Shown: positions 1 to 64,000 of the stretch, one piece after another | Layout of the letters: each line of letters starts with the position of its first letter | How positions within the stretch are numbered: position 1 is the first letter of the stretch | Source of the DNA: a virus | Strand: one strand, 5' to 3' | IMG/VR virus record: IMGVR_UViG_3300036760_000150 | Coordinates: 32,001-96,000 of that record | DNA: 64,000 nt | Made by a program: the position numbers and the translations under genes | The notes under the pieces: model-generated | What the model was told of the DNA's origin: nothing | The model's database searches: none | Seen by the model: only the letters and a program-made list of their open reading frames with translations

Positions 1-39
1 CAACGACTCTGCTTGACCTCTGTGTTCTGGGTTTTCACT

Positions 40-68
40 TTTACCATGCAACCAATGTAATATACCAT
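40..68 (+). promoter_or_regulatory. sigma70-type promoter (leaderless transcript)
   Basis: TTTACC-17 nt-TACCAT; ATG at 74, no SD. Confidence 0.4.
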
Positions 69-73
69 CGATC

Positions 74-298
74 ATGTCACTTCGTTTCATCCCCATCCTC
101 CACCAGTCTGATAGACTCTCTTCGCGACCTTGCGCGGGCATCCAAGTACATCTTCTTGATCGACATGACAACAGAAATGGTCAACGTCACCGTCATGGTG
201 ACCAGGAAGATCATCATGCCTACCTCAAAAACACTCACAACCTAGACACCTTCATGATGACCATGCTGAGGATGATGTACGGTGCGAAGTTGATGTAG
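74..298 (+). CDS. hypothetical protein
   Basis: 74-aa ORF directly after a promoter-like element. Confidence 0.4.
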   Translation: MSLRFIPILHQSDRLSSRPCAGIQVHLLDRHDNRNGQRHRHGDQEDHHAYLKNTHNLDTFMMTMLRMMYGAKLM

Positions 299-329
299 AA
301 CGGACAGAACAGATAAGGGATCAACCGTC

Positions 330-755
330 TCACTTCACACCTCTCTTAAAAATACCCTTCTTGACTAGCTCACACCAGTAGCTGTGTCCCCAGTTGCGGT
401 TCTTATGACCGCCACAGTCACACCCACCAGTTTTTATGACACGACAGTCTGTGCTCCACTTTGCATCTACATGGTACACCAAGACCTGCGACTGAAGCAA
501 GGAGGATATGGCGTCTTTGTCCATGGGCTCTAACTTGTAGGTGGAGCGTGGTTTGTCCGGTACGAACTCCTCGTTGTTCTTCTTCATGATGATCATGTAC
601 TCATCCTCCAGCAACTCCTGCCTGTACCTGAAGACTTTCTCGGTTGTCAGCCACCAGTTCTGCAGGAACTCGTCCGCCTCAGTTTTTGTCACATCTTTTC
701 CCAGTTGCCATAGCGCCAACAGGCGACGTCTTTGTGGTTTGTCAGGCGGTACCAC
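330..755 (-). CDS. hypothetical protein (C-terminal CDCG..H..WC Zn-like motif); start uncertain
   Basis: last gene of the packed minus-strand string. Confidence 0.55.
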   Translation of the reverse strand: MVPPDKPQRRRLLALWQLGKDVTKTEADEFLQNWWLTTEKVFRYRQELLEDEYMIIMKKNNEEFVPDKPRSTYKLEPMDKDAISSLLQSQVLVYHVDAKWSTDCRVIKTGGCDCGGHKNRNWGHSYWCELVKKGIFKRGVK

Positions 756-958
756 GGTTCGTCGTCACGGATAAGCACTGTGTTCCTGTTGAACTGCCTG
801 GTGTTGTAGCCTATGAAGATGCTCCACACGTACTGCAAGTTGACCCATTCGCCGTGCACGGCAGTGCCAACTTTAGTCCTCTTAGTCACCTCTGTAATAA
901 GCAACGCAACATCCATGAACCTCTCATGTTTTATGATATCACCTTCATTCACTACCAT
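689..958 (-). CDS. hypothetical protein
   Basis: AGGAG SD before ATG 958. Confidence 0.6.
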   Translation of the reverse strand: MVVNEGDIIKHERFMDVALLITEVTKRTKVGTAVHGEWVNLQYVWSIFIGYNTRQFNRNTVLIRDDEPWYRLTNHKDVACWRYGNWEKM

Positions 959-1346
959 GGACGTACTCCTTGCAGTCGTTAAGCTTATCATCCACGTACT
1001 CATGGTTGTTCAGCTTGTAGTTGAGCCCTGAGGGATGGGGCATGAGGAAATGGTCTATGCCTGCCATAGCCAACGCGTTGGCAGCTGTCATCCCCAACGC
1101 TATCACCTTGTCTGGGCAGACGCTGTGGTACTTACGCTTGAGCCCCATGACAGATCTCCTTATCTGCTCGGAGTTCAACGGTGCGTTGCCCTCAGTGAAG
1201 TCGTCATGCACGTTGGCCATGAACACCTTCACGTCACCTAGATGTTCAACCCACTGCTTCAGCACAGTCAACGATCTGGTTCCCACGAAAGGGGTTGTGG
1301 TGACAGACTTAACAGATGGGTTAGAACCTACAACTAGAACCTTCAT
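945..1346 (-). CDS. uracil-DNA glycosylase-like protein
   Basis: VLVVGSNPS, VIALG..A and PHPSGLN motifs of the UDG superfamily. Confidence 0.8.
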   Translation of the reverse strand: MKVLVVGSNPSVKSVTTTPFVGTRSLTVLKQWVEHLGDVKVFMANVHDDFTEGNAPLNSEQIRRSVMGLKRKYHSVCPDKVIALGMTAANALAMAGIDHFLMPHPSGLNYKLNNHEYVDDKLNDCKEYVHGSE

Positions 1347-1348
1347 CT

Positions 1349-1552
1349 TTACGACGACATCCTAACGCGTACTGCTAGGTCGCTCATGTGGTCTACCCAG
1401 TCGTAGAACACGAACCCTTTAGACTCCCATGTCACAGGTTCGCCGTACACCTTGCAGTACGTCAGGTGGTCGTGGTAGAAGAACATGTTGCCTGTTGTAT
1501 CCCTGTCAACTGCGATGGTTGCACCGTTGTAGGTAGACATGTCGAACATCAC
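1349..1552 (-). CDS. hypothetical protein
   Basis: coupled ORF in gene string. Confidence 0.55.
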   Translation of the reverse strand: MMFDMSTYNGATIAVDRDTTGNMFFYHDHLTYCKVYGEPVTWESKGFVFYDWVDHMSDLAVRVRMSS

Positions 1553-1875
1553 TTCAGCTTACCTTCCATGTAGGCTTCGACACCGCTGTCGCAGAACGAG
1601 CCGAACAGCTCCTCTTTGTTCTCGATGACTGCAGGGCCGAACATGCCAGCCATGGTGAAGGCAGCACCGTTGACACAACCGTCACGGAACGCAGATCGCT
1701 TGAGACTGTTATACCCTATCTCGCCGCCAAACAACGCACCTAGAGCCAGTGTTGCAAGGGCAACCTTCTTTGTACCTTTGCTCATCTTAGCAGACGACAG
1801 ACGCTTGAGGGTTTTCCGAGCAGACTTCTTCGAGCTACTCAACAACTTGGACAACTTCTTCTTCAACTTACCCAT
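1549..1875 (-). CDS. membrane protein
   Basis: AGGAG SD; basic N-terminus followed by hydrophobic helix. Confidence 0.65.
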   Translation of the reverse strand: MGKLKKKLSKLLSSSKKSARKTLKRLSSAKMSKGTKKVALATLALGALFGGEIGYNSLKRSAFRDGCVNGAAFTMAGMFGPAVIENKEELFGSFCDSGVEAYMEGKLK

Positions 1876-1901
1876 CTGATTCTCCTTTCAAGAGATCTAG
1901 G

Positions 1902-2663
1902 TTACCTATGCCTGTCACGGCATAGGTTCAAAATAATGTTGTTGGTGACCTTCGCAGTCGCCTGTGATGCACCAGAGATTCGTCCTTCGTTGTCGTATGG
2001 CAGCGTCGACAACACGTTAGATCCTATCTCAAATAGGACATCTTTGCCCCAACTGCTGTAAGACGACCTCTTCCCATCCTCGTCCAACGACCCTACCTTG
2101 ATTATGTGTTCAAGATCGTAGGATGCTGGGTAGAAAGGTGTCTTATCTATGTTATGCTGCTCGTTACCTACTGACGCTACCACGAATGCTCCGTTGGCGG
2201 TCAGCGCCTTCATGGCGCTGTACTCGTCCTGTAAGTACTCATCTCCGCCTGCTGATATGTTGACTAAAGTGACCTTTAGTATCAAAGCTTTCTGTATACA
2301 TTCTGTCATATGATGTTGGTTCTCATCACCTGAGTTCAACGAGTCGAAGAACTTACACGGTATAAATTCAACTTCACTGCACGCATCTCTTAGGATGATG
2401 CCAGCGACATGTGTGCCGTGGTTGTGGTAGTCCATGTAGTCGATGTTCTTGTAGCGTGACGGTATGTACCTACTCAACTTCTTGTTGTTGTAGTCTACGC
2501 CTGTGTCGATCGCCATCACCTTTATAGGTCTGTCATTGACCTTCGAGGTGTTCGATGCATCTTCTGACGCGTACACAGACACGTACATGGCAACCGCTAT
2601 GCACACTGCGATGGCTGCCAAGACGATATTCAACAATGCTACTGCTTTCAGGAACCTCAACAT
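1902..2663 (-). CDS. subtilisin-like S8 serine protease, exported/membrane-anchored
   Basis: triad motifs AIDTG, HGTHVAGII, SGASQAT; oxyanion GN; N-terminal hydrophobic segment. Confidence 0.92.
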   Translation of the reverse strand: MLRFLKAVALLNIVLAAIAVCIAVAMYVSVYASEDASNTSKVNDRPIKVMAIDTGVDYNNKKLSRYIPSRYKNIDYMDYHNHGTHVAGIILRDACSEVEFIPCKFFDSLNSGDENQHHMTECIQKALILKVTLVNISAGGDEYLQDEYSAMKALTANGAFVVASVGNEQHNIDKTPFYPASYDLEHIIKVGSLDEDGKRSSYSSWGKDVLFEIGSNVLSTLPYDNEGRISGASQATAKVTNNIILNLCRDRHR

Positions 2664-2669
2664 ACCATC

Positions 2670-2698
2670 AGGTTATCACTGTTTAGGGTGTTAGTCAA
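2670..2698 (-). promoter_or_regulatory. sigma70-type promoter of subtilisin gene (leaderless)
   Basis: TTGACT-17 nt-TAACCT; ATG at 2663. Confidence 0.6.
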
Positions 2699-2727
2699 AT
2701 CTTGTGCGTGATATGTATACCGATCAG

Positions 2728-2949
2728 TCAAAAATGTGACCTATGCCCTGGTGGAAGACCACATATATCGCAGAACATGCGGTTTGTACTATCGTATTTC
2801 CAATTATGCGGGGGACAAACAGCATTCATCTTTCTCTTGGCATCCTCAGCCACCTGGTGAGCTATGTACTGCCACACGCCAACCGCCAGAAGCGTCATGG
2901 TGACGAAGATGATCAACGGTACTAGGTCTGGCGTGGCGACAGGACCCAT
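2728..2949 (-). CDS. small membrane protein with C-terminal Cys/His motif
   Basis: TM helix; CPPH...CDIC. Confidence 0.6.
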   Translation of the reverse strand: MGPVATPDLVPLIIFVTMTLLAVGVWQYIAHQVAEDAKRKMNAVCPPHNWKYDSTNRMFCDICGLPPGHRSHF

Positions 2950-3507
2950 CTACACCTTCACTGAGCCTTGGATGTCATTACTCTCGATCGCCGCCTTGTT
3001 ACGGTTCAAGATCACTTGTAGGGTGGAGCTGTGTCGCCTACGCCTTGATGATCGCCCGGTCGAACGTTTTCGTTCACCAGCCTTGATGCGTTTCTCACGC
3101 TGCAGGACGGCCAGGTTCTTAGCCTCAGCCAAAAGGGCTCGGTAGTTCACGTTGCTAGAAGCTGGTTGCAACACGTTGCCGTCCTTGTCCTTCTTCTCAG
3201 GAACTTGCACCGTGCAGACTGCTACTAGGGCGTCGTACTCGTCTTTGCCGACCTGAGCCTCTGCCTGAGCGAGCATCTCCTTGAACTTCGCAGAGCGCTT
3301 CCTGTTGTCGGTCATCAACTTCTTGACGAAGTTGCCCATGGCTTGCTGTTGACCAACCATCTGACGTCGAGATTTGCGGTTAGGCTTAGGAACAGGAAGT
3401 GGCGTATTTTGCTCTGATACGGTACTTGTGTCGACAGTCTCTTTCGGGGTAGTTGTCCCTGTCTCAGGAACTGATGGGGGTGTGGTATCTGTCGCGTCGT
3501 TCGTCAT
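2950..3507 (-). CDS. hypothetical basic protein
   Basis: AGGAG SD; Arg-rich C-terminus. Confidence 0.7.
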   Translation of the reverse strand: MTNDATDTTPPSVPETGTTTPKETVDTSTVSEQNTPLPVPKPNRKSRRQMVGQQQAMGNFVKKLMTDNRKRSAKFKEMLAQAEAQVGKDEYDALVAVCTVQVPEKKDKDGNVLQPASSNVNYRALLAEAKNLAVLQREKRIKAGERKRSTGRSSRRRRHSSTLQVILNRNKAAIESNDIQGSVKV

Positions 3508-3704
3508 GTCTTGTCTCCTATAGATTCTTCAAGTATAGATCTTTGAGATGTTCTCTCTCCACCATCTGTAATCACAGCCAACGTCTCATCTATATGATGT
3601 ATGACACCGTCAACTAAAGAGTACCCCATTTCTTCTAGATTATCTCGCACAAATGTCAATGTTTCTACTGCTATATCGAGTTGTTGAGAAGTAGTAAGGC
3701 TCAT
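3504..3704 (-). CDS. hypothetical protein
   Basis: ATGA overlaps with neighbours. Confidence 0.6.
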   Translation of the reverse strand: MSLTTSQQLDIAVETLTFVRDNLEEMGYSLVDGVIHHIDETLAVITDGGERTSQRSILEESIGDKT

Positions 3705-4399
3705 GGTTCATCCTTATCCTTGAAATACTCAGTGAAACCGCCTTCTAACAGGGCCTCACAGGCGCTGTCAAAGTATGCCATCCTTGCAACTGAACACTTA
3801 AACTGCCAGTCGTCGCCCGTGTACTTGTTCATCCATACGCCATCCTGGAAACTCTTGTGTACACCAAGTCGCTCATCGTCTTTGTAGAAGTACCGATTCT
3901 TCGACTCTTCCTGCATCATGGCTTCAAACGCTGCCTCCTCCTCAGGAGTTGGCTGTGGCGTTTCTACAGAAGGGGCTTGAGATTGTAGGAAGCTAACGAC
4001 GGCGGCCATCTCTGGGTTGCGGAACAGATGTTTGATGTAGGGTCTGACCTCACCGTAGTTGTGCCTGTTCAAGCGCAGGTGCTCCTCGTAACCCTCGTTG
4101 GTGAAGAACCAGTTGCGGTCGACCCACTCGTACTTCACTTCGTAATGTTCTAGGTCATGAACAGCCTCGCCGACCTTCTCGTCGTCGTAGCCGTTCTGTT
4201 TCAAAGCTTCTACGAACTCTTCTTCAGACTTGAAAGATCTATGCTCTAACCAGTTGTTAGCGTAGAACCTTAGTTCATCTCCGCCACCATCTGCGGTTGG
4301 AACTTCTACCTTCTCTTGTAGAGCGATCATGTACGGCTGTGCAGTGGCACAGTTATCTTGTGACAGCATGCGTTGTCTGATCTCAGACGGTGTGAACAT
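3701..4399 (-). CDS. phage protein, Ead/Ea22-like
   Basis: QDN.AT.QP...FFT...HL.LN.HN...RNPEM pattern recalled from Ead/Ea22-type proteins. Confidence 0.5.
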   Translation of the reverse strand: MFTPSEIRQRMLSQDNCATAQPYMIALQEKVEVPTADGGGDELRFYANNWLEHRSFKSEEEFVEALKQNGYDDEKVGEAVHDLEHYEVKYEWVDRNWFFTNEGYEEHLRLNRHNYGEVRPYIKHLFRNPEMAAVVSFLQSQAPSVETPQPTPEEEAAFEAMMQEESKNRYFYKDDERLGVHKSFQDGVWMNKYTGDDWQFKCSVARMAYFDSACEALLEGGFTEYFKDKDEP

Positions 4400-5732
4400 C
4401 TTGTCTCCTTTGTTGAAGCTCGTTCAGCTCTACGCAGAATTTTCTAATAACTGCGTCAGCATCGTGACGGTTCTCTAGAACTACTCCTTGAACCTCTGCA
4501 GCTGTGAACTTACCTCGCAGCTTGATGTCCGGCCATCTAGTTCTGTCAGGGTACAACTTCCTCATCATCGACAAGAAGGTGGCCTCATCAAGGTAACCTA
4601 GTTCTACAACTATGTCAACTCGACCTTTACGTAGTAGTGCTGGGTCCAACACTGAGAGGTCGTTGGTGGTCATCACAAGCACCCTGCCGTCGCCGCTGTT
4701 GACCCCATCTATGGCATTCAGCAGGCCGCTGAGACTTAGGAATATGAACGTGGAGTTGGTCGGTGTGACGGGTGTGGTCGGAGTTGCAGGAGACTGATTG
4801 ATCTCAAGCCTAGCCTCCTCAGCCTTCACCACAGTCAGCCTAGGCTCGCCTAACCCACATGCGTCTATATCCTCGATGAGCACCAGAGCATCTTCACCGG
4901 CACTGCTCATAGCCTCTTCTAGTGTCTTGTCTGTCATGCTGCTGACGTTCATGGTGTAGAGGTGTCGTCCAAGGTAGTCGCACAACGCCCTCACCATCGA
5001 CGTCTTGCCTGTGCCTGGAGGCCCATGGAGCAGTATGCAAAAATGGTAGGGTATACCGTTGATTTTGTAGAACTCCTTGTCAGCCTTGAACGTGTGTATG
5101 CCGTCTAGTATCTGTGACTTAACCTTCTCAGGCAGGAACACGCTGTCCATCCGTCTTATAGGCTGGGAGTACGAGTAAGACCAGGATTTGTCGCACCAAC
5201 GGTATACCTTGGTGTCAGTCTTGGTCTCCTGCCTTGCCACCAGCTCCTGCACCATGGACCTTATCGAAGACTGGCTCCTGCCCATGGTAGATATCGTTAT
5301 CTTCTCTTTGACGTCACTCCCGATAGACTGAGGCATCTCCTCCCTGTTCATGAGAAACGGCTTACCTCTCCTCCAGAAGTAATGGTTGCCGTATCCTGCG
5401 CTTATAGTGACCTCGCCGTGACCCCAGCTGCCGTTCTGAGCCTTGAGCGTCCTGCTCTTCTTTCCCCAACCCTTATCGTCGTACCACTTGATAAGGTGGA
5501 CGAACAGTTCATCTCTGTTGTGCACCGTTAAGGTTACCGTGAACTGCTTCACGAAGAAGTCTTTGATTGCCTTGGGCAGAGAGCGTAGGACGAACGTGAC
5601 GACACCGAGCGCCCACATGCCTACAACCCCACCTACGACAGGGTTGCTCTTGGTGAACTCGGTGAACTGTCTGGCAAGGTCGTTGCCAGTTGAGATGACG
5701 TCAGTTATGCTGCTGATCCCTATGAACATCAA
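4383..5732 (-). CDS. BCS1-like membrane AAA+ ATPase
   Basis: N-terminal TM; GPPGTGKT, IEDID, LSLSGLLNAIDG, MTTN, DPALLRKGRVD. Confidence 0.88.
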   Translation of the reverse strand: MMFIGISSITDVISTGNDLARQFTEFTKSNPVVGGVVGMWALGVVTFVLRSLPKAIKDFFVKQFTVTLTVHNRDELFVHLIKWYDDKGWGKKSRTLKAQNGSWGHGEVTISAGYGNHYFWRRGKPFLMNREEMPQSIGSDVKEKITISTMGRSQSSIRSMVQELVARQETKTDTKVYRWCDKSWSYSYSQPIRRMDSVFLPEKVKSQILDGIHTFKADKEFYKINGIPYHFCILLHGPPGTGKTSMVRALCDYLGRHLYTMNVSSMTDKTLEEAMSSAGEDALVLIEDIDACGLGEPRLTVVKAEEARLEINQSPATPTTPVTPTNSTFIFLSLSGLLNAIDGVNSGDGRVLVMTTNDLSVLDPALLRKGRVDIVVELGYLDEATFLSMMRKLYPDRTRWPDIKLRGKFTAAEVQGVVLENRHDADAVIRKFCVELNELQQRRQDVHTV

Positions 5733-6079
5733 GTACCTTTTGTTTTTTTACGACTTCTCTCTCGCTCGATCTGCCGACCTACAGCGATTCCATCTTTTAT
5801 CAACTCTATGGCTCCGAGGACGATGGGCTTCTTGTCGGCCTCGAAGAACGTGTCTATGATATCATGCACCATCTTAGAGTCCATGTCTATTGGCAAGTTG
5901 TCGATTCGGACTAGTCTGTAAGGTTCATGTCCACCAGGCCACTCCTTAAGCTCGACGATGCCTGGGCAGTCTTGTTTGACTACGGTGCCGATGAAGCCAG
6001 TTAACATGCCTGAGCCGCCACGACCGTTGACCCTTATGACTTTCTGGCCTTTCCTGAACTCGTACTTCTTCTTGCTCAT
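5729..6079 (-). CDS. hypothetical protein
   Basis: coupled ORF. Confidence 0.6.
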   Translation of the reverse strand: MSKKKYEFRKGQKVIRVNGRGGSGMLTGFIGTVVKQDCPGIVELKEWPGGHEPYRLVRIDNLPIDMDSKMVHDIIDTFFEADKKPIVLGAIELIKDGIAVGRQIERERSRKKTKGT

Positions 6080-6363
6080 TTAACCACAGCTCCTAGTGCT
6101 ACTAGGAAGGCTCGTGCTCGTTTTCCAGCAACATTATTGTCTGGATCATGAACATCATTTGGATTTTGGCTATCCTTAGGGATGTATTCTACGTCAGAAA
6201 CTGTGATTAACGATCTATCGTGCTCAGCATCTAGCCAACTATCTTTGTCACCATAAAACTCAGCCATATTCTTAGCCTCCAGGAGAAGTTTTCGGAGGGC
6301 TTCGTCTTTGTAAATTATAGTCTGAGCATAGCCGGATGCTCCTCCTAATCCATCTTTTCCCAT
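6076..6363 (-). CDS. hypothetical protein
   Basis: coupled ORF in compositionally distinct cassette. Confidence 0.55.
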   Translation of the reverse strand: MGKDGLGGASGYAQTIIYKDEALRKLLLEAKNMAEFYGDKDSWLDAEHDRSLITVSDVEYIPKDSQNPNDVHDPDNNVAGKRARAFLVALGAVVK

Positions 6364-6545
6364 AATCTCATTTCTGCTTTATACATTTTCTTAATGCGCT
6401 TGATCTCGGCAAGGGCTTTGCGGGCTTCCAGGAGAAGGGCTTTCAGTTCCAGTGCGTAACAGTCTTTACTGCACCATTGCATTGCAGAAGGTCCCCTGTC
6501 GGGCATTGGTTTTTTACAAACAGAACACAGCACTCTGTCAGTCAT
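6345..6545 (-). CDS. small Zn-finger protein
   Basis: CSVC...WCSKDC. Confidence 0.6.
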   Translation of the reverse strand: MTDRVLCSVCKKPMPDRGPSAMQWCSKDCYALELKALLLEARKALAEIKRIKKMYKAEMRLWEKMD

Positions 6546-6826
6546 GGGACAGTCCCGTAAAAGGCGTTTTCAAAAGCGAGCGCTGCCTTATATGGAGTTT
6601 CTCCAAAACCACAGCATCCCTCCTGGATATTATCGCCAAATAAACAACACCAAGAGTCACCCTCTTTATAAAGTTTTGCGCCAACGCAGAAAGCCGCGAG
6701 AGACCTAAGAGACTCTCTATTTTGTAAACAGCTCATTGCGTTCCAAAAAGAATTAAAAGCGCCTTGGTTCGCATTGACAAAGGCGGTATCAAAATCAGGT
6801 TCAGTCATTGGCAGTCCACGTAACAT
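6542..6826 (-). CDS. hypothetical protein
   Basis: coupled ORF. Confidence 0.6.
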   Translation of the reverse strand: MLRGLPMTEPDFDTAFVNANQGAFNSFWNAMSCLQNRESLRSLAAFCVGAKLYKEGDSWCCLFGDNIQEGCCGFGETPYKAALAFENAFYGTVP

Positions 6827-7001
6827 GGCATTCTAAGTCTTTAGGCTCAGGCCCCAAATCATTTTTCAATTCAATCAACTTTTCATCCCCGCGAATTCTA
6901 ATGTTGTCTGGATTAGCGAAGCAACCCCATGAGATATTCCATTTCGGATTGTCTTTGCTCTTAAAAGAGAACATTGCTTTTCGTTCCATAGAGAAAATCA
7001 T
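6801..7001 (-). CDS. hypothetical protein
   Basis: AGGAGG SD. Confidence 0.55.
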   Translation of the reverse strand: MIFSMERKAMFSFKSKDNPKWNISWGCFANPDNIRIRGDEKLIELKNDLGPEPKDLECHVTWTAND

Positions 7002-7147
7002 TTCTCCTCCTTCTTATTCAGAGCGGCGCGGGCCTTGGCGAGGATCTTATCAAAATGTTGATTAAGTACATTCGCAAGCCAGCACCTGCGTCTGATCTTC
7101 TTTCCTTTGTCCAGATGTTTGTTGAGAGTTTTGGCAGTCAGTTTCAT
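6998..7147 (-). CDS. 49-aa basic protein (not in ORF track)
   Basis: MKLTAKTLNKH...KKEEK; coupled to clpP stop and next start; GAGGTG SD. Confidence 0.5.
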   Translation of the reverse strand: MKLTAKTLNKHLDKGKKIRRRCWLANVLNQHFDKILAKARAALNKKEEK

Positions 7148-7749
7148 CACCTCACCTCATCTACTAGACCATACTTCAGAGCTTGGTCTGAGTCAAGGAA
7201 TATATCGTGACTGAACATCTTCTTGAACTTCTCGTAGGAGAGTTTCATCTTCTTCTCTGCCGGTATCCTATCCCAGTAGATTCGATACATCTTGTCGAGG
7301 ATCTTCTCCTCGTGTTTGCCTCGGTTCACGAAGCTGATGGAGTCGGCAGTACCAGACGATGTGCCTGGGTGGATAAGCATCTCGCATTCGGTGGTGGCGA
7401 TCCTTGTCTTGCAAGCTTGCAGGATGACGGAGCCCATGCTGGAGCAATCTCCGTAGATGATACCTACGACGTTGTTTCGACTAAGTCGGATAGCGCTGAA
7501 GACGGCCATGCCGTCGACCCACACACCACCTGGTGTGCTTATGTGCAGGTACACGAGACCATCGGTCTTGTTGAGGAAGTCTAGACTTTGGATGGTCATC
7601 TTGGCGCTCTTGGAGTCGATATCATCGAACAGGTATATTACACGCCTTTCCAGGTCCACGTTGGTGTCCTGGATGGTCTCCACCAAGTCTGCCTGAGATT
7701 TGACTGTCTTACTTCTTACGCTTCTGTGCGACACCTTTGTCGACGACAT
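7147..7749 (-). CDS. clpP: ClpP-family protease
   Basis: ISTPGG, CSSMGS (Ser), MLIHP (His), DIFL.SDQA.KYGLVD (Asp). Confidence 0.9.
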   Translation of the reverse strand: MSSTKVSHRSVRSKTVKSQADLVETIQDTNVDLERRVIYLFDDIDSKSAKMTIQSLDFLNKTDGLVYLHISTPGGVWVDGMAVFSAIRLSRNNVVGIIYGDCSSMGSVILQACKTRIATTECEMLIHPGTSSGTADSISFVNRGKHEEKILDKMYRIYWDRIPAEKKMKLSYEKFKKMFSHDIFLDSDQALKYGLVDEVR

Positions 7750-7945
7750 ACACCTGTCCTCCCTGAACGCAGACCTGAGTCACAAGGCGATCCTTGAAGC
7801 TAACGATGTACGTGGAGTGCTCTACCACACCAGGGTTCACCCTGGCGAACTCCTGCGTGACCATGATGATCCTAGACATACTTGCACCGTTGTGCTTGTA
7901 CATGAGCTGTGGCGAGAACTTATGATCAGTGGACTGTGAGTTCAT
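7709..7945 (-). CDS. hypothetical protein
   Basis: AGGAGG SD. Confidence 0.55.
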   Translation of the reverse strand: MNSQSTDHKFSPQLMYKHNGASMSRIIMVTQEFARVNPGVVEHSTYIVSFKDRLVTQVCVQGGQVYVVDKGVAQKRKK

Positions 7946-8165
7946 CTGGCACCTCCTTAAGGTTACCTGTGGTTCCTTCCCAGTACTGGTCCATGTTCTC
8001 TACCATACTACCACGAACTGCGAAACTAGCAAGAGATAAGTACATAGCGTAGTTCGTCATTGATCTCACTAGCTTAGTTATGTCATCCCCGAACACTACC
8101 TGTTCATGGCTGTTGCCCAACGGGTCTTGGAAGACTATGGTGGCAGCGAACAGGTCGGTCGTCAT
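7926..8165 (-). CDS. hypothetical protein
   Basis: coupled ORF. Confidence 0.55.
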   Translation of the reverse strand: MTTDLFAATIVFQDPLGNSHEQVVFGDDITKLVRSMTNYAMYLSLASFAVRGSMVENMDQYWEGTTGNLKEVPDELTVH

Positions 8166-9142
8166 CCGTTTATGCCCATGGAACGACGTTTCTGGTACTC
8201 GTCTTTGACCAACTTCTTGTGGGCGCCGATCTCGTCGATCACGGCCATGATAGTCTGGTTGGTCAGTAGGCTGCGAAGGACTATCTCCTTGAGATGGGCT
8301 ATGCTGAAGTCTGACGTCTTGGACTTTATGTAGTCGGTCTCGTCGACGGTTAGAGGGCGCCTAGCTATGAACTCCACCAAGTTGACACGCTCTTGGTCGT
8401 TGGGATGACCCATCTCGACCATCTTGTCGAACCTACCAGGACGATCTGCAAGGGCCTCAAGTAGGTTGTGTGGTGCGTTGGTGGTGGCGATCATGAATGT
8501 AGGGTACTTGAAGGTGATGTCTACGCCGTCCAGCAAGTTTAGCAGGCCAGATGTGACCTCTTTGTGGTGTGAGTACGACGACTCTCCACCACCTATGTCC
8601 TCCATGACCAATATCATGCGCGTGATGGCAGTGTCGTAGTTAGCCTTGAAGTTCAACAGGTTGTACACAGACTCAGGTTTGACCTGCGATGTGTTCCAGA
8701 TGATAACTGTGGTGCCAGGGTCTTCTTTACAGAGTTGTGCACTCACTTTACTAAGCGAAGAAGTTTTGCCCGTGCCAGGAGGACCCCAAAGTAACACAGC
8801 CCGTTTCTTCTGAACGCCGAGGTCGTCGTAAATCTTGAGGTTGCCGAAGAACTGCTCGGCCTCACGGATGATGTTAGATGTGTTGGTTATGCTCTCCAAC
8901 AAGTTCTCGGCGCGGAGATCGATTGGTCTTAACTCCAATTCACCGCCCATGCTGACCAATGAGTTGACGCCAGGTTTTACATCAAGTTTGTCGTTGTCCA
9001 CCTTCTCTGTGTACTTGAATTGAACTATGCCCTCAGGGAAGGTGAGGAGAAGATCAGACTCACTTATAAACTTCTTTGTACCATTGAGCAACTCTTGTGT
9101 CGTGGCTGTGTTTATTACGTCGAACCTGTTGTCTTCTTCCAT
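8162..9142 (-). CDS. single-domain AAA+ ATPase
   Basis: GPPGTGKT, MEDI, LLNLLDG, ATTN, RPGRFD. Confidence 0.9.
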   Translation of the reverse strand: MEEDNRFDVINTATTQELLNGTKKFISESDLLLTFPEGIVQFKYTEKVDNDKLDVKPGVNSLVSMGGELELRPIDLRAENLLESITNTSNIIREAEQFFGNLKIYDDLGVQKKRAVLLWGPPGTGKTSSLSKVSAQLCKEDPGTTVIIWNTSQVKPESVYNLLNFKANYDTAITRMILVMEDIGGGESSYSHHKEVTSGLLNLLDGVDITFKYPTFMIATTNAPHNLLEALADRPGRFDKMVEMGHPNDQERVNLVEFIARRPLTVDETDYIKSKTSDFSIAHLKEIVLRSLLTNQTIMAVIDEIGAHKKLVKDEYQKRRSMGING

Positions 9143-9173
9143 GACTACTCTCTTTCTTTTGCAGACGTTTTAC

Positions 9174-9422
9174 TCATGAATCATCCCTCTTCTTGATCTC
9201 GTAACCAGACGACAACAACCTTGATATGACAGCTGTAGCCCATGCCTGCTCTGGTGACATGTACTTCCTACCTCTTCCAGAAGGGTTGGACAATGCCACG
9301 TTGTTGTTCTCGATCGCATCAGATTTAAGTGTACCTTGAAGCCCCTTGTTCATCAAGTCTTCAACCACTTGTTTGATGCCTTCTATCTGATCATCTGTGA
9401 GAAACTTCTGTTTACGTGGCAT
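9174..9422 (-). CDS. hypothetical protein
   Basis: ORF in gene string. Confidence 0.55.
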   Translation of the reverse strand: MPRKQKFLTDDQIEGIKQVVEDLMNKGLQGTLKSDAIENNNVALSNPSGRGRKYMSPEQAWATAVISRLLSSGYEIKKRDDS

Positions 9423-9614
9423 CTATCTTTTCCTAAAGAAATTGAGAAGATCCATGAAGGTGCCGTTTCTGAACTCTATCAGATCAAACATACGCCATTG
9501 GCGTTTCTTGTTGACTCTTATCTGACCATCGTCGACAAATGACTTCCCAGCAGCAGTAAAATCAGACTGCTTGTTGACGTGGTCGCTCTTTCGCTGAGTC
9601 TTTCGCTGAGTCAT
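9423..9614 (-). CDS. hypothetical protein
   Basis: ORF in gene string. Confidence 0.5.
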   Translation of the reverse strand: MTQRKTQRKSDHVNKQSDFTAAGKSFVDDGQIRVNKKRQWRMFDLIEFRNGTFMDLLNFFRKR

Positions 9615-9617
9615 ATG

Positions 9618-9827
9618 TCAACCACAACAGTCTTCATCATCACATTCATCGTCCTTGTATAACTTATCTCTGATGATACCTTTTATGTCGTATAACTGAT
9701 GACACTCGAAATCATGTGGCCATCTACTGCCATGAGGCAACCAGGACTTATGAACTTTACCACCCATTAGACGTATGTTATCGTCCTCATACGAGGATGC
9801 ACCAGAGCTGTGAACGAACTCACGCAT
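9618..9827 (-). CDS. hypothetical protein
   Basis: ORF in gene string. Confidence 0.5.
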   Translation of the reverse strand: MREFVHSSGASSYEDDNIRLMGGKVHKSWLPHGSRWPHDFECHQLYDIKGIIRDKLYKDDECDDEDCCG

Positions 9828-9829
9828 CC

Positions 9830-10261
9830 TTAGAACTCAAGGCCAACAGACAGACCGAACGTCTTGTCTGTGTTGCCAAAGGCGCCTGCGAAGATGGGGC
9901 CAAGCACACGCCTCTCAACTGTGGCACCGTAAACAGGCCCCAGTATGCCCTGTGTTGTAGTGAGCTGTGTGCTTACCTTCCACTGAGGCTTCTCGTTGGA
10001 TACGATCTTAGAGGTATCTCTGCGAGATTCCTTATCTCTAGTCTCAGTACTTCTGTCCTCGATGATCGTCTCCTTCTCTTTGGTGCCGTCGGGCCTTGTG
10101 ACCTCCTTGATGACGGTGCGTACGTCGTGTTTCACAACCTCGACCTCCTTGACACGTTCCTCGATCTTAACTTCCACTCTAGCAGGTTGGAAGTACCTGC
10201 CGGTGGCATACCCCAAACCACTTACAACAAGTACGGCCACGATCCAATGTTTAGTCTCCAT
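9830..10261 (-). CDS. envelope protein, spanin-like
   Basis: N-terminal TM, charged extended middle, C-terminal amphipathic beta strands ending in Phe. Confidence 0.5.
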   Translation of the reverse strand: METKHWIVAVLVVSGLGYATGRYFQPARVEVKIEERVKEVEVVKHDVRTVIKEVTRPDGTKEKETIIEDRSTETRDKESRRDTSKIVSNEKPQWKVSTQLTTTQGILGPVYGATVERRVLGPIFAGAFGNTDKTFGLSVGLEF

Positions 10262-10466
10262 CCTTAACCTCCAGGAACTTCCTTATGTAACGCATGAAAA
10301 GTATAGCTTTGTCGTCAGCCAAGAAACGAGCGTGTCCTATGTCATCTATCGGTACTGGAAAGACGAGCCCGCTGTCAGACTCGTAGTACAGTCTGTTGTC
10401 TTGGTAGTAGACGAACTTAACTCGACCTTTGATATGTGGCTTCACGTCTGCAGTCATCTTGACCAT
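10251..10466 (-). CDS. hypothetical protein
   Basis: coupled ORF. Confidence 0.6.
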   Translation of the reverse strand: MVKMTADVKPHIKGRVKFVYYQDNRLYYESDSGLVFPVPIDDIGHARFLADDKAILFMRYIRKFLEVKDGD

Positions 10467-13060
10467 CCATTAAAAGCACCAGATTTAGCATCCTCTAACA
10501 CCTTGGCGTCGTTCTCCATAGACTTGATGAATGCATCGACATCCTCAGACTTCTTGACGTCGCTTGACTCATCAAGGTATCCGATCAGATGGCCTACTGG
10601 TCTGCATCTACTACCGAACTTATCGAACATGTTAGAGTCACCATGGGTTAGACCTGCACCGTAGTCTGTTCTTGTGTGTATAGTTTGGTGCGTTATGTTG
10701 TCTCGTGATTTTATCACAGTGAGATGCAGAATCTCAAGTCTCTTGTCGTTGTTTGAGCGGTTAAGCGAGAGCATGTTTGCTATGTTCTGGCCGATGCCGT
10801 AGGACTCAGAGATAGAGTCTATGTCCAGGTACATATCACCTTCTGATGCTGACCTGTTAGCCTTGTACCCCTCTCTGTTTGTCTGAGCTGCCACAAGGCA
10901 GTGGGTCTTGAGTTCGCTGGCCAGCATGTTGAACGCATCGTAGATGTACGCCAACTCAACGCGAGATGTAACCTGTTGCTTAGACAACACCCTACTCTTG
11001 AGCTTGGCAGGGTAGTCATCTATGATGAGGTCGTAACCCTTACCAGTCTTAAGGCGTAGCTCTGAGTCTCGTTTCCTGATCTCTGCTACGACGTCTTCCA
11101 CATACATCTCCAAAGCCTTAGAGTAGTGTATGTAAGTCATGTGATCTTCGATGTACTTGCTGACCTCGTCTAGTATCTTTGCTGTGCCACTTGCAGACAT
11201 GGTGAGCAACTCCCTCTTGTTCATACCCATCATAGAGGCGAGTATAGTGCGACGTATCGATGTAGGTTTACCTTCATGAGTGATTAGAAGTACCTTTTTC
11301 CCTTGATATATTGCATGCCTAGCTATGGTAAGCATCAACGTTGTGTTATGTGTGACTGTAAAATCTCCCAGCAAAAAGAGATGATCACCGCCTAATTCAA
11401 ATCCATAATATTTTCCTTTTCCAACAAAATCAACCGAGAAGCCGCATGTTAATGGATTTTTCTTAGCATCTGATTTGTTTCGCTTGCGCTTAATGCGTAG
11501 TGGTAAGCAAGATACTGCTCCAGCAATAGTTAGTCTAAAGTAATTACCGGTAAAACCTATGGATTTAATAGTTTTAATTACATTTTTCATCGTTACTTTG
11601 AACCCCAAACTTCTAGCTAAAAATGCCACATTGTCGGCCAATATCTTTGATTTTTGTACGAAGTCGATGATTCCATTTGATATATATCCATCTGTATCTA
11701 TTAAACCGGCTAGAAGTTGTAGCCTCTGTTCTGTTGAACCAGTCAGGTATTGATGTGGTATGTGCTTGTTGTTTATAAGACCAAGGCCTCTTAGGGCTGT
11801 AAGAAATGGGTTGCCATGATGATTGTTAGATATGGCATACATTTTTGCCCTGCCACTGTTAGTGTTATTATTAATTGTAACATGACATCCTATCTCATCA
11901 GCATACGACGAAATTGCCTCTACAACTTCATTGTCCATAGTTGTAAATCTTGCCGAGTCACTATTACCATCACCAAGCCATAAACCTAATATGTACGGTG
12001 GTATTTCCAACCTTTTTTCTTTAAAATCAATAGCAGTTCTCCACATTCTACTACATCGTTTGAAATCACTACATTTTTGTAGATACTCATTCAATGATAT
12101 GTTCAATATATCGCCTTTCTTACGATAACCATTATTGTAACCTGCCTTTAAGCTCAGTACATGTACATCGTTGCATATCCAACTGATGCCACCAGCATTG
12201 GGCGTTATTTTATATAATGGTCCATAGCCAATTGTTGTACCAAGTACCAATCTTGGTTTCGAGTCTGGCCCCATTAATTGATCGCCCACGACAACATCTT
12301 GTACATTTTTTACAGTACCATCAAACATTAGTACCGGAGTATCTTTTCCTAAGCATTTTCCAGTGTTAGTCGGGGCCAAGATGGCGGTTGCCTCCCCTTT
12401 GAACATGCCACCCTTTATTATCTTGTCTTTCTTACCGTCACGCTCGATCTCTACGATGTTCCCCCCAAGTGCTCCGTCTAGCACAGAGCTGCCTGTGGAG
12501 ATGGCATTCTCCATGTCCTTGGCCTCATCTGCAAGCCAAAGCTCTGGGTTGATGAACCTGATCACCATGGCGTCATCTTCAAATGTAGCCTTCTCTATCT
12601 CCTGCAGACGCTCTTTGGTCTTGACGTAAGCGTCGTCGAACCCCTTGACCTTGAACAGGTTAGCTGCCCCCTGGATAGACTCCTTGAACAAAGATATGCG
12701 GATGAATCCTGTGAGGTAACGTCTCAAAGTTTCTAGATTGAATTTATGAGTACTCATCAAGCAGTTGGCAACTGTTGTCAAGTACTTCTCACGCTCAGTT
12801 AATGTGTGTTCAAGGAAGAACGGCTCACCCATAAGCTCGTCGACCGACTGTATGTATCGATGATGATGATCGTAGAACTTACATAGCTGGTCAAACACGG
12901 TGGCGACCAACGGGTCATAGGTGAACCACCCTGGTTTGATCTGCTCTTGACATTTCAAGAAGAAGAGTGACTCTCGTAGACACCAGCCTACTATAGCTTC
13001 TTGCTGTGTCTGCGAGAATGGCAGCACTGATATGTGGTCTTGTGCGTTTAAGGTCTTCAA
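10454..13060 (-). CDS. dnaB: DnaB-like replicative helicase with intein
   Basis: Walker A APTNTGK|T split by intein; ITHE, IIDDY, AAQTNR, KSRD motifs. Confidence 0.92.
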   Translation of the reverse strand: MKTLNAQDHISVLPFSQTQQEAIVGWCLRESLFFLKCQEQIKPGWFTYDPLVATVFDQLCKFYDHHHRYIQSVDELMGEPFFLEHTLTEREKYLTTVANCLMSTHKFNLETLRRYLTGFIRISLFKESIQGAANLFKVKGFDDAYVKTKERLQEIEKATFEDDAMVIRFINPELWLADEAKDMENAISTGSSVLDGALGGNIVEIERDGKKDKIIKGGMFKGEATAILAPTNTGKCLGKDTPVLMFDGTVKNVQDVVVGDQLMGPDSKPRLVLGTTIGYGPLYKITPNAGGISWICNDVHVLSLKAGYNNGYRKKGDILNISLNEYLQKCSDFKRCSRMWRTAIDFKEKRLEIPPYILGLWLGDGNSDSARFTTMDNEVVEAISSYADEIGCHVTINNNTNSGRAKMYAISNNHHGNPFLTALRGLGLINNKHIPHQYLTGSTEQRLQLLAGLIDTDGYISNGIIDFVQKSKILADNVAFLARSLGFKVTMKNVIKTIKSIGFTGNYFRLTIAGAVSCLPLRIKRKRNKSDAKKNPLTCGFSVDFVGKGKYYGFELGGDHLFLLGDFTVTHNTTLMLTIARHAIYQGKKVLLITHEGKPTSIRRTILASMMGMNKRELLTMSASGTAKILDEVSKYIEDHMTYIHYSKALEMYVEDVVAEIRKRDSELRLKTGKGYDLIIDDYPAKLKSRVLSKQQVTSRVELAYIYDAFNMLASELKTHCLVAAQTNREGYKANRSASEGDMYLDIDSISESYGIGQNIANMLSLNRSNNDKRLEILHLTVIKSRDNITHQTIHTRTDYGAGLTHGDSNMFDKFGSRCRPVGHLIGYLDESSDVKKSEDVDAFIKSMENDAKVLEDAKSGAFNGWSR
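11345..12355 (-). mobile_element. intein with LAGLIDADG endonuclease (337 aa) in helicase P-loop
   Basis: CLGKDTPV...VTHN|T; GLWLGDG and LAGLIDTDG; AT-rich relative to exteins. Confidence 0.95.
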
Positions 13061-14052
13061 AGTCTTGTCCTGATGCTTGTCTTAGACTCCACGTGAACTA
13101 TCAACTCGTCACCTGTTATCAGCTGAGCCGACCTGAAGGCCACCTCACACTCCTCGTATGTGCAGTCTCCGAAGTCGTCTCTGTGTGATGGTATCTCTAC
13201 CATGAAACATCGCATAGATCTTCTCATAGGATCTACAGCAAGGTCTACCAACGATCTTACCTTGTCGTAAGCATCTCGGTCAAGTGCAAGGTACAAGTCT
13301 TTCACTCCAGTGTCTCGAAGAAGCTCGATCTGCCTCTTGCTCACCTCTTTGCCCATAGACGCTACGAAACCTCCAACGTTCTCGAACTTCAATGCAGAGA
13401 TCGGACCTTCAGCCAGCACGGCGTGGCCCGACCCAACTATGTTGTTGTGGAACATCAGCGTGTGCTCTTTCCAGTTACCAGGCATGTTGTACATCCTGTA
13501 CTGCTTATCGACCTTGTCTATCGCTCTGCCTTGCCATCCGTACAAGATGTTGTTCATAACGACCGGGAACACAACCCTTCTCATCATAGGTGAGTACAAA
13601 AAGCCGTACTTAATCATCATCTGACGAGTGACACCTCGTGACTCAAGGTACTTCGCTCCTTCTACTGCTTCTGGATCGTATATAGTGATGAAGTCAAGAG
13701 GTATGTCATCGCCGCTGGCAGGCTTGGCTGTGGATTCTTTGACCTTCTCGACATCAAACGACACTGGTATGTTATCTCCAGACTCTATCTTGGGCACCAC
13801 GTCGTAGATGGCTTCAGAGACCATGGATGTTGGTAGGCCGGATATGATGGAGAGTGCGTAAACTGGGTTACCACTCTTTGGGCAACGCTCAGAGTCACCT
13901 TTGAAACAGATCGTGCGACCTTCTGCTTTCTCTATGTAGAGTTTCTTCTTGCCGCCGCATGCTGGACAGTCGAATATGTAGCTGCGGTGGTTCTCACCCT
14001 GTGGTGATATGCCATGGTTGGATAAGAATATCGCGATAGACTGCTCTATCAT
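13057..14052 (-). CDS. DNA primase (Zn ribbon + TOPRIM)
   Basis: CPAC...CF...C, YLESRG, GWQGR, AEGP, LALDRD, DFGD. Confidence 0.9.
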   Translation of the reverse strand: MIEQSIAIFLSNHGISPQGENHRSYIFDCPACGGKKKLYIEKAEGRTICFKGDSERCPKSGNPVYALSIISGLPTSMVSEAIYDVVPKIESGDNIPVSFDVEKVKESTAKPASGDDIPLDFITIYDPEAVEGAKYLESRGVTRQMMIKYGFLYSPMMRRVVFPVVMNNILYGWQGRAIDKVDKQYRMYNMPGNWKEHTLMFHNNIVGSGHAVLAEGPISALKFENVGGFVASMGKEVSKRQIELLRDTGVKDLYLALDRDAYDKVRSLVDLAVDPMRRSMRCFMVEIPSHRDDFGDCTYEECEVAFRSAQLITGDELIVHVESKTSIRTRL

Positions 14053-15104
14053 GAGATATCATTTTCTTGGATCTTCTTTACAAGTGAAGCTTGAAGGTCT
14101 ATATCTTCCTTCAGTGCTACTGCGAAGTTCTCTACTCCTTGCCATTTTTTATCGTTGTATTTAACCCATGCGCCTGCCGTCTCGATTATCCCCATGTTTA
14201 CCGCAAGTGTGGCTATCTCTTTATGTGGGTTGATCAACCCATCAGTATAGGATAGATCAATCTCTACTGCTCTGTTTTGAGGGCCGTTTGATGCTTCTTC
14301 CATCTTAACTCGGATCGTATGGCCAGTTTGTATAGGTCTGCCAGATCCGTCCAGCTTGTCACTGTCAAATGTCTTTGAGTCCTTACCGTTAACTTTCTCA
14401 ACCAACATCCAGTTCTCGATGAAGTGTTTGATACCTTTACCACCAGGGACATTGTACTGGATGAACTTTTGCGTATTAGCGTTCATGTTATCTCGTATAT
14501 GTTGGCAAGCTATCAAACCGATGTTGTACTTACGAAGTACAGGTAAGATCTCCTTGAACCCCTTTGGAAGGTAGGCTGCTGCATCGCCCATCTGGTTATC
14601 GGTGGTCAACTCAGCGTTAGCTTCTTTTGGGTACTTGATGCCAGCCAATGAGTCTATTATTATCAACTTGATAGGGTTGCCTACCTCAGGGTCATCTGTC
14701 TTCCTAAGTTTCATCTCATCTTGCACCATGGCTTGGACGTCTTTTCCTATGAAATCAAAGATCTCCTCAGGTTTGTTGGTCATGTAGTACTGCATCCTGG
14801 TTGGGTCGATACCAAAAGCTTTTGCCCAATGCTCTTGAGACTCAGGCCTGAACTCTGTGTCGAACTTAAGGACGATCGCCTCAGGGTCTAACTGATGTAG
14901 ACGCCCGGCAAACGCAAGACTGACCAACGACTTACCAGACTTAGGAGGACCGTACAAGAGCATGGAGTGACCAGCCTTGAGGCCAGCTTTCTTGCCGAAC
15001 AGGTAGTTGATACCAGGGCTACTTGTCTGTAGTATGGTATCTTTCTGCACGAAGTTCTTGATGTGTCCGTCATGTTTGAGCAAACGTTTCATCAGGTCTG
15101 ACAT
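14049..15104 (-). CDS. recA: RecA/UvsX-like recombinase
   Basis: YGPPKSGKS, FDTE, IIIDSLA, PGGKG, GAW.KY. Confidence 0.9.
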   Translation of the reverse strand: MSDLMKRLLKHDGHIKNFVQKDTILQTSSPGINYLFGKKAGLKAGHSMLLYGPPKSGKSLVSLAFAGRLHQLDPEAIVLKFDTEFRPESQEHWAKAFGIDPTRMQYYMTNKPEEIFDFIGKDVQAMVQDEMKLRKTDDPEVGNPIKLIIIDSLAGIKYPKEANAELTTDNQMGDAAAYLPKGFKEILPVLRKYNIGLIACQHIRDNMNANTQKFIQYNVPGGKGIKHFIENWMLVEKVNGKDSKTFDSDKLDGSGRPIQTGHTIRVKMEEASNGPQNRAVEIDLSYTDGLINPHKEIATLAVNMGIIETAGAWVKYNDKKWQGVENFAVALKEDIDLQASLVKKIQENDIS

Positions 15105-15116
15105 CGTCTATTCTCC

Positions 15117-15641
15117 TTACTTGTAACCTACCGGTGGACGAATGTCAGGTATCCTGGATTGCACGTCACTGATCTTCTTGACACTCTGGTACGCCCACTC
15201 GAACGCCTCTAGTTTGTTATTCAACAACGTCAAACAGGCGTCAATGGCGTGAACTCGTTGTTGAGCATTCATGACATCAGGGTCTAAGGCGAGGATCGCC
15301 TCCCTGATGTCGACGGAAGACTTGCTGATTCGTTTCTCGGCCAGTATCCTCTCGACCTTGTCTAACAAGACGACAGCCTTTGCCTCGTTCAACGACATCT
15401 TAGCCTCGGCAAGTTCAAGTTGTATAGATGCTACCATCTTGCCAAGTTGGATGAAACCTAAGTTGAAATCCGTTACAAGGTCTGGCATACTTGCTGGGTT
15501 AGCTATTCTGATTTCCTCGATACGACGTTCTACCTTGTATATCATAGTCATGTTCAAAGAAATAGGCGCCAATCCTTGGCGCCCTCGGGGGATCAGGAGG
15601 TATGGGGTACCTCCGTTGTCGCTTGGGTTGTCCATGGTCAT
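15117..15641 (-). CDS. UvsY-like recombination mediator (putative)
   Basis: helical coiled-coil protein between SSB and recombinase. Confidence 0.45.
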   Translation of the reverse strand: MTMDNPSDNGGTPYLLIPRGRQGLAPISLNMTMIYKVERRIEEIRIANPASMPDLVTDFNLGFIQLGKMVASIQLELAEAKMSLNEAKAVVLLDKVERILAEKRISKSSVDIREAILALDPDVMNAQQRVHAIDACLTLLNNKLEAFEWAYQSVKKISDVQSRIPDIRPPVGYK

Positions 15642-16687
15642 CCTTTAAGAAAACTGTCGATTATCTCCTGAGAGGTTAGTAGCCTACTCTGAGGTGGTAC
15701 AGGTGTGGTAGGTGCCTGCGTTGTGGCAGCTGCTGGTGTAGTCGGAGCTGAAACTGTCGTGCTCTGCGTCGTAGTGGTGGTACTAGCAGTTGTCGCCGTT
15801 GCAGTAAGGCCAGTGGTTATACCAGCCATCTTCAAGGCTTCTGTGGTAGCAGCATCGATCGCTGAGTCATCATCTTCAGGACTATCTTCGACATCGTTGA
15901 CTGGGTTAGAGAACAGACGTTGTATGGTCGACTCGTCGCCTTTGGCTATCAATGCGATGTCTTCAAGAGAGAATGTCCTGAACAACATCGTGAGATCCTT
16001 AGCATCTTTCTCGATGCGACCAAGGTCATCGGCTGTTAGGTTGGATGTGATGTACTCCATCTTAGGAGTCCCCGTCTGACTGTCACGTGTGGTGATCGTA
16101 GCAGGGTCTACTGAGAATGTTGTGTCACGGTTCTTACCAGCCTTCCTGAAGTCAAGGAACAGACCGTTGGTGATACCGAAGGCGTTGTACCCGAACTCAT
16201 CTTTGAGCCTCTTGCGTGCAGCCTCAAGAGCAAGCCATTGTTTATGACCGATCTTCAAGACCTCTACAGTCTTCTCTCTCGTCATGACATTCATGTAGTA
16301 CTTCTTATCTGTGGACAAGTCTTTGAGTTTAGTCTCAAGAGCAAGGAGAGCGGCCTGGTGGCCAGGGCTGTTAGCGGCCCTCAAAGCTTCAACAGCGTTC
16401 TCCATAGCTTTCATCTTGTCACACATGGAGCATGCCTGAGTGATCACCTTCTTGCCGTTCTCAAACTTAGAAGCCTGTCCGCATGGAACCGGGATGTTCT
16501 TACCACTTTTAGACTTGGCAAATCCGTAGTGCACAACCCAGTACTGAGCTATCTTGTTCTGTTCAGCAAGTGATCCGAAAGGAGGTAGTACTCGGTACAC
16601 GTTACTTTGCTCTGGCTTCACGTAGTTGATCTTCGTCTTGATAAATTTTTGCCCTACTTTGTCTGGGTCGAAGTCTTTGAAACTCAC
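15638..16687 (-). CDS. gp32-like single-stranded DNA-binding protein
   Basis: YRVLPP, HYG..C..CSMC Zn site, KYYMNV, low-complexity tail. Confidence 0.75.
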   Translation of the reverse strand: MSFKDFDPDKVGQKFIKTKINYVKPEQSNVYRVLPPFGSLAEQNKIAQYWVVHYGFAKSKSGKNIPVPCGQASKFENGKKVITQACSMCDKMKAMENAVEALRAANSPGHQAALLALETKLKDLSTDKKYYMNVMTREKTVEVLKIGHKQWLALEAARKRLKDEFGYNAFGITNGLFLDFRKAGKNRDTTFSVDPATITTRDSQTGTPKMEYITSNLTADDLGRIEKDAKDLTMLFRTFSLEDIALIAKGDESTIQRLFSNPVNDVEDSPEDDDSAIDAATTEALKMAGITTGLTATATTASTTTTTQSTTVSAPTTPAAATTQAPTTPVPPQSRLLTSQEIIDSFLKG

Positions 16688-17448
16688 TGGTCACCTCTTT
16701 TGCTAAAAGCTTTCTTCAGATTTGTGTTCAACTCTTTGTCTGTAGTATCCTCTGTAACCAGGATCGCGTCAAGTCCAGAACCTTCTGTACCTATCAGTAC
16801 AGCAGTTCCGTTTAAACGTTCTCCAAGAGAGTACATCAAACCTTCCACGTTACTTTCAGGAACGTTGGTGACCAAGAAGTTGATCTTGTCGAACGCAGTG
16901 TTAGATCTGGCACCTTCAAACATCTCGTGTCTGAGTAAGATACTCTTGAGTTCGCCTTCGTATGTAGTCTCCATCCAGTCATTTAGTTTGTTAACTGCTG
17001 CGGCACGATCGACCACCTGGCCAAACTCTGTAGCAGAGACGGCCATAGACTCCATAGCTTGCACGTTAACCTTCTGTGCAAACAGATCTGTGATCAGGTT
17101 GTTGACCTGGTACTGGAAGTGTGTGTCGAACACGAACGGTTTAGAGTCATCTTTGAAGATGGTGTTTATGATCTGCTTCTCAAATGCGAGGAAGTCTAAG
17201 GTCACCACGTCTTTCATGGTAGCTAAGGCATCCAACTTCTTGGTGACGTCGTCTCTGACTATGATGACTCTGGAGTTCGACAAGATGGCCTCAACAAGTT
17301 GAGGTTCCATGATGTCCAGCCTCTGCTTGGCGCTGTTCTTGGCGCCTTGGGCAGTATAACGGACAGATGAAGATACTATCGCATCGATGTCGGTAGCTGC
17401 GATAGCCTTAAGTTGGTTGATATGTCCTCTTAGCTCTTCTATGTTCAT
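16684..17448 (-). CDS. hypothetical protein
   Basis: coupled ORF in replication block. Confidence 0.7.
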   Translation of the reverse strand: MNIEELRGHINQLKAIAATDIDAIVSSSVRYTAQGAKNSAKQRLDIMEPQLVEAILSNSRVIIVRDDVTKKLDALATMKDVVTLDFLAFEKQIINTIFKDDSKPFVFDTHFQYQVNNLITDLFAQKVNVQAMESMAVSATEFGQVVDRAAAVNKLNDWMETTYEGELKSILLRHEMFEGARSNTAFDKINFLVTNVPESNVEGLMYSLGERLNGTAVLIGTEGSGLDAILVTEDTTDKELNTNLKKAFSKRGDQ

Positions 17449-17762
17449 GCTGTCTCCTTGTTACTTTCATCGTCTGTTGTAGCGGGAGGTTTGATATCGT
17501 TGTCGCTGAGGGCGGCTTTATAGCCAGCCTCAAAGGCGTCACGAGGTGTACGTTCAGCCCAACGGCGCTTCTCTCCAAGGTAGTTGTCGAACGCACGGGC
17601 TACAGGACGCTGCATAGATGTTAGTTTAGCGTACTTGTCGTACTCATCAGCGCTTATCTTCTTCAGCGCCTTGTCAAACATCTCTTTGGCGACCTCGTTC
17701 ATGTTCTCTCGTTCAGCCTGAGCTTCTTCACTTGTGTATAAGTTACCGTTTCTCGTGTCCAT
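17445..17762 (-). CDS. hypothetical protein
   Basis: GAGGGAG SD. Confidence 0.65.
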   Translation of the reverse strand: MDTRNGNLYTSEEAQAERENMNEVAKEMFDKALKKISADEYDKYAKLTSMQRPVARAFDNYLGEKRRWAERTPRDAFEAGYKAALSDNDIKPPATTDDESNKETA

Positions 17763-17775
17763 CAGATCTCCCTCG

Positions 17776-20700
17776 TCAAGATATGCATATGACCTTCTTA
17801 GCTATAAGGTCACCGTCTTTCTTTTTCTGCAACACAAACAAGCATATACTACCTTTGATGTCTTTGTCAATGCCGTGGTGATCCTTCTTGTAGTCTGGGA
17901 ACTTCACGATGCCGTACACCTTAGGACCGATCTCTGCAGTTATCTTCATCATGGTCTTCTGTGTTGTGACAGACTTGTCTGAGGCAGACAGCCCGTTGTA
18001 CCTATGTTCCTTAGTTGTGTTTACATATCCAACTACAGCGAAGATATGTTTGTCTGTCCACCCACCACGATCTGACATGATAGACTGCTCTAGGAACCTG
18101 TGGTTGATGTATATCTTGCCGTCGATGTACCTATCTGAGTCTCTGTACTTGTAGAGTCCAGGCACTGTCCTGTCAGCCTCGATCAACTTCTCAGCAAGAA
18201 GTTTGTTGAGCGATAGGTTGTAGATGTCCTCGTTGTACACCTTGAACACGCTCTTCTTCATAAGGTATGCCTGGATGCTACTCATAGACAACAGCCAGCT
18301 TGGGGCCTCGTCTGGTGTCTTCTTACCTGCCAAAGCTGCCTTCTTGAACTCGTACTCTCTTATCTTATCGAAATGGTTAAAATTACTAGGGAACAATGAG
18401 TTCATAGCGTCCGCAAGTATGAGTTGATGCACGATGTCTTTTCGCATGATACGCCTGTCAACACGAGATAGGAAGTCGTCAAGGCTCTTGAACGGCCTCT
18501 TGGTCATCGCCTCGTTGACGCTGACCTCGCCTACGCCGTCGATCAGACCGAGTGGCGCTCTGACCTTCTCAACCCCATCGACGTTGACGATCTCAAAACG
18601 AGACCCAGATATGTTTATGTCAGGTAACAACACAAAGGACGACACATGAGGCCAGTACTTCTGTAGGTCTTCCTTGCTGGCGTTCGTCAAGACTGTGGTC
18701 CACCACTCAAGAGGGTAGTGCATCTTTAGGTACATACAGGCGTAGGCTACGTAGGCGTAGCTTGTAGCATGCGACTGGTTGAACGAGTAGCGAGCAGACG
18801 CCATGATCTGGTCGACCAACAGCTTGACCTGCCCCTCAGACCAGCCTTTGGCCAGACAACGTTGTTTTAGTATCTTAGTTGACTCGGCCAACACTTTGGC
18901 ATCTTTCTTACCGATACCACGTCGAACAGTCTCAGCCTCTTCGGCAGTGTACCCAGCTATGTCTTGGTAAATACGAATCGACTGCTCTTGGAACACGCAG
19001 GTTCCATACGTATCCTGTAGTATGGGCGCCATGTCAGGGTGTACATACTTTATCGGTTCACCTTTGGCTCTTGCCACATATACATCTGCAAGGGTTCGAC
19101 CGTCCATGTCAAGGGCATCCAACGTGCCTGGCCGAGCCAGAGCTGTGATGGCTGCCAGACCGTCTAAGTTTACAGGTTTGATCGACATCAGGAACGGTCG
19201 CACTACATCTGTGTCGAACTGGAACACAGTCTCAGTCTCACCGCGATGGAACAGCTTGTAAACTTCCTCTTCTTGTGGTAGGTTCCATGGGTCTATAGTT
19301 ACCCCTCTCCTGTTGTTTATCAGTCTCAGACAGCCTTGTATGTCACGCAGTGTGTTGAGACCAAGGAAGTCGTACTTGATCAAACCAGCCTTCTCTACTG
19401 ATTTAGGTGTGAAACCAGTGACCTTAACCGGCCCAACTTGTGTGATAGGTATGTAATCTTGAACAGGTTTATCTGCTATGACATAGCCACAATTATGAAC
19501 CAAAACACCATTGATCCTACCTGTAGAATATATTGGTTCGTTGAAATCATATACCTCCCGTAAACCTATGGAAAGTATTTTTTTATAAACAACAGGTTTA
19601 TAAAGTGGAGTTTTTCTGATATATTTTTTTGATCTATCTATAACAGATATTTGTTTCATTCTATTTTGTTTATAGTTTTGTATAAAAGAAATATGTTCAG
19701 AAAATTTAACAATCTCTTCTGGTGTACATATATTTAAACATATACTAGTTGTTGATTGATAATCTCCGTTGTTCCATTTTATAGATTTAGGTTGTTCAAT
19801 AGTACATCTAATTTTTATTCCAACAGCAGACAGCCATACAGCTATGTCGGATATAAGATCTAATTTAGATAATTTAATACCAACAACACGCCTAGTAGAT
19901 AATACAAAGCCGTTGGCACTCCATAGGCCAGACATAAATGAATCTTGAGCTTTTTTATTAAGTAACCAAAACCTACATGGTAATCTATTTTTAATAAAAC
20001 CCCAATTTTTAAGAAATGGCCATATACCAAAATGTACTTTATCAACACGATGGTCTTGCCAACTCTTACATAATATAGAATTACAAAAAGAGATAATTTT
20101 ATCTTTAGCTGCGTTATCTTTGTCTGGCGTAAAGCAAAGTGTAACTTGGCCGTTTTTATGTATCCATCCATCTCTTAAGAGCCATCCTACAGCGAATGCC
20201 TCATCATGGTTAACTACATCATCGCCATAATATTTATCTATCTGTTGATAATTAGCGAGCCTGTTAACCACATGTTGAGCTTCTACAGAAGAACCATCAG
20301 TCATCATATATCTATGATCTGGTGTGGTTACCACATTAACACCATTAGATAACACAACTCGTATGCAATCCTTAATCCCGGTTGACCATTTAGTGATCGG
20401 ATTTCCCTTTAAATTATCAGCCACACACAACATCTTAATACCATCGTTAGTTTCAACTAACATGTTAGCATCTATACAGGGATGCTGAGACTTCTGTCTG
20501 TTTATACCCAACATCTCCTGCGTCATCTCCCAGATCTTTGGTTTCTTCTGTATGTACTCTTTGAACTTCTCGTGGGTCTCTACCAACCCCTTGTGGTAGA
20601 CACCGTCGTCATCGGTGTGACCAAACACGAAGTCGTACTCAGGCAAGTTGTTTATGTTCTTGGGTATCATCTTGCAGATGGCCTCGGTCTCCTTGGAGAC

Positions 20701-22239
20701 ACTACCGATTATAGATCTCTCAGCGTCTTTCAGCGATGACTTGATCTTGAGCTGGATATCAACTGATATACGACAGATCCTGTCGCCGTACTTGGCCTCA
20801 AGGTACTGTATGACTCTGTCTCTGTCTTCTGTTGGCAAGTCAAGGTCGGCGTCAGGGAGAGTTTTGGCTTTGATACGACCAAGTGTAAGAAAGCGTTCAA
20901 AAGACAAGTTATGCTTTAGAGGGTTGACTGCGCTGACACCTATGACGTACAGCAGCAAAGATCCGCCCGCAGAACCCCGCACGTTCAACAAGATGTTGTT
21001 GTCTCGACAGTGCTCGGCTATCTCTTCAAGGGTGAAGAAGTACGGTATCAAGTTGATGGTGCCGTTGTTGGCCAGCACTGATATCTCGTACTTCAACCTG
21101 GTGACCATGTCTGGGTCTTGCCAGTTCATCCGACCGTGGCGTTGTATGATATCAACCAACTTCTTCATGAAGTTTTCAGGTACGCTGTCTAGGACCCATC
21201 TATCCTTGTTTGTAGTCATCTTGAAGTTATCGAACAGTGAGGCGAACTTGTAGGAGTTGTCGACCCAACCTTCCACAGTCTTGTCGTCCACACCCAAGGT
21301 GTGAGTAAGAGTCTCAGCTGCCTCGTCAGTGGTCATGATGTGTAGCGACTCATGGAATCGCCAGTTCTCCATACCGTTTCCAAGACGAGCATCTTGGATG
21401 AGTTTCTGCTCTTGGGTAGCGAAGTGTGAGTCTAGCGATATGATCACCGGGTCGTTGTATTTCTGTGCGAAGTACAACGAAAGTTGGTTAGACGTCTTCT
21501 GTATGTCACCTTCAGGAGCTAGGTCTGAACAGCCTATCTCTTCAAATCTACCAGGCTCGATGATAAGCTTGGTCTTGTTGTCTATCTTTGCCTTCTTCCA
21601 GTTGTGTGTGATCCTGTGTGGGAACACCTCTACGAAGAAGCTGTCGGCGCCAGCGATCTCTCTGATGATACAGTAAGCCTTCTCAGCCAAATCTGTGCGT
21701 ATGTGAACCTTATCTCTCAGCGGATCAAGCCATTTGTGCACAGATGAGATTAGACATCCACTGCACACTGTGATATGCCCCGCTGCGCCTCTCAACTCCT
21801 CAAGTGTGCAGATTGGTTTACGTTCACCCCACTTGACGATCGCTCTTGACTCCATGATGGGAGTCAGTCGACAGAAGTACTGGTAGGCCCACTCGTCTTT
21901 GAAGTGCACGGTCAGATGTGTGTAGTGCTTCTTAATCTCAGCGTCAAGTTGATCATTAGTCTTACCAGTCTTCGCCGAAATCATGGCACCAAGCTCTTCT
22001 TTGAAGAAAGGCTCTACGTAAAGCTCTATGCCGACGATAGGTTTGACGCCATGTTTCTGGGCTGAGTCGTACAGCTCGATCGCACTGTTCATGTTGCCAT
22101 GCTCTGTTATAGAGACATGGGTGGCACCAAGCTCTTTGTTGCGTTTGACTATCTGATCTATAGTCGCTGCGCCATCTAAGCTATGGTGGGAGTGTACATG
22201 TGGTCCTATAAGTTGTCTAAATTTTGGCATAATTATCAC
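17776..22239 (-). CDS. dnaE: DNA polymerase III alpha subunit (family C) with intein
   Basis: PHP HVHSHHS..DG, RGSAGGS, FERFL, PDADLD, KYDFLGL, VFQF, YSFNQSH. Confidence 0.95.
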   Translation of the reverse strand: MIIMPKFRQLIGPHVHSHHSLDGAATIDQIVKRNKELGATHVSITEHGNMNSAIELYDSAQKHGVKPIVGIELYVEPFFKEELGAMISAKTGKTNDQLDAEIKKHYTHLTVHFKDEWAYQYFCRLTPIMESRAIVKWGERKPICTLEELRGAAGHITVCSGCLISSVHKWLDPLRDKVHIRTDLAEKAYCIIREIAGADSFFVEVFPHRITHNWKKAKIDNKTKLIIEPGRFEEIGCSDLAPEGDIQKTSNQLSLYFAQKYNDPVIISLDSHFATQEQKLIQDARLGNGMENWRFHESLHIMTTDEAAETLTHTLGVDDKTVEGWVDNSYKFASLFDNFKMTTNKDRWVLDSVPENFMKKLVDIIQRHGRMNWQDPDMVTRLKYEISVLANNGTINLIPYFFTLEEIAEHCRDNNILLNVRGSAGGSLLLYVIGVSAVNPLKHNLSFERFLTLGRIKAKTLPDADLDLPTEDRDRVIQYLEAKYGDRICRISVDIQLKIKSSLKDAERSIIGSVSKETEAICKMIPKNINNLPEYDFVFGHTDDDGVYHKGLVETHEKFKEYIQKKPKIWEMTQEMLGINRQKSQHPCIDANMLVETNDGIKMLCVADNLKGNPITKWSTGIKDCIRVVLSNGVNVVTTPDHRYMMTDGSSVEAQHVVNRLANYQQIDKYYGDDVVNHDEAFAVGWLLRDGWIHKNGQVTLCFTPDKDNAAKDKIISFCNSILCKSWQDHRVDKVHFGIWPFLKNWGFIKNRLPCRFWLLNKKAQDSFMSGLWSANGFVLSTRRVVGIKLSKLDLISDIAVWLSAVGIKIRCTIEQPKSIKWNNGDYQSTTSICLNICTPEEIVKFSEHISFIQNYKQNRMKQISVIDRSKKYIRKTPLYKPVVYKKILSIGLREVYDFNEPIYSTGRINGVLVHNCGYVIADKPVQDYIPITQVGPVKVTGFTPKSVEKAGLIKYDFLGLNTLRDIQGCLRLINNRRGVTIDPWNLPQEEEVYKLFHRGETETVFQFDTDVVRPFLMSIKPVNLDGLAAITALARPGTLDALDMDGRTLADVYVARAKGEPIKYVHPDMAPILQDTYGTCVFQEQSIRIYQDIAGYTAEEAETVRRGIGKKDAKVLAESTKILKQRCLAKGWSEGQVKLLVDQIMASARYSFNQSHATSYAYVAYACMYLKMHYPLEWWTTVLTNASKEDLQKYWPHVSSFVLLPDINISGSRFEIVNVDGVEKVRAPLGLIDGVGEVSVNEAMTKRPFKSLDDFLSRVDRRIMRKDIVHQLILADAMNSLFPSNFNHFDKIREYEFKKAALAGKKTPDEAPSWLLSMSSIQAYLMKKSVFKVYNEDIYNLSLNKLLAEKLIEADRTVPGLYKYRDSDRYIDGKIYINHRFLEQSIMSDRGGWTDKHIFAVVGYVNTTKEHRYNGLSASDKSVTTQKTMMKITAEIGPKVYGIVKFPDYKKDHHGIDKDIKGSICLFVLQKKKDGDLIAKKVICIS
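19492..20478 (-). mobile_element. intein with LAGLIDADG endonuclease (329 aa) in dnaE at HP|CG
   Basis: CIDANMLV...TPDHR...VYD...LVHN|C; GWLLRDG and GLWSANG; very AT-rich. Confidence 0.93.
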
Positions 22240-22954
22240 TTTTTTTCAAATTATCATACCACCATAATGGTTGTAAATTAGTATAATGACATGCTTGCAA
22301 ATATTGTTCATGATCTGTTAAATCAAAGGCAGCTAGTGGTTTAATATGATCTATATGCCATCCTTTGCGACCATAATTTTCCCAAGTCATTCCAGATTGA
22401 AATTTGGACATCAAATGCGACAACAACGCTGGCAAAGAACATCCTAAGCTTTTAATGGTATGCCCATTTTTAATTTTACCACGTATAACCATAGAAATTC
22501 TTGTTCTTAAATTAAATTTGATCTTTTTTACAGGGTCTAGTCGTGCCCGTCTGTGAGCTAGTAAAATTTTTTGAGCATTTTTCACTCTATATTTTTTGTC
22601 ATATTCTCGCTTCTGCTCTTTATGTGCTCTCGTATACTCACTTCTTAGTTTTTTCAAATGATCAACGTGCACAACCTGGTACCATTTATCATACTCTCGT
22701 TTTTCATCAACACGAGAACGATGATATGCCTTGCGTTCATCTGCATGTTTTAAACGATAACGTTTTTCATTTTCTTTTCTTCGTAAACGTCTGGCCTCAG
22801 GCGTCATTGGAATACGCTGAAGCGGCCCACGATTTGCTAAATACCAGTTTCGTTTGTAACACCTGTTGCACAAAAATCCATCTTTATAGCGCTTCCACCA
22901 TAAAGTATTATCAGATGCACATTGCAGACATTTTCTTAGTGATATCACACCCAT
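22217..22954 (-). CDS. HNH homing endonuclease
   Basis: WENYG..GWHIDHIKP...HYTNLQPLW..DN; AT-rich; overlaps dnaE start. Confidence 0.88.
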   Translation of the reverse strand: MGVISLRKCLQCASDNTLWWKRYKDGFLCNRCYKRNWYLANRGPLQRIPMTPEARRLRRKENEKRYRLKHADERKAYHRSRVDEKREYDKWYQVVHVDHLKKLRSEYTRAHKEQKREYDKKYRVKNAQKILLAHRRARLDPVKKIKFNLRTRISMVIRGKIKNGHTIKSLGCSLPALLSHLMSKFQSGMTWENYGRKGWHIDHIKPLAAFDLTDHEQYLQACHYTNLQPLWWYDNLKKSDNYAKI

Positions 22955-22959
22955 ATGTT

Positions 22960-22988
22960 ATGGTAACATATTAAAAACAACTAATCAA
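22960..22988 (-). promoter_or_regulatory. sigma70-type promoter of HNH gene (leaderless), overlapped by palindrome ATATGTTA-tgg-TAACATAT
   Basis: TTGATT-17 nt-TACCAT; ATG at 22954. Confidence 0.5.
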
Positions 22989-23193
22989 CACCAAGGGCGT
23001 CTCTTAGAGTGGCCACCGCAGACTTATAACATTCTTTCACCTCATCCACAGACATCAACAGGAGATGTGCTATGACGGAGTCAGGAACACCACGGTCGTT
23101 GGACTTCATGAACAAGTCCAAGCTGTTCTTGTACCTCTTAGAGTTTATGTAGTCGTGATCAGAGTGGATCTTGTCTTCTGAGTCAACCTTCAT
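22981..23193 (-). CDS. stand-alone sigma70 region 4.2-like HTH protein
   Basis: GVPDSVIAHLLLMSVDEVKECYKSAVATLRD fits the r4.2 pattern (IA..L.+S...V......A+..LR). Confidence 0.55.
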   Translation of the reverse strand: MKVDSEDKIHSDHDYINSKRYKNSLDLFMKSNDRGVPDSVIAHLLLMSVDEVKECYKSAVATLRDALGVD

Positions 23194-23582
23194 AGTTTCT
23201 TCTTACCTTGGTCAAATATCAACACATCAGCTCCATCTATACGTCTCTTGAAGTCTGAGATCTTCTTTGTTATGTTGTCGATCTCTGTATGCTTCTCCTT
23301 GATTATAGACTCGATCTTATCTATGGCCTGCCTCTTCTTCTCGATCAGCTGGCCGATCTTCTCGTACTCAACTTTAGCCTGAGCGTACTCTCTTATAGAG
23401 ATGACAGGGTACACTTTACTGGACACATTTATGGCCTCGTATAGCTCTTGTTTCATCGCCTCGACCACAGAGAGTTCGTTTAGTTCTTCCTTTATACCAG
23501 ACCGGAAGACCTCGACAGCAGCTTGGATCTGATCCAGTTGCTGCAGTAACACCTTGTATATCACACTGACATCTTCGCTCAT
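23190..23582 (-). CDS. coiled-coil protein
   Basis: heptad pattern; start adjusted to MSEDV. Confidence 0.65.
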   Translation of the reverse strand: MSEDVSVIYKVLLQQLDQIQAAVEVFRSGIKEELNELSVVEAMKQELYEAINVSSKVYPVISIREYAQAKVEYEKIGQLIEKKRQAIDKIESIIKEKHTEIDNITKKISDFKRRIDGADVLIFDQGKKKL

Positions 23583-23893
23583 TCTTTCACTATCGTCCTG
23601 CTGGCACACCCACCACATATCTTAACACGTATTGGCTTGTCTACTTGGAACATGTTGATCCAAGAGATCTCATCGCTGCCACAGTTAGAACAACGAGCTA
23701 CCTTGTCGTTGTCCCTACCTTTAGCTTCTTCGACTGGGACATCTTGGTAGGTGGGTTTTGATCCGAGCTGCTTCTCAAGGTATCGAACATAACGAAGTAA
23801 GCTTACAACCTGCTTCTTGCTCTCCCTGAGTTTACCTCTAAGGTTCTCATCTGGGTCGCCGCCTCTTGATGAGGCTCTACCCTTTTTACTCAT
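23579..23893 (-). CDS. Zn-ribbon protein
   Basis: CSNC...CGGC. Confidence 0.65.
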   Translation of the reverse strand: MSKKGRASSRGGDPDENLRGKLRESKKQVVSLLRYVRYLEKQLGSKPTYQDVPVEEAKGRDNDKVARCSNCGSDEISWINMFQVDKPIRVKICGGCASRTIVKE

Positions 23894-23894
23894 G

Positions 23895-25022
23895 TTACTT
23901 CTTCTTGCCGAATCTCTTACCGTTGAAAGTGAAGGTACCATCTATGATGATCGGCACATATCGTGTGTAGTTTCCGTCTATAGTGAACTCAAAGATTCCT
24001 AACGCATGAGACCAGTTGTTAGGTTTCCCTTTCAAGAACTTGGCCTGCAGCGTCCTGAGACATCCTAGACTCATCGACTCATGGGTGCCTTTAACAGAAA
24101 CACCAGAATATCCTTGAATATCGTGGAGATGGCCATAATAAATGTTGACTCCGAAGATGTCTAGATGTTTCTTCGCATGATGGGTGCCAGTGTAGTAACC
24201 ATGGATGAAGTGTGCGTTACCAAGTCGTAATATCTCATTCAAAGGGATAACTCTGTAGCCAAGATCTTTCAGTCCTAGTAGATCTTGTATCTTCAGGTTA
24301 CATCCAATATCCTCTAACTTGTACATGAACTCGGGCACCTTGGCCGTCAAGAGTTGGTTAAGCCAATCTTCATGGTTTCCAATTATGAAACGTTTGTATA
24401 CACATTGAGGACCGGCTGCCTTGTCGATACGTGCAAGTAGCTTCTTTGCTGATTTGACATCGTCTACGAACACGCGTGGTTTTCCGTCTACAGACGGCCA
24501 AGGAGACACGGGTTCCATCTCCATGAAATCTCCTAGGTTGATCAAACCATGTGGTTTGTACCAGTGTAAGAACTCACACACAGATTGTATCGCATCTTCA
24601 TCATGGTCAGGTGTATGTGTGTCTGGCTCAACCACGATCCTTAAGACCTCGTCATCTTTAAGTTTTGCCAACTTGAAGATCTCACGCATAGGAGTCTCGT
24701 GCACCGTGAAGTTGTCCAACTTAGGAGTAAGAAGTTTTAGCTTACCGCTACTTTTCGAGTGTGCTCCGATGCTTCGTGGAAGAACTGTGGTCTGGGAGGT
24801 GGTTGGTGCGGGGAACAGGGCATCTCTCTGTCCTGTGAACCCACCTAACTTTCTTATCTGCCATTCAGGTACTTTGTCACCGACCACACTCCAAAACTGA
24901 GCAGGTGTGACATCATACGGTGCAACATCGTACTGTTCGGCGGCATCTGTGATGCCTTTCTTTATAACAGTTATGATGTTGTTTGACTTACGCTTGTGGG
25001 CTTTCTTGGTTTGTTGAGTCAT
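23895..25022 (-). CDS. calcineurin-like metallophosphoesterase
   Basis: PDTH, LGDF, GNHE, HG, GHLH motifs. Confidence 0.88.
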   Translation of the reverse strand: MTQQTKKAHKRKSNNIITVIKKGITDAAEQYDVAPYDVTPAQFWSVVGDKVPEWQIRKLGGFTGQRDALFPAPTTSQTTVLPRSIGAHSKSSGKLKLLTPKLDNFTVHETPMREIFKLAKLKDDEVLRIVVEPDTHTPDHDEDAIQSVCEFLHWYKPHGLINLGDFMEMEPVSPWPSVDGKPRVFVDDVKSAKKLLARIDKAAGPQCVYKRFIIGNHEDWLNQLLTAKVPEFMYKLEDIGCNLKIQDLLGLKDLGYRVIPLNEILRLGNAHFIHGYYTGTHHAKKHLDIFGVNIYYGHLHDIQGYSGVSVKGTHESMSLGCLRTLQAKFLKGKPNNWSHALGIFEFTIDGNYTRYVPIIIDGTFTFNGKRFGKKK

Positions 25023-25551
25023 CTTTAGTTTCCTCGTTAGTTTTTCTAGCGTAGTTGTACACACCCTCGACCTTGAATCCTGCAACTTCATCCCCAACCT
25101 TCTTGCCGATCAGACTTTCCTGAATTTCTTCAGGAAAGGCGAAGACAGGTTGTGAGCCAAATGCCACATCAGTGTTGGAGTACGCGATCAAGTTGTTTTT
25201 GTCGTCGACAGCGTTCAGCGCAACAAGTTGGCCTTTGTCGACGGCTGTCTGCAAAGACTTCTTGATGTTGGCCATCTCTGTAGAAGAGATGAAGTTTGCC
25301 ACGTTGTCTGACGTCACCGGCTTGCCTTCCTCTGCAAGTTTGTACGCAGCGAGGAGTTGTTTACGTATGTCTATCTGCACATAAGTGAGCTTGTTGAGTT
25401 TAGATATCAACTCATCCAGCACATCTGTCATCCTGATGATCGCCATCTGGTTACCTTTAGAGATGGCATAAGCTTCGTCTATCTTGTCTTTGTACGAGAG
25501 TGGATTCTCAGGTGGTTGTTCTTTTGTGGGAGTTGGGCTAGATTCGCTCAT
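24988..25551 (-). CDS. hypothetical protein
   Basis: AGGAGG SD. Confidence 0.7.
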   Translation of the reverse strand: MSESSPTPTKEQPPENPLSYKDKIDEAYAISKGNQMAIIRMTDVLDELISKLNKLTYVQIDIRKQLLAAYKLAEEGKPVTSDNVANFISSTEMANIKKSLQTAVDKGQLVALNAVDDKNNLIAYSNTDVAFGSQPVFAFPEEIQESLIGKKVGDEVAGFKVEGVYNYARKTNEETKDDSTNQESPQA

Positions 25552-26344
25552 TTGGATCTCCTCCTTCTATCTGATCTGAAAGCGTTACCACGGACTGTTG
25601 ACCACCAACAGCTTGGTTTACAAGTGAAGTTATGTTAAGTCCTAGGTCAGCTGCGTTTCCAACAGACCTGTTGGACTGCGAGATGATAGGTGCTGCACCA
25701 AGGTTAGGCGAGTAGTTAGGCGGCACAGCATACCCTGCTGCAGTTCGCACGTTACCCTTAGGCGTTTTAGAGCCAGGAGCGATGTGTAATTTATCGTTCT
25801 CGCCTGTAGACTGTTTTACTTTTTTCCCAGTTTTCTTTGTTGTGGATGTAGTAGAAGTATTTTGAATTGCTGCACCTTGTATGATAGGTTTAGGTGCTGA
25901 CATACTTTTCACCTCAGGGATGGGTGTGTTTATAGCCTCAGAACCAACAGTTTGGATGACAGGACGTTTGATCTCGCTGGCAAGCGTCGACATATCTCGT
26001 CTGAGAACTTTAGCCGCAAGAGCCTTCAACGCAAGCACTTCGCTGTCATCAAATGGTAGGTCAACAGGCTTAGTGGCTACCACAACGGAGGGTTGTTCTA
26101 TGCCGAGCAACGCGTTGATCCGTTCAACCGCAAACCGTTTGAACTCTCTGTTGGCTTGTGTAACTGAATCAGCACTACCAGACTCTGCAGAGAAAACATC
26201 AGTCTTCACTATCGCCAGGTACAAGTTCGCCAGCTCGATACGACGTATCGACTCCTCAAGCGTCTTTGTGTTCTCGTCGCCGACCTCTTTCTCCTCTATA
26301 TCGTCTAGTACCTCATCAAGCTCATCGATCTCATCACGGTTCAT
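25538..26344 (-). CDS. hypothetical protein
   Basis: GGAGG SD and upstream promoter. Confidence 0.75.
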   Translation of the reverse strand: MNRDEIDELDEVLDDIEEKEVGDENTKTLEESIRRIELANLYLAIVKTDVFSAESGSADSVTQANREFKRFAVERINALLGIEQPSVVVATKPVDLPFDDSEVLALKALAAKVLRRDMSTLASEIKRPVIQTVGSEAINTPIPEVKSMSAPKPIIQGAAIQNTSTTSTTKKTGKKVKQSTGENDKLHIAPGSKTPKGNVRTAAGYAVPPNYSPNLGAAPIISQSNRSVGNAADLGLNITSLVNQAVGGQQSVVTLSDQIEGGDPNERI

Positions 26345-26362
26345 AACTCATCCTCCATGGTC

Positions 26363-26391
26363 ATCGTACAACCACTCAAGTTCACTGTCAA
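26363..26391 (-). promoter_or_regulatory. sigma70-type promoter
   Basis: TTGACA-17 nt-TACGAT. Confidence 0.7.
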
Positions 26392-26402
26392 CGTCGTGTG
26401 CA

Positions 26403-26996
26403 TCACTGTGTGATCTTCTTGGCGCGTTTGCGCTCTTTCTTTGGCTTGACACGAGGCACCAAGCCTTTCGTGTCTATCAGGTAAAAAACACCGTGTAAGA
26501 TGGCGTCTAGTATGTCGTAGCCCTCATCTGTGGTTGTAGAGGCACGATCTATCTCAGCCCTTATGAAGCGTTTAGCCCTGATGTCCCATGGGTACTCAAG
26601 TAACCACTCTGCAGTGGATCGTTTGTCTGAGCCACCCCATGTGTCTCCTATGACGCCACGCCTAGCTTCGCTTACCCCTTGCCACACCACTTTGGCCCAC
26701 GTCTCTGCCTTGATTGCGCCGATCAGCTCTGTGAGGCTCTGCTTGGAGAACCCCATACCCCATGGCTTCTCACTGACGACCTCTTCAGGCTGTTCTAAGG
26801 CTATGATAGTCGCAGCTGCATGTGCCATGTACATGGTCTTCTTGGTTGAGTCCCACTCAGAAGGGGTCTCGATGACGTGTGCCAGGAAAAGGCTAAGACA
26901 ATGTGTTTTACCTGTAACAGGTACGTCTACGCTGTTCAACGTTATGCCAGCAACACCGAATTTCTTGCCAGCTGGGTCAAGCGATATGATCCTCAA
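26403..26996 (-). CDS. ruvC: RuvC-like Holliday junction resolvase
   Basis: IISLDP, VSE, K...W...D..DAI acidic motifs. Confidence 0.7.
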   Translation of the reverse strand: MRIISLDPAGKKFGVAGITLNSVDVPVTGKTHCLSLFLAHVIETPSEWDSTKKTMYMAHAAATIIALEQPEEVVSEKPWGMGFSKQSLTELIGAIKAETWAKVVWQGVSEARRGVIGDTWGGSDKRSTAEWLLEYPWDIRAKRFIRAEIDRASTTTDEGYDILDAILHGVFYLIDTKGLVPRVKPKKERKRAKKITQ

Positions 26997-27871
26997 TTGC
27001 GGACCTCTAGTATGTATCGGTTGATGAAAGACATCACCTTGTAGTATGCGTCTGTCATGTCCTGGTACTTCTTCCAGATAGTCATGTCGCGGTCAAACTC
27101 TTCTGAGGTGACATCGACGAATTTGGCGTTATCGATGGCTTGCATGATATACGATGATGGGTAGTAGATACCGTCACCGTTACCGTATATCTTAGACGGT
27201 GGCATGTAGCGGGACACGATACCTACAACTTCACCGTAGCTGTTAAGAACTGGAGATCCAGAGAAGCCGGGGCCTATGTTGACTGTGGCCATGAGTACAG
27301 GAGACAACGATGTGATAGGGTACTTGTCCTTGGACAAGCATATGAAGTTCTCGATAGATAAACGTCTGGGTGGTTTCTCTTTGCAGCTAACAAAACCAGC
27401 GTAGTCGATCATGCTGTCTGAGCCGTACATCTTTCCGATCGTAACCATGCCAAAGTCACTTCTCCCAAGGAAGCCAAACACTGTCACTGGTTGTTGAAGG
27501 TAAGTTGGGTACATCGACAAGTTCAGCCCCAGATGAGGGTTGACAGTTTTCATTATACATACATCAGATTGTTTGGTGACCGACACCTCTGTTATCACAT
27601 CGTAGTCTCTATCGTACAACACGGAGGGACCGTTCACAGTTTTGATGTAAGCTGTGCCGTCTCCAGATAGGCTGGCACATACATGGTTGTTTGTAACAAG
27701 GTAGGTACTTCCTTTGTAGTTCAGTGCGAAGGTGGTGGCCACCATGTACGGCATCTCGTTTGCGTCCATTTTATAGACTTTGTAGATAGACTGCTGCGAT
27801 CGGTTGAAATCTATGTCAGCATTGGCTGACGCTCCAAAGAGTAGCAGTACAGATACTAAGATTGAGATCAC
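26993..27871 (-). CDS. exported trypsin-like (S1C-like) serine protease
   Basis: signal peptide; TNNHV, DVC, GPGFSGSPV. Confidence 0.88.
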   Translation of the reverse strand: MISILVSVLLLFGASANADIDFNRSQQSIYKVYKMDANEMPYMVATTFALNYKGSTYLVTNNHVCASLSGDGTAYIKTVNGPSVLYDRDYDVITEVSVTKQSDVCIMKTVNPHLGLNLSMYPTYLQQPVTVFGFLGRSDFGMVTIGKMYGSDSMIDYAGFVSCKEKPPRRLSIENFICLSKDKYPITSLSPVLMATVNIGPGFSGSPVLNSYGEVVGIVSRYMPPSKIYGNGDGIYYPSSYIMQAIDNAKFVDVTSEEFDRDMTIWKKYQDMTDAYYKVMSFINRYILEVRN

Positions 27872-28155
27872 AGTTTACCGCGCTCTTCCAAGAGTACAAG
27901 CAGAAACTGTATCTTGAATTTGATGGGGTTTATCAAGTCCTTGTACCCGTCCCTTAACGCCTTGAGGTCGGCGGCGAGGGATGAGATCTTGGGGTCTTCT
28001 TTCTTCTTGAGTTTCAGGTCTTCGAGTTCCTTACTCATGCTGACCACCATGTCCTTGATCTGTCCATCTTGCATCGACAACGAAGTCTCAACAAACTCCG
28101 CATCTATCTTACCGGCCAACTTATCCCTCTTCTTCTCAAGGTCTGTTGTGTCCAT
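27868..28155 (-). CDS. hypothetical coiled-coil protein
   Basis: GAGGAGG SD. Confidence 0.65.
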   Translation of the reverse strand: MDTTDLEKKRDKLAGKIDAEFVETSLSMQDGQIKDMVVSMSKELEDLKLKKKEDPKISSLAADLKALRDGYKDLINPIKFKIQFLLVLLEERGKL

Positions 28156-28167
28156 CTTAAAGCCTCC

Positions 28168-28563
28168 TCAGCTCGATCTTATAGACCATATAACTTCAAT
28201 ATCTCTTACATTTCTGTCTATGTCAACGGTAGACAGCATGCATCTAGATAGTCTTATGTGTGACTTGATGAAGGGTGACGTGAAACGACGCATGTACATC
28301 TCTAACATATCTAAGGTCATCCTTGAGTAGTGAATTATGTCGTTTTTGAAGTTGAGGGCGTACTCACTGAGGTCATCCTTGTTAAGGAACGCACGCAACA
28401 TGTATAGTCCTTCGTGGATTGGATCTTCCACCACCAACACCCTGTTGGTCTTATCCTTGAGTTCTTTGATAGGGATATATAACGTTGCATGGTCGAGATG
28501 CTCCCAAAGGGCCATTGTGGTGTCAAGTCTGTTAGACCTCTGCATTGATGGTTGCCACCCCAT
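28168..28563 (-). CDS. hypothetical protein
   Basis: ORF in gene string. Confidence 0.6.
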   Translation of the reverse strand: MGWQPSMQRSNRLDTTMALWEHLDHATLYIPIKELKDKTNRVLVVEDPIHEGLYMLRAFLNKDDLSEYALNFKNDIIHYSRMTLDMLEMYMRRFTSPFIKSHIRLSRCMLSTVDIDRNVRDIEVIWSIRSS

Positions 28564-30382
28564 TCTGTTTAATGACGATCAGACGACTGTCGACAGCTGC
28601 GTTGAACTCAGAGGCATGGTCCACCAACAAGTACGTCTTGTCTGCACTTTTGAACTTAAAGAACTCGAGCAAGGCCTCTTTGCTGTTGTAGTCTATGGCG
28701 TCAAAAGGTTCATCCAAGAACTTATACCCTACGTACACACCAAGTCGTCTGCTAAGTATAGTATCTAACGCCTCATCGACTGCGATGCTGAGACTTCGTT
28801 GTTCGCCACCAGAAAGAGATCCTAAACTTACTTGATCTTGACCGTCCTTTATCTCACATGTGATCTCTTTGCTTATGTTACCAGTGCTCTTCACCATCTT
28901 ATCTGGTTTAAATGTAACATATAGATGACGTATGTTGGGGATCATCTGTATGTTTTTGTTAACTTCGTAGTTCATCTCGTCGAGTACTCGATCGAAGATG
29001 TGGCCTATGAAGCCACCACGTGAGAGTACCTTCTCGGCGTAAGATAAGATCTCAACGTCGTCCACAACAAACGACAACCTGCCTTCTAACGCATCTAGCT
29101 CGCTAAGGTATTTGTTGACCTGGCTCTTGGCAGCCTCCAAGTTTTTTGCCACACTGTCGATGTATTGTTGAGCAGACGACAACGCAGATGACATGGCATT
29201 GCTGTTCATGAGAAGTTGAGATCTTCTCTCGTTAAGTACCCTCACCTCTTTGTCGACACTCTGGCTTTGTATCTCTACAAGTATGTGTGACTTTTGGTTG
29301 AGAAGGACGGACGTATCAGGTAGAACTTGTAGATCTTGCAGTTTCACATACAGTTGGTTAGCCTCAACCGTCAAGGAGGAGATCTGTCCATCGACATCTT
29401 GTGCCAGTTTGGCTGTATCTTGGTTATGTATCTCCTGCTTACAGGCATAGCAGATGTTCTTTGCCACATATGACTGCCTGTTCTTAAGATCTTGCATCTG
29501 AGACGCAATCAGCTTTATCTTCGACTCTGTTTTGATCTTATCCGACCTCTTTGAGTCAACTGATGATATCTCAAGATCTATCTGTTTAACTCGATTCAAC
29601 AGGTCGTATGGTGCAGGGCGACTTTTGACCGCAGCGATCTCCGAGTCTACTTGTTGAACATCTTCTTTTATCTTCTGGATAACAATCTTGTACTCATCAA
29701 TTGATGCTTTCTTGGTTGAAAACTCTTGGCTGGAGATATCTTTGAGCATACTATCTACACGCACCTGTGATTGCTCTGCGTTTTCTTTTAAGAACAGGAT
29801 GCGGGATGATAAAGTTTTCATCTCATCGGTAGCTTTTGATGATTTTGCTTTGATAGACTCCTGAGCTTTCTCTAGGGATGATAAATTCAAGAATACGCCC
29901 AAAAACTCCTTTTTCTCAGAGTCTTTCATGCGCAGGAATCCGCCGTACGACCCCTGTTCTCTGTATGTCAGGTACATGAAATGTTCAGGAGACAGCCCCA
30001 TCAAGTTGACGATCTTTTCTTGAACGTCATCTGCCTTGCCGTCAATCATTGCACCGTCAAACTGTGCTGTTAACTTACCTCCTATAGTGCGATCAACGAC
30101 AAGCTCCTTTCCATTAACATCTAGCACCGCAGACAGTGAGGTGGGCTTATCAGAGTTATGTCGGTTCTTTGAGTCTTTTGTTGTCAATCCTACCGATGAA
30201 GCTCCAAACAGGGCTACCTTATCGGAAAGTATGAGGGAGGTTTTTCCTGAACCATTGGACCCTCCATTATCTTTGTTCTGACCAACAACAGTACATACAG
30301 CGTTGGTAGGTACAAGGAAAGATTGGTTGACACCTATGTCTCTGAAGTTTGAGATGTTAACCTGTTTTAATGATATTCTCAT
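28532..30382 (-). CDS. sbcC: SbcC/Rad50/gp46-like ATPase
   Basis: NGSGKT, CYAC Zn hook in coiled coil, LSGGE, LDEPF, VDH. Confidence 0.92.
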   Translation of the reverse strand: MRISLKQVNISNFRDIGVNQSFLVPTNAVCTVVGQNKDNGGSNGSGKTSLILSDKVALFGASSVGLTTKDSKNRHNSDKPTSLSAVLDVNGKELVVDRTIGGKLTAQFDGAMIDGKADDVQEKIVNLMGLSPEHFMYLTYREQGSYGGFLRMKDSEKKEFLGVFLNLSSLEKAQESIKAKSSKATDEMKTLSSRILFLKENAEQSQVRVDSMLKDISSQEFSTKKASIDEYKIVIQKIKEDVQQVDSEIAAVKSRPAPYDLLNRVKQIDLEISSVDSKRSDKIKTESKIKLIASQMQDLKNRQSYVAKNICYACKQEIHNQDTAKLAQDVDGQISSLTVEANQLYVKLQDLQVLPDTSVLLNQKSHILVEIQSQSVDKEVRVLNERRSQLLMNSNAMSSALSSAQQYIDSVAKNLEAAKSQVNKYLSELDALEGRLSFVVDDVEILSYAEKVLSRGGFIGHIFDRVLDEMNYEVNKNIQMIPNIRHLYVTFKPDKMVKSTGNISKEITCEIKDGQDQVSLGSLSGGEQRSLSIAVDEALDTILSRRLGVYVGYKFLDEPFDAIDYNSKEALLEFFKFKSADKTYLLVDHASEFNAAVDSRLIVIKQNGVATINAEV

Positions 30383-30384
30383 TC

Positions 30385-30660
30385 CTACTTCTTCTCCGTT
30401 GGGTCGTCTCGTTTTTCTATCAGCTCAAGGAGTTTATCACCACGCTCTTTTAGTTTGTTGGTGATGTCCTTGCGTAACTCAACCTTGCGAGCCATATTTC
30501 CGTTGTCAACAACCTCTATGCTGTTTGTAGAGACATCTGGCAGCTGTCTCTCCATGACGCCGCCGCAGTAACAAACCAGGTGTCCTACCTGGTCTTTGGC
30601 CTGTTTGTAGATCTTCTTCATCACATTGTTGCAGAGGTTGCATTTGTATACAGTCATCAT
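30385..30660 (-). CDS. FmdB-like Zn-ribbon protein
   Basis: YKCNLC...CYCGG.M. Confidence 0.65.
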   Translation of the reverse strand: MMTVYKCNLCNNVMKKIYKQAKDQVGHLVCYCGGVMERQLPDVSTNSIEVVDNGNMARKVELRKDITNKLKERGDKLLELIEKRDDPTEKK

Positions 30661-30697
30661 GACTTAGCTCTCCATCACAATTCTAACTGATGAGTTG

Positions 30698-32545
30698 TTA
30701 GAATCTTGGTTCCCACTTATCCCACTCCTGCTCTCTGTCAGCTTGCGATAGGGTGCGCTGTGTGGAGTGGTAGTCTGCTGCTTCCTCTGAGTCTAGTGTA
30801 GAATCTCTTTGAAACACCACTATACCAGACAGCCCCATCAACATCTTCGCAACAGAGAGGCTGTTCTTTATAGCGTACAGTACCGCCGAGGCCGAGTCAA
30901 TGACACCGATCTCGATAGCGTCTCCGAACTTATGATTTAAAGCATCGTACGTGTAGAAGAGGGCGGTCGATGTCTGCTCTTTCTTTAGCAACCTATCAAG
31001 CCAACTGCGACGGTTGAACATCATATTCTGCCAGATCTCTAATACCTCACCGATATTCTGTCCACCATTCGTCAAGATGCGCCTGAATGGCTCCACAAGA
31101 GACTTACCCATGATGTACTTGACTGCGTCTGATAGGGCTGGGTTGTTGTGTATCTGACTAGCTAAAGTGTTGAGCGTCTTGGCGCACCCAGGCAGGACAC
31201 CGTCTTTTATAGCACCCTTTATAGCACATACGGCATCTTCTACCCTATGACGCTTCTCCTTGAGTTCAGCCTCAGAGCTGCCATACACCTTGAGCCTGGC
31301 GATGCCACCAGTTAGTATAGACATACGCTCTTTCATCATCTCGGCGTCGTACACACTCTCTGCCTGTTTGGCTTGCTGCTCAAGCTCCTCAACCCGTGGT
31401 ATCAACAGGCCTTCATCTGGGGTACCGATGATCAGACTTTTGTAACGACTATATTCAAACGTCTTCATGCTGTCTATGCCGAGGTCTTTTATCTCAGCTC
31501 CAGGAAGAGGCTTACTGAGAGGGTCGAACACAGATGCTCCAGTGAACGATGATACGTCTAAGAGGAAGTGGTACGGGCTGTTTGCCTGATGAGTCATAGG
31601 GGTGATCACAGGTATCACGTTGATGGTGTTTGGAGCTTTGAAGTTTGACGCCAATGTGGCAACGACGCTCTCAGAGAAGGCGTGAGCGATCAAAACTATG
31701 TTAGGCGACATAGCGTCTTTATCGTGTTGTTGAGCGTCAGATGCATTACCGATCTTATCGAACAAAGGCAACAGTGAGTTTATATCTGTGATCTTCCCGT
31801 TGTACAGAATAAACTTTGGCTTGTCTAGCATCGTCCTGTAATTCGACCTGTCGTTGATGAACTCCTCAAGGAAACGTCCGCAACTGTCTTCAAACCCTCT
31901 TGCGATAGGGAAACCGTCCACTTTCTCAACTCCGAAGCCTCCCATACCAGATGACTCTGCGATCGTAACCTGACCATTTGTGCCTACTAGACCAAAACAC
32001 TCCATTACCGCATCGGTCATCTCGACGTCGTTGTTCGTGGAGATCAACGCCACCTTACGCATGAGGTCATCTTTGTTCTCGTTGGTTATCCTGACAGCGT
32101 TACTTCGTATGAAGGGGACTATGAAGTTCTCAAACGACTTCTCAAGCTCGCGCATGATCTTCTGAGAAGACAGACGTGGATTCTTCTCCAAGTACTCAAA
32201 ACCGTTTCGTATTAAGGAGTCCGCCAGGATCGTAGCTGTAGTGGTCCCATCCCCTGCCTCTACGTTAGTTTTCGAGCTACTGTCCCTGGCGGCCTCCAGC
32301 ACTACCTGCGCAGTTGGATCTGCGAAGGCCATTGAATTGAACACCGTTATGCCATCTTTCGATAGGTAAGGTCCTAGGTTCTCCTGACGTTCGATGAGAA
32401 CTACCTTGCCGTTGGGGCCTAGTGTACTTCCTACCATTGCACTGGCTTTAGCAAGCGTCTTTAAGACTATATCTTTCAACTTTTGATGGTTGTAGGTAAT
32501 CGTCTTCGCTGCAGTTTTAGACTTAGCTACCTCTCGGTAGTACAT
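30698..32545 (-). CDS. groEL: chaperonin GroEL
   Basis: TLGPNG, KDGITV, AGDGTTTA, RVEDA, GVID; start set at MYYREV after GGGAGG. Confidence 0.93.
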   Translation of the reverse strand: MYYREVAKSKTAAKTITYNHQKLKDIVLKTLAKASAMVGSTLGPNGKVVLIERQENLGPYLSKDGITVFNSMAFADPTAQVVLEAARDSSSKTNVEAGDGTTTATILADSLIRNGFEYLEKNPRLSSQKIMRELEKSFENFIVPFIRSNAVRITNENKDDLMRKVALISTNNDVEMTDAVMECFGLVGTNGQVTIAESSGMGGFGVEKVDGFPIARGFEDSCGRFLEEFINDRSNYRTMLDKPKFILYNGKITDINSLLPLFDKIGNASDAQQHDKDAMSPNIVLIAHAFSESVVATLASNFKAPNTINVIPVITPMTHQANSPYHFLLDVSSFTGASVFDPLSKPLPGAEIKDLGIDSMKTFEYSRYKSLIIGTPDEGLLIPRVEELEQQAKQAESVYDAEMMKERMSILTGGIARLKVYGSSEAELKEKRHRVEDAVCAIKGAIKDGVLPGCAKTLNTLASQIHNNPALSDAVKYIMGKSLVEPFRRILTNGGQNIGEVLEIWQNMMFNRRSWLDRLLKKEQTSTALFYTYDALNHKFGDAIEIGVIDSASAVLYAIKNSLSVAKMLMGLSGIVVFQRDSTLDSEEAADYHSTQRTLSQADREQEWDKWEPRF

Positions 32546-32654
32546 CGAGCTTCCTCCCTGTGTAACTTCTTTACACCATATGCTCCTGTCAAGATAACAC
32601 ACACAGCCTAAAGCTGACAAGGCCAGAACAACACAATAGAAATCTTATCTGGTG

Positions 32655-32683
32655 TTGACAAAGTAGACAGGAGCAAATATCAT
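32655..32683 (+). promoter_or_regulatory. consensus sigma70 promoter
   Basis: TTGACA-17 nt-TATCAT at the strand-switch point. Confidence 0.75.
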
Positions 32684-32781
32684 CAACACTTACTACCTTA
32701 ATTGCTCAAACAACCTAGATATCCAGGGAGAGATCTCTTTAACAATGATCTATTCTTTATATAAAGATAATAAGTAACACA

Positions 32782-34146
32782 ATGATCAATAAGATTCATC
32801 TCAGTGTTACCTATGATATCTTCTTGTCGATTTGGAGAGAGAGACACCGTGAATTGTTTGGTTCTCAGTCTCGTGCTCCATACGGCGAGTCTTCTAGGCA
32901 TGAGTACTCAGTGTTCTGTAAGATCTGCTGTCAAGTCATGTACGGCAAAAAAAACACTTCATGCTCATCTGGCAACTTGTGGAAGTTACCCTTTGTTGCT
33001 CTAGGTGAGCTTCAGAAGTCCACCTACTACCATGGCCACAACTCAAGTGCTTCCACAGTCTTCAACAGGCAGGAGTCGTCTTTGGATGTAGCCGACGAGA
33101 TGTTCTACTCCTTCATGTGTGTCACCCTGGAGTACATCAGGGATGGGTCGCCTGACTATGGACGAGGTCTAGGTTTACCCAAGTGGTTCAAGAAGTACGA
33201 CTTCATGTCGTTTATACGTAGTGTTTACGGCATAGTGTCTAACCCAGACCATGTAGCCTCGATCATGGATGTACCTAACTCTAAGAACAAAGCGTACACA
33301 GAGGAGGATGCATACAACATGGCTCGTTACCGCGACACAAAGTACTGCATCAGCTACTGTCGTGACAACTCGCCAGGCGTGTGGCTGCGTGGTTTCAAAG
33401 ACGAGGGTGCGTTCACAAGGTCTGTGTCTAGACTCTACGACGAGTGTGTGAGAACGTACGTGGAGCACACCAAGTACGGCATGATAGGTGAAGACGAGGC
33501 TAAGGTGCAACTTAAGGCGCATCGTCTTACGGAGAAGGTGTGTGAGAGGTGGGCTCGTGCGTTAGCGTACCTGTCCTGCATGTCGTCTAGACTTGGTAGA
33601 CCTGTCGACATGCACTCCTCACTTCAACGTGATGTGTTTGGTCGTCACTACAAGCTTCTACGTGAGGCATCCATGAACCTTGGTTGGCTTGTCTGTGTGG
33701 ATGACACCTACAGCCCAGGTTCTAGGTGTATGACGTTTCAACCTCGCGTGTGTTTCGACAAGACCGTCAAGGTTGATAGAACTCCTAGGTTGAACAAGGC
33801 CGAGGCACAGGTCGTGTCTGACTTAAGTCGTTACAGCCTCAAGGATGTTGGTAAGCAGCATGGTGACGAGGTTGTTCAATCTGTCAAAGATCGTGTGTCC
33901 TACCTTGAAGCATGTACGACCCTCAAGGATGTGGCTACTCGTGTGCAGTCAGCATACGGTAAGTACCTGTGGCGTTACGGTGACGACGGCACTGACATCG
34001 TCAACATGCAGTGGTACAAGTCTAATGAACTTCGTCAGTGGCAAATGACCAAAGATAAAGCTAAAGGTGTGTGTGATTGGTACCGTCTTAAGTACAGCAG
34101 ACCTCGACAGCAGTGGTGCGGTAGTGTAAGATTGAGAGTAGCATGA
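32782..34146 (+). CDS. hypothetical protein (possible replication/origin-binding protein)
   Basis: 454-aa ORF; basic and aromatic; first gene of rightward arm. Confidence 0.6.
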   Translation: MINKIHLSVTYDIFLSIWRERHRELFGSQSRAPYGESSRHEYSVFCKICCQVMYGKKNTSCSSGNLWKLPFVALGELQKSTYYHGHNSSASTVFNRQESSLDVADEMFYSFMCVTLEYIRDGSPDYGRGLGLPKWFKKYDFMSFIRSVYGIVSNPDHVASIMDVPNSKNKAYTEEDAYNMARYRDTKYCISYCRDNSPGVWLRGFKDEGAFTRSVSRLYDECVRTYVEHTKYGMIGEDEAKVQLKAHRLTEKVCERWARALAYLSCMSSRLGRPVDMHSSLQRDVFGRHYKLLREASMNLGWLVCVDDTYSPGSRCMTFQPRVCFDKTVKVDRTPRLNKAEAQVVSDLSRYSLKDVGKQHGDEVVQSVKDRVSYLEACTTLKDVATRVQSAYGKYLWRYGDDGTDIVNMQWYKSNELRQWQMTKDKAKGVCDWYRLKYSRPRQQWCGSVRLRVA

Positions 34147-34156
34147 AAGGTAACCA

Positions 34157-35596
34157 GTGAGATTTGTCCAAAGAGATCCTTTAAAACTTTACGTACACGA
34201 CTGCTCTGAGCAGGAGCGTGTAGACCTTGTTAAGTTCTTGTCTTACAAAGACAAGTCTGTCGAGTACCAGATAAAGAAGTTAAGGTCGAACGCACACTAC
34301 TACAACAGGATGGGTGAGTCTTGGTTCACTGAGCGTATCGAGACGTTGAAGTCTCAGGTCAACAAGTTCGTCATGTACCAAGACGAAGGTGGCATGTACA
34401 CCTTGGCTGGCTTGAAGACCAAGTTGGCAGGTCGTTTCATGAGTGCGACATTCGATGTTGATGTAAAAGTGCCAGAAGGATCATCTCTCCCCTGGTCTAA
34501 GGAGCCTGAGTTTCAACTGCGAGATTACCAGTTGGACGCTAAAGAGAAGTTGCTAAATGTTGTTCATGGTAACGTAGAATTGCCACAAGGATCAGGTAAA
34601 AGCAACATAATTTTGCACGTTGTCAGGGAGCTAGGCCTTAAGACGTTAGTCGTAGCCCCATCTACAAATATCGCAAAGCAGCTATATGAATTGTTTGTAT
34701 CTCACCTATCGAAGAAGTATGTTGGATTCTACGGTGGTGGTAAGAAAGAGACGAAGAAGTTGATAACGGTCTCCATAGCTCAGTCTGTCACTAAGATAAA
34801 TCCTGGATCTGAAGAATGGAAGAACTTGTCATCTTGTGATGTATTCGTGGCAGACGAGAATCATCTGTTTGCTGCCGATACTTTTGCCAAGATTGCAACC
34901 GGTATTGCAGCCGGTTCTGTATGGCGGATGTTTTTCTCAGCTACTCCTGAGAGGAACGATGGTAAAGATATACTTCTACAGGGCGTCATAGGTGATGCTG
35001 TGTGCAAGAAGACTCCAATAGAGTTGATGGAGAGTGGCCACCTTGCGAAGATCAGCACATTAGTCGTAGATGTTGAGTCTGAAGATACATACATGACAGA
35101 CAACGCATTGAAGATGAACCAGACGCATCTATACTCAAACAGGAAGATAGTGAAGTTCATATCTGACGTGTGCTACTCTTCGTTCATGGATGGCGTCCCA
35201 ACGTTAATCTTGGTCGACGAGCACTCACAAGAGGCTCTTCTTAAAGCTCACATGCGTAATACATACGAGTATGCCTCAGGTCAGTCTGACACATCTAAGA
35301 TCGTAAAAGATTTCAACGATGGTAAGATCCTTTGTGTAGTTGGTACCTCTGCGGTTAGCATGGGTACTGACTTCAAACCAGTCAGGTTGACGATCGCATG
35401 GCAAGGCAACAAGTCTGGTACCAAGGTTAAACAAGGGCCTATTGGCCGTAGCACTAGAATTGACGAGAAGAGTGGCAAGAAAGACTGTAAGATAATTGAT
35501 TTCAGGGTCACCAACGCTCCAATGCTTAAACGTCATGCTGATGTTAGGATCAAACACTACATGGAGGTTGGGCCGGTAAGGTACACAAAAATTTAA
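34157..35596 (+). CDS. uvsW: UvsW-like SF2 helicase
   Basis: LRDYQ, PQGSGKS, DENH, SATP, GRSTR. Confidence 0.88.
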   Translation: MRFVQRDPLKLYVHDCSEQERVDLVKFLSYKDKSVEYQIKKLRSNAHYYNRMGESWFTERIETLKSQVNKFVMYQDEGGMYTLAGLKTKLAGRFMSATFDVDVKVPEGSSLPWSKEPEFQLRDYQLDAKEKLLNVVHGNVELPQGSGKSNIILHVVRELGLKTLVVAPSTNIAKQLYELFVSHLSKKYVGFYGGGKKETKKLITVSIAQSVTKINPGSEEWKNLSSCDVFVADENHLFAADTFAKIATGIAAGSVWRMFFSATPERNDGKDILLQGVIGDAVCKKTPIELMESGHLAKISTLVVDVESEDTYMTDNALKMNQTHLYSNRKIVKFISDVCYSSFMDGVPTLILVDEHSQEALLKAHMRNTYEYASGQSDTSKIVKDFNDGKILCVVGTSAVSMGTDFKPVRLTIAWQGNKSGTKVKQGPIGRSTRIDEKSGKKDCKIIDFRVTNAPMLKRHADVRIKHYMEVGPVRYTKI

Positions 35597-35597
35597 C

Positions 35598-36884
35598 ATG
35601 GACGAGAACAGTTTACTGTACACATACATAAAGGAGTTGAACGAAGAAGCCAAGTTGCTTGATCATGGCGTCATAGACTCGTTGTTTGCGAAGTTGATAT
35701 CTCTTGAGAAGTCATTTGAGGTTAAACTCCGCAAGACTGCGAAAGGTAGAAAGATCTATGCTGTGTTCATCAACATGATCTACAAGTCTAACCGAGGTAT
35801 GATCTCCCTAAGGCCTTACTTCCGTCAACGTGAGCACATGTTCTTGGGTACGATTAACAAAGCGGTGGAGAACAACAAGCCAGAGGAGCTGTATGGTTCC
35901 CCTGTCAACTACAGGTTCATGGCATTTGCGTTAGAATGTCTTAACAGCGCCAACGATGAGAAGAGAAATAGCACATCAGATGCTGGTGAAAATCATCAAA
36001 AAGAACTCGCAGACATACTTGAGAAAGTTAAGATAGTCAGAAATGAGATCGTCAACAGCAACCTGTTCCTCTCTCTAGGACGAGCTAAGATACACAGCCG
36101 ATCGTCTTACAGCTCCTCCATAGATACCTCTGACCTTGTTCAGATCGCCAACGAAGCTCTGATCACTGCTGTCGACAAGTACGTACCCGACTCAAGGTCT
36201 GTGTTCGCACATATGGCTATAGGTCGTATCATAGCTAACTTGATCGCAGAAGGGTCATCACCGTCCTCAGCAACTATAAACTCAAGTGGTAAGAAGAAGT
36301 TGTATAGGATACGGAAAGCACTTGAGAAAGCTCCATCTGCTAACAGAGCAGAGATCGCCAAGATCTTAGAGATCGCAGAGCAGGAAGTCAATGAGCTGTT
36401 AGAGTCAACACATTACTCTAGCCTTGACCAACCGTTGTATGAGGGTGATACTAGGACGTTGGGTGATACTGTAGAGGATGTGAAGACAGACCCGCATAAC
36501 GAAGTGGAACGTCGAGACATGTTCATGAAGCTGTTCAGGGCTTATGATTCATTGTCCGTGATCGAGATGAAAGTTTTAAGATTAAAAGGAGTTAACCCTA
36601 TGCGTACACTCAACAAGCATGTGGCTGTGACTGTTCCTACCTTGAAAAAAATAGAGGAAAGAACGGTGAAAGGGTTCCAGATGTCTGAGAATCTTACCAC
36701 TGCTCTGGTAGAGTCGCAGGTTATGTTTGACTCAGAGAAGTTCAAGGTTGGTGAAGTTGTCTACTTCAGGGCTGATATTAAGAATCACAGTTACATGAGT
36801 CAGAAGTACAACTTCGGTGGTAAGGAGTTCTTGCTCGTGCCAGAGGAAATGGTCGTGGCAGTTAAGAGTGCCGATGAAGCGTAA
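35598..36884 (+). CDS. sigma70-like factor (regions 2, 3, 4.1) fused to C-terminal GroES-like domain
   Basis: DLVQIANEALITAVDKY (r2), EIAKIL..SLDQPL...TLGD (r3), LSVIEMKVLRL (r4.1), then GroES-like 94 aa. Confidence 0.82.
   Translation: MDENSLLYTYIKELNEEAKLLDHGVIDSLFAKLISLEKSFEVKLRKTAKGRKIYAVFINMIYKSNRGMISLRPYFRQREHMFLGTINKAVENNKPEELYGSPVNYRFMAFALECLNSANDEKRNSTSDAGENHQKELADILEKVKIVRNEIVNSNLFLSLGRAKIHSRSSYSSSIDTSDLVQIANEALITAVDKYVPDSRSVFAHMAIGRIIANLIAEGSSPSSATINSSGKKKLYRIRKALEKAPSANRAEIAKILEIAEQEVNELLESTHYSSLDQPLYEGDTRTLGDTVEDVKTDPHNEVERRDMFMKLFRAYDSLSVIEMKVLRLKGVNPMRTLNKHVAVTVPTLKKIEERTVKGFQMSENLTTALVESQVMFDSEKFKVGEVVYFRADIKNHSYMSQKYNFGGKEFLLVPEEMVVAVKSADEA
36600..36884 (+). CDS. groES: nested in-frame GroES-like co-chaperonin (94 aa)
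   Basis: AGGAG at 36587-36591, ATG at 36600; MRTLNKHVAV..EERTVKGFQM..KVGEVVYF..FGGKEFLLVPEEMVVAV aligns by eye to GroES. Confidence 0.72.
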   Translation: MRTLNKHVAVTVPTLKKIEERTVKGFQMSENLTTALVESQVMFDSEKFKVGEVVYFRADIKNHSYMSQKYNFGGKEFLLVPEEMVVAVKSADEA

Positions 36885-37902
36885 GTACATTCTCGTAGGA
36901 GACTTGCATGCTCAAGTTGGTAACCTTGAGGATACCGAGGTGGTGTTTGATAAAGTAGCTATGCTTGTTCGTGAGCATGGTATCGAGTTTGTTGTTTACC
37001 TAGGAGACATGTACCACACACACTCTGTCTTAAGACAAGAAGTAGTTGAACTTCTCAGACGCAAGCTGCCTGAGACGCGAGGTACATGTCAAGGTAAGCC
37101 TGTGGTACTTGTTGGTAACCATGACTTGGTTGGCCCTACCAGCACGTCGATGAATGCTTGTGAGTTGACTCTGTCTGATGTGGCTGCTGTCGTATCTGAG
37201 CCAGTAGAGGCTGGACCTGTGTTGTACATGCCATTCACCCCTGATAACAGTAAGTTCGTAGAGGAATGTAAGAAGTACTACGGCACATCTCTTGTTGTAT
37301 GTCATCAGACATTTGATGGTTCGCAATACGAGAATGGTTTCTATGCTCCAGGTGGAGTAGATCAAACTTTGATACCACAGAAGGTTGTCATCTCGGGTCA
37401 TATACATAAATCGCAGAAAGTTGGTAAGGTTACATACGTGGGTACCCCACGAGCCCTCACTGCTGCAGAGTGTGATGAAGATAAAGGTCTTGTCATGATG
37501 ACCTACGATGATGTGACGTGTGGTGTTGAGCTTAAGATGTACTCGTTGAACGGATTGGTGAAGACTTACAAGAAAGTTGACGTACAAGAACCAGCTGAGT
37601 TTGATATGCCGCTTTTGAACGGTTGGGGAGCCAAAGACCACGTCATGCTGCATGTGCATGGATCTGAAGACTACTGTGAAACCTTCGTGAAAGATAAGTT
37701 ACCCGTACTAAAACAGCTTCGACCTAAGACGACTATAAAGGTGGCCTGTCATGTAGAGAAAGTTGTTGATGGTAAACCTATCATGGACGTATCCTCTGAG
37801 AGTGTTACGGATTCACTTCGTAAGTATGTAATGGAAGTTGCTGACATGAAGGCGACACTAAGAGAGAGGGTATGGGAGACGATATCAAGAGAACTGAAGT
37901 AG
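36874..37902 (+). CDS. sbcD: SbcD/Mre11/gp47-like nuclease
   Basis: GDLH, LGD, GNHD, HQ, SGHIH, YVGTP. Confidence 0.9.
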   Translation: MKRKYILVGDLHAQVGNLEDTEVVFDKVAMLVREHGIEFVVYLGDMYHTHSVLRQEVVELLRRKLPETRGTCQGKPVVLVGNHDLVGPTSTSMNACELTLSDVAAVVSEPVEAGPVLYMPFTPDNSKFVEECKKYYGTSLVVCHQTFDGSQYENGFYAPGGVDQTLIPQKVVISGHIHKSQKVGKVTYVGTPRALTAAECDEDKGLVMMTYDDVTCGVELKMYSLNGLVKTYKKVDVQEPAEFDMPLLNGWGAKDHVMLHVHGSEDYCETFVKDKLPVLKQLRPKTTIKVACHVEKVVDGKPIMDVSSESVTDSLRKYVMEVADMKATLRERVWETISRELK

Positions 37903-38267
37903 AGAATAAAGATTGGATTCTCGCTCGGTTGTTGTTTGAGAAGTTCTCTATACTTCATGATTTTCATCAGATACAGATGAAGACGTATATAGTGGCATGT
38001 TGCAACATCTCTTTAGGTGGAGTTGCAAAACTATCTGTCGCTGACAAGACTATAACGTATGAGTTGGCAACAGAGAGGAAGTTCAAGAAGACTGACAATG
38101 AGCTTGTCGAGAAGAACAAGTTTATCGGACTATGGAGTGTCCCCCCTGTTCGTTACAAAGTAGAGAAGGCTCTTGCCTACGATAATCTGGTGAAATGGAC
38201 GCGACAACTTCTTTGGAACGACACGAATGTTATCTTGGTTGTAGATGGGAAGTCTTATGCTGGATGA
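37872..38267 (+). CDS. hypothetical protein
   Basis: GAGG SD, coupled. Confidence 0.65.
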   Translation: MGDDIKRTEVENKDWILARLLFEKFSILHDFHQIQMKTYIVACCNISLGGVAKLSVADKTITYELATERKFKKTDNELVEKNKFIGLWSVPPVRYKVEKALAYDNLVKWTRQLLWNDTNVILVVDGKSYAG

Positions 38268-38859
38268 TACAAAGAAACCTAACTTCACCGAGAGAGAGTG
38301 GACCCTGTTGAGCACAGTGGCTGACACTGGAGTGAAGCCCATATCTCCCTCTCTCTCTGCAGAGATGCTGAACTTGTACATGGAGAGCTACTCTTGCGAG
38401 CAGATCGCCCATATGAACAAGGGGTTTGCCGAGGTAGATGTCCTGTACTGTCGTTACAAGTACGATTGGGATGGTCAAAGAGATCGGTATGCTAAGCAAT
38501 TGCAAGAGCAGGTTGTCCAGAAACTTGCTAAGCTGAAGATGGAGTCTATGGAGTTCTTGAGCAACATGTTGTCCATCCTTCATAAAGACGAACGAGAGAA
38601 GATGATCGCCTATCTACAATCTGGAAGAGAAGAAGACAGGCCTAAGATCTGGGCGACTAACATCACAACATACAAGTCTGTCATTGAGACCATACAGAAG
38701 CTCACTGGAGAGGATAAAATTCAGAAGCATGAAGTTAAAGCTGAGCACAGGATGATCGCATCACCAGAGCTTAAGAAGGCTATAACCAAGGATATCCAGA
38801 CCAGCCTGCTGAGGCAGCTGGTGACCGGTCCTGGTAAGGTTAAAGGTAAAGGTGAATGA
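38245..38859 (+). CDS. terminase small subunit (putative)
   Basis: HTH-like EQIA...KYDW; directly upstream of TerL. Confidence 0.55.
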   Translation: MGSLMLDDTKKPNFTEREWTLLSTVADTGVKPISPSLSAEMLNLYMESYSCEQIAHMNKGFAEVDVLYCRYKYDWDGQRDRYAKQLQEQVVQKLAKLKMESMEFLSNMLSILHKDEREKMIAYLQSGREEDRPKIWATNITTYKSVIETIQKLTGEDKIQKHEVKAEHRMIASPELKKAITKDIQTSLLRQLVTGPGKVKGKGE

Positions 38860-40765
38860 ACAGAATTTCATAGATATAAATGCTCTATCGCCCGATCAGC
38901 GCGATGAGATACTAAGAGCACTTGTTACCAAGCGTCTTACCACTCGTGAAGACCTTAGCATGTGGCTTTTGTTCTTCTTAGGCGTTGACCTTGCTGACTG
39001 TACGGTGTCTAGGTTTGCCACTTCAAATCCTTTGGATATGGTGTGGTCGATTTATCAATTTTGGGCAGATAAAACAGTCGAACACCCACTCTCCACCTTC
39101 TACATCGCCGGTCGAGCTTCTCAGAAAACACTATCTTGCGCAGTGCTTCAGGTTTTGTTGCCATTGCATTTTGGTGTTGGGGTTGTTCATTTCGGTGGCA
39201 CTAAAGATCAAGCAGGTCGAGCCTACGAGTACTTCAAGAAGTTCGTCAGTCGACCATACATACGGGGCTACCTCAAAGATGAGCCCACTCAGACTAAGAC
39301 TTTGTTCAACATAGCTGGAATAGATGAGGAGGTTGAGCATGCAAACGCATCGTTCAACGTAGCCGACAGTGAAGTTAAGATCCAGATATTGCCAATATCC
39401 TCCATGTCAGTACAGGGGCCACATGAACCAGTCGTCTCTCTTGATGAACTGTCCAGCCTCACTCCTGACAAGATCAGGGCATATGAAGACGTATCTGGCG
39501 TTCCTATCTCTAACCCTGTAGATGGTCATCCATGGGTTAAATTTGGCATTAGCTCTCGTAAAGGTAAGTACACCGTCATCGAGACTGAGTACGACAGGCG
39601 TGATAAGTCGGGTGTTATTTTTAAGTTCTGGACTGTGTTGGAGAATACCAAGGCATGTCCTGAATCTATCAGGACTAACATACCCCTTGAGATGTACGTA
39701 AATGTCTATGAGAATGTAGCGATACTGCAAGATGCTTACGATCAACTGGAACCTCTCAAGAAGTCACAGTATGAGAAGATACAGGCCTACAAGGGGTGTT
39801 ACACATGTCCCTTGAAGGCACTTTGCGCTGGCGATGCTGCTAAGCAGACGTCAACATGTAAGACTTTGAGGCCCATCACATCGACGATTCAGGAGTTTAA
39901 AGAGGCACCATCTCTTGAGTGGTTCTTGAGTCAGAAGATGTCTCTGACACCAGCTTCAGAAGGTCTGGTGTTGCCCAAGTTCAATCGTGAGAACTTTGAG
40001 AAGACTCCTCGTGAGATCTACAATATCTGGACTGGTACTGATCCTGGTAGGGAGATCACAAAGGAAGAACTTGTCGTTGAGATGATCAAGGCTGGCGTCA
40101 AGAGACATATGGGGCTTGATCATGGTTACTCGCATCCTGCTTCGTTTGTCGTGGTATTTCAAGATCCAGCCGACAACATCTACGTCATGAAAGTTATCAA
40201 GAGGGTTGGTTTGGAGCCTAACGAGGTTGTTGAGCTTGTTGCGAAGTTGAAGAACATATACCATTTAACTCGATGTCACCCTGACACGGCAAGACCTGAT
40301 GTCAACAAGATGTTGAGGAAAGTTATAAAAGTAGGTGATGATTTTGACAAAGACGTTGATAGGGGTATAACGTTGATTCGTGGCAAGATCTCCCCAACCG
40401 TTGGAAGTACTAAGTTCTTCGGTATCAAAGGTGAAGTTGAAGATTTGAGTTTTGAGCTTGAGAGGTATCACTATGATACTGACTCGGCTGGTAAGATCAC
40501 TGAAGAGGTGGTAAAGGAGCTGGATGATGCTATCGACGCGCTCTCCTACGATGCTCAGAACCAGTGGGGCAATAGTGCTGTGAACATACCTCCTGCAGAT
40601 GAAGTCAAGGGCAAAGAAGAGACGCGAGAACAGTACGCTGAGCAAGTTAAGGCTCAGATGAACAACTGGCTGTCCAGTCAGATCAGAGAGCATGTGGTAG
40701 AGCAGAAAGGTAGCGCTGGCAGCACTGGTCAATCGAAGAATTCTGGTGTGGTATGGGATTTCTGA
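38852..40765 (+). CDS. terL: terminase large subunit
   Basis: AGRASQKT, QA, QGPH..VVSLDE, GLDHG, DDAIDALSY. Confidence 0.85.
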   Translation: MNEQNFIDINALSPDQRDEILRALVTKRLTTREDLSMWLLFFLGVDLADCTVSRFATSNPLDMVWSIYQFWADKTVEHPLSTFYIAGRASQKTLSCAVLQVLLPLHFGVGVVHFGGTKDQAGRAYEYFKKFVSRPYIRGYLKDEPTQTKTLFNIAGIDEEVEHANASFNVADSEVKIQILPISSMSVQGPHEPVVSLDELSSLTPDKIRAYEDVSGVPISNPVDGHPWVKFGISSRKGKYTVIETEYDRRDKSGVIFKFWTVLENTKACPESIRTNIPLEMYVNVYENVAILQDAYDQLEPLKKSQYEKIQAYKGCYTCPLKALCAGDAAKQTSTCKTLRPITSTIQEFKEAPSLEWFLSQKMSLTPASEGLVLPKFNRENFEKTPREIYNIWTGTDPGREITKEELVVEMIKAGVKRHMGLDHGYSHPASFVVVFQDPADNIYVMKVIKRVGLEPNEVVELVAKLKNIYHLTRCHPDTARPDVNKMLRKVIKVGDDFDKDVDRGITLIRGKISPTVGSTKFFGIKGEVEDLSFELERYHYDTDSAGKITEEVVKELDDAIDALSYDAQNQWGNSAVNIPPADEVKGKEETREQYAEQVKAQMNNWLSSQIREHVVEQKGSAGSTGQSKNSGVVWDF

Positions 40766-40779
40766 GCAAGATCAGGGAT

Positions 40780-40803
40780 TTAGGTTAAAAGCTTAATTTT
40801 ATT
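40780..40803 (+). promoter_or_regulatory. putative late promoter
   Basis: TTAG-N8-CTTAATTTTA, shared with 44875, 55661, 63307. Confidence 0.65.
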
Positions 40804-40832
40804 AAGGACTTAGACATGAGGAGAAGTGTTAG

Positions 40833-41810
40833 ATGAGTACAAGTAACCTGAGGTTAGGCTGGACGGCGTACAATGATACAGCTCCCGGCAACAACCCATA
40901 CATCAAGATATTCGACCTCACATACAACCTATTGGGTGTTACATCTGCCAAACCTTTGGCTGAGAACCGTGTCATACCACCTGGCGCGACCGAGACCATA
41001 TTCGACGGCACGCGTATCACTTCCGTAGACGGTACCACTGCGTTTGATGTGACAAAACCTTACCTTGCGTTAAATACGTACAGGTTCATGCGAACTGCTG
41101 GCACACAACCTCAGTTCAGGACCAACAGAGCTATCGCTGTAGACAACACAACTGAGTTCACGGTCACAGTCAACGGTCCTATCGCAACTCTTACAAACTC
41201 AGCTGGTACTGCCCCAAACCTTGCCAGCGTCGTGGTTGGTGATGTACTACGCGTCGATCTATCTGCTGGGTTCTCGGCAAACAATCAAGGGACATTTGTA
41301 ATAATAGCCAAGACGTCTAACTCGTTGACTGTTAAGAATATATCGGCAGTTGGTGAGGTGGTTACATTGACCAACACAACAACCAACAGCTTCTTGGTGT
41401 ACAGCAACGGTGCTTTGGGTAACCAAGTGCAGGTCGGCGACAACGTCATCATATCGGCTGGTTTCAGTCAGGCTACATTCGGCACGTACACAGTGATCGA
41501 TGTCACCCCATTCTGGTTTGATGTAAATGTCGGTGCGCCGAACGGCCTTCCTCTTGAAGCAGGCATCATCACTGGATCGTCAGGTCTTGTGTTCTACAGC
41601 TCTGCCAAAAGATCTGTCATGGTGGCAGCTGAAGACCGCTGCTCTGTCAGGGTGAACGGCGATAACACAGACAACGCGTTGCTAGAGCCTAAGGAGATCG
41701 GTGATCCATCTAGGCCCGCTATATACTTCAAACATGGGACGGCCTACTCCCTTGTCATCCATAACTTGAGTTTGAGTCCACTCAACGTCGTAGTGGCTTC
41801 TGCAGAGTAA
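40833..41810 (+). CDS. virion structural protein (beta-rich)
   Basis: T/G/N/V-rich; GAGGAG SD; follows late motif. Confidence 0.65.
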   Translation: MSTSNLRLGWTAYNDTAPGNNPYIKIFDLTYNLLGVTSAKPLAENRVIPPGATETIFDGTRITSVDGTTAFDVTKPYLALNTYRFMRTAGTQPQFRTNRAIAVDNTTEFTVTVNGPIATLTNSAGTAPNLASVVVGDVLRVDLSAGFSANNQGTFVIIAKTSNSLTVKNISAVGEVVTLTNTTTNSFLVYSNGALGNQVQVGDNVIISAGFSQATFGTYTVIDVTPFWFDVNVGAPNGLPLEAGIITGSSGLVFYSSAKRSVMVAAEDRCSVRVNGDNTDNALLEPKEIGDPSRPAIYFKHGTAYSLVIHNLSLSPLNVVVASAE

Positions 41811-41816
41811 GGTGAT

Positions 41817-43793
41817 ATGAGCAACAAGAACGATACTTCTAAATCTGACAACATGTCACCCACCGACAAGAGATTCACCTCCATAGTCATGGAGAAGACT
41901 GACGTGTCGACTATGAAGGAAGATGTCTTATCACAGATCCTGCTCACCTTGAAGAAAACTCAGGACGAGGAAGTGGTCCGAGTTGCCTTTGAGGAAGATC
42001 CTACAAACAGAAGTAAGTACGCTGGGCTGTTCAAGAATCGTGGTAGTGGAATCCCCAACGAGATGCTTAAGAGAGTCAGAGACTCTGAGGAGCTGATCGG
42101 CGGAGTCATCATACCCACTCGTGCTAGACAGATCAGCCTGTTTGGTCATCCTCGTGCCAACAGATTTGATATAGGTACCACCATCAACCTGAAGCCTCAC
42201 GTCATGTCTCAGATGGATGTTCAGAAGGCAGAGGATTTAAAGAACAAAGAGATACCGAAGATCAGAGAGATGCTGATGAACTGTGGCATCAAGAAAGGTA
42301 TCACCGATCGTGAAAGACTCACGTTATCTGAGTGTATCTACGAGATCATAGAGGATGCATTGACGTTTGGTTACCTATCTATTGAGGTGCGACGCAACAC
42401 TGTTGATGAGTTCCACAGCTTCAGGCCCATAGACTCTGGCACAATCTACCAGTTTGCTACACCTGTAGGTAGCGAGTCTGAAGTTCAACGTATCAGAGCT
42501 GAAGCCAAAGAAGCGTTTAAGACTTTGACCGGGAAACCGTCTGAGCTTAACGTTAAGATCGACAAAGATGAGATCACTTGGGTTCAGGTGATAAACGGTC
42601 AAGCGAAGCAGGTGTTCACCGACAATGAACTGTTAGTTTACAACCTGTATCCTTCAACAGACATACGTCGTAACGGCTACGCATGCTCACCTATCGAGCG
42701 CATGTTGACCGCTGTCGTAACTCACATCAACATAACAAACCACAACAAATTGTTCTTCCTGAACGGTAGAGCTGCACGCAACGTCATGGTGTTTCAGTCT
42801 GAGAACTTAGACGTTGAAGACATCAAGAACATTCGTTCGCAGATGCAAGACCATATCAACTCTGCCAACGCCTCGTGGCGTATGCCAGTGTTTGGCGTCG
42901 GTCAGAACGACAAGATCGACGTGTTGCCACTTGATGGTGCTGGTCGAGACATGGAGTTTCAGTACCTGGCTGACCTTACCAAGCGTATGATCTTCGCTGC
43001 GTACCAGATGTCGCCTGATGAAGTTTCAGCTCTGTCGTACTTGTCGCGTGGCACAGGGTCACAGTCTCTTTCAGAGTCGAACAACGAGTATAAGCTTGAG
43101 GCTGCCAGAGATCTAGGTCTTCGTCCCATCTTGATGGCTATCGAGTCGTTCTTCAACGAACGTCTACTTCCTCAGATAAGCAAAGATTGGGCAGAGAACT
43201 TCTACATCAGCTTTGAAGGTCTCGACGCTGACAGCCCAGAGAAGGAAGCCACTCGCATCCAGCAGGACTCAGCCATCCACATGTCTATGAACGACATCAT
43301 GGACAGAGTCGAGAAGAAGAAAGTTCCACTTGGCGGCAGCTTCGTGCTCAACACGGCTTACATGACAGTGCTTGAGAAGTACTTCACCAAAGGTGAGATC
43401 TTAAGGGCGTTCGGTGGAGACAAGTTCAAAGACGCAGATGACGCCAAGAAGCACCCCGAGTGGGACTACTACATGGGCGACCCAGGTTCCCAGTGGTACA
43501 CGCAGGTGAAATACGGTCAGCAGCAGCAAACTCCTCCTGGAGGATCTGGAGGTGGACCACAGGACGGTGGACAACCAGGAGATCAGTCTGGCAGCACAGA
43601 GGATATGTCATCTATAGTTGATCAGCTTGGTCAGATGTTAAGCAAGGCCGAGAAAGATCTACCTAACGCTCGTAAGGAACTCTTGTCTAAGCACAAAGAC
43701 ATAAAGAACTCTATCTTGAAAGCTTGGGAACAAGAGTCTGACGCTATGTTCAAGCAGATCATCAACGCCATAGACGGCGGCGATGGACACTGA
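41817..43793 (+). CDS. portal protein
   Basis: D.LTFG...E, PIDSGTI, NGY..SPIE, FF.NG, DMEF...AYQMSPDE, GLRP. Confidence 0.88.
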   Translation: MSNKNDTSKSDNMSPTDKRFTSIVMEKTDVSTMKEDVLSQILLTLKKTQDEEVVRVAFEEDPTNRSKYAGLFKNRGSGIPNEMLKRVRDSEELIGGVIIPTRARQISLFGHPRANRFDIGTTINLKPHVMSQMDVQKAEDLKNKEIPKIREMLMNCGIKKGITDRERLTLSECIYEIIEDALTFGYLSIEVRRNTVDEFHSFRPIDSGTIYQFATPVGSESEVQRIRAEAKEAFKTLTGKPSELNVKIDKDEITWVQVINGQAKQVFTDNELLVYNLYPSTDIRRNGYACSPIERMLTAVVTHINITNHNKLFFLNGRAARNVMVFQSENLDVEDIKNIRSQMQDHINSANASWRMPVFGVGQNDKIDVLPLDGAGRDMEFQYLADLTKRMIFAAYQMSPDEVSALSYLSRGTGSQSLSESNNEYKLEAARDLGLRPILMAIESFFNERLLPQISKDWAENFYISFEGLDADSPEKEATRIQQDSAIHMSMNDIMDRVEKKKVPLGGSFVLNTAYMTVLEKYFTKGEILRAFGGDKFKDADDAKKHPEWDYYMGDPGSQWYTQVKYGQQQQTPPGGSGGGPQDGGQPGDQSGSTEDMSSIVDQLGQMLSKAEKDLPNARKELLSKHKDIKNSILKAWEQESDAMFKQIINAIDGGDGH

Positions 43794-43798
43794 CGCTT

Positions 43799-44611
43799 AT
43801 GCTGAACAAGAGTACTCGAAAACTTCTCGCTGACATCATCGCAAAGTCGTTCGACAAGTTCAAGGGGTCATTCGTAGGCCCATCTGCATCTTCTACCGGC
43901 TACCTATTTGCGCTAAGTGCTCACCCTACAAACAAGCGTGTGTCAGATGCATACGTGCACGCAAACGCGTCCTCTTCTCTTAGAGATACGATCGACAGGT
44001 CTACGATAGAGCGGATCGAAGCCACTGCAGCCAACTACGTCGATGCCTTGAAGCAGAAGGCCGTGTCAGACATACTGCGAACTGTTGAGGAGAACCTGGC
44101 AGAGGCTAAGAATAAAGGCATGCTTAAGGGTGTGTCTCCTCAGATGTTCTTGAGGTCTGAGGATGGTCGAGAGATCATGGACAAGATCAGAGACCAGTTG
44201 ATGGACCAGAAGAAGAAGATAGATCGAGGCATCGAGCTGATCGCAAACGTGGAGCTTCATAACGCACAGAACCATGGGGTAGCTGACGCCATCTTGGGTA
44301 TGGCCAAGTCCATCGGTGATGCTGACCCTACTGTGGCGAAGTTCGGTGTTGTCGACGACAAACTATGCAAGGACTGCAAGAGGCTGTGGCACACAGAAGA
44401 GAACATCAAAGTTCCTAAGGTCTACAAGATGAGCGAGTTGGCTGGCGACTCTGGCGATTGGAAGAGTAGAGTGGCATCAGTGTCGAGCACCCACCCTGCA
44501 TGTCGCCACGTTCTTACGTACATCTCAAAGGGCTTTGGGTTTGACAAAGCTGGCCGTCTTCGCTATGTCGGCAAAGACCATGACGAACACAAATCTCAAG
44601 GTGGAGCCTAA
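43799..44611 (+). CDS. MuF-like head morphogenesis protein
   Basis: IANVE...DKLCKDC...HPACRH; after portal. Confidence 0.7.
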   Translation: MLNKSTRKLLADIIAKSFDKFKGSFVGPSASSTGYLFALSAHPTNKRVSDAYVHANASSSLRDTIDRSTIERIEATAANYVDALKQKAVSDILRTVEENLAEAKNKGMLKGVSPQMFLRSEDGREIMDKIRDQLMDQKKKIDRGIELIANVELHNAQNHGVADAILGMAKSIGDADPTVAKFGVVDDKLCKDCKRLWHTEENIKVPKVYKMSELAGDSGDWKSRVASVSSTHPACRHVLTYISKGFGFDKAGRLRYVGKDHDEHKSQGGA

Positions 44612-44612
44612 A

Positions 44613-44729
44613 CTACCTGACAAGGTAGGCGAGTAAGGCGAACAAGATGCAGACATCTATGGCTCCAGCTATGTACCATGTGGCTTTGTAACTTCTTAAC
44701 TTCATTATAAAATATCTAAATCTGTTCAT
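44613..44729 (-). CDS. 38-aa single-TM peptide (not in ORF track)
   Basis: GGAAGGA SD; MNRFRYFIMKLRSYKATWYIAGAIDVCILFALLAYLVR. Confidence 0.55.
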   Translation of the reverse strand: MNRFRYFIMKLRSYKATWYIAGAIDVCILFALLAYLVR

Positions 44730-44874
44730 ATTTCCTTCCATGTTCAGTATCTTTGAACATCGATTTATCGCTGATCATCGATAGTTGATATGATACAAAA
44801 CTATCACATGTGACACAAGAGTTTTGTGACATCATTTGTGTAATCATACTGAAAAGATAAGATATTACAATAAC

Positions 44875-44898
44875 TTATATCAGAACCTTAATCTTAAT
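44875..44898 (+). promoter_or_regulatory. putative late promoter
   Basis: TTAT-N8-CTTAATCTTA. Confidence 0.55.
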
Positions 44899-45841
44899 GT
44901 ATATGGCAGCCTTAAAGAAGAACTTGATAGTTGAGGGAGTACTCACAGCCCAAGTACCTGACACGGCTGGTGAAGTCCTTGACATATCTGGCGCCGACAT
45001 AAGCGACCTTAAGACTGGTCGTAGCCCCGTCAACACTGAACATATCAACCCGGACGACATCAAGAAAGACAGTGACGACAACGGGTTCCAGTCTATCGTG
45101 GGCCGCGTGATTGACGCAAAAAAGATCTTCAGCGAAGAAGACTGTGACAGCCCTGATGAACTTAGGGCTTACAAGAACCTCAAAGTGCCTTTAATCTGGG
45201 GTAAGATCGAGATATTCGACAACGACAAGTCGCACGACAACGCTCGTGCTGCAGCCTCGATCATCAGGAACTACGCCGATGCAGGTGTCAAGCAGTTGCT
45301 TGGGTACTCTGTCGAAGGCAACACATTGAGAAGAGACGGAAATTTACTTAAAGAAACGGTGATCAAGAGGATCGCCTTGACAGCCAAGCCTGCTAACAAG
45401 GCAGCTGTCGTTCAGGTTGTGAAGGACCAGCCGCAATCTACCTCTGCTTCTATTACAAAGTCAACGAGTAGCATTGGCGGCTATGAGCCCCTCTTTAAAT
45501 CTGAGAACTTCATGAGCCACATGCGCGTGGTCAAGGATGACTACGGTCTGTCAGGCGCCATCTTCAAGTTGAAGAAAGCTCTGACGGCAGGTGGTTCAAA
45601 CGTACCCCCAGGCAACCTCACGAACGGGTCGGCGTTGCAGCCAGAGTCCCAGCTAGGAAAGCTAAAGAAACTGATCGGACGACAGAAGATCAGTAGGGAC
45701 CTTCTAAGACGCCATCTACCTAAGATCTCTGAGGAAGACCTGGACAAGGTCGAAGCTGTCCTGAAGGCAGAGCGTGAGGCTGTAGACCTCAAATCTGCGC
45801 AGGATACCTACGACCAGATAACTAAAGGTTTTAAACAATAA
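44897..45841 (+). CDS. prohead protease
   Basis: D..GEV, VNTEH (His), GYSVEG (Ser), IALT.KPAN. Confidence 0.85.
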   Translation: MYMAALKKNLIVEGVLTAQVPDTAGEVLDISGADISDLKTGRSPVNTEHINPDDIKKDSDDNGFQSIVGRVIDAKKIFSEEDCDSPDELRAYKNLKVPLIWGKIEIFDNDKSHDNARAAASIIRNYADAGVKQLLGYSVEGNTLRRDGNLLKETVIKRIALTAKPANKAAVVQVVKDQPQSTSASITKSTSSIGGYEPLFKSENFMSHMRVVKDDYGLSGAIFKLKKALTAGGSNVPPGNLTNGSALQPESQLGKLKKLIGRQKISRDLLRRHLPKISEEDLDKVEAVLKAEREAVDLKSAQDTYDQITKGFKQ

Positions 45842-45861
45842 ATGATAATGTTTCTGCCTAT

Positions 45862-45883
45862 TTAACAAGATAACTTAACATTA
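45862..45883 (+). promoter_or_regulatory. putative late promoter (variant)
   Basis: TTAA-N8-CTTAACATTA. Confidence 0.45.
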
Positions 45884-45958
45884 TGTCTTGTACACACGGC
45901 GGATGGCATGTTTCATCGTGCCCGTTCCCCCGCAAGACAAAACGATAAGGAGATGTAG

Positions 45959-46414
45959 ATGTCAGCACAAATCGCTAAATCCAGCACACTGATGCTTAAG
46001 TTGAAGGAAGAGCTTCGTCAGAAGCTGCCCTCATTCGTGCAAACAGACAACGTGGACAGCAACGGCTACCCCACCTTGCTCTTGAGCGCAGACTCCACAC
46101 CCGCTGCTGGTGAACAGAACATGTTCATCCGCATCACCACGATGTCTAGCCCCTTTGTCGACTCCATCGGACAGTCACAGTCGGTCTACGGCCCTCATGT
46201 GATCCAGTCTGTTGAAGAAGCCAGTACAATCTCTGGAGTCTCACTTTTGACTCTTGCCAACCGGTCGAAGATCGATTGGTGTATCACCCGCGCTGGATGC
46301 CAAGAAGAGAAGTACCTCAGAGCCAATGGGGCAGCCCCCGGCCTCTCTGATATCACTTCTGGTAACCTTGTGTCTAAAGTTGCGGACGCGTACTTCGCGC
46401 TCTCTCACCAGTAA
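45959..46414 (+). CDS. head structural protein
   Basis: AGGAG SD; in capsid operon. Confidence 0.65.
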   Translation: MSAQIAKSSTLMLKLKEELRQKLPSFVQTDNVDSNGYPTLLLSADSTPAAGEQNMFIRITTMSSPFVDSIGQSQSVYGPHVIQSVEEASTISGVSLLTLANRSKIDWCITRAGCQEEKYLRANGAAPGLSDITSGNLVSKVADAYFALSHQ

Positions 46415-46461
46415 GCAACTGGAGAAAAAAACGGTTACTTGTTGGAAAGAGAGGAGATGTT

Positions 46462-47415
46462 ATGGACCAAGACCTTAGTAAGTTAGTAGCAGAAGCGACA
46501 GAAGCACTCGACAGTCTTATCAAGTCTGAGAGAGAACGCTTCGACATCCTCCTGAAATCAGAAACGTCTGATAAGAAAGATGGCACCAAGCCGCTAGCTA
46601 AGAAAGAAGAGTCGTCCAAGGAGGAGTCTTCAAAATCCAAAGAAGAGTCATCCATGGCGAAGAAAGAGGAGTCTTCTAAGAAGGAAGAGTCTTCAAGATC
46701 CAAAGAAGAGTCTATGAAGAAAGATGACCCAGAAGGTTCGGGCTTTCAAAGCCCTGCCCCTGAGGCATCTTCAAAGCCTGAAGAGTCTAGCTCGCCTGAA
46801 GGGTCAAAGACCCCTGAGGCCTCTAGTTCTCCCGAAGCGTCTGGTGATGCTGGCGTCGATCATATCTCAGAGATGCTCTCTGGACTTGACGACGAGCAGT
46901 TGCAACACCTCTACATGTCGTTGAAGTCTGAGCTGATGTCTCGCATGAAGCCTGAAGATCAACCAGCTAAGCCCGACATGTCAAGTGCTCCGGCCCCTTC
47001 ACCTGCCGCACCATCGCCGTCGCCTGAACAACCAGGAATGGAGAAGATGTACATGGCAGAGAAGAAAGAAGTCGAGGAGAAGTTGTCGAAGTCTGAGGGT
47101 ACCCTTAAGAAAGCACAAGAAGAGAACGGTGCTCTTAAGAAGGCTCTTGAGAACGCGACTGACATGCTCGACAAGATCCTCAGCCGTCCCGTCAAGAAAG
47201 CCATCACCGACATCCGATTCGTGGAGAAGGGTGAGGAGCTTGCCAAGACAGACGACAAGATCAGCGACTCTGATCTGAAGAAGAAAGCCAACACCGTGTC
47301 TAAAGACATGGGTAAACTCAGCCAGTTATCTAAATCTGAACGTGAAACCCTTGTTGACTTCACCACCGGACGCTCAAAGGCTCGTGAAGAAGTTATCAAG
47401 ATCGTTAACAAGTAA
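46462..47415 (+). CDS. scaffold-like protein
   Basis: charged, low-complexity/coiled-coil; upstream of capsid gene; many LxK[SA] sites. Confidence 0.7.
   Translation: MDQDLSKLVAEATEALDSLIKSERERFDILLKSETSDKKDGTKPLAKKEESSKEESSKSKEESSMAKKEESSKKEESSRSKEESMKKDDPEGSGFQSPAPEASSKPEESSSPEGSKTPEASSSPEASGDAGVDHISEMLSGLDDEQLQHLYMSLKSELMSRMKPEDQPAKPDMSSAPAPSPAAPSPSPEQPGMEKMYMAEKKEVEEKLSKSEGTLKKAQEENGALKKALENATDMLDKILSRPVKKAITDIRFVEKGEELAKTDDKISDSDLKKKANTVSKDMGKLSQLSKSERETLVDFTTGRSKAREEVIKIVNK
46600..46840 (+). repeat. degenerate coding repeats (KEESS x6; PExS)
   Basis: aaagaagagtc-like units in scaffold gene. Confidence 0.7.
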
Positions 47416-47426
47416 AGGAGTGCAAA

Positions 47427-48830
47427 GTGCAAGAAGTCATTCAGAAAATCGAAGAACTTAGGAAGGCGCTGGAAGCGGGTGGGATGAACGCCGCTCCCGG
47501 AACACTGACTCAAGGGTCTGCGCTCCAACACGAAGACCTCAGTGCAGTGATGAACGTCACCACATTTGAAGACAAACACATCAAGCTGCAGAAGAAGTTC
47601 AAAGTCGTCCCCGCCAAAGGGACGATGGTCCAGTACAATCGTCAGCTTGACCGTGGTATCTTCGGCGGATCTGCCGTCATCGAGGGTGCTGTCGGAGACG
47701 AGAGCACATCGACGTATGTGCGTGAGATCGTCAACATGTGCTACTACGCTGAAGTGCGTAGGACCACAGAGCAAGCCAACCTCATCGAGTCTTTCGACGG
47801 TGTCAAAGCCGATGACAGGGTCGAGCAGGATGCAGCTCTCAAGATCGCTGGCGACGTCGAGTTCGACCTCTTCCGAGGTAAGTCGATGTTCTCCAACGGT
47901 GGGGTGTTCGACGGCCAAGGTTCTGCTATCCCTCAGAACATGCCTAACATCCTCGGTCTCGACCCTCTCATCAGACGGTCAGACATCCTTCAAACTACAC
48001 AAGACCTCATGTTCAACGAGTATGGATCTGACGGATCTATCCAGTTCAACCAAGCTGGTGTCCTGTCTCAGTCCACTATCGAAGACATGTACGCTCGCTC
48101 CAGCATGAACCTCGGTATGGCTGACTGGCTCGGACTTGATCCTTTGACCCACAGCGGGTACAACAAGATCAGTCACGCCAAAGAGCGTATCGTCCTCGCT
48201 GGATCGCCTCAACAAGCTACTGGTGCAAGCCTGAAGGAGCAGTGGGTCGCTGGTGGTGCTATCACCGTCGAGTCCAGTCGCTTTCTCTCAGCCAAGACCA
48301 GCCCTGCTCGTCCTAAGATCGGATCTCCTGCAGCCCCAACACATGCTGCCGCTGACGGGTCTCCATCGGGCACATCGTTCATCGCTGCTCAAGTCTACTA
48401 CTACCGTGTTACCTCTGTCAACGAACGTGGTGAAAGCTCTGCTTCAGCCGCTGCCTCGTTCACGGTTGCGACCTCTGGTAACAGTACCGCGCTCACGATC
48501 ACCCCTGCTGGCGGTGTCCAAGCACTGTACTTCAACGTCTACCGCTCGAATGCTGGTGAACCTGCATCGAAGGTTCGCTTCATCGGTCGCGTCGCTAACA
48601 GCGGTGCTGCTACCACGATCTTTACCGACCTCAACAACAGACTTCCAAACGGCGTCACGGGCTTCCTGCTCGATATGCGCGGTATGGAGATGCCTGAGTT
48701 GGCCAGCTACCGATCGAAAGAGCTTGCTAGAACAGACTTAAGCAATCCCAAAGTATTTTATCGCTTCACAACCCTTGCGGTAAAATTACCAAGGTTCAAC
48801 TGCCTTGTTGATAACTTGCTCCCAAGCTAA
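47427..48830 (+). CDS. major capsid protein (Herelleviridae-like, with inserted FN3/Ig-like domain)
   Basis: KALEAG..GSALQHEDL, QYNR, E.DLF.G, YYYRVTSVN..GES, FNVYR; strong codon bias. Confidence 0.9.
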   Translation: MQEVIQKIEELRKALEAGGMNAAPGTLTQGSALQHEDLSAVMNVTTFEDKHIKLQKKFKVVPAKGTMVQYNRQLDRGIFGGSAVIEGAVGDESTSTYVREIVNMCYYAEVRRTTEQANLIESFDGVKADDRVEQDAALKIAGDVEFDLFRGKSMFSNGGVFDGQGSAIPQNMPNILGLDPLIRRSDILQTTQDLMFNEYGSDGSIQFNQAGVLSQSTIEDMYARSSMNLGMADWLGLDPLTHSGYNKISHAKERIVLAGSPQQATGASLKEQWVAGGAITVESSRFLSAKTSPARPKIGSPAAPTHAAADGSPSGTSFIAAQVYYYRVTSVNERGESSASAAASFTVATSGNSTALTITPAGGVQALYFNVYRSNAGEPASKVRFIGRVANSGAATTIFTDLNNRLPNGVTGFLLDMRGMEMPELASYRSKELARTDLSNPKVFYRFTTLAVKLPRFNCLVDNLLPS

Positions 48831-48855
48831 TTAAGCGTATAATCTAATAGATATC

Positions 48856-48887
48856 AAGACCCTGGCTAAACACCAGGGTCTTTTTTT
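48856..48887 (+). terminator. rho-independent terminator after capsid gene
   Basis: AAGACCCTGG/CCAGGGTCTT stem plus T run. Confidence 0.9.
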
Positions 48888-49040
48888 GTTTAAAATTTGA
48901 CTTCAGACTTGCCTTTTAAGATCAGGTTGTGCTAGTATATTTAATAAGGGGTTATCACCCCTCAAGGCCCCAATGCCAAGGCTCCTTTCTCAGATCTGCC
49001 GAAGTGTTGGGGCCTTTTGTTTCTATAAGGAGTTTTACGT

Positions 49041-49229
49041 ATGGAAACACCGAATGATCTTCTCTCTTACGCCTTAATGTATGCCAGCAGAGGGTGGCCA
49101 GTGTTCCCTTTGCACTCATGGACAGGGCAACGATGTTCATGTGGGAGAGAGGACTGTCATAGTCCCGCCAAACATCCAAGAACACATGATGGCTTTAAGT
49201 CTGCCACCAAGGCACTCTCTTCGCCTTGA
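49041..49229 (+). pseudogene. truncated bifunctional primase-polymerase N-terminus
   Basis: YASRGWPVFPL..CSCG..DC.SPAKHP...GFKSAT then stop after 62 aa. Confidence 0.75.
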
Positions 49230-49466
49230 CCTGAATCTGCCTTAAGTACGTTTTTTTATCATCTGTTCTCGGCTGACCTCGACGAGCGCCATGTCACCTT
49301 GTAGAATAGGAAAAAGGAATGGCAAGGAGAGAAATGACGTTAGTGACGCATGTGACAGCTGCTCAGGGTTGTTACCCAATAGGCATGAAAGGGTAAGAAG
49401 TGAAGGGAGAAGGTATTTCTACTGTCATGCGCGTCATCTCACACACTGCCAATGACTTAGATCCCA

Positions 49467-50238
49467 GTGTTAACGAAGAATCCAATCACTGTGTTGTGTG
49501 AAAAAGGTCACAGACGAGATGTAGAGAAAGCAGTGAATATTTTTCTTGGTAAGTCCTGTCCATCATGTGCTAATGTTGGTACATCCAAGCCCGAAGAAGA
49601 TCTAAGAGGATGGTTGACTGCTTTAGGTGTTAAAACAGAAAAATTCTCGTTAAAAGATGAGAGTAATGCACATGTACGAGGAAGAAGGTCTCAGATAGAT
49701 ATTTATATTCCAGATCATAATCTTGGAATCGAATACTGCGGTCTCTATTGGCATAACGAAGATTCGCCCCATCCAAGGTGCTAGCTCACTGCATAAGATA
49801 GCTTTCGGGTTATATCACAAAGATCTTCTTATCGGAGTAATCACTGGCGGCAGGCACAGTAGAGTCAACTCGGGCGAGTTACTTGTCCTTGATAGGTTAT
49901 GTTTTGCCTACGACTATTCTGTTGTCGGCGGCTCATCTAAACTGTTCTCATATCTGTTAGAATGGGCTAAAAATAATAATTACAAGCAAATCGTCAGTTA
50001 CTCAGACAGTCGATGGTCGGAAGGCAACGTATACGACAAGCTGGGCTTTATGTGTACTAAGATTTATAAATCGGATTACAGTTATGTCAAAGGACAACAA
50101 CGATATCCTAAACAGCAACTCAAATTAACACAAGATGAGCGACAACTTGGAATCCCAGAAAATGAATTACGTAAAACTCAAGGATACCGTCGCATCTGGG
50201 ATTGCGGCAAGAAACGATGGGTTTACTATATCAATTAA
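49467..50238 (+). pseudogene. degraded Hef-like homing endonuclease (two frames, internal deletion)
   Basis: CP.C..TSKPE, IDIYIP...GIEYCGLYWH in one frame; LDRLC..VVGGSSKL..SYSD.RW..RIWDCG in another. Confidence 0.7.
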
Positions 50239-50630
50239 TCTTCCCTTACCAGTGTCTCAAAACCTCTAGAGATGTACCTGGCCTCCTCATTTTTCATGAC
50301 GGCTTCACATAGTATGATGCCGTTTGCTAACCCATGGTGGTAGTTGTCACATTGCGCGTTACCTACTTGGTTGTCACGCAGGCTACCTAAATCACTGATT
50401 CTATCTAGCAGTACCATCAGGTTGTATGCCAAATCCTTCGCATCTTCGTAAAGATCTGATCCTGGACCGCAAGGCCCTTCTTTAGTCTGCTCCAACTTGT
50501 TGACGACACATTCTAAGTGTCGACGCATGTCATCTGTTGTCATGGGGCCTCTATTGGTGGTAAATGGTTCAGGCCGTCGGCCTAACTGGCGGTTGTCCTG
50601 AGCCTCATTTGTGATTTTTGATCTGTACAC
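50235..50630 (-). CDS. hypothetical protein
   Basis: ORF with SD. Confidence 0.55.
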   Translation of the reverse strand: MYRSKITNEAQDNRQLGRRPEPFTTNRGPMTTDDMRRHLECVVNKLEQTKEGPCGPGSDLYEDAKDLAYNLMVLLDRISDLGSLRDNQVGNAQCDNYHHGLANGIILCEAVMKNEEARYISRGFETLVRED

Positions 50631-50632
50631 GT

Positions 50633-51088
50633 CTATCTCCTTAGCTGAAGACCCTTGGTCTTCGTGAAACGTGCCATGTCTGAGAGGATACTATGATCGA
50701 CCGGCAGCCGCAAGCACGTCGCCATGGTTATCGCAGCTGCGTTGGCATGGATCTCTTGCATCTTGTTTGTCACTGTCCCCTCAGGCATCCAGTAGAGCAT
50801 TATGGCATGACCTATCTCGTGGAGTATGACGAGCTGTTGTGCCGACTTGTTGTACGGCATCTCGTCTCTCAACCATATAACTCCGTTGCCGAAGTAGATC
50901 GCTATGTTGTTTTTCGGGTACCTTGCCGTTATACCAACGGACTCTGGGGTAGGACCAACCTTGATGTCAAGGCCAAGCTCCATAGATAATGTGTGTACTG
51001 CAGGTGAGATCTTGGTTTTGTACAGCTTACCTAGAGAACTTCTTGATGTACTCCGCTGCGTCTTCGTGCGGCTCATCCTTACCCTCAC
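50633..51088 (-). CDS. ImmA/IrrE-like HExxH metallopeptidase
   Basis: ILHEIGH...QEIHANA. Confidence 0.65.
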   Translation of the reverse strand: MRVRMSRTKTQRSTSRSSLGKLYKTKISPAVHTLSMELGLDIKVGPTPESVGITARYPKNNIAIYFGNGVIWLRDEMPYNKSAQQLVILHEIGHAIMLYWMPEGTVTNKMQEIHANAAAITMATCLRLPVDHSILSDMARFTKTKGLQLRR

Positions 51089-51377
51089 CCTTTCGTACTA
51101 TATAGATCTCAACCCAGTTGTCTCCTATTGGCATTACCTGGATCTGGTACGAGACCGAGTTGCATGTACCGAGAAAAAATAATATGGCTGCCACTAACTG
51201 TTCTGTGAGAGTCTGATAGTCTACAGCAAGCGCCATAGATGTAAGTGCGCAGTCTATCGCGTTTTGTACGCCGCGTCTGTACTCCTCATCTCTCTCATCT
51301 GTGAAGTATAAACCAGACACATACTCAGGTGCACACTCCGAACACTCTGTTACGGGCCAGTCTTCGTCGTCAGCCAT
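51027..51377 (-). CDS. hypothetical protein
   Basis: GAGG SD before MADDED. Confidence 0.55.
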   Translation of the reverse strand: MADDEDWPVTECSECAPEYVSGLYFTDERDEEYRRGVQNAIDCALTSMALAVDYQTLTEQLVAAILFFLGTCNSVSYQIQVMPIGDNWVEIYIVRKGEGKDEPHEDAAEYIKKFSR

Positions 51378-51540
51378 ACTTGTACCTCTTACCACATCGA
51401 CAGACGATCATCTTCACCGGCATGCCGACGCGGCCTCTCACCATCCTGAGCTTGTCCATGCCGTGGTCACATTTGGCCACATCGAAGATCGTAGACTTTT
51501 TGACCACGTCTTTCATCTTAAGGAAGTCGTTGTAGTGCAT
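51370..51540 (-). CDS. 56-aa Zn-ribbon-like protein (not in ORF track)
   Basis: MHYNDF...KCDHG...VCRCGK; fills the gap and is coupled. Confidence 0.5.
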   Translation of the reverse strand: MHYNDFLKMKDVVKKSTIFDVAKCDHGMDKLRMVRGRVGMPVKMIVCRCGKRYKYG

Positions 51541-51542
51541 CA

Positions 51543-52550
51543 TTATCCCCTTTTGTTCTCGTCACTGCTATAGTCATTTGAACCTATGCCCATACGTCCT
51601 CTACCTGAGTCGTCCGACTTAGGTGAGTACTTCATCTTACCCAGCCTGTTGATCGTCTCTTGTGTCGGCATGCCGAGGCAGAAGATGCTCACGATCATGT
51701 CTCTGAGATGGGCGAACGTGAATCCTTTGGTGACAGTTGCTAGGTTGATATGCTCAACCTCACCGGTCTGCTGGTTAGTCTCCTTGTGGATATGGTTGCC
51801 TTCCCCTAGTTTATGCTCGATGTAGAACTGTCGAGCTTCCTCGCTTGGGTACCCGATCTCCACTATCTTGTCGAACCTAGACGGTCTGTTTACGAGTCTG
51901 GGAGGAAGCTTCTCTGGGTAGTTCGTGGTGGCGATGTACACCACGTTGTCGGCCTGAACTGATCCGTCCAACAAGTTCAACAGGTGGTGCTCGTTACCGT
52001 GCATCAAGATGTCGTCAACATCCTCTAATAGGACCAAGATCTTCCTGTTAGGCTCTACCTGTCTGATAACTCTCATGGCCTCTTCAAGAGTCTGAGGGTT
52101 CTGTGACAAGAACACAAGCCCATCCTGCTTGTTGATCATCTCCTGGGCAACCAACGACACGGTGCAGGACTTCCCGCCACCCGGAGGTCCCCACAGTAGA
52201 AATCCTCGTTTGTGGACGAACCCGTACTGCTCGAACTTAGGCTTAAGACTCCAGAACTTGTCTATCTCGCTCAAGATCATGGCACTCTTGCTGTCTGGGA
52301 ACTTCAGTAGGTTGTCTGTGACGATGTCTTCGCGAGAGAAGACTATCCCTGCATTGTCTATCATGAGTCGGTACAACGCAGACGGCATCTTGTCTACAGT
52401 CTTGGTGGCTGGTCTGTAGTACTTACCGTCTAGGGTTGTGTACTGGACGAACGAGGCGGCACGTTTGGCCTGTACGAAGTCTTTTGTGCTTGATATCTTG
52501 TCATTTTCGCCAACGATCGTGGGTATAGCGACATTTTTCAGTTCATCCAT
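51543..52550 (-). CDS. single-domain AAA+ ATPase
   Basis: WGPPGGGKS, LEDVD, LLNLLDG, ATTN, RPSRFD. Confidence 0.9.
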   Translation of the reverse strand: MDELKNVAIPTIVGENDKISSTKDFVQAKRAASFVQYTTLDGKYYRPATKTVDKMPSALYRLMIDNAGIVFSREDIVTDNLLKFPDSKSAMILSEIDKFWSLKPKFEQYGFVHKRGFLLWGPPGGGKSCTVSLVAQEMINKQDGLVFLSQNPQTLEEAMRVIRQVEPNRKILVLLEDVDDILMHGNEHHLLNLLDGSVQADNVVYIATTNYPEKLPPRLVNRPSRFDKIVEIGYPSEEARQFYIEHKLGEGNHIHKETNQQTGEVEHINLATVTKGFTFAHLRDMIVSIFCLGMPTQETINRLGKMKYSPKSDDSGRGRMGIGSNDYSSDENKRG

Positions 52551-52556
52551 CTCGTG

Positions 52557-52790
52557 TTACTCCTGTCGAATGTTGTTTAACACCAACGACATGGCGTCTG
52601 CCATGGCATCTATGTAGCCGTTGTGGTAGTCGAGCTTGCGATCCCACAGCTCATCTTCCGTCATCTGGTGCACGGGTAAGGTGTGTGCGAATATCTCAGC
52701 CGACGACCTGGCCATGTTAAGGATGTTATCACGCTCGTCGGCGTCGAGTCCAGCTTGTCTCAACTTTTCCTCAGACGTCATGTTAGTCAT
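52557..52790 (-). CDS. hypothetical protein
   Basis: coupled ORF. Confidence 0.55.
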   Translation of the reverse strand: MTNMTSEEKLRQAGLDADERDNILNMARSSAEIFAHTLPVHQMTEDELWDRKLDYHNGYIDAMADAMSLVLNNIRQE

Positions 52791-53046
52791 AGCTCTCTTC
52801 GTCTTCCCAGAATTCTACATTTGATTGGTCGTCACCAAGCCGTCCTTCATCGATCTCAACCTCTTCGATGCCGTTGTTGCACTCGAAGCACAGCGATGGC
52901 GCACAACTTTGAGCCATGAGATACGCCTTTTTCTCAGAGTCGTTCATGGCCTCGAAAGATTTAAGTTCTTCTCCGGACAACTTTATATTGTTGTAGCCGG
53001 TGCCATACACAGGGAATGAGATCTTGAACGTCTTACCCTCGCCCAT
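52783..53046 (-). CDS. hypothetical protein
   Basis: AGGAG SD. Confidence 0.6.
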   Translation of the reverse strand: MGEGKTFKISFPVYGTGYNNIKLSGEELKSFEAMNDSEKKAYLMAQSCAPSLCFECNNGIEEVEIDEGRLGDDQSNVEFWEDEESYD

Positions 53047-53275
53047 CTGTCTCTCCTTTTATTCTTTTAAAGATCTTAACACATCGCGGACAATTTATCG
53101 CATCTAATGTACAATCGTCACGAGATTTTATGTCGAACTTTCCTTTTCTACCGCACAGCAGTTGATACTGAGACCTTGTTATGCGGCCTACTGTTAGGTA
53201 GGAGTAGTTAACGTTTGGGTTGTTAGGCACGAATTGAGCGTGCACAACAGAATGTTTATTTGTTCCTGTCCCCAA
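53033..53275 (-). CDS. hypothetical Cys-motif protein
   Basis: LCG...NCPRC; start uncertain. Confidence 0.4.
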   Translation of the reverse strand: MGTGTNKHSVVHAQFVPNNPNVNYSYLTVGRITRSQYQLLCGRKGKFDIKSRDDCTLDAINCPRCVKIFKRIKGETDGRG

Positions 53276-53326
53276 AATCGTTTAACTTCTGGTCAATGAT
53301 CAATGTGTGTGCACTTCAGTTAGAGC

Positions 53327-53355
53327 TTGCTTTGTATCTACGTAGATGTTACGAT
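53327..53355 (+). promoter_or_regulatory. sigma70-type promoter (leaderless) with palindrome ATCTACGTAGAT in spacer
   Basis: TTGCTT-17 nt-TACGAT; ATG at 53362. Confidence 0.6.
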
Positions 53356-53361
53356 GTTGTG

Positions 53362-53598
53362 ATGAGTAAGTATGTCAAGATCGTTCTTCTTTATCTAGTG
53401 CTTCCAGTTGTCGTAGTTCTGTCTGCTCGTGTCTACATACTTGACTGGGCCACTATGTCGTTTAAGTTCGGATGTGACACTGCGGCAGAGCGTGTCTACA
53501 GGTTCAACAGCAAAGCTCTAGGTCGAGAGCTTCAGCATTTCTGTGTCGTGTATACCGGCAACATAAAGAAGGAGTTCGGCGATGGCTTCGATCACTAA
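53362..53598 (+). CDS. membrane protein
   Basis: N-terminal TM; two-Cys periplasmic part. Confidence 0.6.
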   Translation: MSKYVKIVLLYLVLPVVVVLSARVYILDWATMSFKFGCDTAAERVYRFNSKALGRELQHFCVVYTGNIKKEFGDGFDH

Positions 53599-53836
53599 AA
53601 TGTACACATATTTACTGGTAGTCATCCTTTTTCTAGGAGTTGGGTTAGGATGGTACTGTGATCATGGTCAACAACAGAGGAAGATAAGGCAAGCTTACTT
53701 CGACGCATGTTATTCTTTCATGTCAACAGCGGCGACGCAGATGGTACAAGACAACGATAAAGAAACTCTTGATGTGCTACCCTTGGATATCATCTACGAA
53801 CAATGTAGCAAATTATCTAAAGAGTACATGCAGTAG
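53582..53836 (+). CDS. membrane protein
   Basis: AGGAG SD; TM. Confidence 0.6.
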   Translation: MASITKMYTYLLVVILFLGVGLGWYCDHGQQQRKIRQAYFDACYSFMSTAATQMVQDNDKETLDVLPLDIIYEQCSKLSKEYMQ

Positions 53837-53844
53837 TACGATAG

Positions 53845-54039
53845 ATGAAGTTAATCGAGTTATGTCAATTTGTTGTCAAACCATGTGAGACCGATCTTTG
53901 TCGTCATGTTGTGTACGGCGCGATCGCTTTGGCATTTTTAGTTGTTGTGGTATGTGGCATAGGCCTGTACTCTGGTGAGTACCAGAGACGCGAGCAGGAG
54001 AGGTTTAAGAGTGTGCTTAAGCTGAGAAGGAAGAGATGA
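53845..54039 (+). CDS. membrane protein
   Basis: central TM. Confidence 0.55.
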   Translation: MKLIELCQFVVKPCETDLCRHVVYGAIALAFLVVVVCGIGLYSGEYQRREQERFKSVLKLRRKR

Positions 54040-54260
54040 CTGAGGACGGTAAGAAACTAGTATACCTGCAAGCTTACAGTCTTGCTAAGCAGTACACAAA
54101 AGGATTCTTTGCGGCTTTGCCCACCAACCATCGTTTGATGTCTCCTAAGGTGTACGATGCCGTTCAGGGCGCCATATTCAACTCTTACGTCGATGCCTAC
54201 AACCAAGGTGCACGAGACATGGAAGTGGCAAGGGCTAGGGAGCTGTATGAAACGAAGTGA
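54036..54260 (+). CDS. hypothetical protein
   Basis: ATGA coupling. Confidence 0.6.
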   Translation: MTEDGKKLVYLQAYSLAKQYTKGFFAALPTNHRLMSPKVYDAVQGAIFNSYVDAYNQGARDMEVARARELYETK

Positions 54261-54495
54261 GCTAGTTAAACACATGACCGAACACTGGTGCGGACTCTCG
54301 TTCCAGTACATACCTGACGAAGATTCGTACGACGAGGTCATGGAGAACATGGATATCATGTTAACTTTGATCGAGTTCCATGGTATGCTTCCACCTCCTA
54401 CGTTTGGTCAGATCGGCTATGGTGCTTCACAGATAAAGCATGACACCATATTCTTCCAATGGGACCCTGAAGCAGAAGACAAGCAGGATGCGTGA
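54247..54495 (+). CDS. hypothetical protein
   Basis: GGGAG SD before MKRSEL. Confidence 0.55.
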   Translation: MKRSELVKHMTEHWCGLSFQYIPDEDSYDEVMENMDIMLTLIEFHGMLPPPTFGQIGYGASQIKHDTIFFQWDPEAEDKQDA

Positions 54496-54692
54496 TGTGT
54501 TGCATGATATGTCAACTTATAGATCGTGAACGTCTAACGTATGAGGAAGCCTGGAAGGCTGCGGGTGGCGGCGAGCATATCGTTGAGCCTGAACATGCAG
54601 ACGAGTTGATCGGTAAGATCGATCGATTGTACCGTGGTGAACAAGGAGCTGCTGTAGAGCATGGCACTGAAGAAGACGAAGAAGAGTCATAG
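54492..54692 (+). CDS. hypothetical protein
   Basis: coupled ORF; CMIC. Confidence 0.55.
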   Translation: MMCCMICQLIDRERLTYEEAWKAAGGGEHIVEPEHADELIGKIDRLYRGEQGAAVEHGTEEDEEES

Positions 54693-54864
54693 GAAAGACA
54701 ACAAGGTAGACACGAAGCTAGACACGAAGCTAGACACGAAGCTAGAGTACTGCCATCACGATCCCAGCGTCAAGACCGAGGTGATCCACGAAGGCGACCC
54801 ATACATCTTCGTCTACTGCAAGAACTGCAACGAGTCGATCTACAAGTGGAGAGGGTGGGATTGA
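54661..54864 (+). CDS. small Zn-ribbon protein
   Basis: CHH...CKNC. Confidence 0.55.
   Translation: MALKKTKKSHRKDNKVDTKLDTKLDTKLEYCHHDPSVKTEVIHEGDPYIFVYCKNCNESIYKWRGWD
54707..54746 (+). repeat. 12-bp tandem repeat (TAGACACGAAGC x3.3)
   Basis: perfect in-frame units encoding DTKL. Confidence 0.9.
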
Positions 54865-54865
54865 T

Positions 54866-55111
54866 ATGTACAGAGATGGTAGACAGTACTTCTTCAAGAA
54901 CGTTCGGTTGATCAAGAGTAGGTGGATCAGCAGTTGCCTTGTCGTGGACGGTTACGAGTACAACCCGTTCTTGTTGCTTGAGATCAGTCCGAACCTGACT
55001 AAGTTCCCTAGAGGGAAGCGCCTGTGGGACAATGGCTACGTGTCGTTTGGCCTCTTTCGTCTCAAGCTCACGCTGTACGTGACCTTGACATTTCTAAGGT
55101 ATCTGAGGTAG
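54866..55111 (+). CDS. hypothetical protein
   Basis: ORF in gene string. Confidence 0.5.
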   Translation: MYRDGRQYFFKNVRLIKSRWISSCLVVDGYEYNPFLLLEISPNLTKFPRGKRLWDNGYVSFGLFRLKLTLYVTLTFLRYLR

Positions 55112-55114
55112 TTT
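55085..55114 (+). promoter_or_regulatory. sigma70-type promoter of AbrB-like gene
   Basis: TTGACA-18 nt-TAGTTT. Confidence 0.45.
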
Positions 55115-55148
55115 ACAGGTACATGTCTGTTACCATGAAGGAGTACAC

Positions 55149-55472
55149 ATGAACAACGTATTATCTATATCTCCAAGGAAGATCACGAAGAACGGGCAGA
55201 TCGTCCTGCCCAAGGCAGTGCGCGACACACTAGGCGTGAAGAACGGTGACTTCGTGTCGTTCAACATCATAGACGGCCTAGTCACCGTCACCCGAGAGCC
55301 CATCAACGAGGCTGTCCAGAGTGGTCGGTCTTTGTCTACCAAGGAGTTAGACGAGGCGTTTGACGAGGTCGAGGCGACCATCCAGAAGTCTGTGGCGATC
55401 AGCCCAGAGACCCTGACTGGTGGTCCTACAACCGCAACTGAGGTTGCGGACGACGGGTTGGCGCCGTTCTGA
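55149..55472 (+). CDS. AbrB/MazE/SpoVT-family DNA-binding protein
   Basis: KITKNGQIVLPKAVRDTLGVKNGDFVSF. Confidence 0.85.
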   Translation: MNNVLSISPRKITKNGQIVLPKAVRDTLGVKNGDFVSFNIIDGLVTVTREPINEAVQSGRSLSTKELDEAFDEVEATIQKSVAISPETLTGGPTTATEVADDGLAPF

Positions 55473-55636
55473 TGACATCAGATCATTTTAAAGTGGCACT
55501 GACCACTGCGGCGATCTTCGCCGTCTTCATTGTAGGGTATGCGTACTTCATCGGTGCCCCATTGGCACAGGCCTCGAAAGGTATGGCAGCGGCCATATGT
55601 CAATCCTGGCACCTTAACTGCTACTTTGGTCCGTGA
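55472..55636 (+). CDS. 54-aa membrane peptide (not in ORF track)
   Basis: TGATG-coupled to AbrB gene; TM segment. Confidence 0.5.
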   Translation: MTSDHFKVALTTAAIFAVFIVGYAYFIGAPLAQASKGMAAAICQSWHLNCYFGP

Positions 55637-55660
55637 CGGTTCCTGAATAAGATCAACAAG

Positions 55661-55684
55661 TTAGGGTAAAGTCTTAATCTTATT
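55661..55684 (+). promoter_or_regulatory. putative late promoter
   Basis: TTAG-N8-CTTAATCTTA. Confidence 0.7.
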
Positions 55685-55712
55685 GAAGAATCTATAAAAG
55701 AGGAGCCTCACC

Positions 55713-56123
55713 ATGAGACTAGGCCTAGTCATACTCAGCCCCTTCTCAACTCTCAACAACCTGCAGCACCTCAACCAGGCCTCTGTGTCTCAGGGCGACA
55801 CTGCTGACGTGTACTTCCAGCTCGTTGACATGGACACCATATCTGAGAGATTCCAGAGAGGTATCAGGTACATGCCAGCTTCTGGTGCCACGATGCAGGT
55901 GACCATGAAATCTATCAACGATGCGAACACGGTCGCGAAGGCAGCCACGATGGCGTTCCCTTCGGACGACAGGTCTATCTGGAAGTTCAGCCTGTCTGCT
56001 GCGGAGACGCAAAAAGTGGCCGGTGTGAACCTCAGAATCGTCTTGACAGAGGGGTCCAACATCAAGTCGGCCAACGCAACCAACGTCATATCTGTGACGC
56101 CTGCGAACCAGTTTCAGTGTTAG
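55713..56123 (+). CDS. virion structural protein (Ig/BppU-like)
   Basis: GAGGAG SD; QGDT...FQL; beta-rich. Confidence 0.6.
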   Translation: MRLGLVILSPFSTLNNLQHLNQASVSQGDTADVYFQLVDMDTISERFQRGIRYMPASGATMQVTMKSINDANTVAKAATMAFPSDDRSIWKFSLSAAETQKVAGVNLRIVLTEGSNIKSANATNVISVTPANQFQC

Positions 56124-56124
56124 T

Positions 56125-56262
56125 ATGAGTTGTCTAAACTGTGGCAAAAAGTTAAGGCTACAAAATACTATTGGATATTGTCGTAAACATAGAGGCCATG
56201 CACCTAAGGTTGTTGAATATCATAAACAATATCAACGAGATAATAAAGAAATTAAAGGGTAA
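56125..56262 (+). pseudogene. truncated HNH-type homing endonuclease N-terminus
   Basis: AT-rich MSCLNCGKK...CRKH...YHKQYQRDNKE then stop; resembles N-terminus of 22217-22954. Confidence 0.5.
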
Positions 56263-56280
56263 TAAGACAGGGGCAATTTA

Positions 56281-57165
56281 ATGTCTGAATATAGTCGTAC
56301 AAAACCTATCCCAAATCGTAACTATCCATCAAAAAGTGTAGTTGGTGGTGTTGCTGGTTTTTCACGTGTAGAAGCCATGTTAACAGTAGATAGATTACGT
56401 CAAGAATTTTTGTTCGGTATACCATTAGTTTCTTTCATCACGAAGGAGACCCTTAAGGACGAAACTATCAGGAACATCTTGAATCGTGCTGCTGCTCGCG
56501 TAGAGCTTGAGTGTAAGATCGACGTCACTCCTGTGCAAAGAGAGGGTCATTTTCCATTTGATAGAGTTAAATTCCTGCAAGGATTCAACCAGATCGACCT
56601 CAGCAACGTGCCACTCAGGAGTCTTGAGGAGTTCTCAATTCGAGCAGTCAACAGTGCGAACACGCCAGACAACGTGAGTGGTGGAGGTCCTGACGGTAAA
56701 GGGACGGTTATATACACCCTGCCACTTGATTGGATTGACCTATCACAATCACATAAAGGTATCTTGCATGTGTTCCCATTGATCAGCACGTTCACCGGTA
56801 CTGGTCAGGTTGCCGCTGCAGTCATGGGGCCGTCAGCATCTCTGTTCATGAACTTGATACATCAGACATATATGCCTGCTTATTGGTATGTCCGTTGGAC
56901 GTCAGGGTTTGACGAGAATGCCGTTCCTGCAACGCTGAATGAACTTATAGGTTGTTTTGCTGCCTTAGAGATCTTGAGTTTGATCGGTCCTCTTCGTCTA
57001 TGGAACTCACAGAGTATCAACATCGACGGATCTGGACAATCTGTAGCAGGACCAGGTTCGCAACTGTTCAAACAACGTATAGATGAGTTGACCAGTCGTA
57101 TCGCTGAGCTTAAAGATCTGATCAAAGCACGCTTTAGCCAGAAGATCGTGATGGTTCATATCTAA
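56281..57165 (+). CDS. head-tail adaptor / neck protein
   Basis: FLFGIPL, P.YWYV...GF...P..L..LIG..AA, SQSINIDG. Confidence 0.7.
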   Translation: MSEYSRTKPIPNRNYPSKSVVGGVAGFSRVEAMLTVDRLRQEFLFGIPLVSFITKETLKDETIRNILNRAAARVELECKIDVTPVQREGHFPFDRVKFLQGFNQIDLSNVPLRSLEEFSIRAVNSANTPDNVSGGGPDGKGTVIYTLPLDWIDLSQSHKGILHVFPLISTFTGTGQVAAAVMGPSASLFMNLIHQTYMPAYWYVRWTSGFDENAVPATLNELIGCFAALEILSLIGPLRLWNSQSINIDGSGQSVAGPGSQLFKQRIDELTSRIAELKDLIKARFSQKIVMVHI

Positions 57166-57169
57166 AGTT

Positions 57170-60100
57170 ATGGAAGATAGTAATCGCAAAGACATCTTGA
57201 CATCAAAAGATATCAACGAATCGTTGACGTCAGATGATACCAACTTAGAGAAGTCGGTGAATACCAAGCTTGTTCATCTAGCTACTATAGCCTCACTTCT
57301 CGGTGTCCCGTACTCTTCAAACATGCAGCCACCTAAAGCTGTGGCGGCAGCTCCAGCAGTTGTCCCCAGCGCCACCCCTCATCCCGGTCTTGAGCCCATA
57401 GCGTACATGGAGTCCAGGAATGGTAGGAACCAGAGGCACAAGCTTGTGACATGGGGCCTCAACTCTGGAACCAAGGCTGTAGGCAAGTACGGCCTCATGC
57501 CACTGACTGTCCACGAGACTGCCAAGCATGACAGCACCATCGGCAGGATGTACCCTGAGTTTAAGACTCTAGACCCTATCAAGGATCACGACAAGTACGA
57601 GAAGATCTTGCTTGCCAACCCGCAGGTGCAGGACCACATCGCCAACTCACACTGGGGTAGGTTGACTCGCACCTTCGGTAAAGACAAGAACAGGGCAGTC
57701 TACGCCTGGAAGTACGGCATCACAGGTGCCAAGACTGCATCACATAGCGATGTTTCGTCTGCTCCTTACGTGAGGGAGTACAACAAGCATCACAACATGC
57801 TGAATGTTCAGACCAAGAAGAGTCTTCGCAAGTCAGAGTTTCAGCTGCCGCAGCACTTCAGTTTCATATCAGCTCAACGCGGTGGTGATCACAACCATGA
57901 CGTACATCAACGTCTGTACCAAGACCTGAGAGACTCAGGGTTCGACCCCGTTGAGGTGACGGGCCACTACGGCTACCAGGAGAGGTCTTTCCTAGTACCA
58001 CACACAGGCTCTGCTGTCGATCGCAACAAGGTCGAAGATCTAGGCAGGAAGTACAATCAGGAGAGTGTGTTACACTCGTCCGACTTGAACAACGAGCTGG
58101 TCAACCTAGAAGATCCAACGAAGAGTATGAGGGGTTCTGGCATCAGCAACGATTACAGTGATGCCATGTACACCGAGCTGCCTGGTGGTAGTAGATTTAA
58201 GTTGAACCTAAGGAAAACAGAGGTCCTTGAGAAGGCTGACGGACAACCTAACCCACAAGCTCGTCAGGTGGCAGAGGGTTACGCCAACTCAAAAGGTATC
58301 AAGCTGCGGCGTCTGACTCCGGTTAAGGTAAACCCACAGTTCGCGACGCATGTCGCTGGCGCCTACGAGAAGATGCCTCACTCTCCTAGCAGTCCAGACA
58401 CCAAACGTTCATACGACGCCTTGATCAGCGAGACGCTGGATCAGTTCCAACACATGAAGAACGCAGGCCTTAAGATATCAAAGATCAAGCCTGGCATGGA
58501 GAACCCCTACAAGTCTTCAAAAGACTTGTTCCATGACGTTCAGCACAACAACCACATGTGGTACTTTCCAACTGAGAGTGGGTTTGGATCATCTGAAACT
58601 CGTAGCGACCATCCTATGCTTGCTCCAACAGAAGAGATGCATGAGGGCAAGCCGATGCTTGCGAATGATGTGTTCAGGGTAGTTCATGATTACTTCGGAC
58701 ATGCAAAAGAAGGTCATGCCTTTGGCCCCAACGGGGAAGAGAACGCCTGGCAGACTCACGCTCAGATGTACTCGCCGGAGGCTAGACGGGCAATGACCGC
58801 CGAGACTCGTGGACAGAACAGTTGGGTTAACTTCGGGCCGCATGCTGCACACAACAGGTCAAACCCACACCAAACTGTATACGCTGATCAGAAGGCTGGG
58901 CTGTTGCCTGACTGGGCTCATGCAGTAGATCCTACACAGGCGTTTAGTAAATCAGAAGATGATGATAAAGTTCTCTACCACTACTCACAGCATCCTGAGC
59001 CGTTGAAGATCATAGACCCTGTCTTCCACGGTACTGGTTACCCTGGTGCTGAAGGCAAACGTGACGACAGAGTGGCTCGTGCGTACTACTACGACACACC
59101 GACGGGTCATGAACCTGATGTTATCTCTGGTGCTACGCATATGTACACTGTGAAGCATCCAGGCAACATACTTGACGTCGCCAGCGAAGAGGCCGAACCG
59201 TTCAAAGAGAAGGCTCGCAACCAATATGGTATCATAGACTACTCAGACCTTGAGCGTCACATGAAAGATGCTGGGTACAACGGTTACAAGAACACAGCGA
59301 GCGCCATCCCTAACGCAGTCGCTTTGTTTCATCCTCAGCAGGTTGATGAGTCGAGAGATCTACGTAAGTCGGAAGAGCTTGAGAAAGCATCTCATAACGT
59401 GCGAGAACAAAAGGCTAAGGTATTCGGCACAAAAGCTAATCCTCCTGCTGGATCGCAGATGCGTGAGAAACACATCGAACACATCAACAACTTCGCCAAG
59501 AAATTCCTTAACCTAGAGATCCGTCCTTCAGGCGGTAAGATCAACGAGGCAACAGGACAGAGACGATCTGAGAGTCCTAAGATAGGTACCGACAAACCGG
59601 ACTGGAGAAGTGGTCAACTTGAAGCTCAATGGAACCCGGAAGCTATCATGCATGAGCTTGCACACCTTATGTTGCTACCTTCAGGTGTTGGCTTAAAAGA
59701 AGGCCAAAGGCTGATGGACAAGCAGTACGGAGAGGTTCAAAGTAAATACGGATATATGCAGCAGAAAAGATCTCAGGGTGAGGTACAACCTATGGCTGCG
59801 GAGCAGATCATACGTAGACACCTAGGTCTTCCAGCCAGTCGAGTGAGCATTCCTGTTGAGTCGAAAGATGCCCCACCTAGAGTGTCAGTTGAAGCTCCAG
59901 ATGTGGTTATAGGTACACGAGTTCCACAACCCACTAAGAGTGGTGCAGTTAAATGGGTCGATCTGATCAGACAGTCCCGCCTTTTGAACACAGAGAATCG
60001 AAAGAGGTTGGAAGATATCTTTAGTGGTAACATCAAATTTCATCCAGAGTTGGGTTGGATACCGAAGAAGACATCTATATCCACACAGAAGCCCAAAGAT

Positions 60101-61771
60101 GAACTGCCTACTGGATTGGTCAACGATGATGTCGAACCTTCTAAACTTGCGTCTAGCGAGAAAGTATATACATCAGACGTCTTAGAAAAAGGCGTTAAAC
60201 AAAGGCTGTTCTACTTTAGTCCTGCAGAGGTGCCAGAAGAACATAAGCAGAAGGTGGCACAGTGGACAGATCCATTAGAGACAAATATATCTGGTGACAG
60301 AGAAGTGATACCTAGATTAGAAGGAAATGCTAGGATGAGGGCTCTGCATACTTTATCCAGCAAAACAAAGACTAGATGGAATCCTGATAAAAAAGAGAGA
60401 GAATTTTTATTACACCGAGGAGTGTCTGGAAGTGAACACAATCGTGTAATAAATAACGGACATGTAGAACATCCTGGTAAATCTTCGTGGTCTCCCAAAC
60501 ATACAACTGCCGTTAATTGGATGGATCAATATGGCGGTCTTGCTGATGAAGACCCCAGTGTACTATCTGCGTGGATACCAGAATCTAAGATACATCATGT
60601 TCCTATGCAGATTGGTGCCACAGAAAGAGTAGAGACCGTTAAGCCGGGTAATAAAAGATTTTCGCCAACAGGAAAGTTACAAGGTCCTATGGAGTGGCGC
60701 AACGAACACGAAGTGATCGTTGATCCTGGTAGTCATAAGGTGGCAACTGAAAAGGAAGTTAAGTCAACCGACAAGACCTCTGAGCCTACCGACATCAACG
60801 AGCGAATCAACCGTAAGATGACCAAGTCTGAGTATGATCCTGCCAAAGACGTCACAGCCTTCACATCTTTCTCTACAGAGCCTGGCGACATAGAGCTTGT
60901 GCGAGAGATCAACGAGATGATCGAGGCTGGTCACACCAGGCCGCTAGGTGAGAAAGGCTTGTTCACCGAGGATAGCTTCGTCGTCGGAGAGAAACCAGAT
61001 AACTCTTGGCTTATCAAGGTTGAGGTAGGAAACACGCCCGGCATTAAAGCTGTTCAGTACACCGGCCCTCAGTCTGTTAAAGAGGCCGCCTTCTACAAGG
61101 CCTCAGAACAAGTGTTCGGTCTGTCTCGCTTCGTGCCCAAGTCTGTGCTCGGTGAGGTGCAGACCAAGGACGTACCCAAACTGGCGGTGGCCATCAAGAT
61201 GCTGCCTCCTGAGTTCAAGAACGCCGCCGAGACAGAGGGTGACATCAAAGGTATGATGAAAGGTCTCCTTGAGAAGTACAAGGAGGCAGGTCTCTCTCAC
61301 ATGCTTGCGTTCATGCTCTACGTGTTGGGCGACCTCGATGCCCACGGCAACAACTTGATGACAGACGGGTACAACGTCGTGTTGATAGATCATGGCAGCT
61401 CGTTTGCCGACCTGTCTTCTGAGGACAAGTCTGACAAGAAGCAGTTCGTACCTTACATCTTGAGGCATGAGGGTTTCAAAGGTAAGTTGTCTGACAACGA
61501 CAAGCAGTCTCACATGCCGTTGATCGATAGCCCCGAGATAAGGGCTAACTTGAAAGAGTACATCATGTCTGTAGATCCTAAGAAGTTACATGACGTCGTA
61601 GTCAGCTACGGTCTAAATCCGGTACCATCAGTCACACGTCTTAAGGTCGCGCAGAAGATGCTTGAGCACTCAGACCACCCTGACGTATTAGTGAACTACG
61701 TTTGGATAAAAGGTGCACCTGCGGACCTAGTTGAAGAGCAAGAAGGAGTCGCACATGAAGTTGGAGCCTGA
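57170..61771 (+). CDS. large multidomain (polyvalent) virion protein: lysozyme-like, DUF3293-like, HDxxGH, ART-like, HExxH, ART and kinase modules
   Basis: IAYMES..GKYGLMP; FISA..GHYG..ERSF..KYNQESVL; VHDYFGH..GEENAW; LYHYS; MHELAH; LHRG..SSWS..EHEV; WLIK..KEAA..DAHGNN..IDHG. Confidence 0.75.
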   Translation: MEDSNRKDILTSKDINESLTSDDTNLEKSVNTKLVHLATIASLLGVPYSSNMQPPKAVAAAPAVVPSATPHPGLEPIAYMESRNGRNQRHKLVTWGLNSGTKAVGKYGLMPLTVHETAKHDSTIGRMYPEFKTLDPIKDHDKYEKILLANPQVQDHIANSHWGRLTRTFGKDKNRAVYAWKYGITGAKTASHSDVSSAPYVREYNKHHNMLNVQTKKSLRKSEFQLPQHFSFISAQRGGDHNHDVHQRLYQDLRDSGFDPVEVTGHYGYQERSFLVPHTGSAVDRNKVEDLGRKYNQESVLHSSDLNNELVNLEDPTKSMRGSGISNDYSDAMYTELPGGSRFKLNLRKTEVLEKADGQPNPQARQVAEGYANSKGIKLRRLTPVKVNPQFATHVAGAYEKMPHSPSSPDTKRSYDALISETLDQFQHMKNAGLKISKIKPGMENPYKSSKDLFHDVQHNNHMWYFPTESGFGSSETRSDHPMLAPTEEMHEGKPMLANDVFRVVHDYFGHAKEGHAFGPNGEENAWQTHAQMYSPEARRAMTAETRGQNSWVNFGPHAAHNRSNPHQTVYADQKAGLLPDWAHAVDPTQAFSKSEDDDKVLYHYSQHPEPLKIIDPVFHGTGYPGAEGKRDDRVARAYYYDTPTGHEPDVISGATHMYTVKHPGNILDVASEEAEPFKEKARNQYGIIDYSDLERHMKDAGYNGYKNTASAIPNAVALFHPQQVDESRDLRKSEELEKASHNVREQKAKVFGTKANPPAGSQMREKHIEHINNFAKKFLNLEIRPSGGKINEATGQRRSESPKIGTDKPDWRSGQLEAQWNPEAIMHELAHLMLLPSGVGLKEGQRLMDKQYGEVQSKYGYMQQKRSQGEVQPMAAEQIIRRHLGLPASRVSIPVESKDAPPRVSVEAPDVVIGTRVPQPTKSGAVKWVDLIRQSRLLNTENRKRLEDIFSGNIKFHPELGWIPKKTSISTQKPKDELPTGLVNDDVEPSKLASSEKVYTSDVLEKGVKQRLFYFSPAEVPEEHKQKVAQWTDPLETNISGDREVIPRLEGNARMRALHTLSSKTKTRWNPDKKEREFLLHRGVSGSEHNRVINNGHVEHPGKSSWSPKHTTAVNWMDQYGGLADEDPSVLSAWIPESKIHHVPMQIGATERVETVKPGNKRFSPTGKLQGPMEWRNEHEVIVDPGSHKVATEKEVKSTDKTSEPTDINERINRKMTKSEYDPAKDVTAFTSFSTEPGDIELVREINEMIEAGHTRPLGEKGLFTEDSFVVGEKPDNSWLIKVEVGNTPGIKAVQYTGPQSVKEAAFYKASEQVFGLSRFVPKSVLGEVQTKDVPKLAVAIKMLPPEFKNAAETEGDIKGMMKGLLEKYKEAGLSHMLAFMLYVLGDLDAHGNNLMTDGYNVVLIDHGSSFADLSSEDKSDKKQFVPYILRHEGFKGKLSDNDKQSHMPLIDSPEIRANLKEYIMSVDPKKLHDVVVSYGLNPVPSVTRLKVAQKMLEHSDHPDVLVNYVWIKGAPADLVEEQEGVAHEVGA

Positions 61772-62402
61772 GATGATATTGCACAAAAGTATCGTAGGTA
61801 TCTATAAAGACGGACCCGTATGTCATTTAGTTACTAAGGGTGGATATCATATGATGTATTCCGCACGTCCTAATTGTGCATATGAACTACTGTCTGTTGG
61901 CAGCCATCGGGCAGTCGCAAAGCATATGGCAGATATGAAATATAATGGTGAGATAAAATGGGACAACGAGAAACTCTACAAGGCAGACCGCTTGGAAGTT
62001 CTACCTGAGTCCAACCCTTCAAACCATATGGCATTGGCCGATCATCATGCGGTGTTACACAACAAGTACGTCGAGATGGGAAAGAATCCGTCTAAGCATG
62101 CAGACGAGGTCAACTCATACTACAGGGCTTTCATACCGGACCACAAAGACATGGATGACTTCCAACTGAAGCATGACATACACATGCATGCACTGGGACA
62201 TGAAGATACTGCCATCAAAAATTACCAGATGGCAGGTTTGGATAGAAAAGCTGCTTACGAACGGTTGAAGTCGCAGGTCAACCACGCTACACCTCTCAAC
62301 GCCAAAGCTCCGTTCAGTGATGATCAACTTCACAGGGCGTGGAACCATAAACACGCAGACCAGCGTGCGCCAGGCGGCATTGGGTATGATCAAACTAAGT
62401 AA
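61755..62402 (+). CDS. putative head protein with LxK[SA]-delimited C-terminal cargo
   Basis: GAAGGAG SD; LHKS and LYKA motifs. Confidence 0.6.
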   Translation: MKLEPEMILHKSIVGIYKDGPVCHLVTKGGYHMMYSARPNCAYELLSVGSHRAVAKHMADMKYNGEIKWDNEKLYKADRLEVLPESNPSNHMALADHHAVLHNKYVEMGKNPSKHADEVNSYYRAFIPDHKDMDDFQLKHDIHMHALGHEDTAIKNYQMAGLDRKAAYERLKSQVNHATPLNAKAPFSDDQLHRAWNHKHADQRAPGGIGYDQTK

Positions 62403-62410
62403 GGTAGGTT

Positions 62411-63289
62411 ATGTCAGACTCATCAGATAGAAAACCAGAAGATAGGGTAGATATACCAATACAGTACCATGATCCCTTTGAGGCCGTAAGAACTTCTCTT
62501 GACGCCGAAGGCTCTTTCATCTCAAACAACGGAGTGTTGTTCGCTCACTGGAAAGCCATGCCGTGTGTAATCGGTCAAAAAGATCTGGATGGCATAAGGA
62601 AAAGTTTTGACCATGCTTACGAGAATGCTGGATGTCCGATGAAGTGTGAGAACGGTTTTTCATACGAGTTCTCTGGCTACGTCTATGGAATCTTTGTTAG
62701 TAACTCGAAGAACTCGGCCAAGATGCCAGGTGGATTCGTGCCTAACGGCCAAGCATACGTCACCCTTAATAGGTACTACAAGAACACCGAGACATCAGCC
62801 TACTTCAGCGAGTACGACAAGCTCATACCTCACGAGTGTCCTGAAGACTTCAAGGCTGAGAATTTCCAGAAGTTCCAACATAACCCTAGCGGCGTAGACC
62901 GTCTTCAGTTCCCTGCTCACAAAGTTCAGTTCCTACACGACTCTGACGGCAAGAGGTACACCCAAGACGTCGACTTCACCGTGGTAGACGGTCAGATAAA
63001 GTGGGGAGACAACCGTCCTGGATTCGACAACCAAGGTAAGCCTAAGATCTGCTCTGTCAGGTACACGTACCAACCGTACTACTACGTGAAGTACGTGCTG
63101 CACGAGCAGAGGCTTAAGGTGCAGGTTGATCCTTACACCCAGGAAGGAAAGGTCAAGACAGGTCCTACACAGTGCCTAGTCGAGCAGGACTTCGTGTTCC
63201 TAGACAGCAGGTTCAAGGACAACCAGAAGGACAGCCAGCTCGAGTCGGGCAAAGGCGGCAACAGCGGGCCTGAGTACGGGCCTCGTTAA
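62411..63289 (+). CDS. neck / head-closure protein (putative)
   Basis: AMPC...CENGF; DF.V.DGQIKW...P...SVRY.Y.P. Confidence 0.6.
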   Translation: MSDSSDRKPEDRVDIPIQYHDPFEAVRTSLDAEGSFISNNGVLFAHWKAMPCVIGQKDLDGIRKSFDHAYENAGCPMKCENGFSYEFSGYVYGIFVSNSKNSAKMPGGFVPNGQAYVTLNRYYKNTETSAYFSEYDKLIPHECPEDFKAENFQKFQHNPSGVDRLQFPAHKVQFLHDSDGKRYTQDVDFTVVDGQIKWGDNRPGFDNQGKPKICSVRYTYQPYYYVKYVLHEQRLKVQVDPYTQEGKVKTGPTQCLVEQDFVFLDSRFKDNQKDSQLESGKGGNSGPEYGPR

Positions 63290-63306
63290 CTAGTGAAAAC
63301 ACATAC

Positions 63307-63330
63307 TTAGCTTAAAGTCTTAATTTTACT
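63307..63330 (+). promoter_or_regulatory. putative late promoter
   Basis: TTAG-N8-CTTAATTTTA followed by GAAGAATCT as at 55685. Confidence 0.7.
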
Positions 63331-63358
63331 GAAGAATCTTAATCCTAGGAGAAGTGAG

Positions 63359-63742
63359 ATGGGCAAGAGAACAAGACAGTCTGGAAGTAACTATGACCCG
63401 CAGTCGGCTGCGGCGAACACGTACAGTGAGTACTCCGGTGCTCAGAAGAACGTGCCGTCCGGTTGGGCTCGGTCTAGGTTCATCGGTGACGCCACCACGG
63501 CAAAAGCCATCCTCCCTGGACAGAACTTCGCCATCTACAACAACGCCGGAGCCGTTGCCTTCGTCTCATTCTACCCGACAGGATCTGCTGTTGCAGCAGA
63601 CTCCACCAACGGCGTTCCCATCCCCCCCAACGATTACCTGTACCTCAACAGCTCCGACAACGACTTCGTGATCGCCAGCGCAGCCACAGTTCTGATCTAC
63701 GAGATCAGAGACGAGACCTCATACCAAAGACCTCCAGCGTAA
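63359..63742 (+). CDS. virion structural protein
   Basis: AGGAG SD; follows late motif. Confidence 0.6.
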   Translation: MGKRTRQSGSNYDPQSAAANTYSEYSGAQKNVPSGWARSRFIGDATTAKAILPGQNFAIYNNAGAVAFVSFYPTGSAVAADSTNGVPIPPNDYLYLNSSDNDFVIASAATVLIYEIRDETSYQRPPA

Positions 63743-63754
63743 GAGAGAACCTAG

Positions 63755-64000
63755 ATGCGATACGACAAGCTACTTAAGTCTGTGATGGGTGAGGACCTCT
63801 ACGAGAGTCTTCACAAAGCCCTGCAGAAGCTGACGACAAGCTCTGTCGTCGACATAGGCGAGTTGTACCACAGCCTCAAGGTTGCCCCCAAGGCGGTGGT
63901 AGCCTTCCTGGTTCGCGAGCTTAAAGACATGAAGGACGCCAAGGAAGTCAAGCTACCTTGGGCTGAGAACGCATCGATGCTGGTCAACAAACTAGACAGT
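63755..64000 (+). CDS. partial CDS, putative head protein (runs off window)
   Basis: MRYDKLLKS...LHKAL...; open to window end. Confidence 0.6.
   Translation, partial: MRYDKLLKSVMGEDLYESLHKALQKLTTSSVVDIGELYHSLKVAPKAVVAFLVRELKDMKDAKEVKLPWAENASMLVNKLDS

Follow-up and report, generated by a model that had tools for sequence, protein, structure and literature searches.

A phage sigma factor fused in frame to a predicted GroES-like domain with a retained internal start signal

We report that a single open reading frame (ORF) of a phage genome, at 35598-36884 on the plus strand of the window, joins a sigma-70-family factor that ends after region 4.1 to a 94-residue domain predicted to have a GroES-like fold, and that the start signals of this domain have been kept within the joint frame. 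The window, i.e. the whole stretch of DNA that was analysed, comprises 64,000 nucleotides and corresponds to bases 32001-96000 of a 146.7-kb virus record, which is estimated to be 90% complete. Throughout the phage lineage the sigma factor lacks the module that reads the -35 element and is always followed by a small GroES-like gene, and in one clade the two constitute a single protein. For this combination of domains the original prediction, made from the sequence, knew of no precedent, and our search of the literature likewise found no description of a sigma-GroES fusion.

Results

Organisation of the locus

The fusion ORF consists of 428 codons and a stop codon, and its frame is open throughout with no internal stops. 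The sequence confirmed the coordinates exactly as well as the original prediction that the ORF runs without a stop from the sigma part into a C-terminal domain. Full-length homologues of 410-434 aa were identified (P0002-P0009), and the in-frame junction is also present in the DNA of three other records (L025, L026 and L027). Upstream, the stop codon of a helicase gene (34157-35596, plus strand; ResIII/DEAD/Helicase_C), whose position is conserved in synteny, directly precedes the sigma ATG, and the two genes belong to the same operon. Downstream, an SbcD/Mre11-like phosphoesterase gene (36874-37902, plus strand; Metallophos 4e-9, SbcD models 2e-5) begins at ATG 36874, so that its first 11 nt lie within the fusion ORF; in related loci an SbcD-like gene is always the next gene after the GroES-like gene. 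Together with these neighbours the locus is part of a gene block, which in the family members that were looked up contains GroEL, helicase, sigma, the GroES-like gene, phosphoesterase and portal.

The sigma part lacks region 4.2

Residues 1-334 represent a sigma-70-family factor with regions 2, 3 and 4.1. These are preceded by a helical N-terminal region (approximately residues 1-130; 35598-35987, plus strand), which is lineage-specific and kept across the phage sigma family, is helical in the AlphaFold2 (AF2) model, and has Y10, L33, E37, F40, Y54, F57, F75, R76 and N104 as invariant residues in the family alignment (A1). Region 2 (approximately residues 136-205; 36003-36212, plus strand) carries the invariant motif NE.L..VDKY and belongs to the sigma-70 family despite a weak match to Pfam Sigma70_r2 (E 0.024, residues 171-202), as judged from NCBIfam (RpoD/SigA 4e-14, residues 123-330, with FliA models matching too), from PDB chains of SigB and SigA that match and align with the sigma part at 5e-6 (4.6e-6 for SigB), from the PHROG 351 sigma family, which matches the fusion protein at 1e-13, and from a Foldseek search with the full-length AF2 model (pLDDT 73), where the top matches were all sigma70/SigA chains. 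The NCBIfam, PHROG and PDB matches span approximately residues 125-330 of the protein. For region 3 (residues 243-300; 36324-36497, plus strand) family membership follows from Pfam Sigma70_r3 (PF04539; 6e-7, 29.9 bits against a cut-off of 25.3). Region 4.1 (approximately residues 300-331; 36495-36590, plus strand) aligns with region 4.1 of SigA and SigB, was modelled as helices at residues 299-317 and 321-329, and terminates in an invariant L-K-G, the K-G of which corresponds to the conserved Gly of sigma region 4.1. In the full-length model the last helix ends at residue 329 and strands start at residue 341.

The helix-turn-helix (HTH) of region 4.2 is missing: the entire genome contains no match to the Pfam models PF04545 and PF08281 at E<=1. 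Moreover, 19 more distant homologues (325-342 aa) terminate 2-19 residues past the L-K-G of region 4.1, and since unfused homologues end at this point, the absence of the HTH that reads the -35 element is a trait of the whole phage sigma family and not of one gene. The sigma factor is therefore a truncated member of the sigma-70 family, as are other phage sigma factors without region 4. Pfam, PHROG, NCBIfam, PDB and AF2 hence bear out what had been predicted, namely the presence of regions 2, 3 and 4.1 and the loss of region 4.2.

An ORF at 22981-23193 was considered separately as a candidate free-standing region 4.2-like protein and was rejected; Pfam, PHROG and sigma structures gave it no support, and its matches in the PDB were repeat artefacts.

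A GroES-like fold for the C-terminal domain

The remaining 94 residues (36600-36884, plus strand) begin at the conserved internal ATG 36600, correspond to a separate gene in relatives, and are predicted to form a GroES/Cpn10-like barrel without a roof. The domain is a candidate chaperonin lid. With the 94 residues alone a word-based search for homologues found nothing, and an exhaustive profile search was required to recover the domain family. It returned 725 cluster representatives at E<=1e-3, nearly all of them stand-alone proteins of 90-120 aa; other members with N-terminal additions have MORN-repeat or Gly/Pro-rich extensions. No match for the domain was obtained with Pfam Cpn10 (PF00166) or among the PHROGs, and when the Cpn10 model was applied to 108 relatives of the domain merely two of the 108 reached an E-value of ~0.04.

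With 15 relatives as input, AF2 modelled the domain (pLDDT 71.5) as a small beta-barrel in which residues 19-32 form a disordered loop; pLDDT falls below 50 at residues 19-22 and 26-32. Cpn10, GroES, Hsp10 or gp31 came top in four independent libraries. Specifically, Foldseek against the PDB placed Cpn10, GroES, Hsp10 and T4 gp31 in the majority of the top 30 matches (probability ~1.0, best E 3e-3, TM 0.45-0.50), and the independent all-against-all comparison with VIA-align ranked GroES (Z 5.5), Hsp10 (5.1), Cpn20 (4.9) and gp31 (4.9) ahead of the GroES-like domains of dehydrogenases. Viral GroES entries dominated the list from BFVD (best E 1.8e-4). In the ESM Atlas, a search by shape led to a viral cluster in which 51% of the members carry Cpn10 (TM 0.54), and a search by language-model features placed 22 of 30 matches in viral clusters with Cpn10 on 12-29% of members. 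These scores are moderate overall (TM 0.45-0.58, Z 4.9-5.5), and small beta-barrels are common. At the level of sequence, hhalign aligned the profile of the 108 relatives with a GroES alignment end to end and in the structural register (79 columns, E 1.7e-4, probability 49%), and an HMM search against PDB sequences gave marginal GroES rows alone (E ~0.5).

In the alignment of the 108 relatives both terminal strands are the best-conserved parts of the domain, and in GroES the terminal strands form the ring interface. The candidate mobile loop (domain residues 14-35; 36639-36704, plus strand) combines low pLDDT with a conserved Gly-hydrophobic motif, here Gly25-Phe26 (36672-36677): Gly25 is present in 89/108 relatives, the adjacent residue is hydrophobic in 104/108 and hydrophobic residues also predominate two positions further on, while the flanking columns are variable. 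A flexible loop with a Gly and a hydrophobic residue is the GroEL-binding element of Cpn10, and the mobile loops of viral GroES proteins likewise have hydrophobic residues after a glycine, frequently with a polar substitution (PMC5649160). The roof hairpin is absent, with a gap at the roof position in the alignment to GroES. Because T4 gp31 and several viral GroES clusters likewise have no roof (PMC5649160), its loss does not exclude function as a lid.

Given the remote profile match and the lack of a match to any curated model, we class the domain as GroES-like, i.e. a remote homologue or an analogue as in the case of gp31, and not as a member of PF00166. The original prediction of a GroES-like C-terminal domain accordingly stands with respect to the fold, on the basis of the fold searches and hhalign, and does not extend to a PF00166 match.

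A conserved internal start within the fusion

An AGGAG at 36587-36591 forms part of the Shine-Dalgarno (SD) sequence AAAGGAG (36585-36591, plus strand), which lies within the K-G-V codons of the sigma part, and is located exactly 8 nt before the in-frame ATG 36600. The predicted strong SD and start were found at precisely these positions, and AAAGGAG-N8-ATG is identical in all four fused DNAs (the present record, L025, L026 and L027). The Met encoded by the internal start is kept in 9/9 fused proteins and has no obvious structural role as an internal residue. In unfused relatives the SD occupies the equivalent position or lies just past the sigma stop. That the invariant K-G of the L-K-G is kept merely as an SD was considered and rejected; it is also invariant in L008 and L012, where the SD follows the sigma stop.

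To place the internal site in context, the window contains 26 AGGAG-N5-10-ATG sites with at least 60 open codons after the ATG, ~23 of which are at the 5' end of an ORF and three deep inside, ATG 36600 being one of the latter. AGGAG-N5-10-ATG hence predicts real starts well in this phage, which suggests that the free GroES-like protein is probably made. Judged from these start signals, one locus probably gives rise to both a sigma-GroES hybrid and a free GroES-like protein. Furthermore, in the fused clade no sigma factor without the extra domain is possible, short of proteolysis, and the hybrid is therefore presumably functional.

The fusion arose once from two adjacent genes

In-frame fusion is confined to nine distinct proteins (410-434 aa) that share 47-65% identity. 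The junction could be read in DNA from four different samples, i.e. this record, L025, L026 and L027, and is in frame in all of them. In the sigma tree the nine fused forms constitute one clade with a support of 100/100 and internal branches of up to ~0.6; the fusion thus arose once and persisted.

In 12 related loci (L003, L004, L007-L014, L019 and L022), which include Myxococcus phage Mx1 and eleven metagenomic sequences, the domain is encoded by a gene of its own. In these 12 loci the gene is situated directly 3' of sigma, is read in a different frame and has an SD and a start codon of its own; the start overlaps the sigma stop or lies from a few to ~200 nt beyond it. A profile of the domain (A3) located it immediately 3' of sigma in another five records, in which it had escaped tblastn. 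In one record (L035) two small genes intervene between sigma and the GroES-like gene. The sister group (L004) is in the two-gene state, with AAGGGAG as SD and a start codon, GTG, that overlaps the end of sigma, and comparison of these sequences indicates that the fusion arose by a small change in the sigma/domain overlap. The search for proteins with sigma and Cpn10-type domains in related phages, proposed together with the original prediction, thus yielded nine fused proteins of one clade, while in the other relatives the domain is a separate gene.

The phage-encoded GroEL

The presumed partner of the domain, a GroEL homologue of 615 aa, is encoded at 30701-32545 on the minus strand, 3 kb upstream of the fusion and on the opposite strand, in agreement with the prediction that the phage encodes GroEL. 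It was identified with PF00118 (2e-38), PHROG 5725 (2e-84) and NCBIfam GroEL models, the last at up to 4.5e-75, yet under their equivalog cut-offs. The protein has the Cpn60 fold with its ATPase residues: D87 and D398 are invariant. F204 and the apical groove positions 234/237/259 are also kept, the groove being mostly hydrophobic.

Searching with Pfam Cpn10 revealed no second Cpn10 in the genome. A 91-aa gene after GroEL (30385-30660) was examined as a possible second lid and was rejected; its product is Cys-rich and matches no family.

GroEL is present in every related record searched except one fragment, which is estimated to be 31% complete. Because sigma, the domain and GroEL always appear together beyond small fragments, co-occurrence cannot separate a lid function from a function in transcription. 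The domain is linked most tightly to sigma, which it still follows in one complete genome where GroEL lies ~70 kb away. A complex prediction for the phage GroEL (A4) and the 94-aa domain (A3), run without controls, scored 0.02 against a mark of 0.32 and does not weigh on binding in either direction.

Discussion

Comparison with known systems

The closest counterparts of the domain are T4 gp31 and RB49 CocO, which are likewise small phage proteins with a GroES fold, a mobile loop and no roof hairpin, and too diverged for the Cpn10 model; gp31 (1g31), with Z 4.9 over 82 aligned residues, ranked among the best matches by structure. However, gp31 is a stand-alone protein that uses the host GroEL, whereas the phage studied here has its own GroEL and the predicted lid is either fused to sigma or coupled with it. 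The GroES/GroEL pairs of virioplankton (Marine et al. 2017, PMC5649160) provide another parallel, with phages that carry GroEL and a diverged GroES, roof-less forms and polar-substituted mobile loops. Known viral GroES genes usually adjoin GroEL in either order (PMC5649160), while the present domain follows sigma, on the strand opposite to GroEL and at a distance of 3-70 kb from it. It would likely escape the BLAST and conserved-domain criteria by which the virioplankton genes were identified (PMC5649160).

Among characterised phage chaperonins, Pseudomonas phage EL gp146 is similarly a diverged, phage-encoded group I chaperonin. Like other characterised phage GroELs it is reported to work without GroES, and a hidden GroES homologue was left open for phage EL (PMC7185714). 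Our domain profile (A3) found no family member in the phiEL genome, with Mx1 as control at 1.5e-27, and in contrast to phage EL the GroEL of the lineage studied here keeps the hydrophobic apical groove positions.

With respect to the sigma part, T4 gp55 has neither region 3 nor region 4 and is completed by a separate flap-binding protein, gp33, which is helical. Both systems have a phage sigma with no region 4.2 to read the -35 element and, behind it, a small gene for a partner, but the present sigma retains regions 3 and 4.1 and is paired with an all-beta barrel of the GroES-like type. Finally, chloroplast Cpn20 is a tandem GroES fusion and shows that a GroES domain with a large N-terminal fusion still forms lids. 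In Cpn20, however, GroES is joined to GroES, while here the GroES-like domain is joined to an unrelated transcription factor.

Origin and products of the fusion

We favour, with moderate confidence, an account in which two coupled genes were fused once and the fusion has long been kept, giving a sigma-lid hybrid as well as a free lid, and in which the lid serves the phage GroEL. The ancestral state would have been two neighbouring and translationally coupled phage genes, sigma and then a GroES-like gene, where the upstream gene encoded a sigma-70-family factor that, as across the whole lineage, ended after region 4.1 and the downstream gene a roof-less GroES-like protein of 90-120 aa, the putative co-chaperonin of the phage's own GroEL. 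A small change in the overlap would have removed the sigma stop and set both frames in register in the common ancestor of one clade. Ribosomes translating sigma would then run on to give the 428-aa sigma-GroES hybrid, which would remain active as a sigma factor, and ribosomes starting at the retained AAAGGAG-N8-ATG would produce the free 94-aa protein.

In this clade the hybrid may be merely tolerated, with the C-terminus of sigma being free and GroES-type domains accepting N-terminal extensions, or it may add a real link between the transcription and folding machines. A tolerated, near-neutral fusion accounts for the data as well as a regulatory tethering does. All sigma in the fused clade carries the domain, an observation that weighs against a purely neutral fusion. 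Against the favoured account as a whole stand several observations: no curated model (Pfam or PHROG) recognises the domain, the fold scores are moderate for a type of small barrel that is common, the gene for the domain is linked to sigma and not to GroEL, unlike most known viral GroES genes (PMC5649160), and characterised phage GroELs are reported to work without GroES (PMC7185714).

The linkage to sigma, along with the fusion itself, is central to the main alternative, in which the domain is a component of transcription and not a chaperonin lid. A GroES-fold barrel would have been recruited to partner a sigma factor that has no region 4.2, for example positioned at the beta-flap or at the -35 element, or recruiting an activator, in the way that T4 gp33 completes gp55, and the fusion would have turned a non-covalent two-part sigma into a covalent one. 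The order sigma then domain is lineage-wide, down to ~25% sigma identity, and the genes are usually translationally coupled, while linkage to GroEL is variable with distances up to ~70 kb. Moreover, the domain takes the exact place of region 4.2 and is carried by all sigma of the fused clade, no region 4 domain is encoded elsewhere in the genome, and gene fusion is a classic sign of two proteins that work together. Nevertheless, the nearest structures are specifically co-chaperonins and not generic barrels, a disordered loop contains a conserved Gly-hydrophobic island, which is the signature of GroEL binding (PMC5649160), the strands corresponding to the GroES ring interface are the best conserved, and every complete relative has GroEL and no other lid. 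The adjacency to sigma itself may reflect a frozen gene block, since the domain is equally constant beside the SbcD-like gene and L035 has two genes in between. We therefore consider a role in transcription in place of a lid to be unlikely, and likewise give a fairly low probability to the broader proposition that the GroES-like domain is a working part of sigma, whether by coupling the RNA polymerase holoenzyme to the phage chaperonin or by replacing region 4.2.

A regulatory reading that retains the lid, put forward in the original prediction, is that hybrid and free subunits co-assemble into lids, such that sigma is held on GroEL and released by folding load, which would couple late transcription to the folding of capsid proteins. 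That both products are plausible from one locus, that GroEL and lid are both phage-encoded and that the fusion has long been kept all fit this model, and Cpn20, a chain of which is among the fold matches, is a precedent for GroES rings with N-terminal fusions. Still, the linker from the helix of region 4.1 to the first strand is just ~10 residues, which leaves little room for a 38-kDa sigma beside the GroEL ring, and most relatives do without the fusion; tethering of this kind appears improbable.

It might also be argued that residues 335-360 are a degenerate region 4.2 HTH and that the added domain, of unspecified kind, is confined to the last ~65 residues. Residues 335-358 do have a superficial resemblance to an HTH, and some sigma HMMs extend to residues 355-359 in this one sequence. 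However, unfused sigma factors end before the segment, which is the start of a separate downstream gene, Pro12 of the domain is present in 98/108 relatives while the next 20 residues vary freely, AF2 predicts a strand and a disordered loop with no helices, and the Pfam region 4 models match nothing. A near-invariant Pro followed by ~20 freely varying residues, the predicted strand and loop, and the correspondence to the N-terminus of a separate gene make the resemblance a coincidence. A degenerate HTH at residues 335-358(360) was accordingly rejected on the family alignment and the predicted folds, and we regard it as highly improbable.

Finally, an assembly or sequencing artefact, i.e. a stop or frameshift lost at the junction, can be dismissed as having a negligible probability, since the fusion recurs in independent assemblies and is therefore neither chance nor assembly error, with an identical in-frame junction in four DNAs from different samples and nine diverged proteins of one clade; the stop or frameshift before 36600 in relatives that would have spoken against the original prediction is thus absent from L025, L026 and L027 as well as from these nine proteins.

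Conclusions

Our analysis exposes a large, unannotated GroES-like family in phages that have their own GroEL, a finding relevant to whether hidden lids exist for phage chaperonins. Should the fusion be no more than tolerated, the clade described here would be a clean natural case of a gene fusion in which the internal start has been kept. If instead the domain works in sigma, the lineage of Mx1-like phages would as a whole have enlisted a chaperonin-lid fold for transcription initiation, with the fused clade as its "Rosetta stone". And if the link between the two parts is functional, it would join transcription initiation to protein folding in a virus directly, at the molecular level.

Phage GroEL and the divergent operons

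The phage GroEL gene (30701-32545, minus strand) encodes a protein in which the apical and equatorial domains both have insertions and in which an invariant Ala is present where E. coli has V263; the Gly-Gly-Met tail is absent. Directly 3' of this gene, on the same strand, there is a conserved ORF for a 91-aa Cys-rich protein (30385-30660), for which a search for a family match gave none, and homologues of 90-91 aa are present at the same location in L025 and L026, two of the relatives that carry the sigma-GroES-like fusion. Also after GroEL on the minus strand is an SbcC/Rad50-like ATPase gene (28532-30382), and on the plus strand a gene for an SbcD-like nuclease (36874-37902) follows the GroES-like domain. 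Hence, each of the two divergent operons holds one half of both presumed partner pairs, i.e., GroEL/GroES-like and SbcC/SbcD.

Other open reading frames in the window

A 70-aa ORF (22981-23193, minus strand) was considered as a free-standing region 4.2 and rejected, since it lacked Pfam, PHROG and sigma-structure support and its PDB matches were repeat-protein artefacts. Separately, a second AGGAG-N5-ATG (24524, minus strand) is located deep within an open frame, with 195 open codons upstream and 209 downstream; either a further nested start or a mis-joined ORF could account for it.

GroES-like proteins in relatives

WNM70310.1 of Myxococcus phage Mx1 (record OR576727.2), annotated as 'hypothetical protein', is a member of the GroES-like family (profile E 1.5e-27). 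Its gene (L003:3075-3539) is positioned directly after the Mx1 sigma gene, approximately 3.5 kb from the Mx1 GroEL gene across the record origin, and the protein has an additional tail of ~60 aa at its C-terminal end. In one relative (L035:4610-5004), two small inserted genes (67 and 64 aa) separate the GroES-like gene from a 352-aa ORF that presumably encodes sigma and for which no family match is recorded.

Several family members (P0063, P0169, P0182, P0172, P0178, P0106 and P0118) have N-terminal extensions of 40-110 residues. That of P0063 (L037:1100-1717) consists of MORN-type repeats, and those of the other six are Gly/Pro-rich low-complexity stretches. The GroES-like domain thus repeatedly accepts N-terminal add-ons.

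Follow-up and report, generated by a model that had tools for sequence, protein, structure and literature searches.

The window analysed here, a stretch of 64,000 nt from the IMG/VR record IMGVR_UViG_3300036760_000150, comes from a phage of the Mx1-like myovirus clade and carries, between the head genes and the tail genes, a large gene for a polyvalent effector protein (P0001; Table 1). The open reading frame is real and encodes 1533 aa as first annotated, and its start M-E-D-S-N matches the M-A-D-S-N start of the homologue P0004. A promoter-like motif precedes the block containing the gene, which has it in common with the blocks of portal and protease; this motif has four exact matches in the window (40780, 44875, 55661 and 63307) and one more with a mismatch, against 0.08 matches expected at that setting.

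Table 1. Features of the effector gene and of the motif-bearing head genes (↓, putative scissile bond)
Feature	Residues	Coordinates	Strand	Basis or remark
Portal protein		41817..43793	+	L-S-K-A-E near C-terminus, residue 608
Prohead protease (presumed)		44897..45841	+	phrog_1028, E 4.2e-8; 32% identical to Mx1 'putative prohead protease'
Scaffold-like protein, acidic, Ser-rich		46462..47415	+	4 strict motifs
Major capsid protein (MCP)		47427..48830	+	phrog_752, E 7e-44; 53% identical to Mx1 MCP
Promoter-like motif TTA-N9-CTTAATYTTA		55661..55682	+	ahead of block 55713-63289 containing the P0001 gene
Polyvalent effector protein gene (P0001)	1-1533	57170..61771	+	ORF; 541 homologues, architecture variable
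Putative N-terminal propeptide	1-28	57170..57253	+	ends L-E-K↓S; 4-mer only
Module 1, SLT-like lytic transglycosylase	29-221	57254..57832	+	ends L-R-K↓S-E
Module 2, SAM-lyase/DUF3293-like	222-349	57833..58216	+	ends L-R-K↓T-E
Hexapeptide T-E-V-L-E-K	350-355	58217..58234	+	between half-sites LRK↓TE and LEK↓A
Module 3, domain of unknown function, widespread	356-594	58235..58951	+	ends F-S-K↓S-E
Module 4, L-x-H-Y-S domain	595-733	58952..59368	+	ends L-R-K↓S-E
Hexapeptide S-E-E-L-E-K	734-739	59369..59386	+	between two half-sites
Module 5, HExxH zincin-like, folded core 744-968	740-1007	59387..60190	+	HExxH; pLDDT
Module 6, R-S-ExE ADP-ribosyltransferase-like	1008-1219	60191..60826	+	ends M-T-K↓S-E
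Module 7, PI3/PI4-kinase-like (atypical kinase) domain	1220-1533	60827..61768	+	fold and motifs

Seven modules and their linkers

P0001 consists of seven independently folding modules joined by flexible Phi-x-K-[S/T]-E linkers, often with Phi-x-K-[G/A/S] 5-7 residues further on. The first-pass annotation had counted about seven modules, and most of its assignments stand. Module 1, described there as a TM plus a lysozyme-like domain, has the invariant motifs E-S, G-L-M-P and A-W-x-x-G of an SLT-like transglycosylase (alignment A10) and SLT clusters as language-model neighbours (0.94-0.95) with no profile match in Pfam or PDB; the putative TM is a short hydrophobic stretch (residues ~34-47). Module 2, earlier called DUF3293-like, holds as a SAM-lyase/DUF3293-like module. 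It scored below the Pfam cut-offs for both S-AdoMet_lyase (25.5 bits against 28) and DUF3293 (23.7 bits against 25), a module of P0005 with 55% identity to it exceeded the cut-off (34.1 bits), and one chain of the MAT-SAMH complex 7ock gave a weak fold match (Z 5.1). Module 3 (H-D-Y-F-G-H, G-E-E-N and R-G-Q-N-S-W-V-N-F-G-P; pLDDT > 90) matches phrog_3170 (E 3.9e-18) and no Pfam family, and occurs at no fewer than 592 IMG/VR loci, also as a free-standing protein of 267-285 aa.

The ART-like reading of module 4 receives middling fold support. Its invariant residues are H, Y, S, Y and E, no Pfam match was found, and the modelled structure probably represents an ART-superfamily fold, with matches, each of them confined to model residues 393-559, to MbcT (Z 7.0), NatT, AcrIF11, ParT, PARPs and homologues of diphtheria toxin. 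The zincin-like character of module 5 is borne out by an HExxH motif kept in 88 of 89 family domains, and this module is likewise found free-standing (229-238 aa). In module 6, the R of L-L-H-R-G and the W of S-W-T/S are invariant and E-x-E-V-I-V is present in all rows covering it, which agrees with the proposed R-S-E ADP-ribosyltransferase; the neighbours ADPrib_exo_Tox and Mod_ADP_RT (0.86-0.89) are leads only. The HipA/PI3K-like kinase assignment also holds for module 7, whose fold matches 4pla_A (Z 19.1, 254 aa aligned, rmsd 3.2) as well as CtkA and HipT/HipA (Z 10-12.5), with the motifs D-x-H-x-x-N and I-D-H-G and a Pfam PI3_PI4_kinase score of 13.4 bits, under the cut-off.

As predicted earlier, the junction motifs lie in inter-domain segments of low or lower confidence, outside the confident cores, in two AlphaFold2 models of P0001. 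The pLDDT falls below 50 at residues 207-231, 344-355, 593-598 and 969-1021 and to 50-64 around 1195-1224, against > 90 in the core of module 5; residues 731-740 have a pLDDT of 41-55 in one model and form a moderately confident helix (70-76) in the other. When 120 homologues were aligned by BLAST, their HSPs tended to end at 181-220, 341-380, 581-620, 721-740, 961-1020 and 1181-1240. The module swaps anticipated among orthologues were recovered as exchange, loss and reordering exactly at the motifs, and homologues retain the motif at each junction regardless of the adjoining module: P0002 passes from module 2 to module 4 via L-Y-K-S-E, P0003 from module 4 to module 6 via L-Q-K-T-E-E-L-A-K-G, and P0005 has its modules in a different order. 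Homologues of P0001 also carry NUDIX, GNAT, mCpol and ART-PolyVal domains. The codons at the motif sites vary, and selection therefore acts on the peptide and not on a DNA recombination site.

The linker motif in head genes of the Mx1-like clade

All seven motif coordinates reported earlier proved exact (L26 = 57245, L219 = 57824, L347 = 58208, F592 = 58943, L731 = 59360, L1005 = 60182 and M1217 = 60818). The strict motif Phi-x-K-[ST]-E, counted as the 5-mer [LIMFV]xK[ST]E, occurs five times in P0001 where composition predicts 0.27 (p 1e-5), a number reached by 0 of 300 shuffled versions. The bare 4-mer Phi-x-K-[STAG] alone is not enriched in P0001 (12 observed, 8.8 expected, p 0.18), and its matches at 1308, 1322 and 1362 fall inside the high-confidence modelled kinase domain. 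Among the boundary motifs listed at first, the strict 5-mers are enriched but the 4-mers (LEKS 26, LEKA 353 and 737, LEKG 1005) are not significant by themselves, and those at 353, 737 and 1005 become meaningful only where each is read as the second half of a bipartite linker. Throughout the family, Phi-x-K-[GAS] follows at +5 to +7 after 28% of 339 strict sites, compared with ~2% at random positions. The long linker of module 5 holds a half-site missed in the first-pass annotation, L-A-S↓S-E (993-997), ahead of L-E-K↓G (1005-1008), and close homologues have KLAASE at this position. The cleavage consensus of assemblin is (V/L)-x-A↓S, which both L-A-S↓S-E and K-L-A-A↓S-E fit. Where P0001 has its N-terminal site, P0002 and P0003 have an internal junction that bears the complete motif (F-H-K-S-E-V-L-E-K-G), and PhixKSE occurs among the first 25 residues of many homologues.

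Across the genome (146.7 kb), 10 of the 15 strict motifs are located in P0001, the scaffold-like protein and the prohead protease, that is, 10 in 2164 aa versus 5 in 44,501 aa elsewhere (Fisher 1e-10), and the remaining proteome is at background (6.0 expected). The scaffold-like protein, encoded immediately upstream of the MCP here and in all relatives, has L-I-K-S-E at 19, L-L-K-S-E at 30 and L-S-K-S-E at 208 and 289, against 0.24 strict motifs expected. The protease carries sites of its own (L-F-K-S-E at 199, V-L-K-A-E at 288), and its residues 225-250 are a copy of the MCP N-terminus, where residues 11-14 read L-R-K↓A. Its putative identity as a protease draws on the weak PHROG match, synteny and conserved His/Ser residues (H49, H113 and S138 are invariant), with no sequence match in Pfam or PDB and no membership of Pfam S78/S77 found.

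The same distribution holds clade-wide, where the motif is restricted to scaffold, protease and cargo-like proteins. In 19 loci or genomes, the strict motif was counted 22 times in scaffolds (1.3 expected), 73 times in the polyvalent family (8.7) and 7 times in proteases (0.9), whereas core virion proteins such as MCP, portal and terminase were at background (2 versus 2.0). The MCP-adjoining scaffolds each hold 4-8 Phi-x-K-small-[ED] sites. Phi-x-K↓A/T is found near residues 10-16 of all clade MCPs in a segment copied in the proteases, with Phi-x-K-[AT]-[LI]-E-[AV]-G conserved in seven relatives, and in the Mx1 portal the motif stands at residues 45 (L-A-K-S-E) and 637 (I-S-K-S-E). Further, the Mx1 protease is a 1239-aa fusion with modules homologous to the P0001 family (E 1e-68 and 1e-23), the proteases of L022, L031 and G005 are likewise fused to such modules, the protease being at the N-terminus of the fused forms, and in G005 a family member of 2068 aa is encoded between the protease and the scaffold. 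A lineage with another protease specificity and matching linkers was not found, one motif being common to the whole clade, and no motif recurs in the giant polyvalent proteins that carry module 3 in other phage lineages. The motif, first called head-processing-like, has a stronger link to head processing than was visible at first: here and clade-wide its copies gather in the scaffold-like protein and the protease, and it recurs at the portal C-terminus and, as a 4-mer, at the MCP N-terminus. The protease fusions and the promoter-like motif ahead of the gene's block add to this link.

Proposed packaging and processing, and alternative readings

Since its linkers carry the motif that fills the scaffold and the head protease, P0001 is probably packed in the capsid, cut and injected. 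We put the probability at roughly 0.6 that it is a polyvalent effector polyprotein which is packaged in the capsid and which the prohead protease, of assemblin/HK97 type, cuts, probably at Phi-x-K↓S/A/G. The course of events we infer is that P0001 would be made late, along with the head genes, and incorporated into the prohead, where the presumed processing enzyme, the serine protease encoded at 44897, would cut it at the motif linkers; this enzyme would also take the scaffold apart, trim the MCP at its N-terminus and the portal at its tail, and cleave itself. The scissile bond most likely lies between K and the small residue, a cut after E being the alternative. The released enzymes would remain in the head until ejected with the DNA, and might then breach the cell wall and modify targets in the host or its defences.

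P0001 could instead be packaged, and perhaps injected, uncut, the peptide serving as a docking or capsid-targeting motif, like the cargo-loading peptides of encapsulins, or simply as a flexible linker that happens to be favoured; its presence in scaffold, protease and cargo would then stem from their common need to attach to the inner face of the capsid or to the scaffold core. The motif-sharing proteins would all reside inside the prohead, the site at 731-740 is partly helical in one model, and transfer without cutting is known for the N4 virion RNAP and for some polyvalent proteins of plasmids (PMC5512222). However, assemblin-type cleavage sites are marked by a small residue such as the one after K and by the form L-A-A↓S-E, with which the motif interchanges. 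Its density is highest (4-8 copies) in the scaffolds, which are classic substrates of the protease and have to exit the head, it also occurs at the usual trimming places in MCP and portal, and bipartite sites six residues apart suit excision better than docking. We rate this reading as unlikely.

We see still less chance that the protein's own HExxH module, acting in cis or in trans and either within the head or once injected, processes the polyprotein, with the prohead protease uninvolved. Such processing is the published model for polyvalent proteins generally (PMC5512222) and the HExxH is nearly always kept, but the presence of the motif does not track a protein's own zincin module: 29 of 45 homologues with at least three motifs have none (including P0003, P0015 with 8 sites and P0051 with 7), 32 zincin-bearing proteins are without the motif, and the scaffolds and proteases it fills have no reason to be zincin substrates. 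A zincin encoded elsewhere might act in trans. Equally slight are the prospects of P0001 being a multi-enzyme protein made late for the cytoplasm, or else a lysin associated with the tail, the motif reflecting common ancestry or a compositional habit of the gene block. SLT domains are also typical of tail-tip or tape-measure lysins and the gene's position between head and tail genes would suit this, yet the enrichment remains 8- to 17-fold after correction for composition, with none in core virion proteins or the remaining genome, several relatives have family modules fused to their prohead protease, and the BFVD models most similar to that of residues 725-1533 include proteins named as portal and head-morphogenesis proteins, the matching part not being localised.

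Comparison with known systems

MARTX toxins of Vibrio are effector arrays freed by an internal cysteine protease domain. They work alike in that effector modules, joined by unstructured linkers with a simple protease motif, are exchanged between strains and released separately, but they are bacterial secreted toxins whose protease acts in cis after its activation inside the target cell, whereas P0001 would be cut before delivery by a separate virion-assembly protease. Herpesvirus assemblin and HK97-family prohead proteases are self-cleaving procapsid Ser/His proteases with a hydrophobic-x-A↓S site, and the protease is fused to scaffold or cargo, as in the pUL26 precursor, an arrangement that the Mx1 fusion resembles; in the P0001 clade, on the other hand, Lys is usual before the putative cut. 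T4 Alt and the internal proteins IPI-III carry a capsid-targeting sequence and are cut by gp21 at (L/I)-x-E. As proposed for P0001, they are packed in the head and injected, and they modify the host (Alt is an R-S-E ART); the prohead protease removes their N-terminal propeptide at a motif that also serves to dismantle the scaffold core. However, T4 cargo is single-function and loses only a short N-terminal peptide, while P0001 would release up to seven enzymes, and the motif and likely scissile bond differ.

The ejection and inner-body proteins of phiKZ, 201phi2-1 and SPN3US are cut by gp175/gp245 at A/S/G-x-E, and 13 of 14 reported cleavages in SPN3US remove N-terminal propeptides that are then degraded (PMC10052503, PMC5694885). 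In these phages, too, many head-internal ejection proteins are prohead protease substrates with motif logos common to the substrates, but these unrelated jumbo phages have a T4-gp21-type specificity after Glu, and their cuts do not part enzymatic modules. The polyvalent proteins of phages and conjugative elements (Iyer, Burroughs, Anand, de Souza, Aravind 2017; PMC5512222) combine, like P0001, many effector-type domains in one polypeptide (ART, zincin peptidase, lytic transglycosylase), with fast architecture shuffling and predicted delivery with the DNA. Iyer et al. proposed processing by in-cis zincin peptidases, described no linker motif ('linker' occurs 0 times) and reported assemblin-like peptidases only at C-termini (PMC5512222), whereas the P0001 family has a defined, zincin-independent inter-module motif that it shares with scaffold and protease, and the protease of its fused relatives is N-terminal. 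In kind, P0001 is kin to the polyvalent proteins and to processed cargo of the T4 Alt or phiKZ type.

Modular anatomy of P0001

P0001, the 1533-aa seven-module protein, is a polyvalent protein sensu Iyer et al. 2017 (PMC5512222). In a phage context it unites seven modules, delimited by HSP breakpoints and AlphaFold2, where two or more effector-type domains per polypeptide define the class, and its architecture varies among 541 homologues with NUDIX, GNAT, mCpol, ParB, ART-PolyVal, Zeta and other domains. BLAST aligned 120 homologues to P0001 in 233 HSPs, and the HSP ends group at residues 181-220, 341-380, 581-620, 721-740, 961-1020 and 1181-1240, coinciding with every motif of P0001. A full-library HMMER search with residues 725-1533 matched modules 5, 6 and 7 each separately and also returned small free-standing proteins for modules 5 and 7. 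Two AlphaFold2 models, of residues 200-760 (model A, mean pLDDT 80) and 725-1533 (model B, mean pLDDT 83), gave confident cores at 232-300, 359-591, 599-734, 744-968, 1042-1202 and 1224-1533, while pLDDT fell below 50 at 207-231, 344-355, 593-598 and 969-1021 and to 50-64 around 1195-1224. By these three lines of evidence the motifs of P0001 stand at domain boundaries, as the first-pass annotation had proposed. HSP ends and pLDDT dips bear this out, and the proposal is least clear at site 731-740, where one model gives pLDDT 41-55 and the other a helix at 70-76. The module swaps among orthologues that the same annotation anticipated were also found: the homologue P0005 carries four modules of P0001 in changed order, and HSPs end at the motifs. 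The MAFFT fragment alignments A4 and A6, in which module 1/2 rows were misplaced onto module 3, were left out and A5 was used. A conserved DNA recombination site as the nature of the linker is excluded because the codons differ from site to site.

The individual modules could be characterized to different depths. In module 1 the Glu-Ser, G-L-M-x and A-x-x-x-G motifs of SLT lytic transglycosylases are invariant (alignment A10), and its language-model neighbours in the atlas are SLT clusters (0.94-0.95); no profile match was found in Pfam or PDB. Module 2 scored 25.5 for S-AdoMet lyase (Pfam cut-off 28) and 23.7 for DUF3293 (cut-off 25), and its counterpart in P0005 (55% identical) reached 34.1 for S-AdoMet lyase, so that, judged by sequence, we class it as SAM-lyase/DUF3293-like. 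Module 3 (58235-58951; phrog_3170) is found very widely among viruses, at no fewer than 592 loci in IMG/VR, and is among the commonest modules of such proteins. This domain also occurs free-standing in proteins of ~270-285 aa and carries the signature H-D-Y-F-G-H ... G-E-E-N ... R-G-Q-N-S-W-V-N-F-G-P. Public annotations of it as lysin, RelA/SpoT or crystallin have no visible basis.

Module 4, marked by L-x-H-Y-S, was matched over model residues 393-559 by at least 13 chains with an ART fold (Z 4.7-7.0), including MbcT (Z 7.0), RES toxins, AcrIF11, ParT, diphtheria-toxin homologues and PARPs; these matches are middling and consistent (Foldseek E 0.1-1.2), and His, Tyr and Glu are invariant. Its assignment to Pfam ART-PolyVal was rejected, given that the homologue P0086 has ART-PolyVal at 490-622 and a module-4-like part at 100-221. 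One domain of a cyanophage A4 pre-ejectosome protein (PDB 9k3a chain B 1420-1645) is similar to module 4, with Z 6.7 over 131 aligned residues; the match covers model residues 397-553, i.e. P0001 residues 596-752. This likeness to a predicted structure hints that the ART-like fold might be a recurrent part of ejected proteins.

In module 5, which was modelled with high confidence, HExxH is present in 88 of 89 family domains. Module 6 shows the R-S-E order (Arg, Ser-x-Ser/Thr, Glu-x-Glu): R75 and W99 (in S-W-T/S) are invariant in the 11 sequences of alignment A7, and E-x-E-V-I-V occurs in all rows that span it. Its atlas neighbours, which serve as leads only, are ADPrib_exo_Tox and Mod_ADP_RT (Mod/Alt-type; 0.86-0.89). 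In the fold searches the kinase took up most of the matches to model B, and modules 2 and 4 most of those to model A, with little probing of modules 3, 5 and 6; within this scope no fold match was listed for module 3, which has no Pfam family either, module 5 gave no fold or profile match, and module 6 gave no profile match in Pfam or PDB. PDB-sequence profile searches with modules 1, 4, 5 and 6 and with the protease sequence returned nothing meaningful. The model of module 7 aligned with 4pla_A over 254 aa (Z 19.1, rmsd 3.2; Foldseek E 2e-5), and the catalytic motifs D-A-H-G-N-N (D-x-H-x-x-N) and I-D-H-G (I-D-x-G) are present in its sequence. Its Pfam PI3_PI4_kinase score of 13.4 bits lies below the gathering score of 27.1 (homologues P0061, 26.7; P0046, 24.0). 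Module 7 is thus, by its modelled structure, a relative of the PI4K-II-like kinase fold and no scored Pfam family member.

A linker motif common to P0001 and head proteins

The seven motif coordinates that the first-pass annotation gave for P0001 were all correct on recheck. P0001 contains five copies of the strict 5-mer [LIMFV]-x-K-[ST]-E (0.27 expected, p 1e-5). Genome-wide there are 15 copies (189 ORFs, 45.9 thousand residues), ten of them in P0001, the scaffold-like protein and the protease, a 41-fold enrichment over other ORFs (Fisher 1e-10), and all other proteins together stay at the background level (5 observed, 6.0 expected). The 4-mer Phi-x-K-[STAG], on the other hand, is common (12 in P0001 vs 8.8 expected), and taken singly L-E-K-S at 26 and L-E-K-G at 1005 accordingly carry no weight as evidence; three further matches lie inside the predicted kinase stretch modelled with high confidence. 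In the family (253 proteins, 339 strict sites), Phi-x-K-[GAS] comes at +5 to +7 after 28% of the strict sites, vs ~2% of random positions, and the 4-mers at 353, 737 and 1005 read, at the sequence level, as second halves of a bipartite linker. The first half-site at the module 5/6 junction, L-A-S-S-E at 993-997, was absent from the first-pass annotation. Homologues have K-L-A-A-S-E at this junction, and P0002 and P0003 show L-A-S-S-E or L-A-S-N-E in place of the M-T-K-S-E that P0001 has at 1217. Taken together, these variants give the general form Phi-x-[K/A/S]-[S/T/G/A/N]-[E/D].

Like processed head cargo of the T4 Alt/IP type, P0001 has this motif in common with the scaffold, the protease and the MCP that its phage encodes. 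The scaffold-like protein contains L-I-K-S-E, L-L-K-S-E and L-S-K-S-E (twice), the protease L-F-K-S-E and V-L-K-A-E, and the first 13 residues of the MCP end in L-R-K and are followed by A-L-E-A-G-G. Head proteins of Myxococcus phage Mx1 (OR576727.2), the nearest cultured relative (MCP 53% identical, protease 32%), likewise carry the motif in scaffold, protease, portal tail and MCP start. In Mx1, predicted cut sites of the Phi-x-K-small type lie in WNM70333.1, WNM70334.1, the protease fusion (WNM70322.1), the scaffold-like protein (WNM70326.1) and the MCP (WNM70327.1, predicted mature start A-M-E-A-G-N). At the end of a putative N-terminal targeting propeptide, P0001 has only the 4-mer L-E-K-S (26-29), where homologues have a full motif within the first 25 residues. 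IMG/VR loci rich in the motif are all relatives (MCPs 49-60% identical), and in each a scaffold-like gene with 4-8 sites adjoins the MCP gene, whose product starts with Phi-x-K-[AT]-[LI]-E-[AV]-G. Corrected for composition, 19 loci or genomes yielded 22 sites vs 1.3 expected in scaffolds, 73 vs 8.7 in polyvalent-family proteins, 7 vs 0.9 in proteases and 2 vs 2.0 in MCP, portal, terminase and other core proteins. The anatomy of P0001 and the distribution of its motif are hereby established.

Giant module-3 proteins of other lineages have no recurrent short motif, which marks the P0001 linker motif as a feature of the phage lineage rather than of the domains. In place of the Phi-x-K-S-E of the Mx1-like clade, a different lineage that includes the 53-kb contigs L003 and L007 has repeats of [YFM]-[AS]-[EDK]-G-G, frequently as K-[YF]-A-E-G-G-E-V, in two to three adjacent large internal-virion-like proteins. 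In L010 and G001, polyvalent genes have no strict motif, and scaffold and portal use the general Phi-x-K-small-[ED]. Co-variation of another linker with matching head genes is not shown by these cases: the flanks of L003 and L007 stop short of the head genes, and L010 and G001 use the same general motif. Several relatives also encode large proteins with repeated N-L-P-K-S-E, up to four or more each (L020 14793-16520; L021 3712-6747; L036 12381-17494; G001 54070-55653); these may be additional cargo or scaffold-like.

Protease and genome setting

The putative prohead protease matches phrog_1028 (E 4.2e-8) and phrog_38466 (E 2.6e-4), with no Pfam match at E up to 10 and no PDB sequence match. 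H49, H113 and S138 are invariant in four relatives, and the gene lies between those for the portal/minor head protein and scaffold/MCP. Residues 225-250 (45569-45646) copy MCP residues 9-37 (47451-47537; 63% identical over 30 residues), including a putative K-A site, and the segment is conserved in the proteases of Mx1, L008, L022 and L031. Its role may be to bring the protease into the shell during assembly. In several relatives the protease is fused N-terminally to residues homologous to polyvalent modules. In Mx1 the fusion has 1239 aa, its extension is homologous to modules of the P0001 family (E 1e-68 to P0020), and the end of the Mx1 protease matches C-terminal regions of P0013 and P0025, both with PI3_PI4_kinase matches. 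Through these fusions, modules of the family are physically linked to the procapsid interior in such relatives.

The window spans positions 32001-96000 of G000, an IMG/VR virus record of 146,673 bp. In a block of late structural genes, the P0001 gene is preceded by a gene for a 294-aa virion-type protein, the same order as for the Mx1 'NUDIX hydrolase' (1479 aa) and 'kinase' (619 aa). The promoter-like sequence TTA-N9-CTTAATYTTA, with four exact matches in the window vs ~0.08 expected at the search setting used, stands ahead of the portal block, the protease, the P0001 block (55661) and the next block. As the copy at 44875 abuts the annotated ATG, the protease may start at the second or third Met. 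No near-identical DNA or close relatives were found in the phage collection or in IMG/VR queried with P0001 alone, and relatives were found only via an alignment of module 3. Outside the window, a 1938-aa protein (L088 1837-7653; genome 97536-103352) lacks a PHROG match and bears a single I-K-K-S-E close to the C-terminus; L089 and L090 encode a 1939-1943-aa protein at the equivalent place.

Coordinates of genes and promoter-like sites in the window, of features in related and other phages, and of the products predicted from P0001
Feature	Coordinates	Strand	Remark
Large terminase	38852-40765		head-gene block of the window
Portal	41817-43793		head-gene block; tail of protein with L-S-K-A-E
Prohead protease	44897-45841		between portal and 151-aa protein gene
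151-aa protein			head-gene block, between protease and scaffold-like gene
Scaffold-like protein	46462-47415		head-gene block; acidic and Ser-rich
Major capsid protein (MCP)	47427-48830		head-gene block
P0001 gene	57170-61771	+	1533 aa
Promoter-like TTA-N9-CTTAATYTTA	40780-40801, 44875-44896, 55661-55682, 63307-63328	+	4 exact, 1 more mismatched
Fused protease, L006 (Mx1, OR576727.2)	13002-16721		N-terminal fusion to 250-950 residues like polyvalent modules
Fused protease, L022	3198-4928		as L006
Fused protease, L031	4260-6149		as L006
Fused protease, G005	123467-125170		as L006
Polyvalent-family gene, G005	125771-131974		2068 aa; between protease and scaffold
[YFM]-[AS]-[EDK]-G-G repeat proteins	L003 3537-14800; L007 10442-20405; L068 3307-14473		also L063, L071, L015
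Predicted propeptide	residues 1-28
Predicted module 1 product	residues 29-221
Predicted module 2 product	residues 222-349
Predicted module 3 product	residues 356-594
Predicted module 4 product	residues 595-733
Predicted module 5 product	residues 740-995 or 740-1007
Predicted module 6 product	residues 1008-1219
Predicted module 7 product	residues 1220-1533
Predicted hexapeptides	residues 350-355, 734-739

Proposed processing and known systems

We infer that P0001 would be made late, incorporated into the prohead, cut at its linkers by the assemblin/HK97-type protease and ejected as separate enzymes. The scissile bond would most simply lie between K (or A/S) and the small residue, a cut placed there because the two half-sites share no other feature. 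Such a bond would also match the assemblin consensus (V/L)-x-A↓S (arrow, cut). For cleavage of P0001 at its linkers by the prohead protease we estimate a probability of about 0.6. The published proposal for polyvalent proteins is self-processing by zincin peptidases (PMC5512222), and P0001 has an HExxH module of its own that might act in this way. Motif and zincin, however, are often found apart, 29 of 45 motif-rich homologues having no zincin and 32 zincin-bearing proteins having no motif, which makes self-processing of P0001 improbable. Less probably than a cleavage site, the motif could be a docking peptide.

Extending cleavage by the prohead protease to the whole ~150-kb Mx1-like myovirus clade, we consider it possible, at slightly less than even odds, that these phages follow a true polyprotein strategy for injected effectors, in which the flanking linker Phi-x-K↓S-E(-x-Phi-x-K↓G/A) makes any enzyme domain cargo. 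With cargo status given by the linker alone, modules could therefore move between polyvalent genes, between genes and onto the protease. Head maturation would free a lineage-specific enzyme cocktail, and the linker motif would give both the specificity of an uncharacterised assemblin-type protease and a readable capsid cargo set.

Polyvalent proteins are widespread and experimentally little studied, and the deployment of their many domains is a standing question. For one large phage clade, a head-maturation protease acting on a sequence-readable linker offers a concrete, testable alternative to the zincin idea. If true, the substrate specificity of a new prohead-protease group would be obtained, capsid cargo would become predictable from sequence in hundreds of uncultured phages, and rapid anti-defence module shuffling at fixed junctions would be explained. 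It would also suggest a natural design rule for putting foreign proteins into phage heads.

Head-packaged, protease-trimmed and injected proteins are known from T4 (Alt, IPs), phiKZ and SPN3US. Of the 14 cuts mapped in SPN3US, 13 take off an N-terminal propeptide (PMC10052503). In the literature we found no report of a prohead protease freeing several enzymes from a single phage protein, no description of an inter-module motif common to scaffold and effector protein, and no virion proteomics of the Mx1-like clade. In function, the design of P0001 resembles MARTX effector arrays and viral polyproteins.
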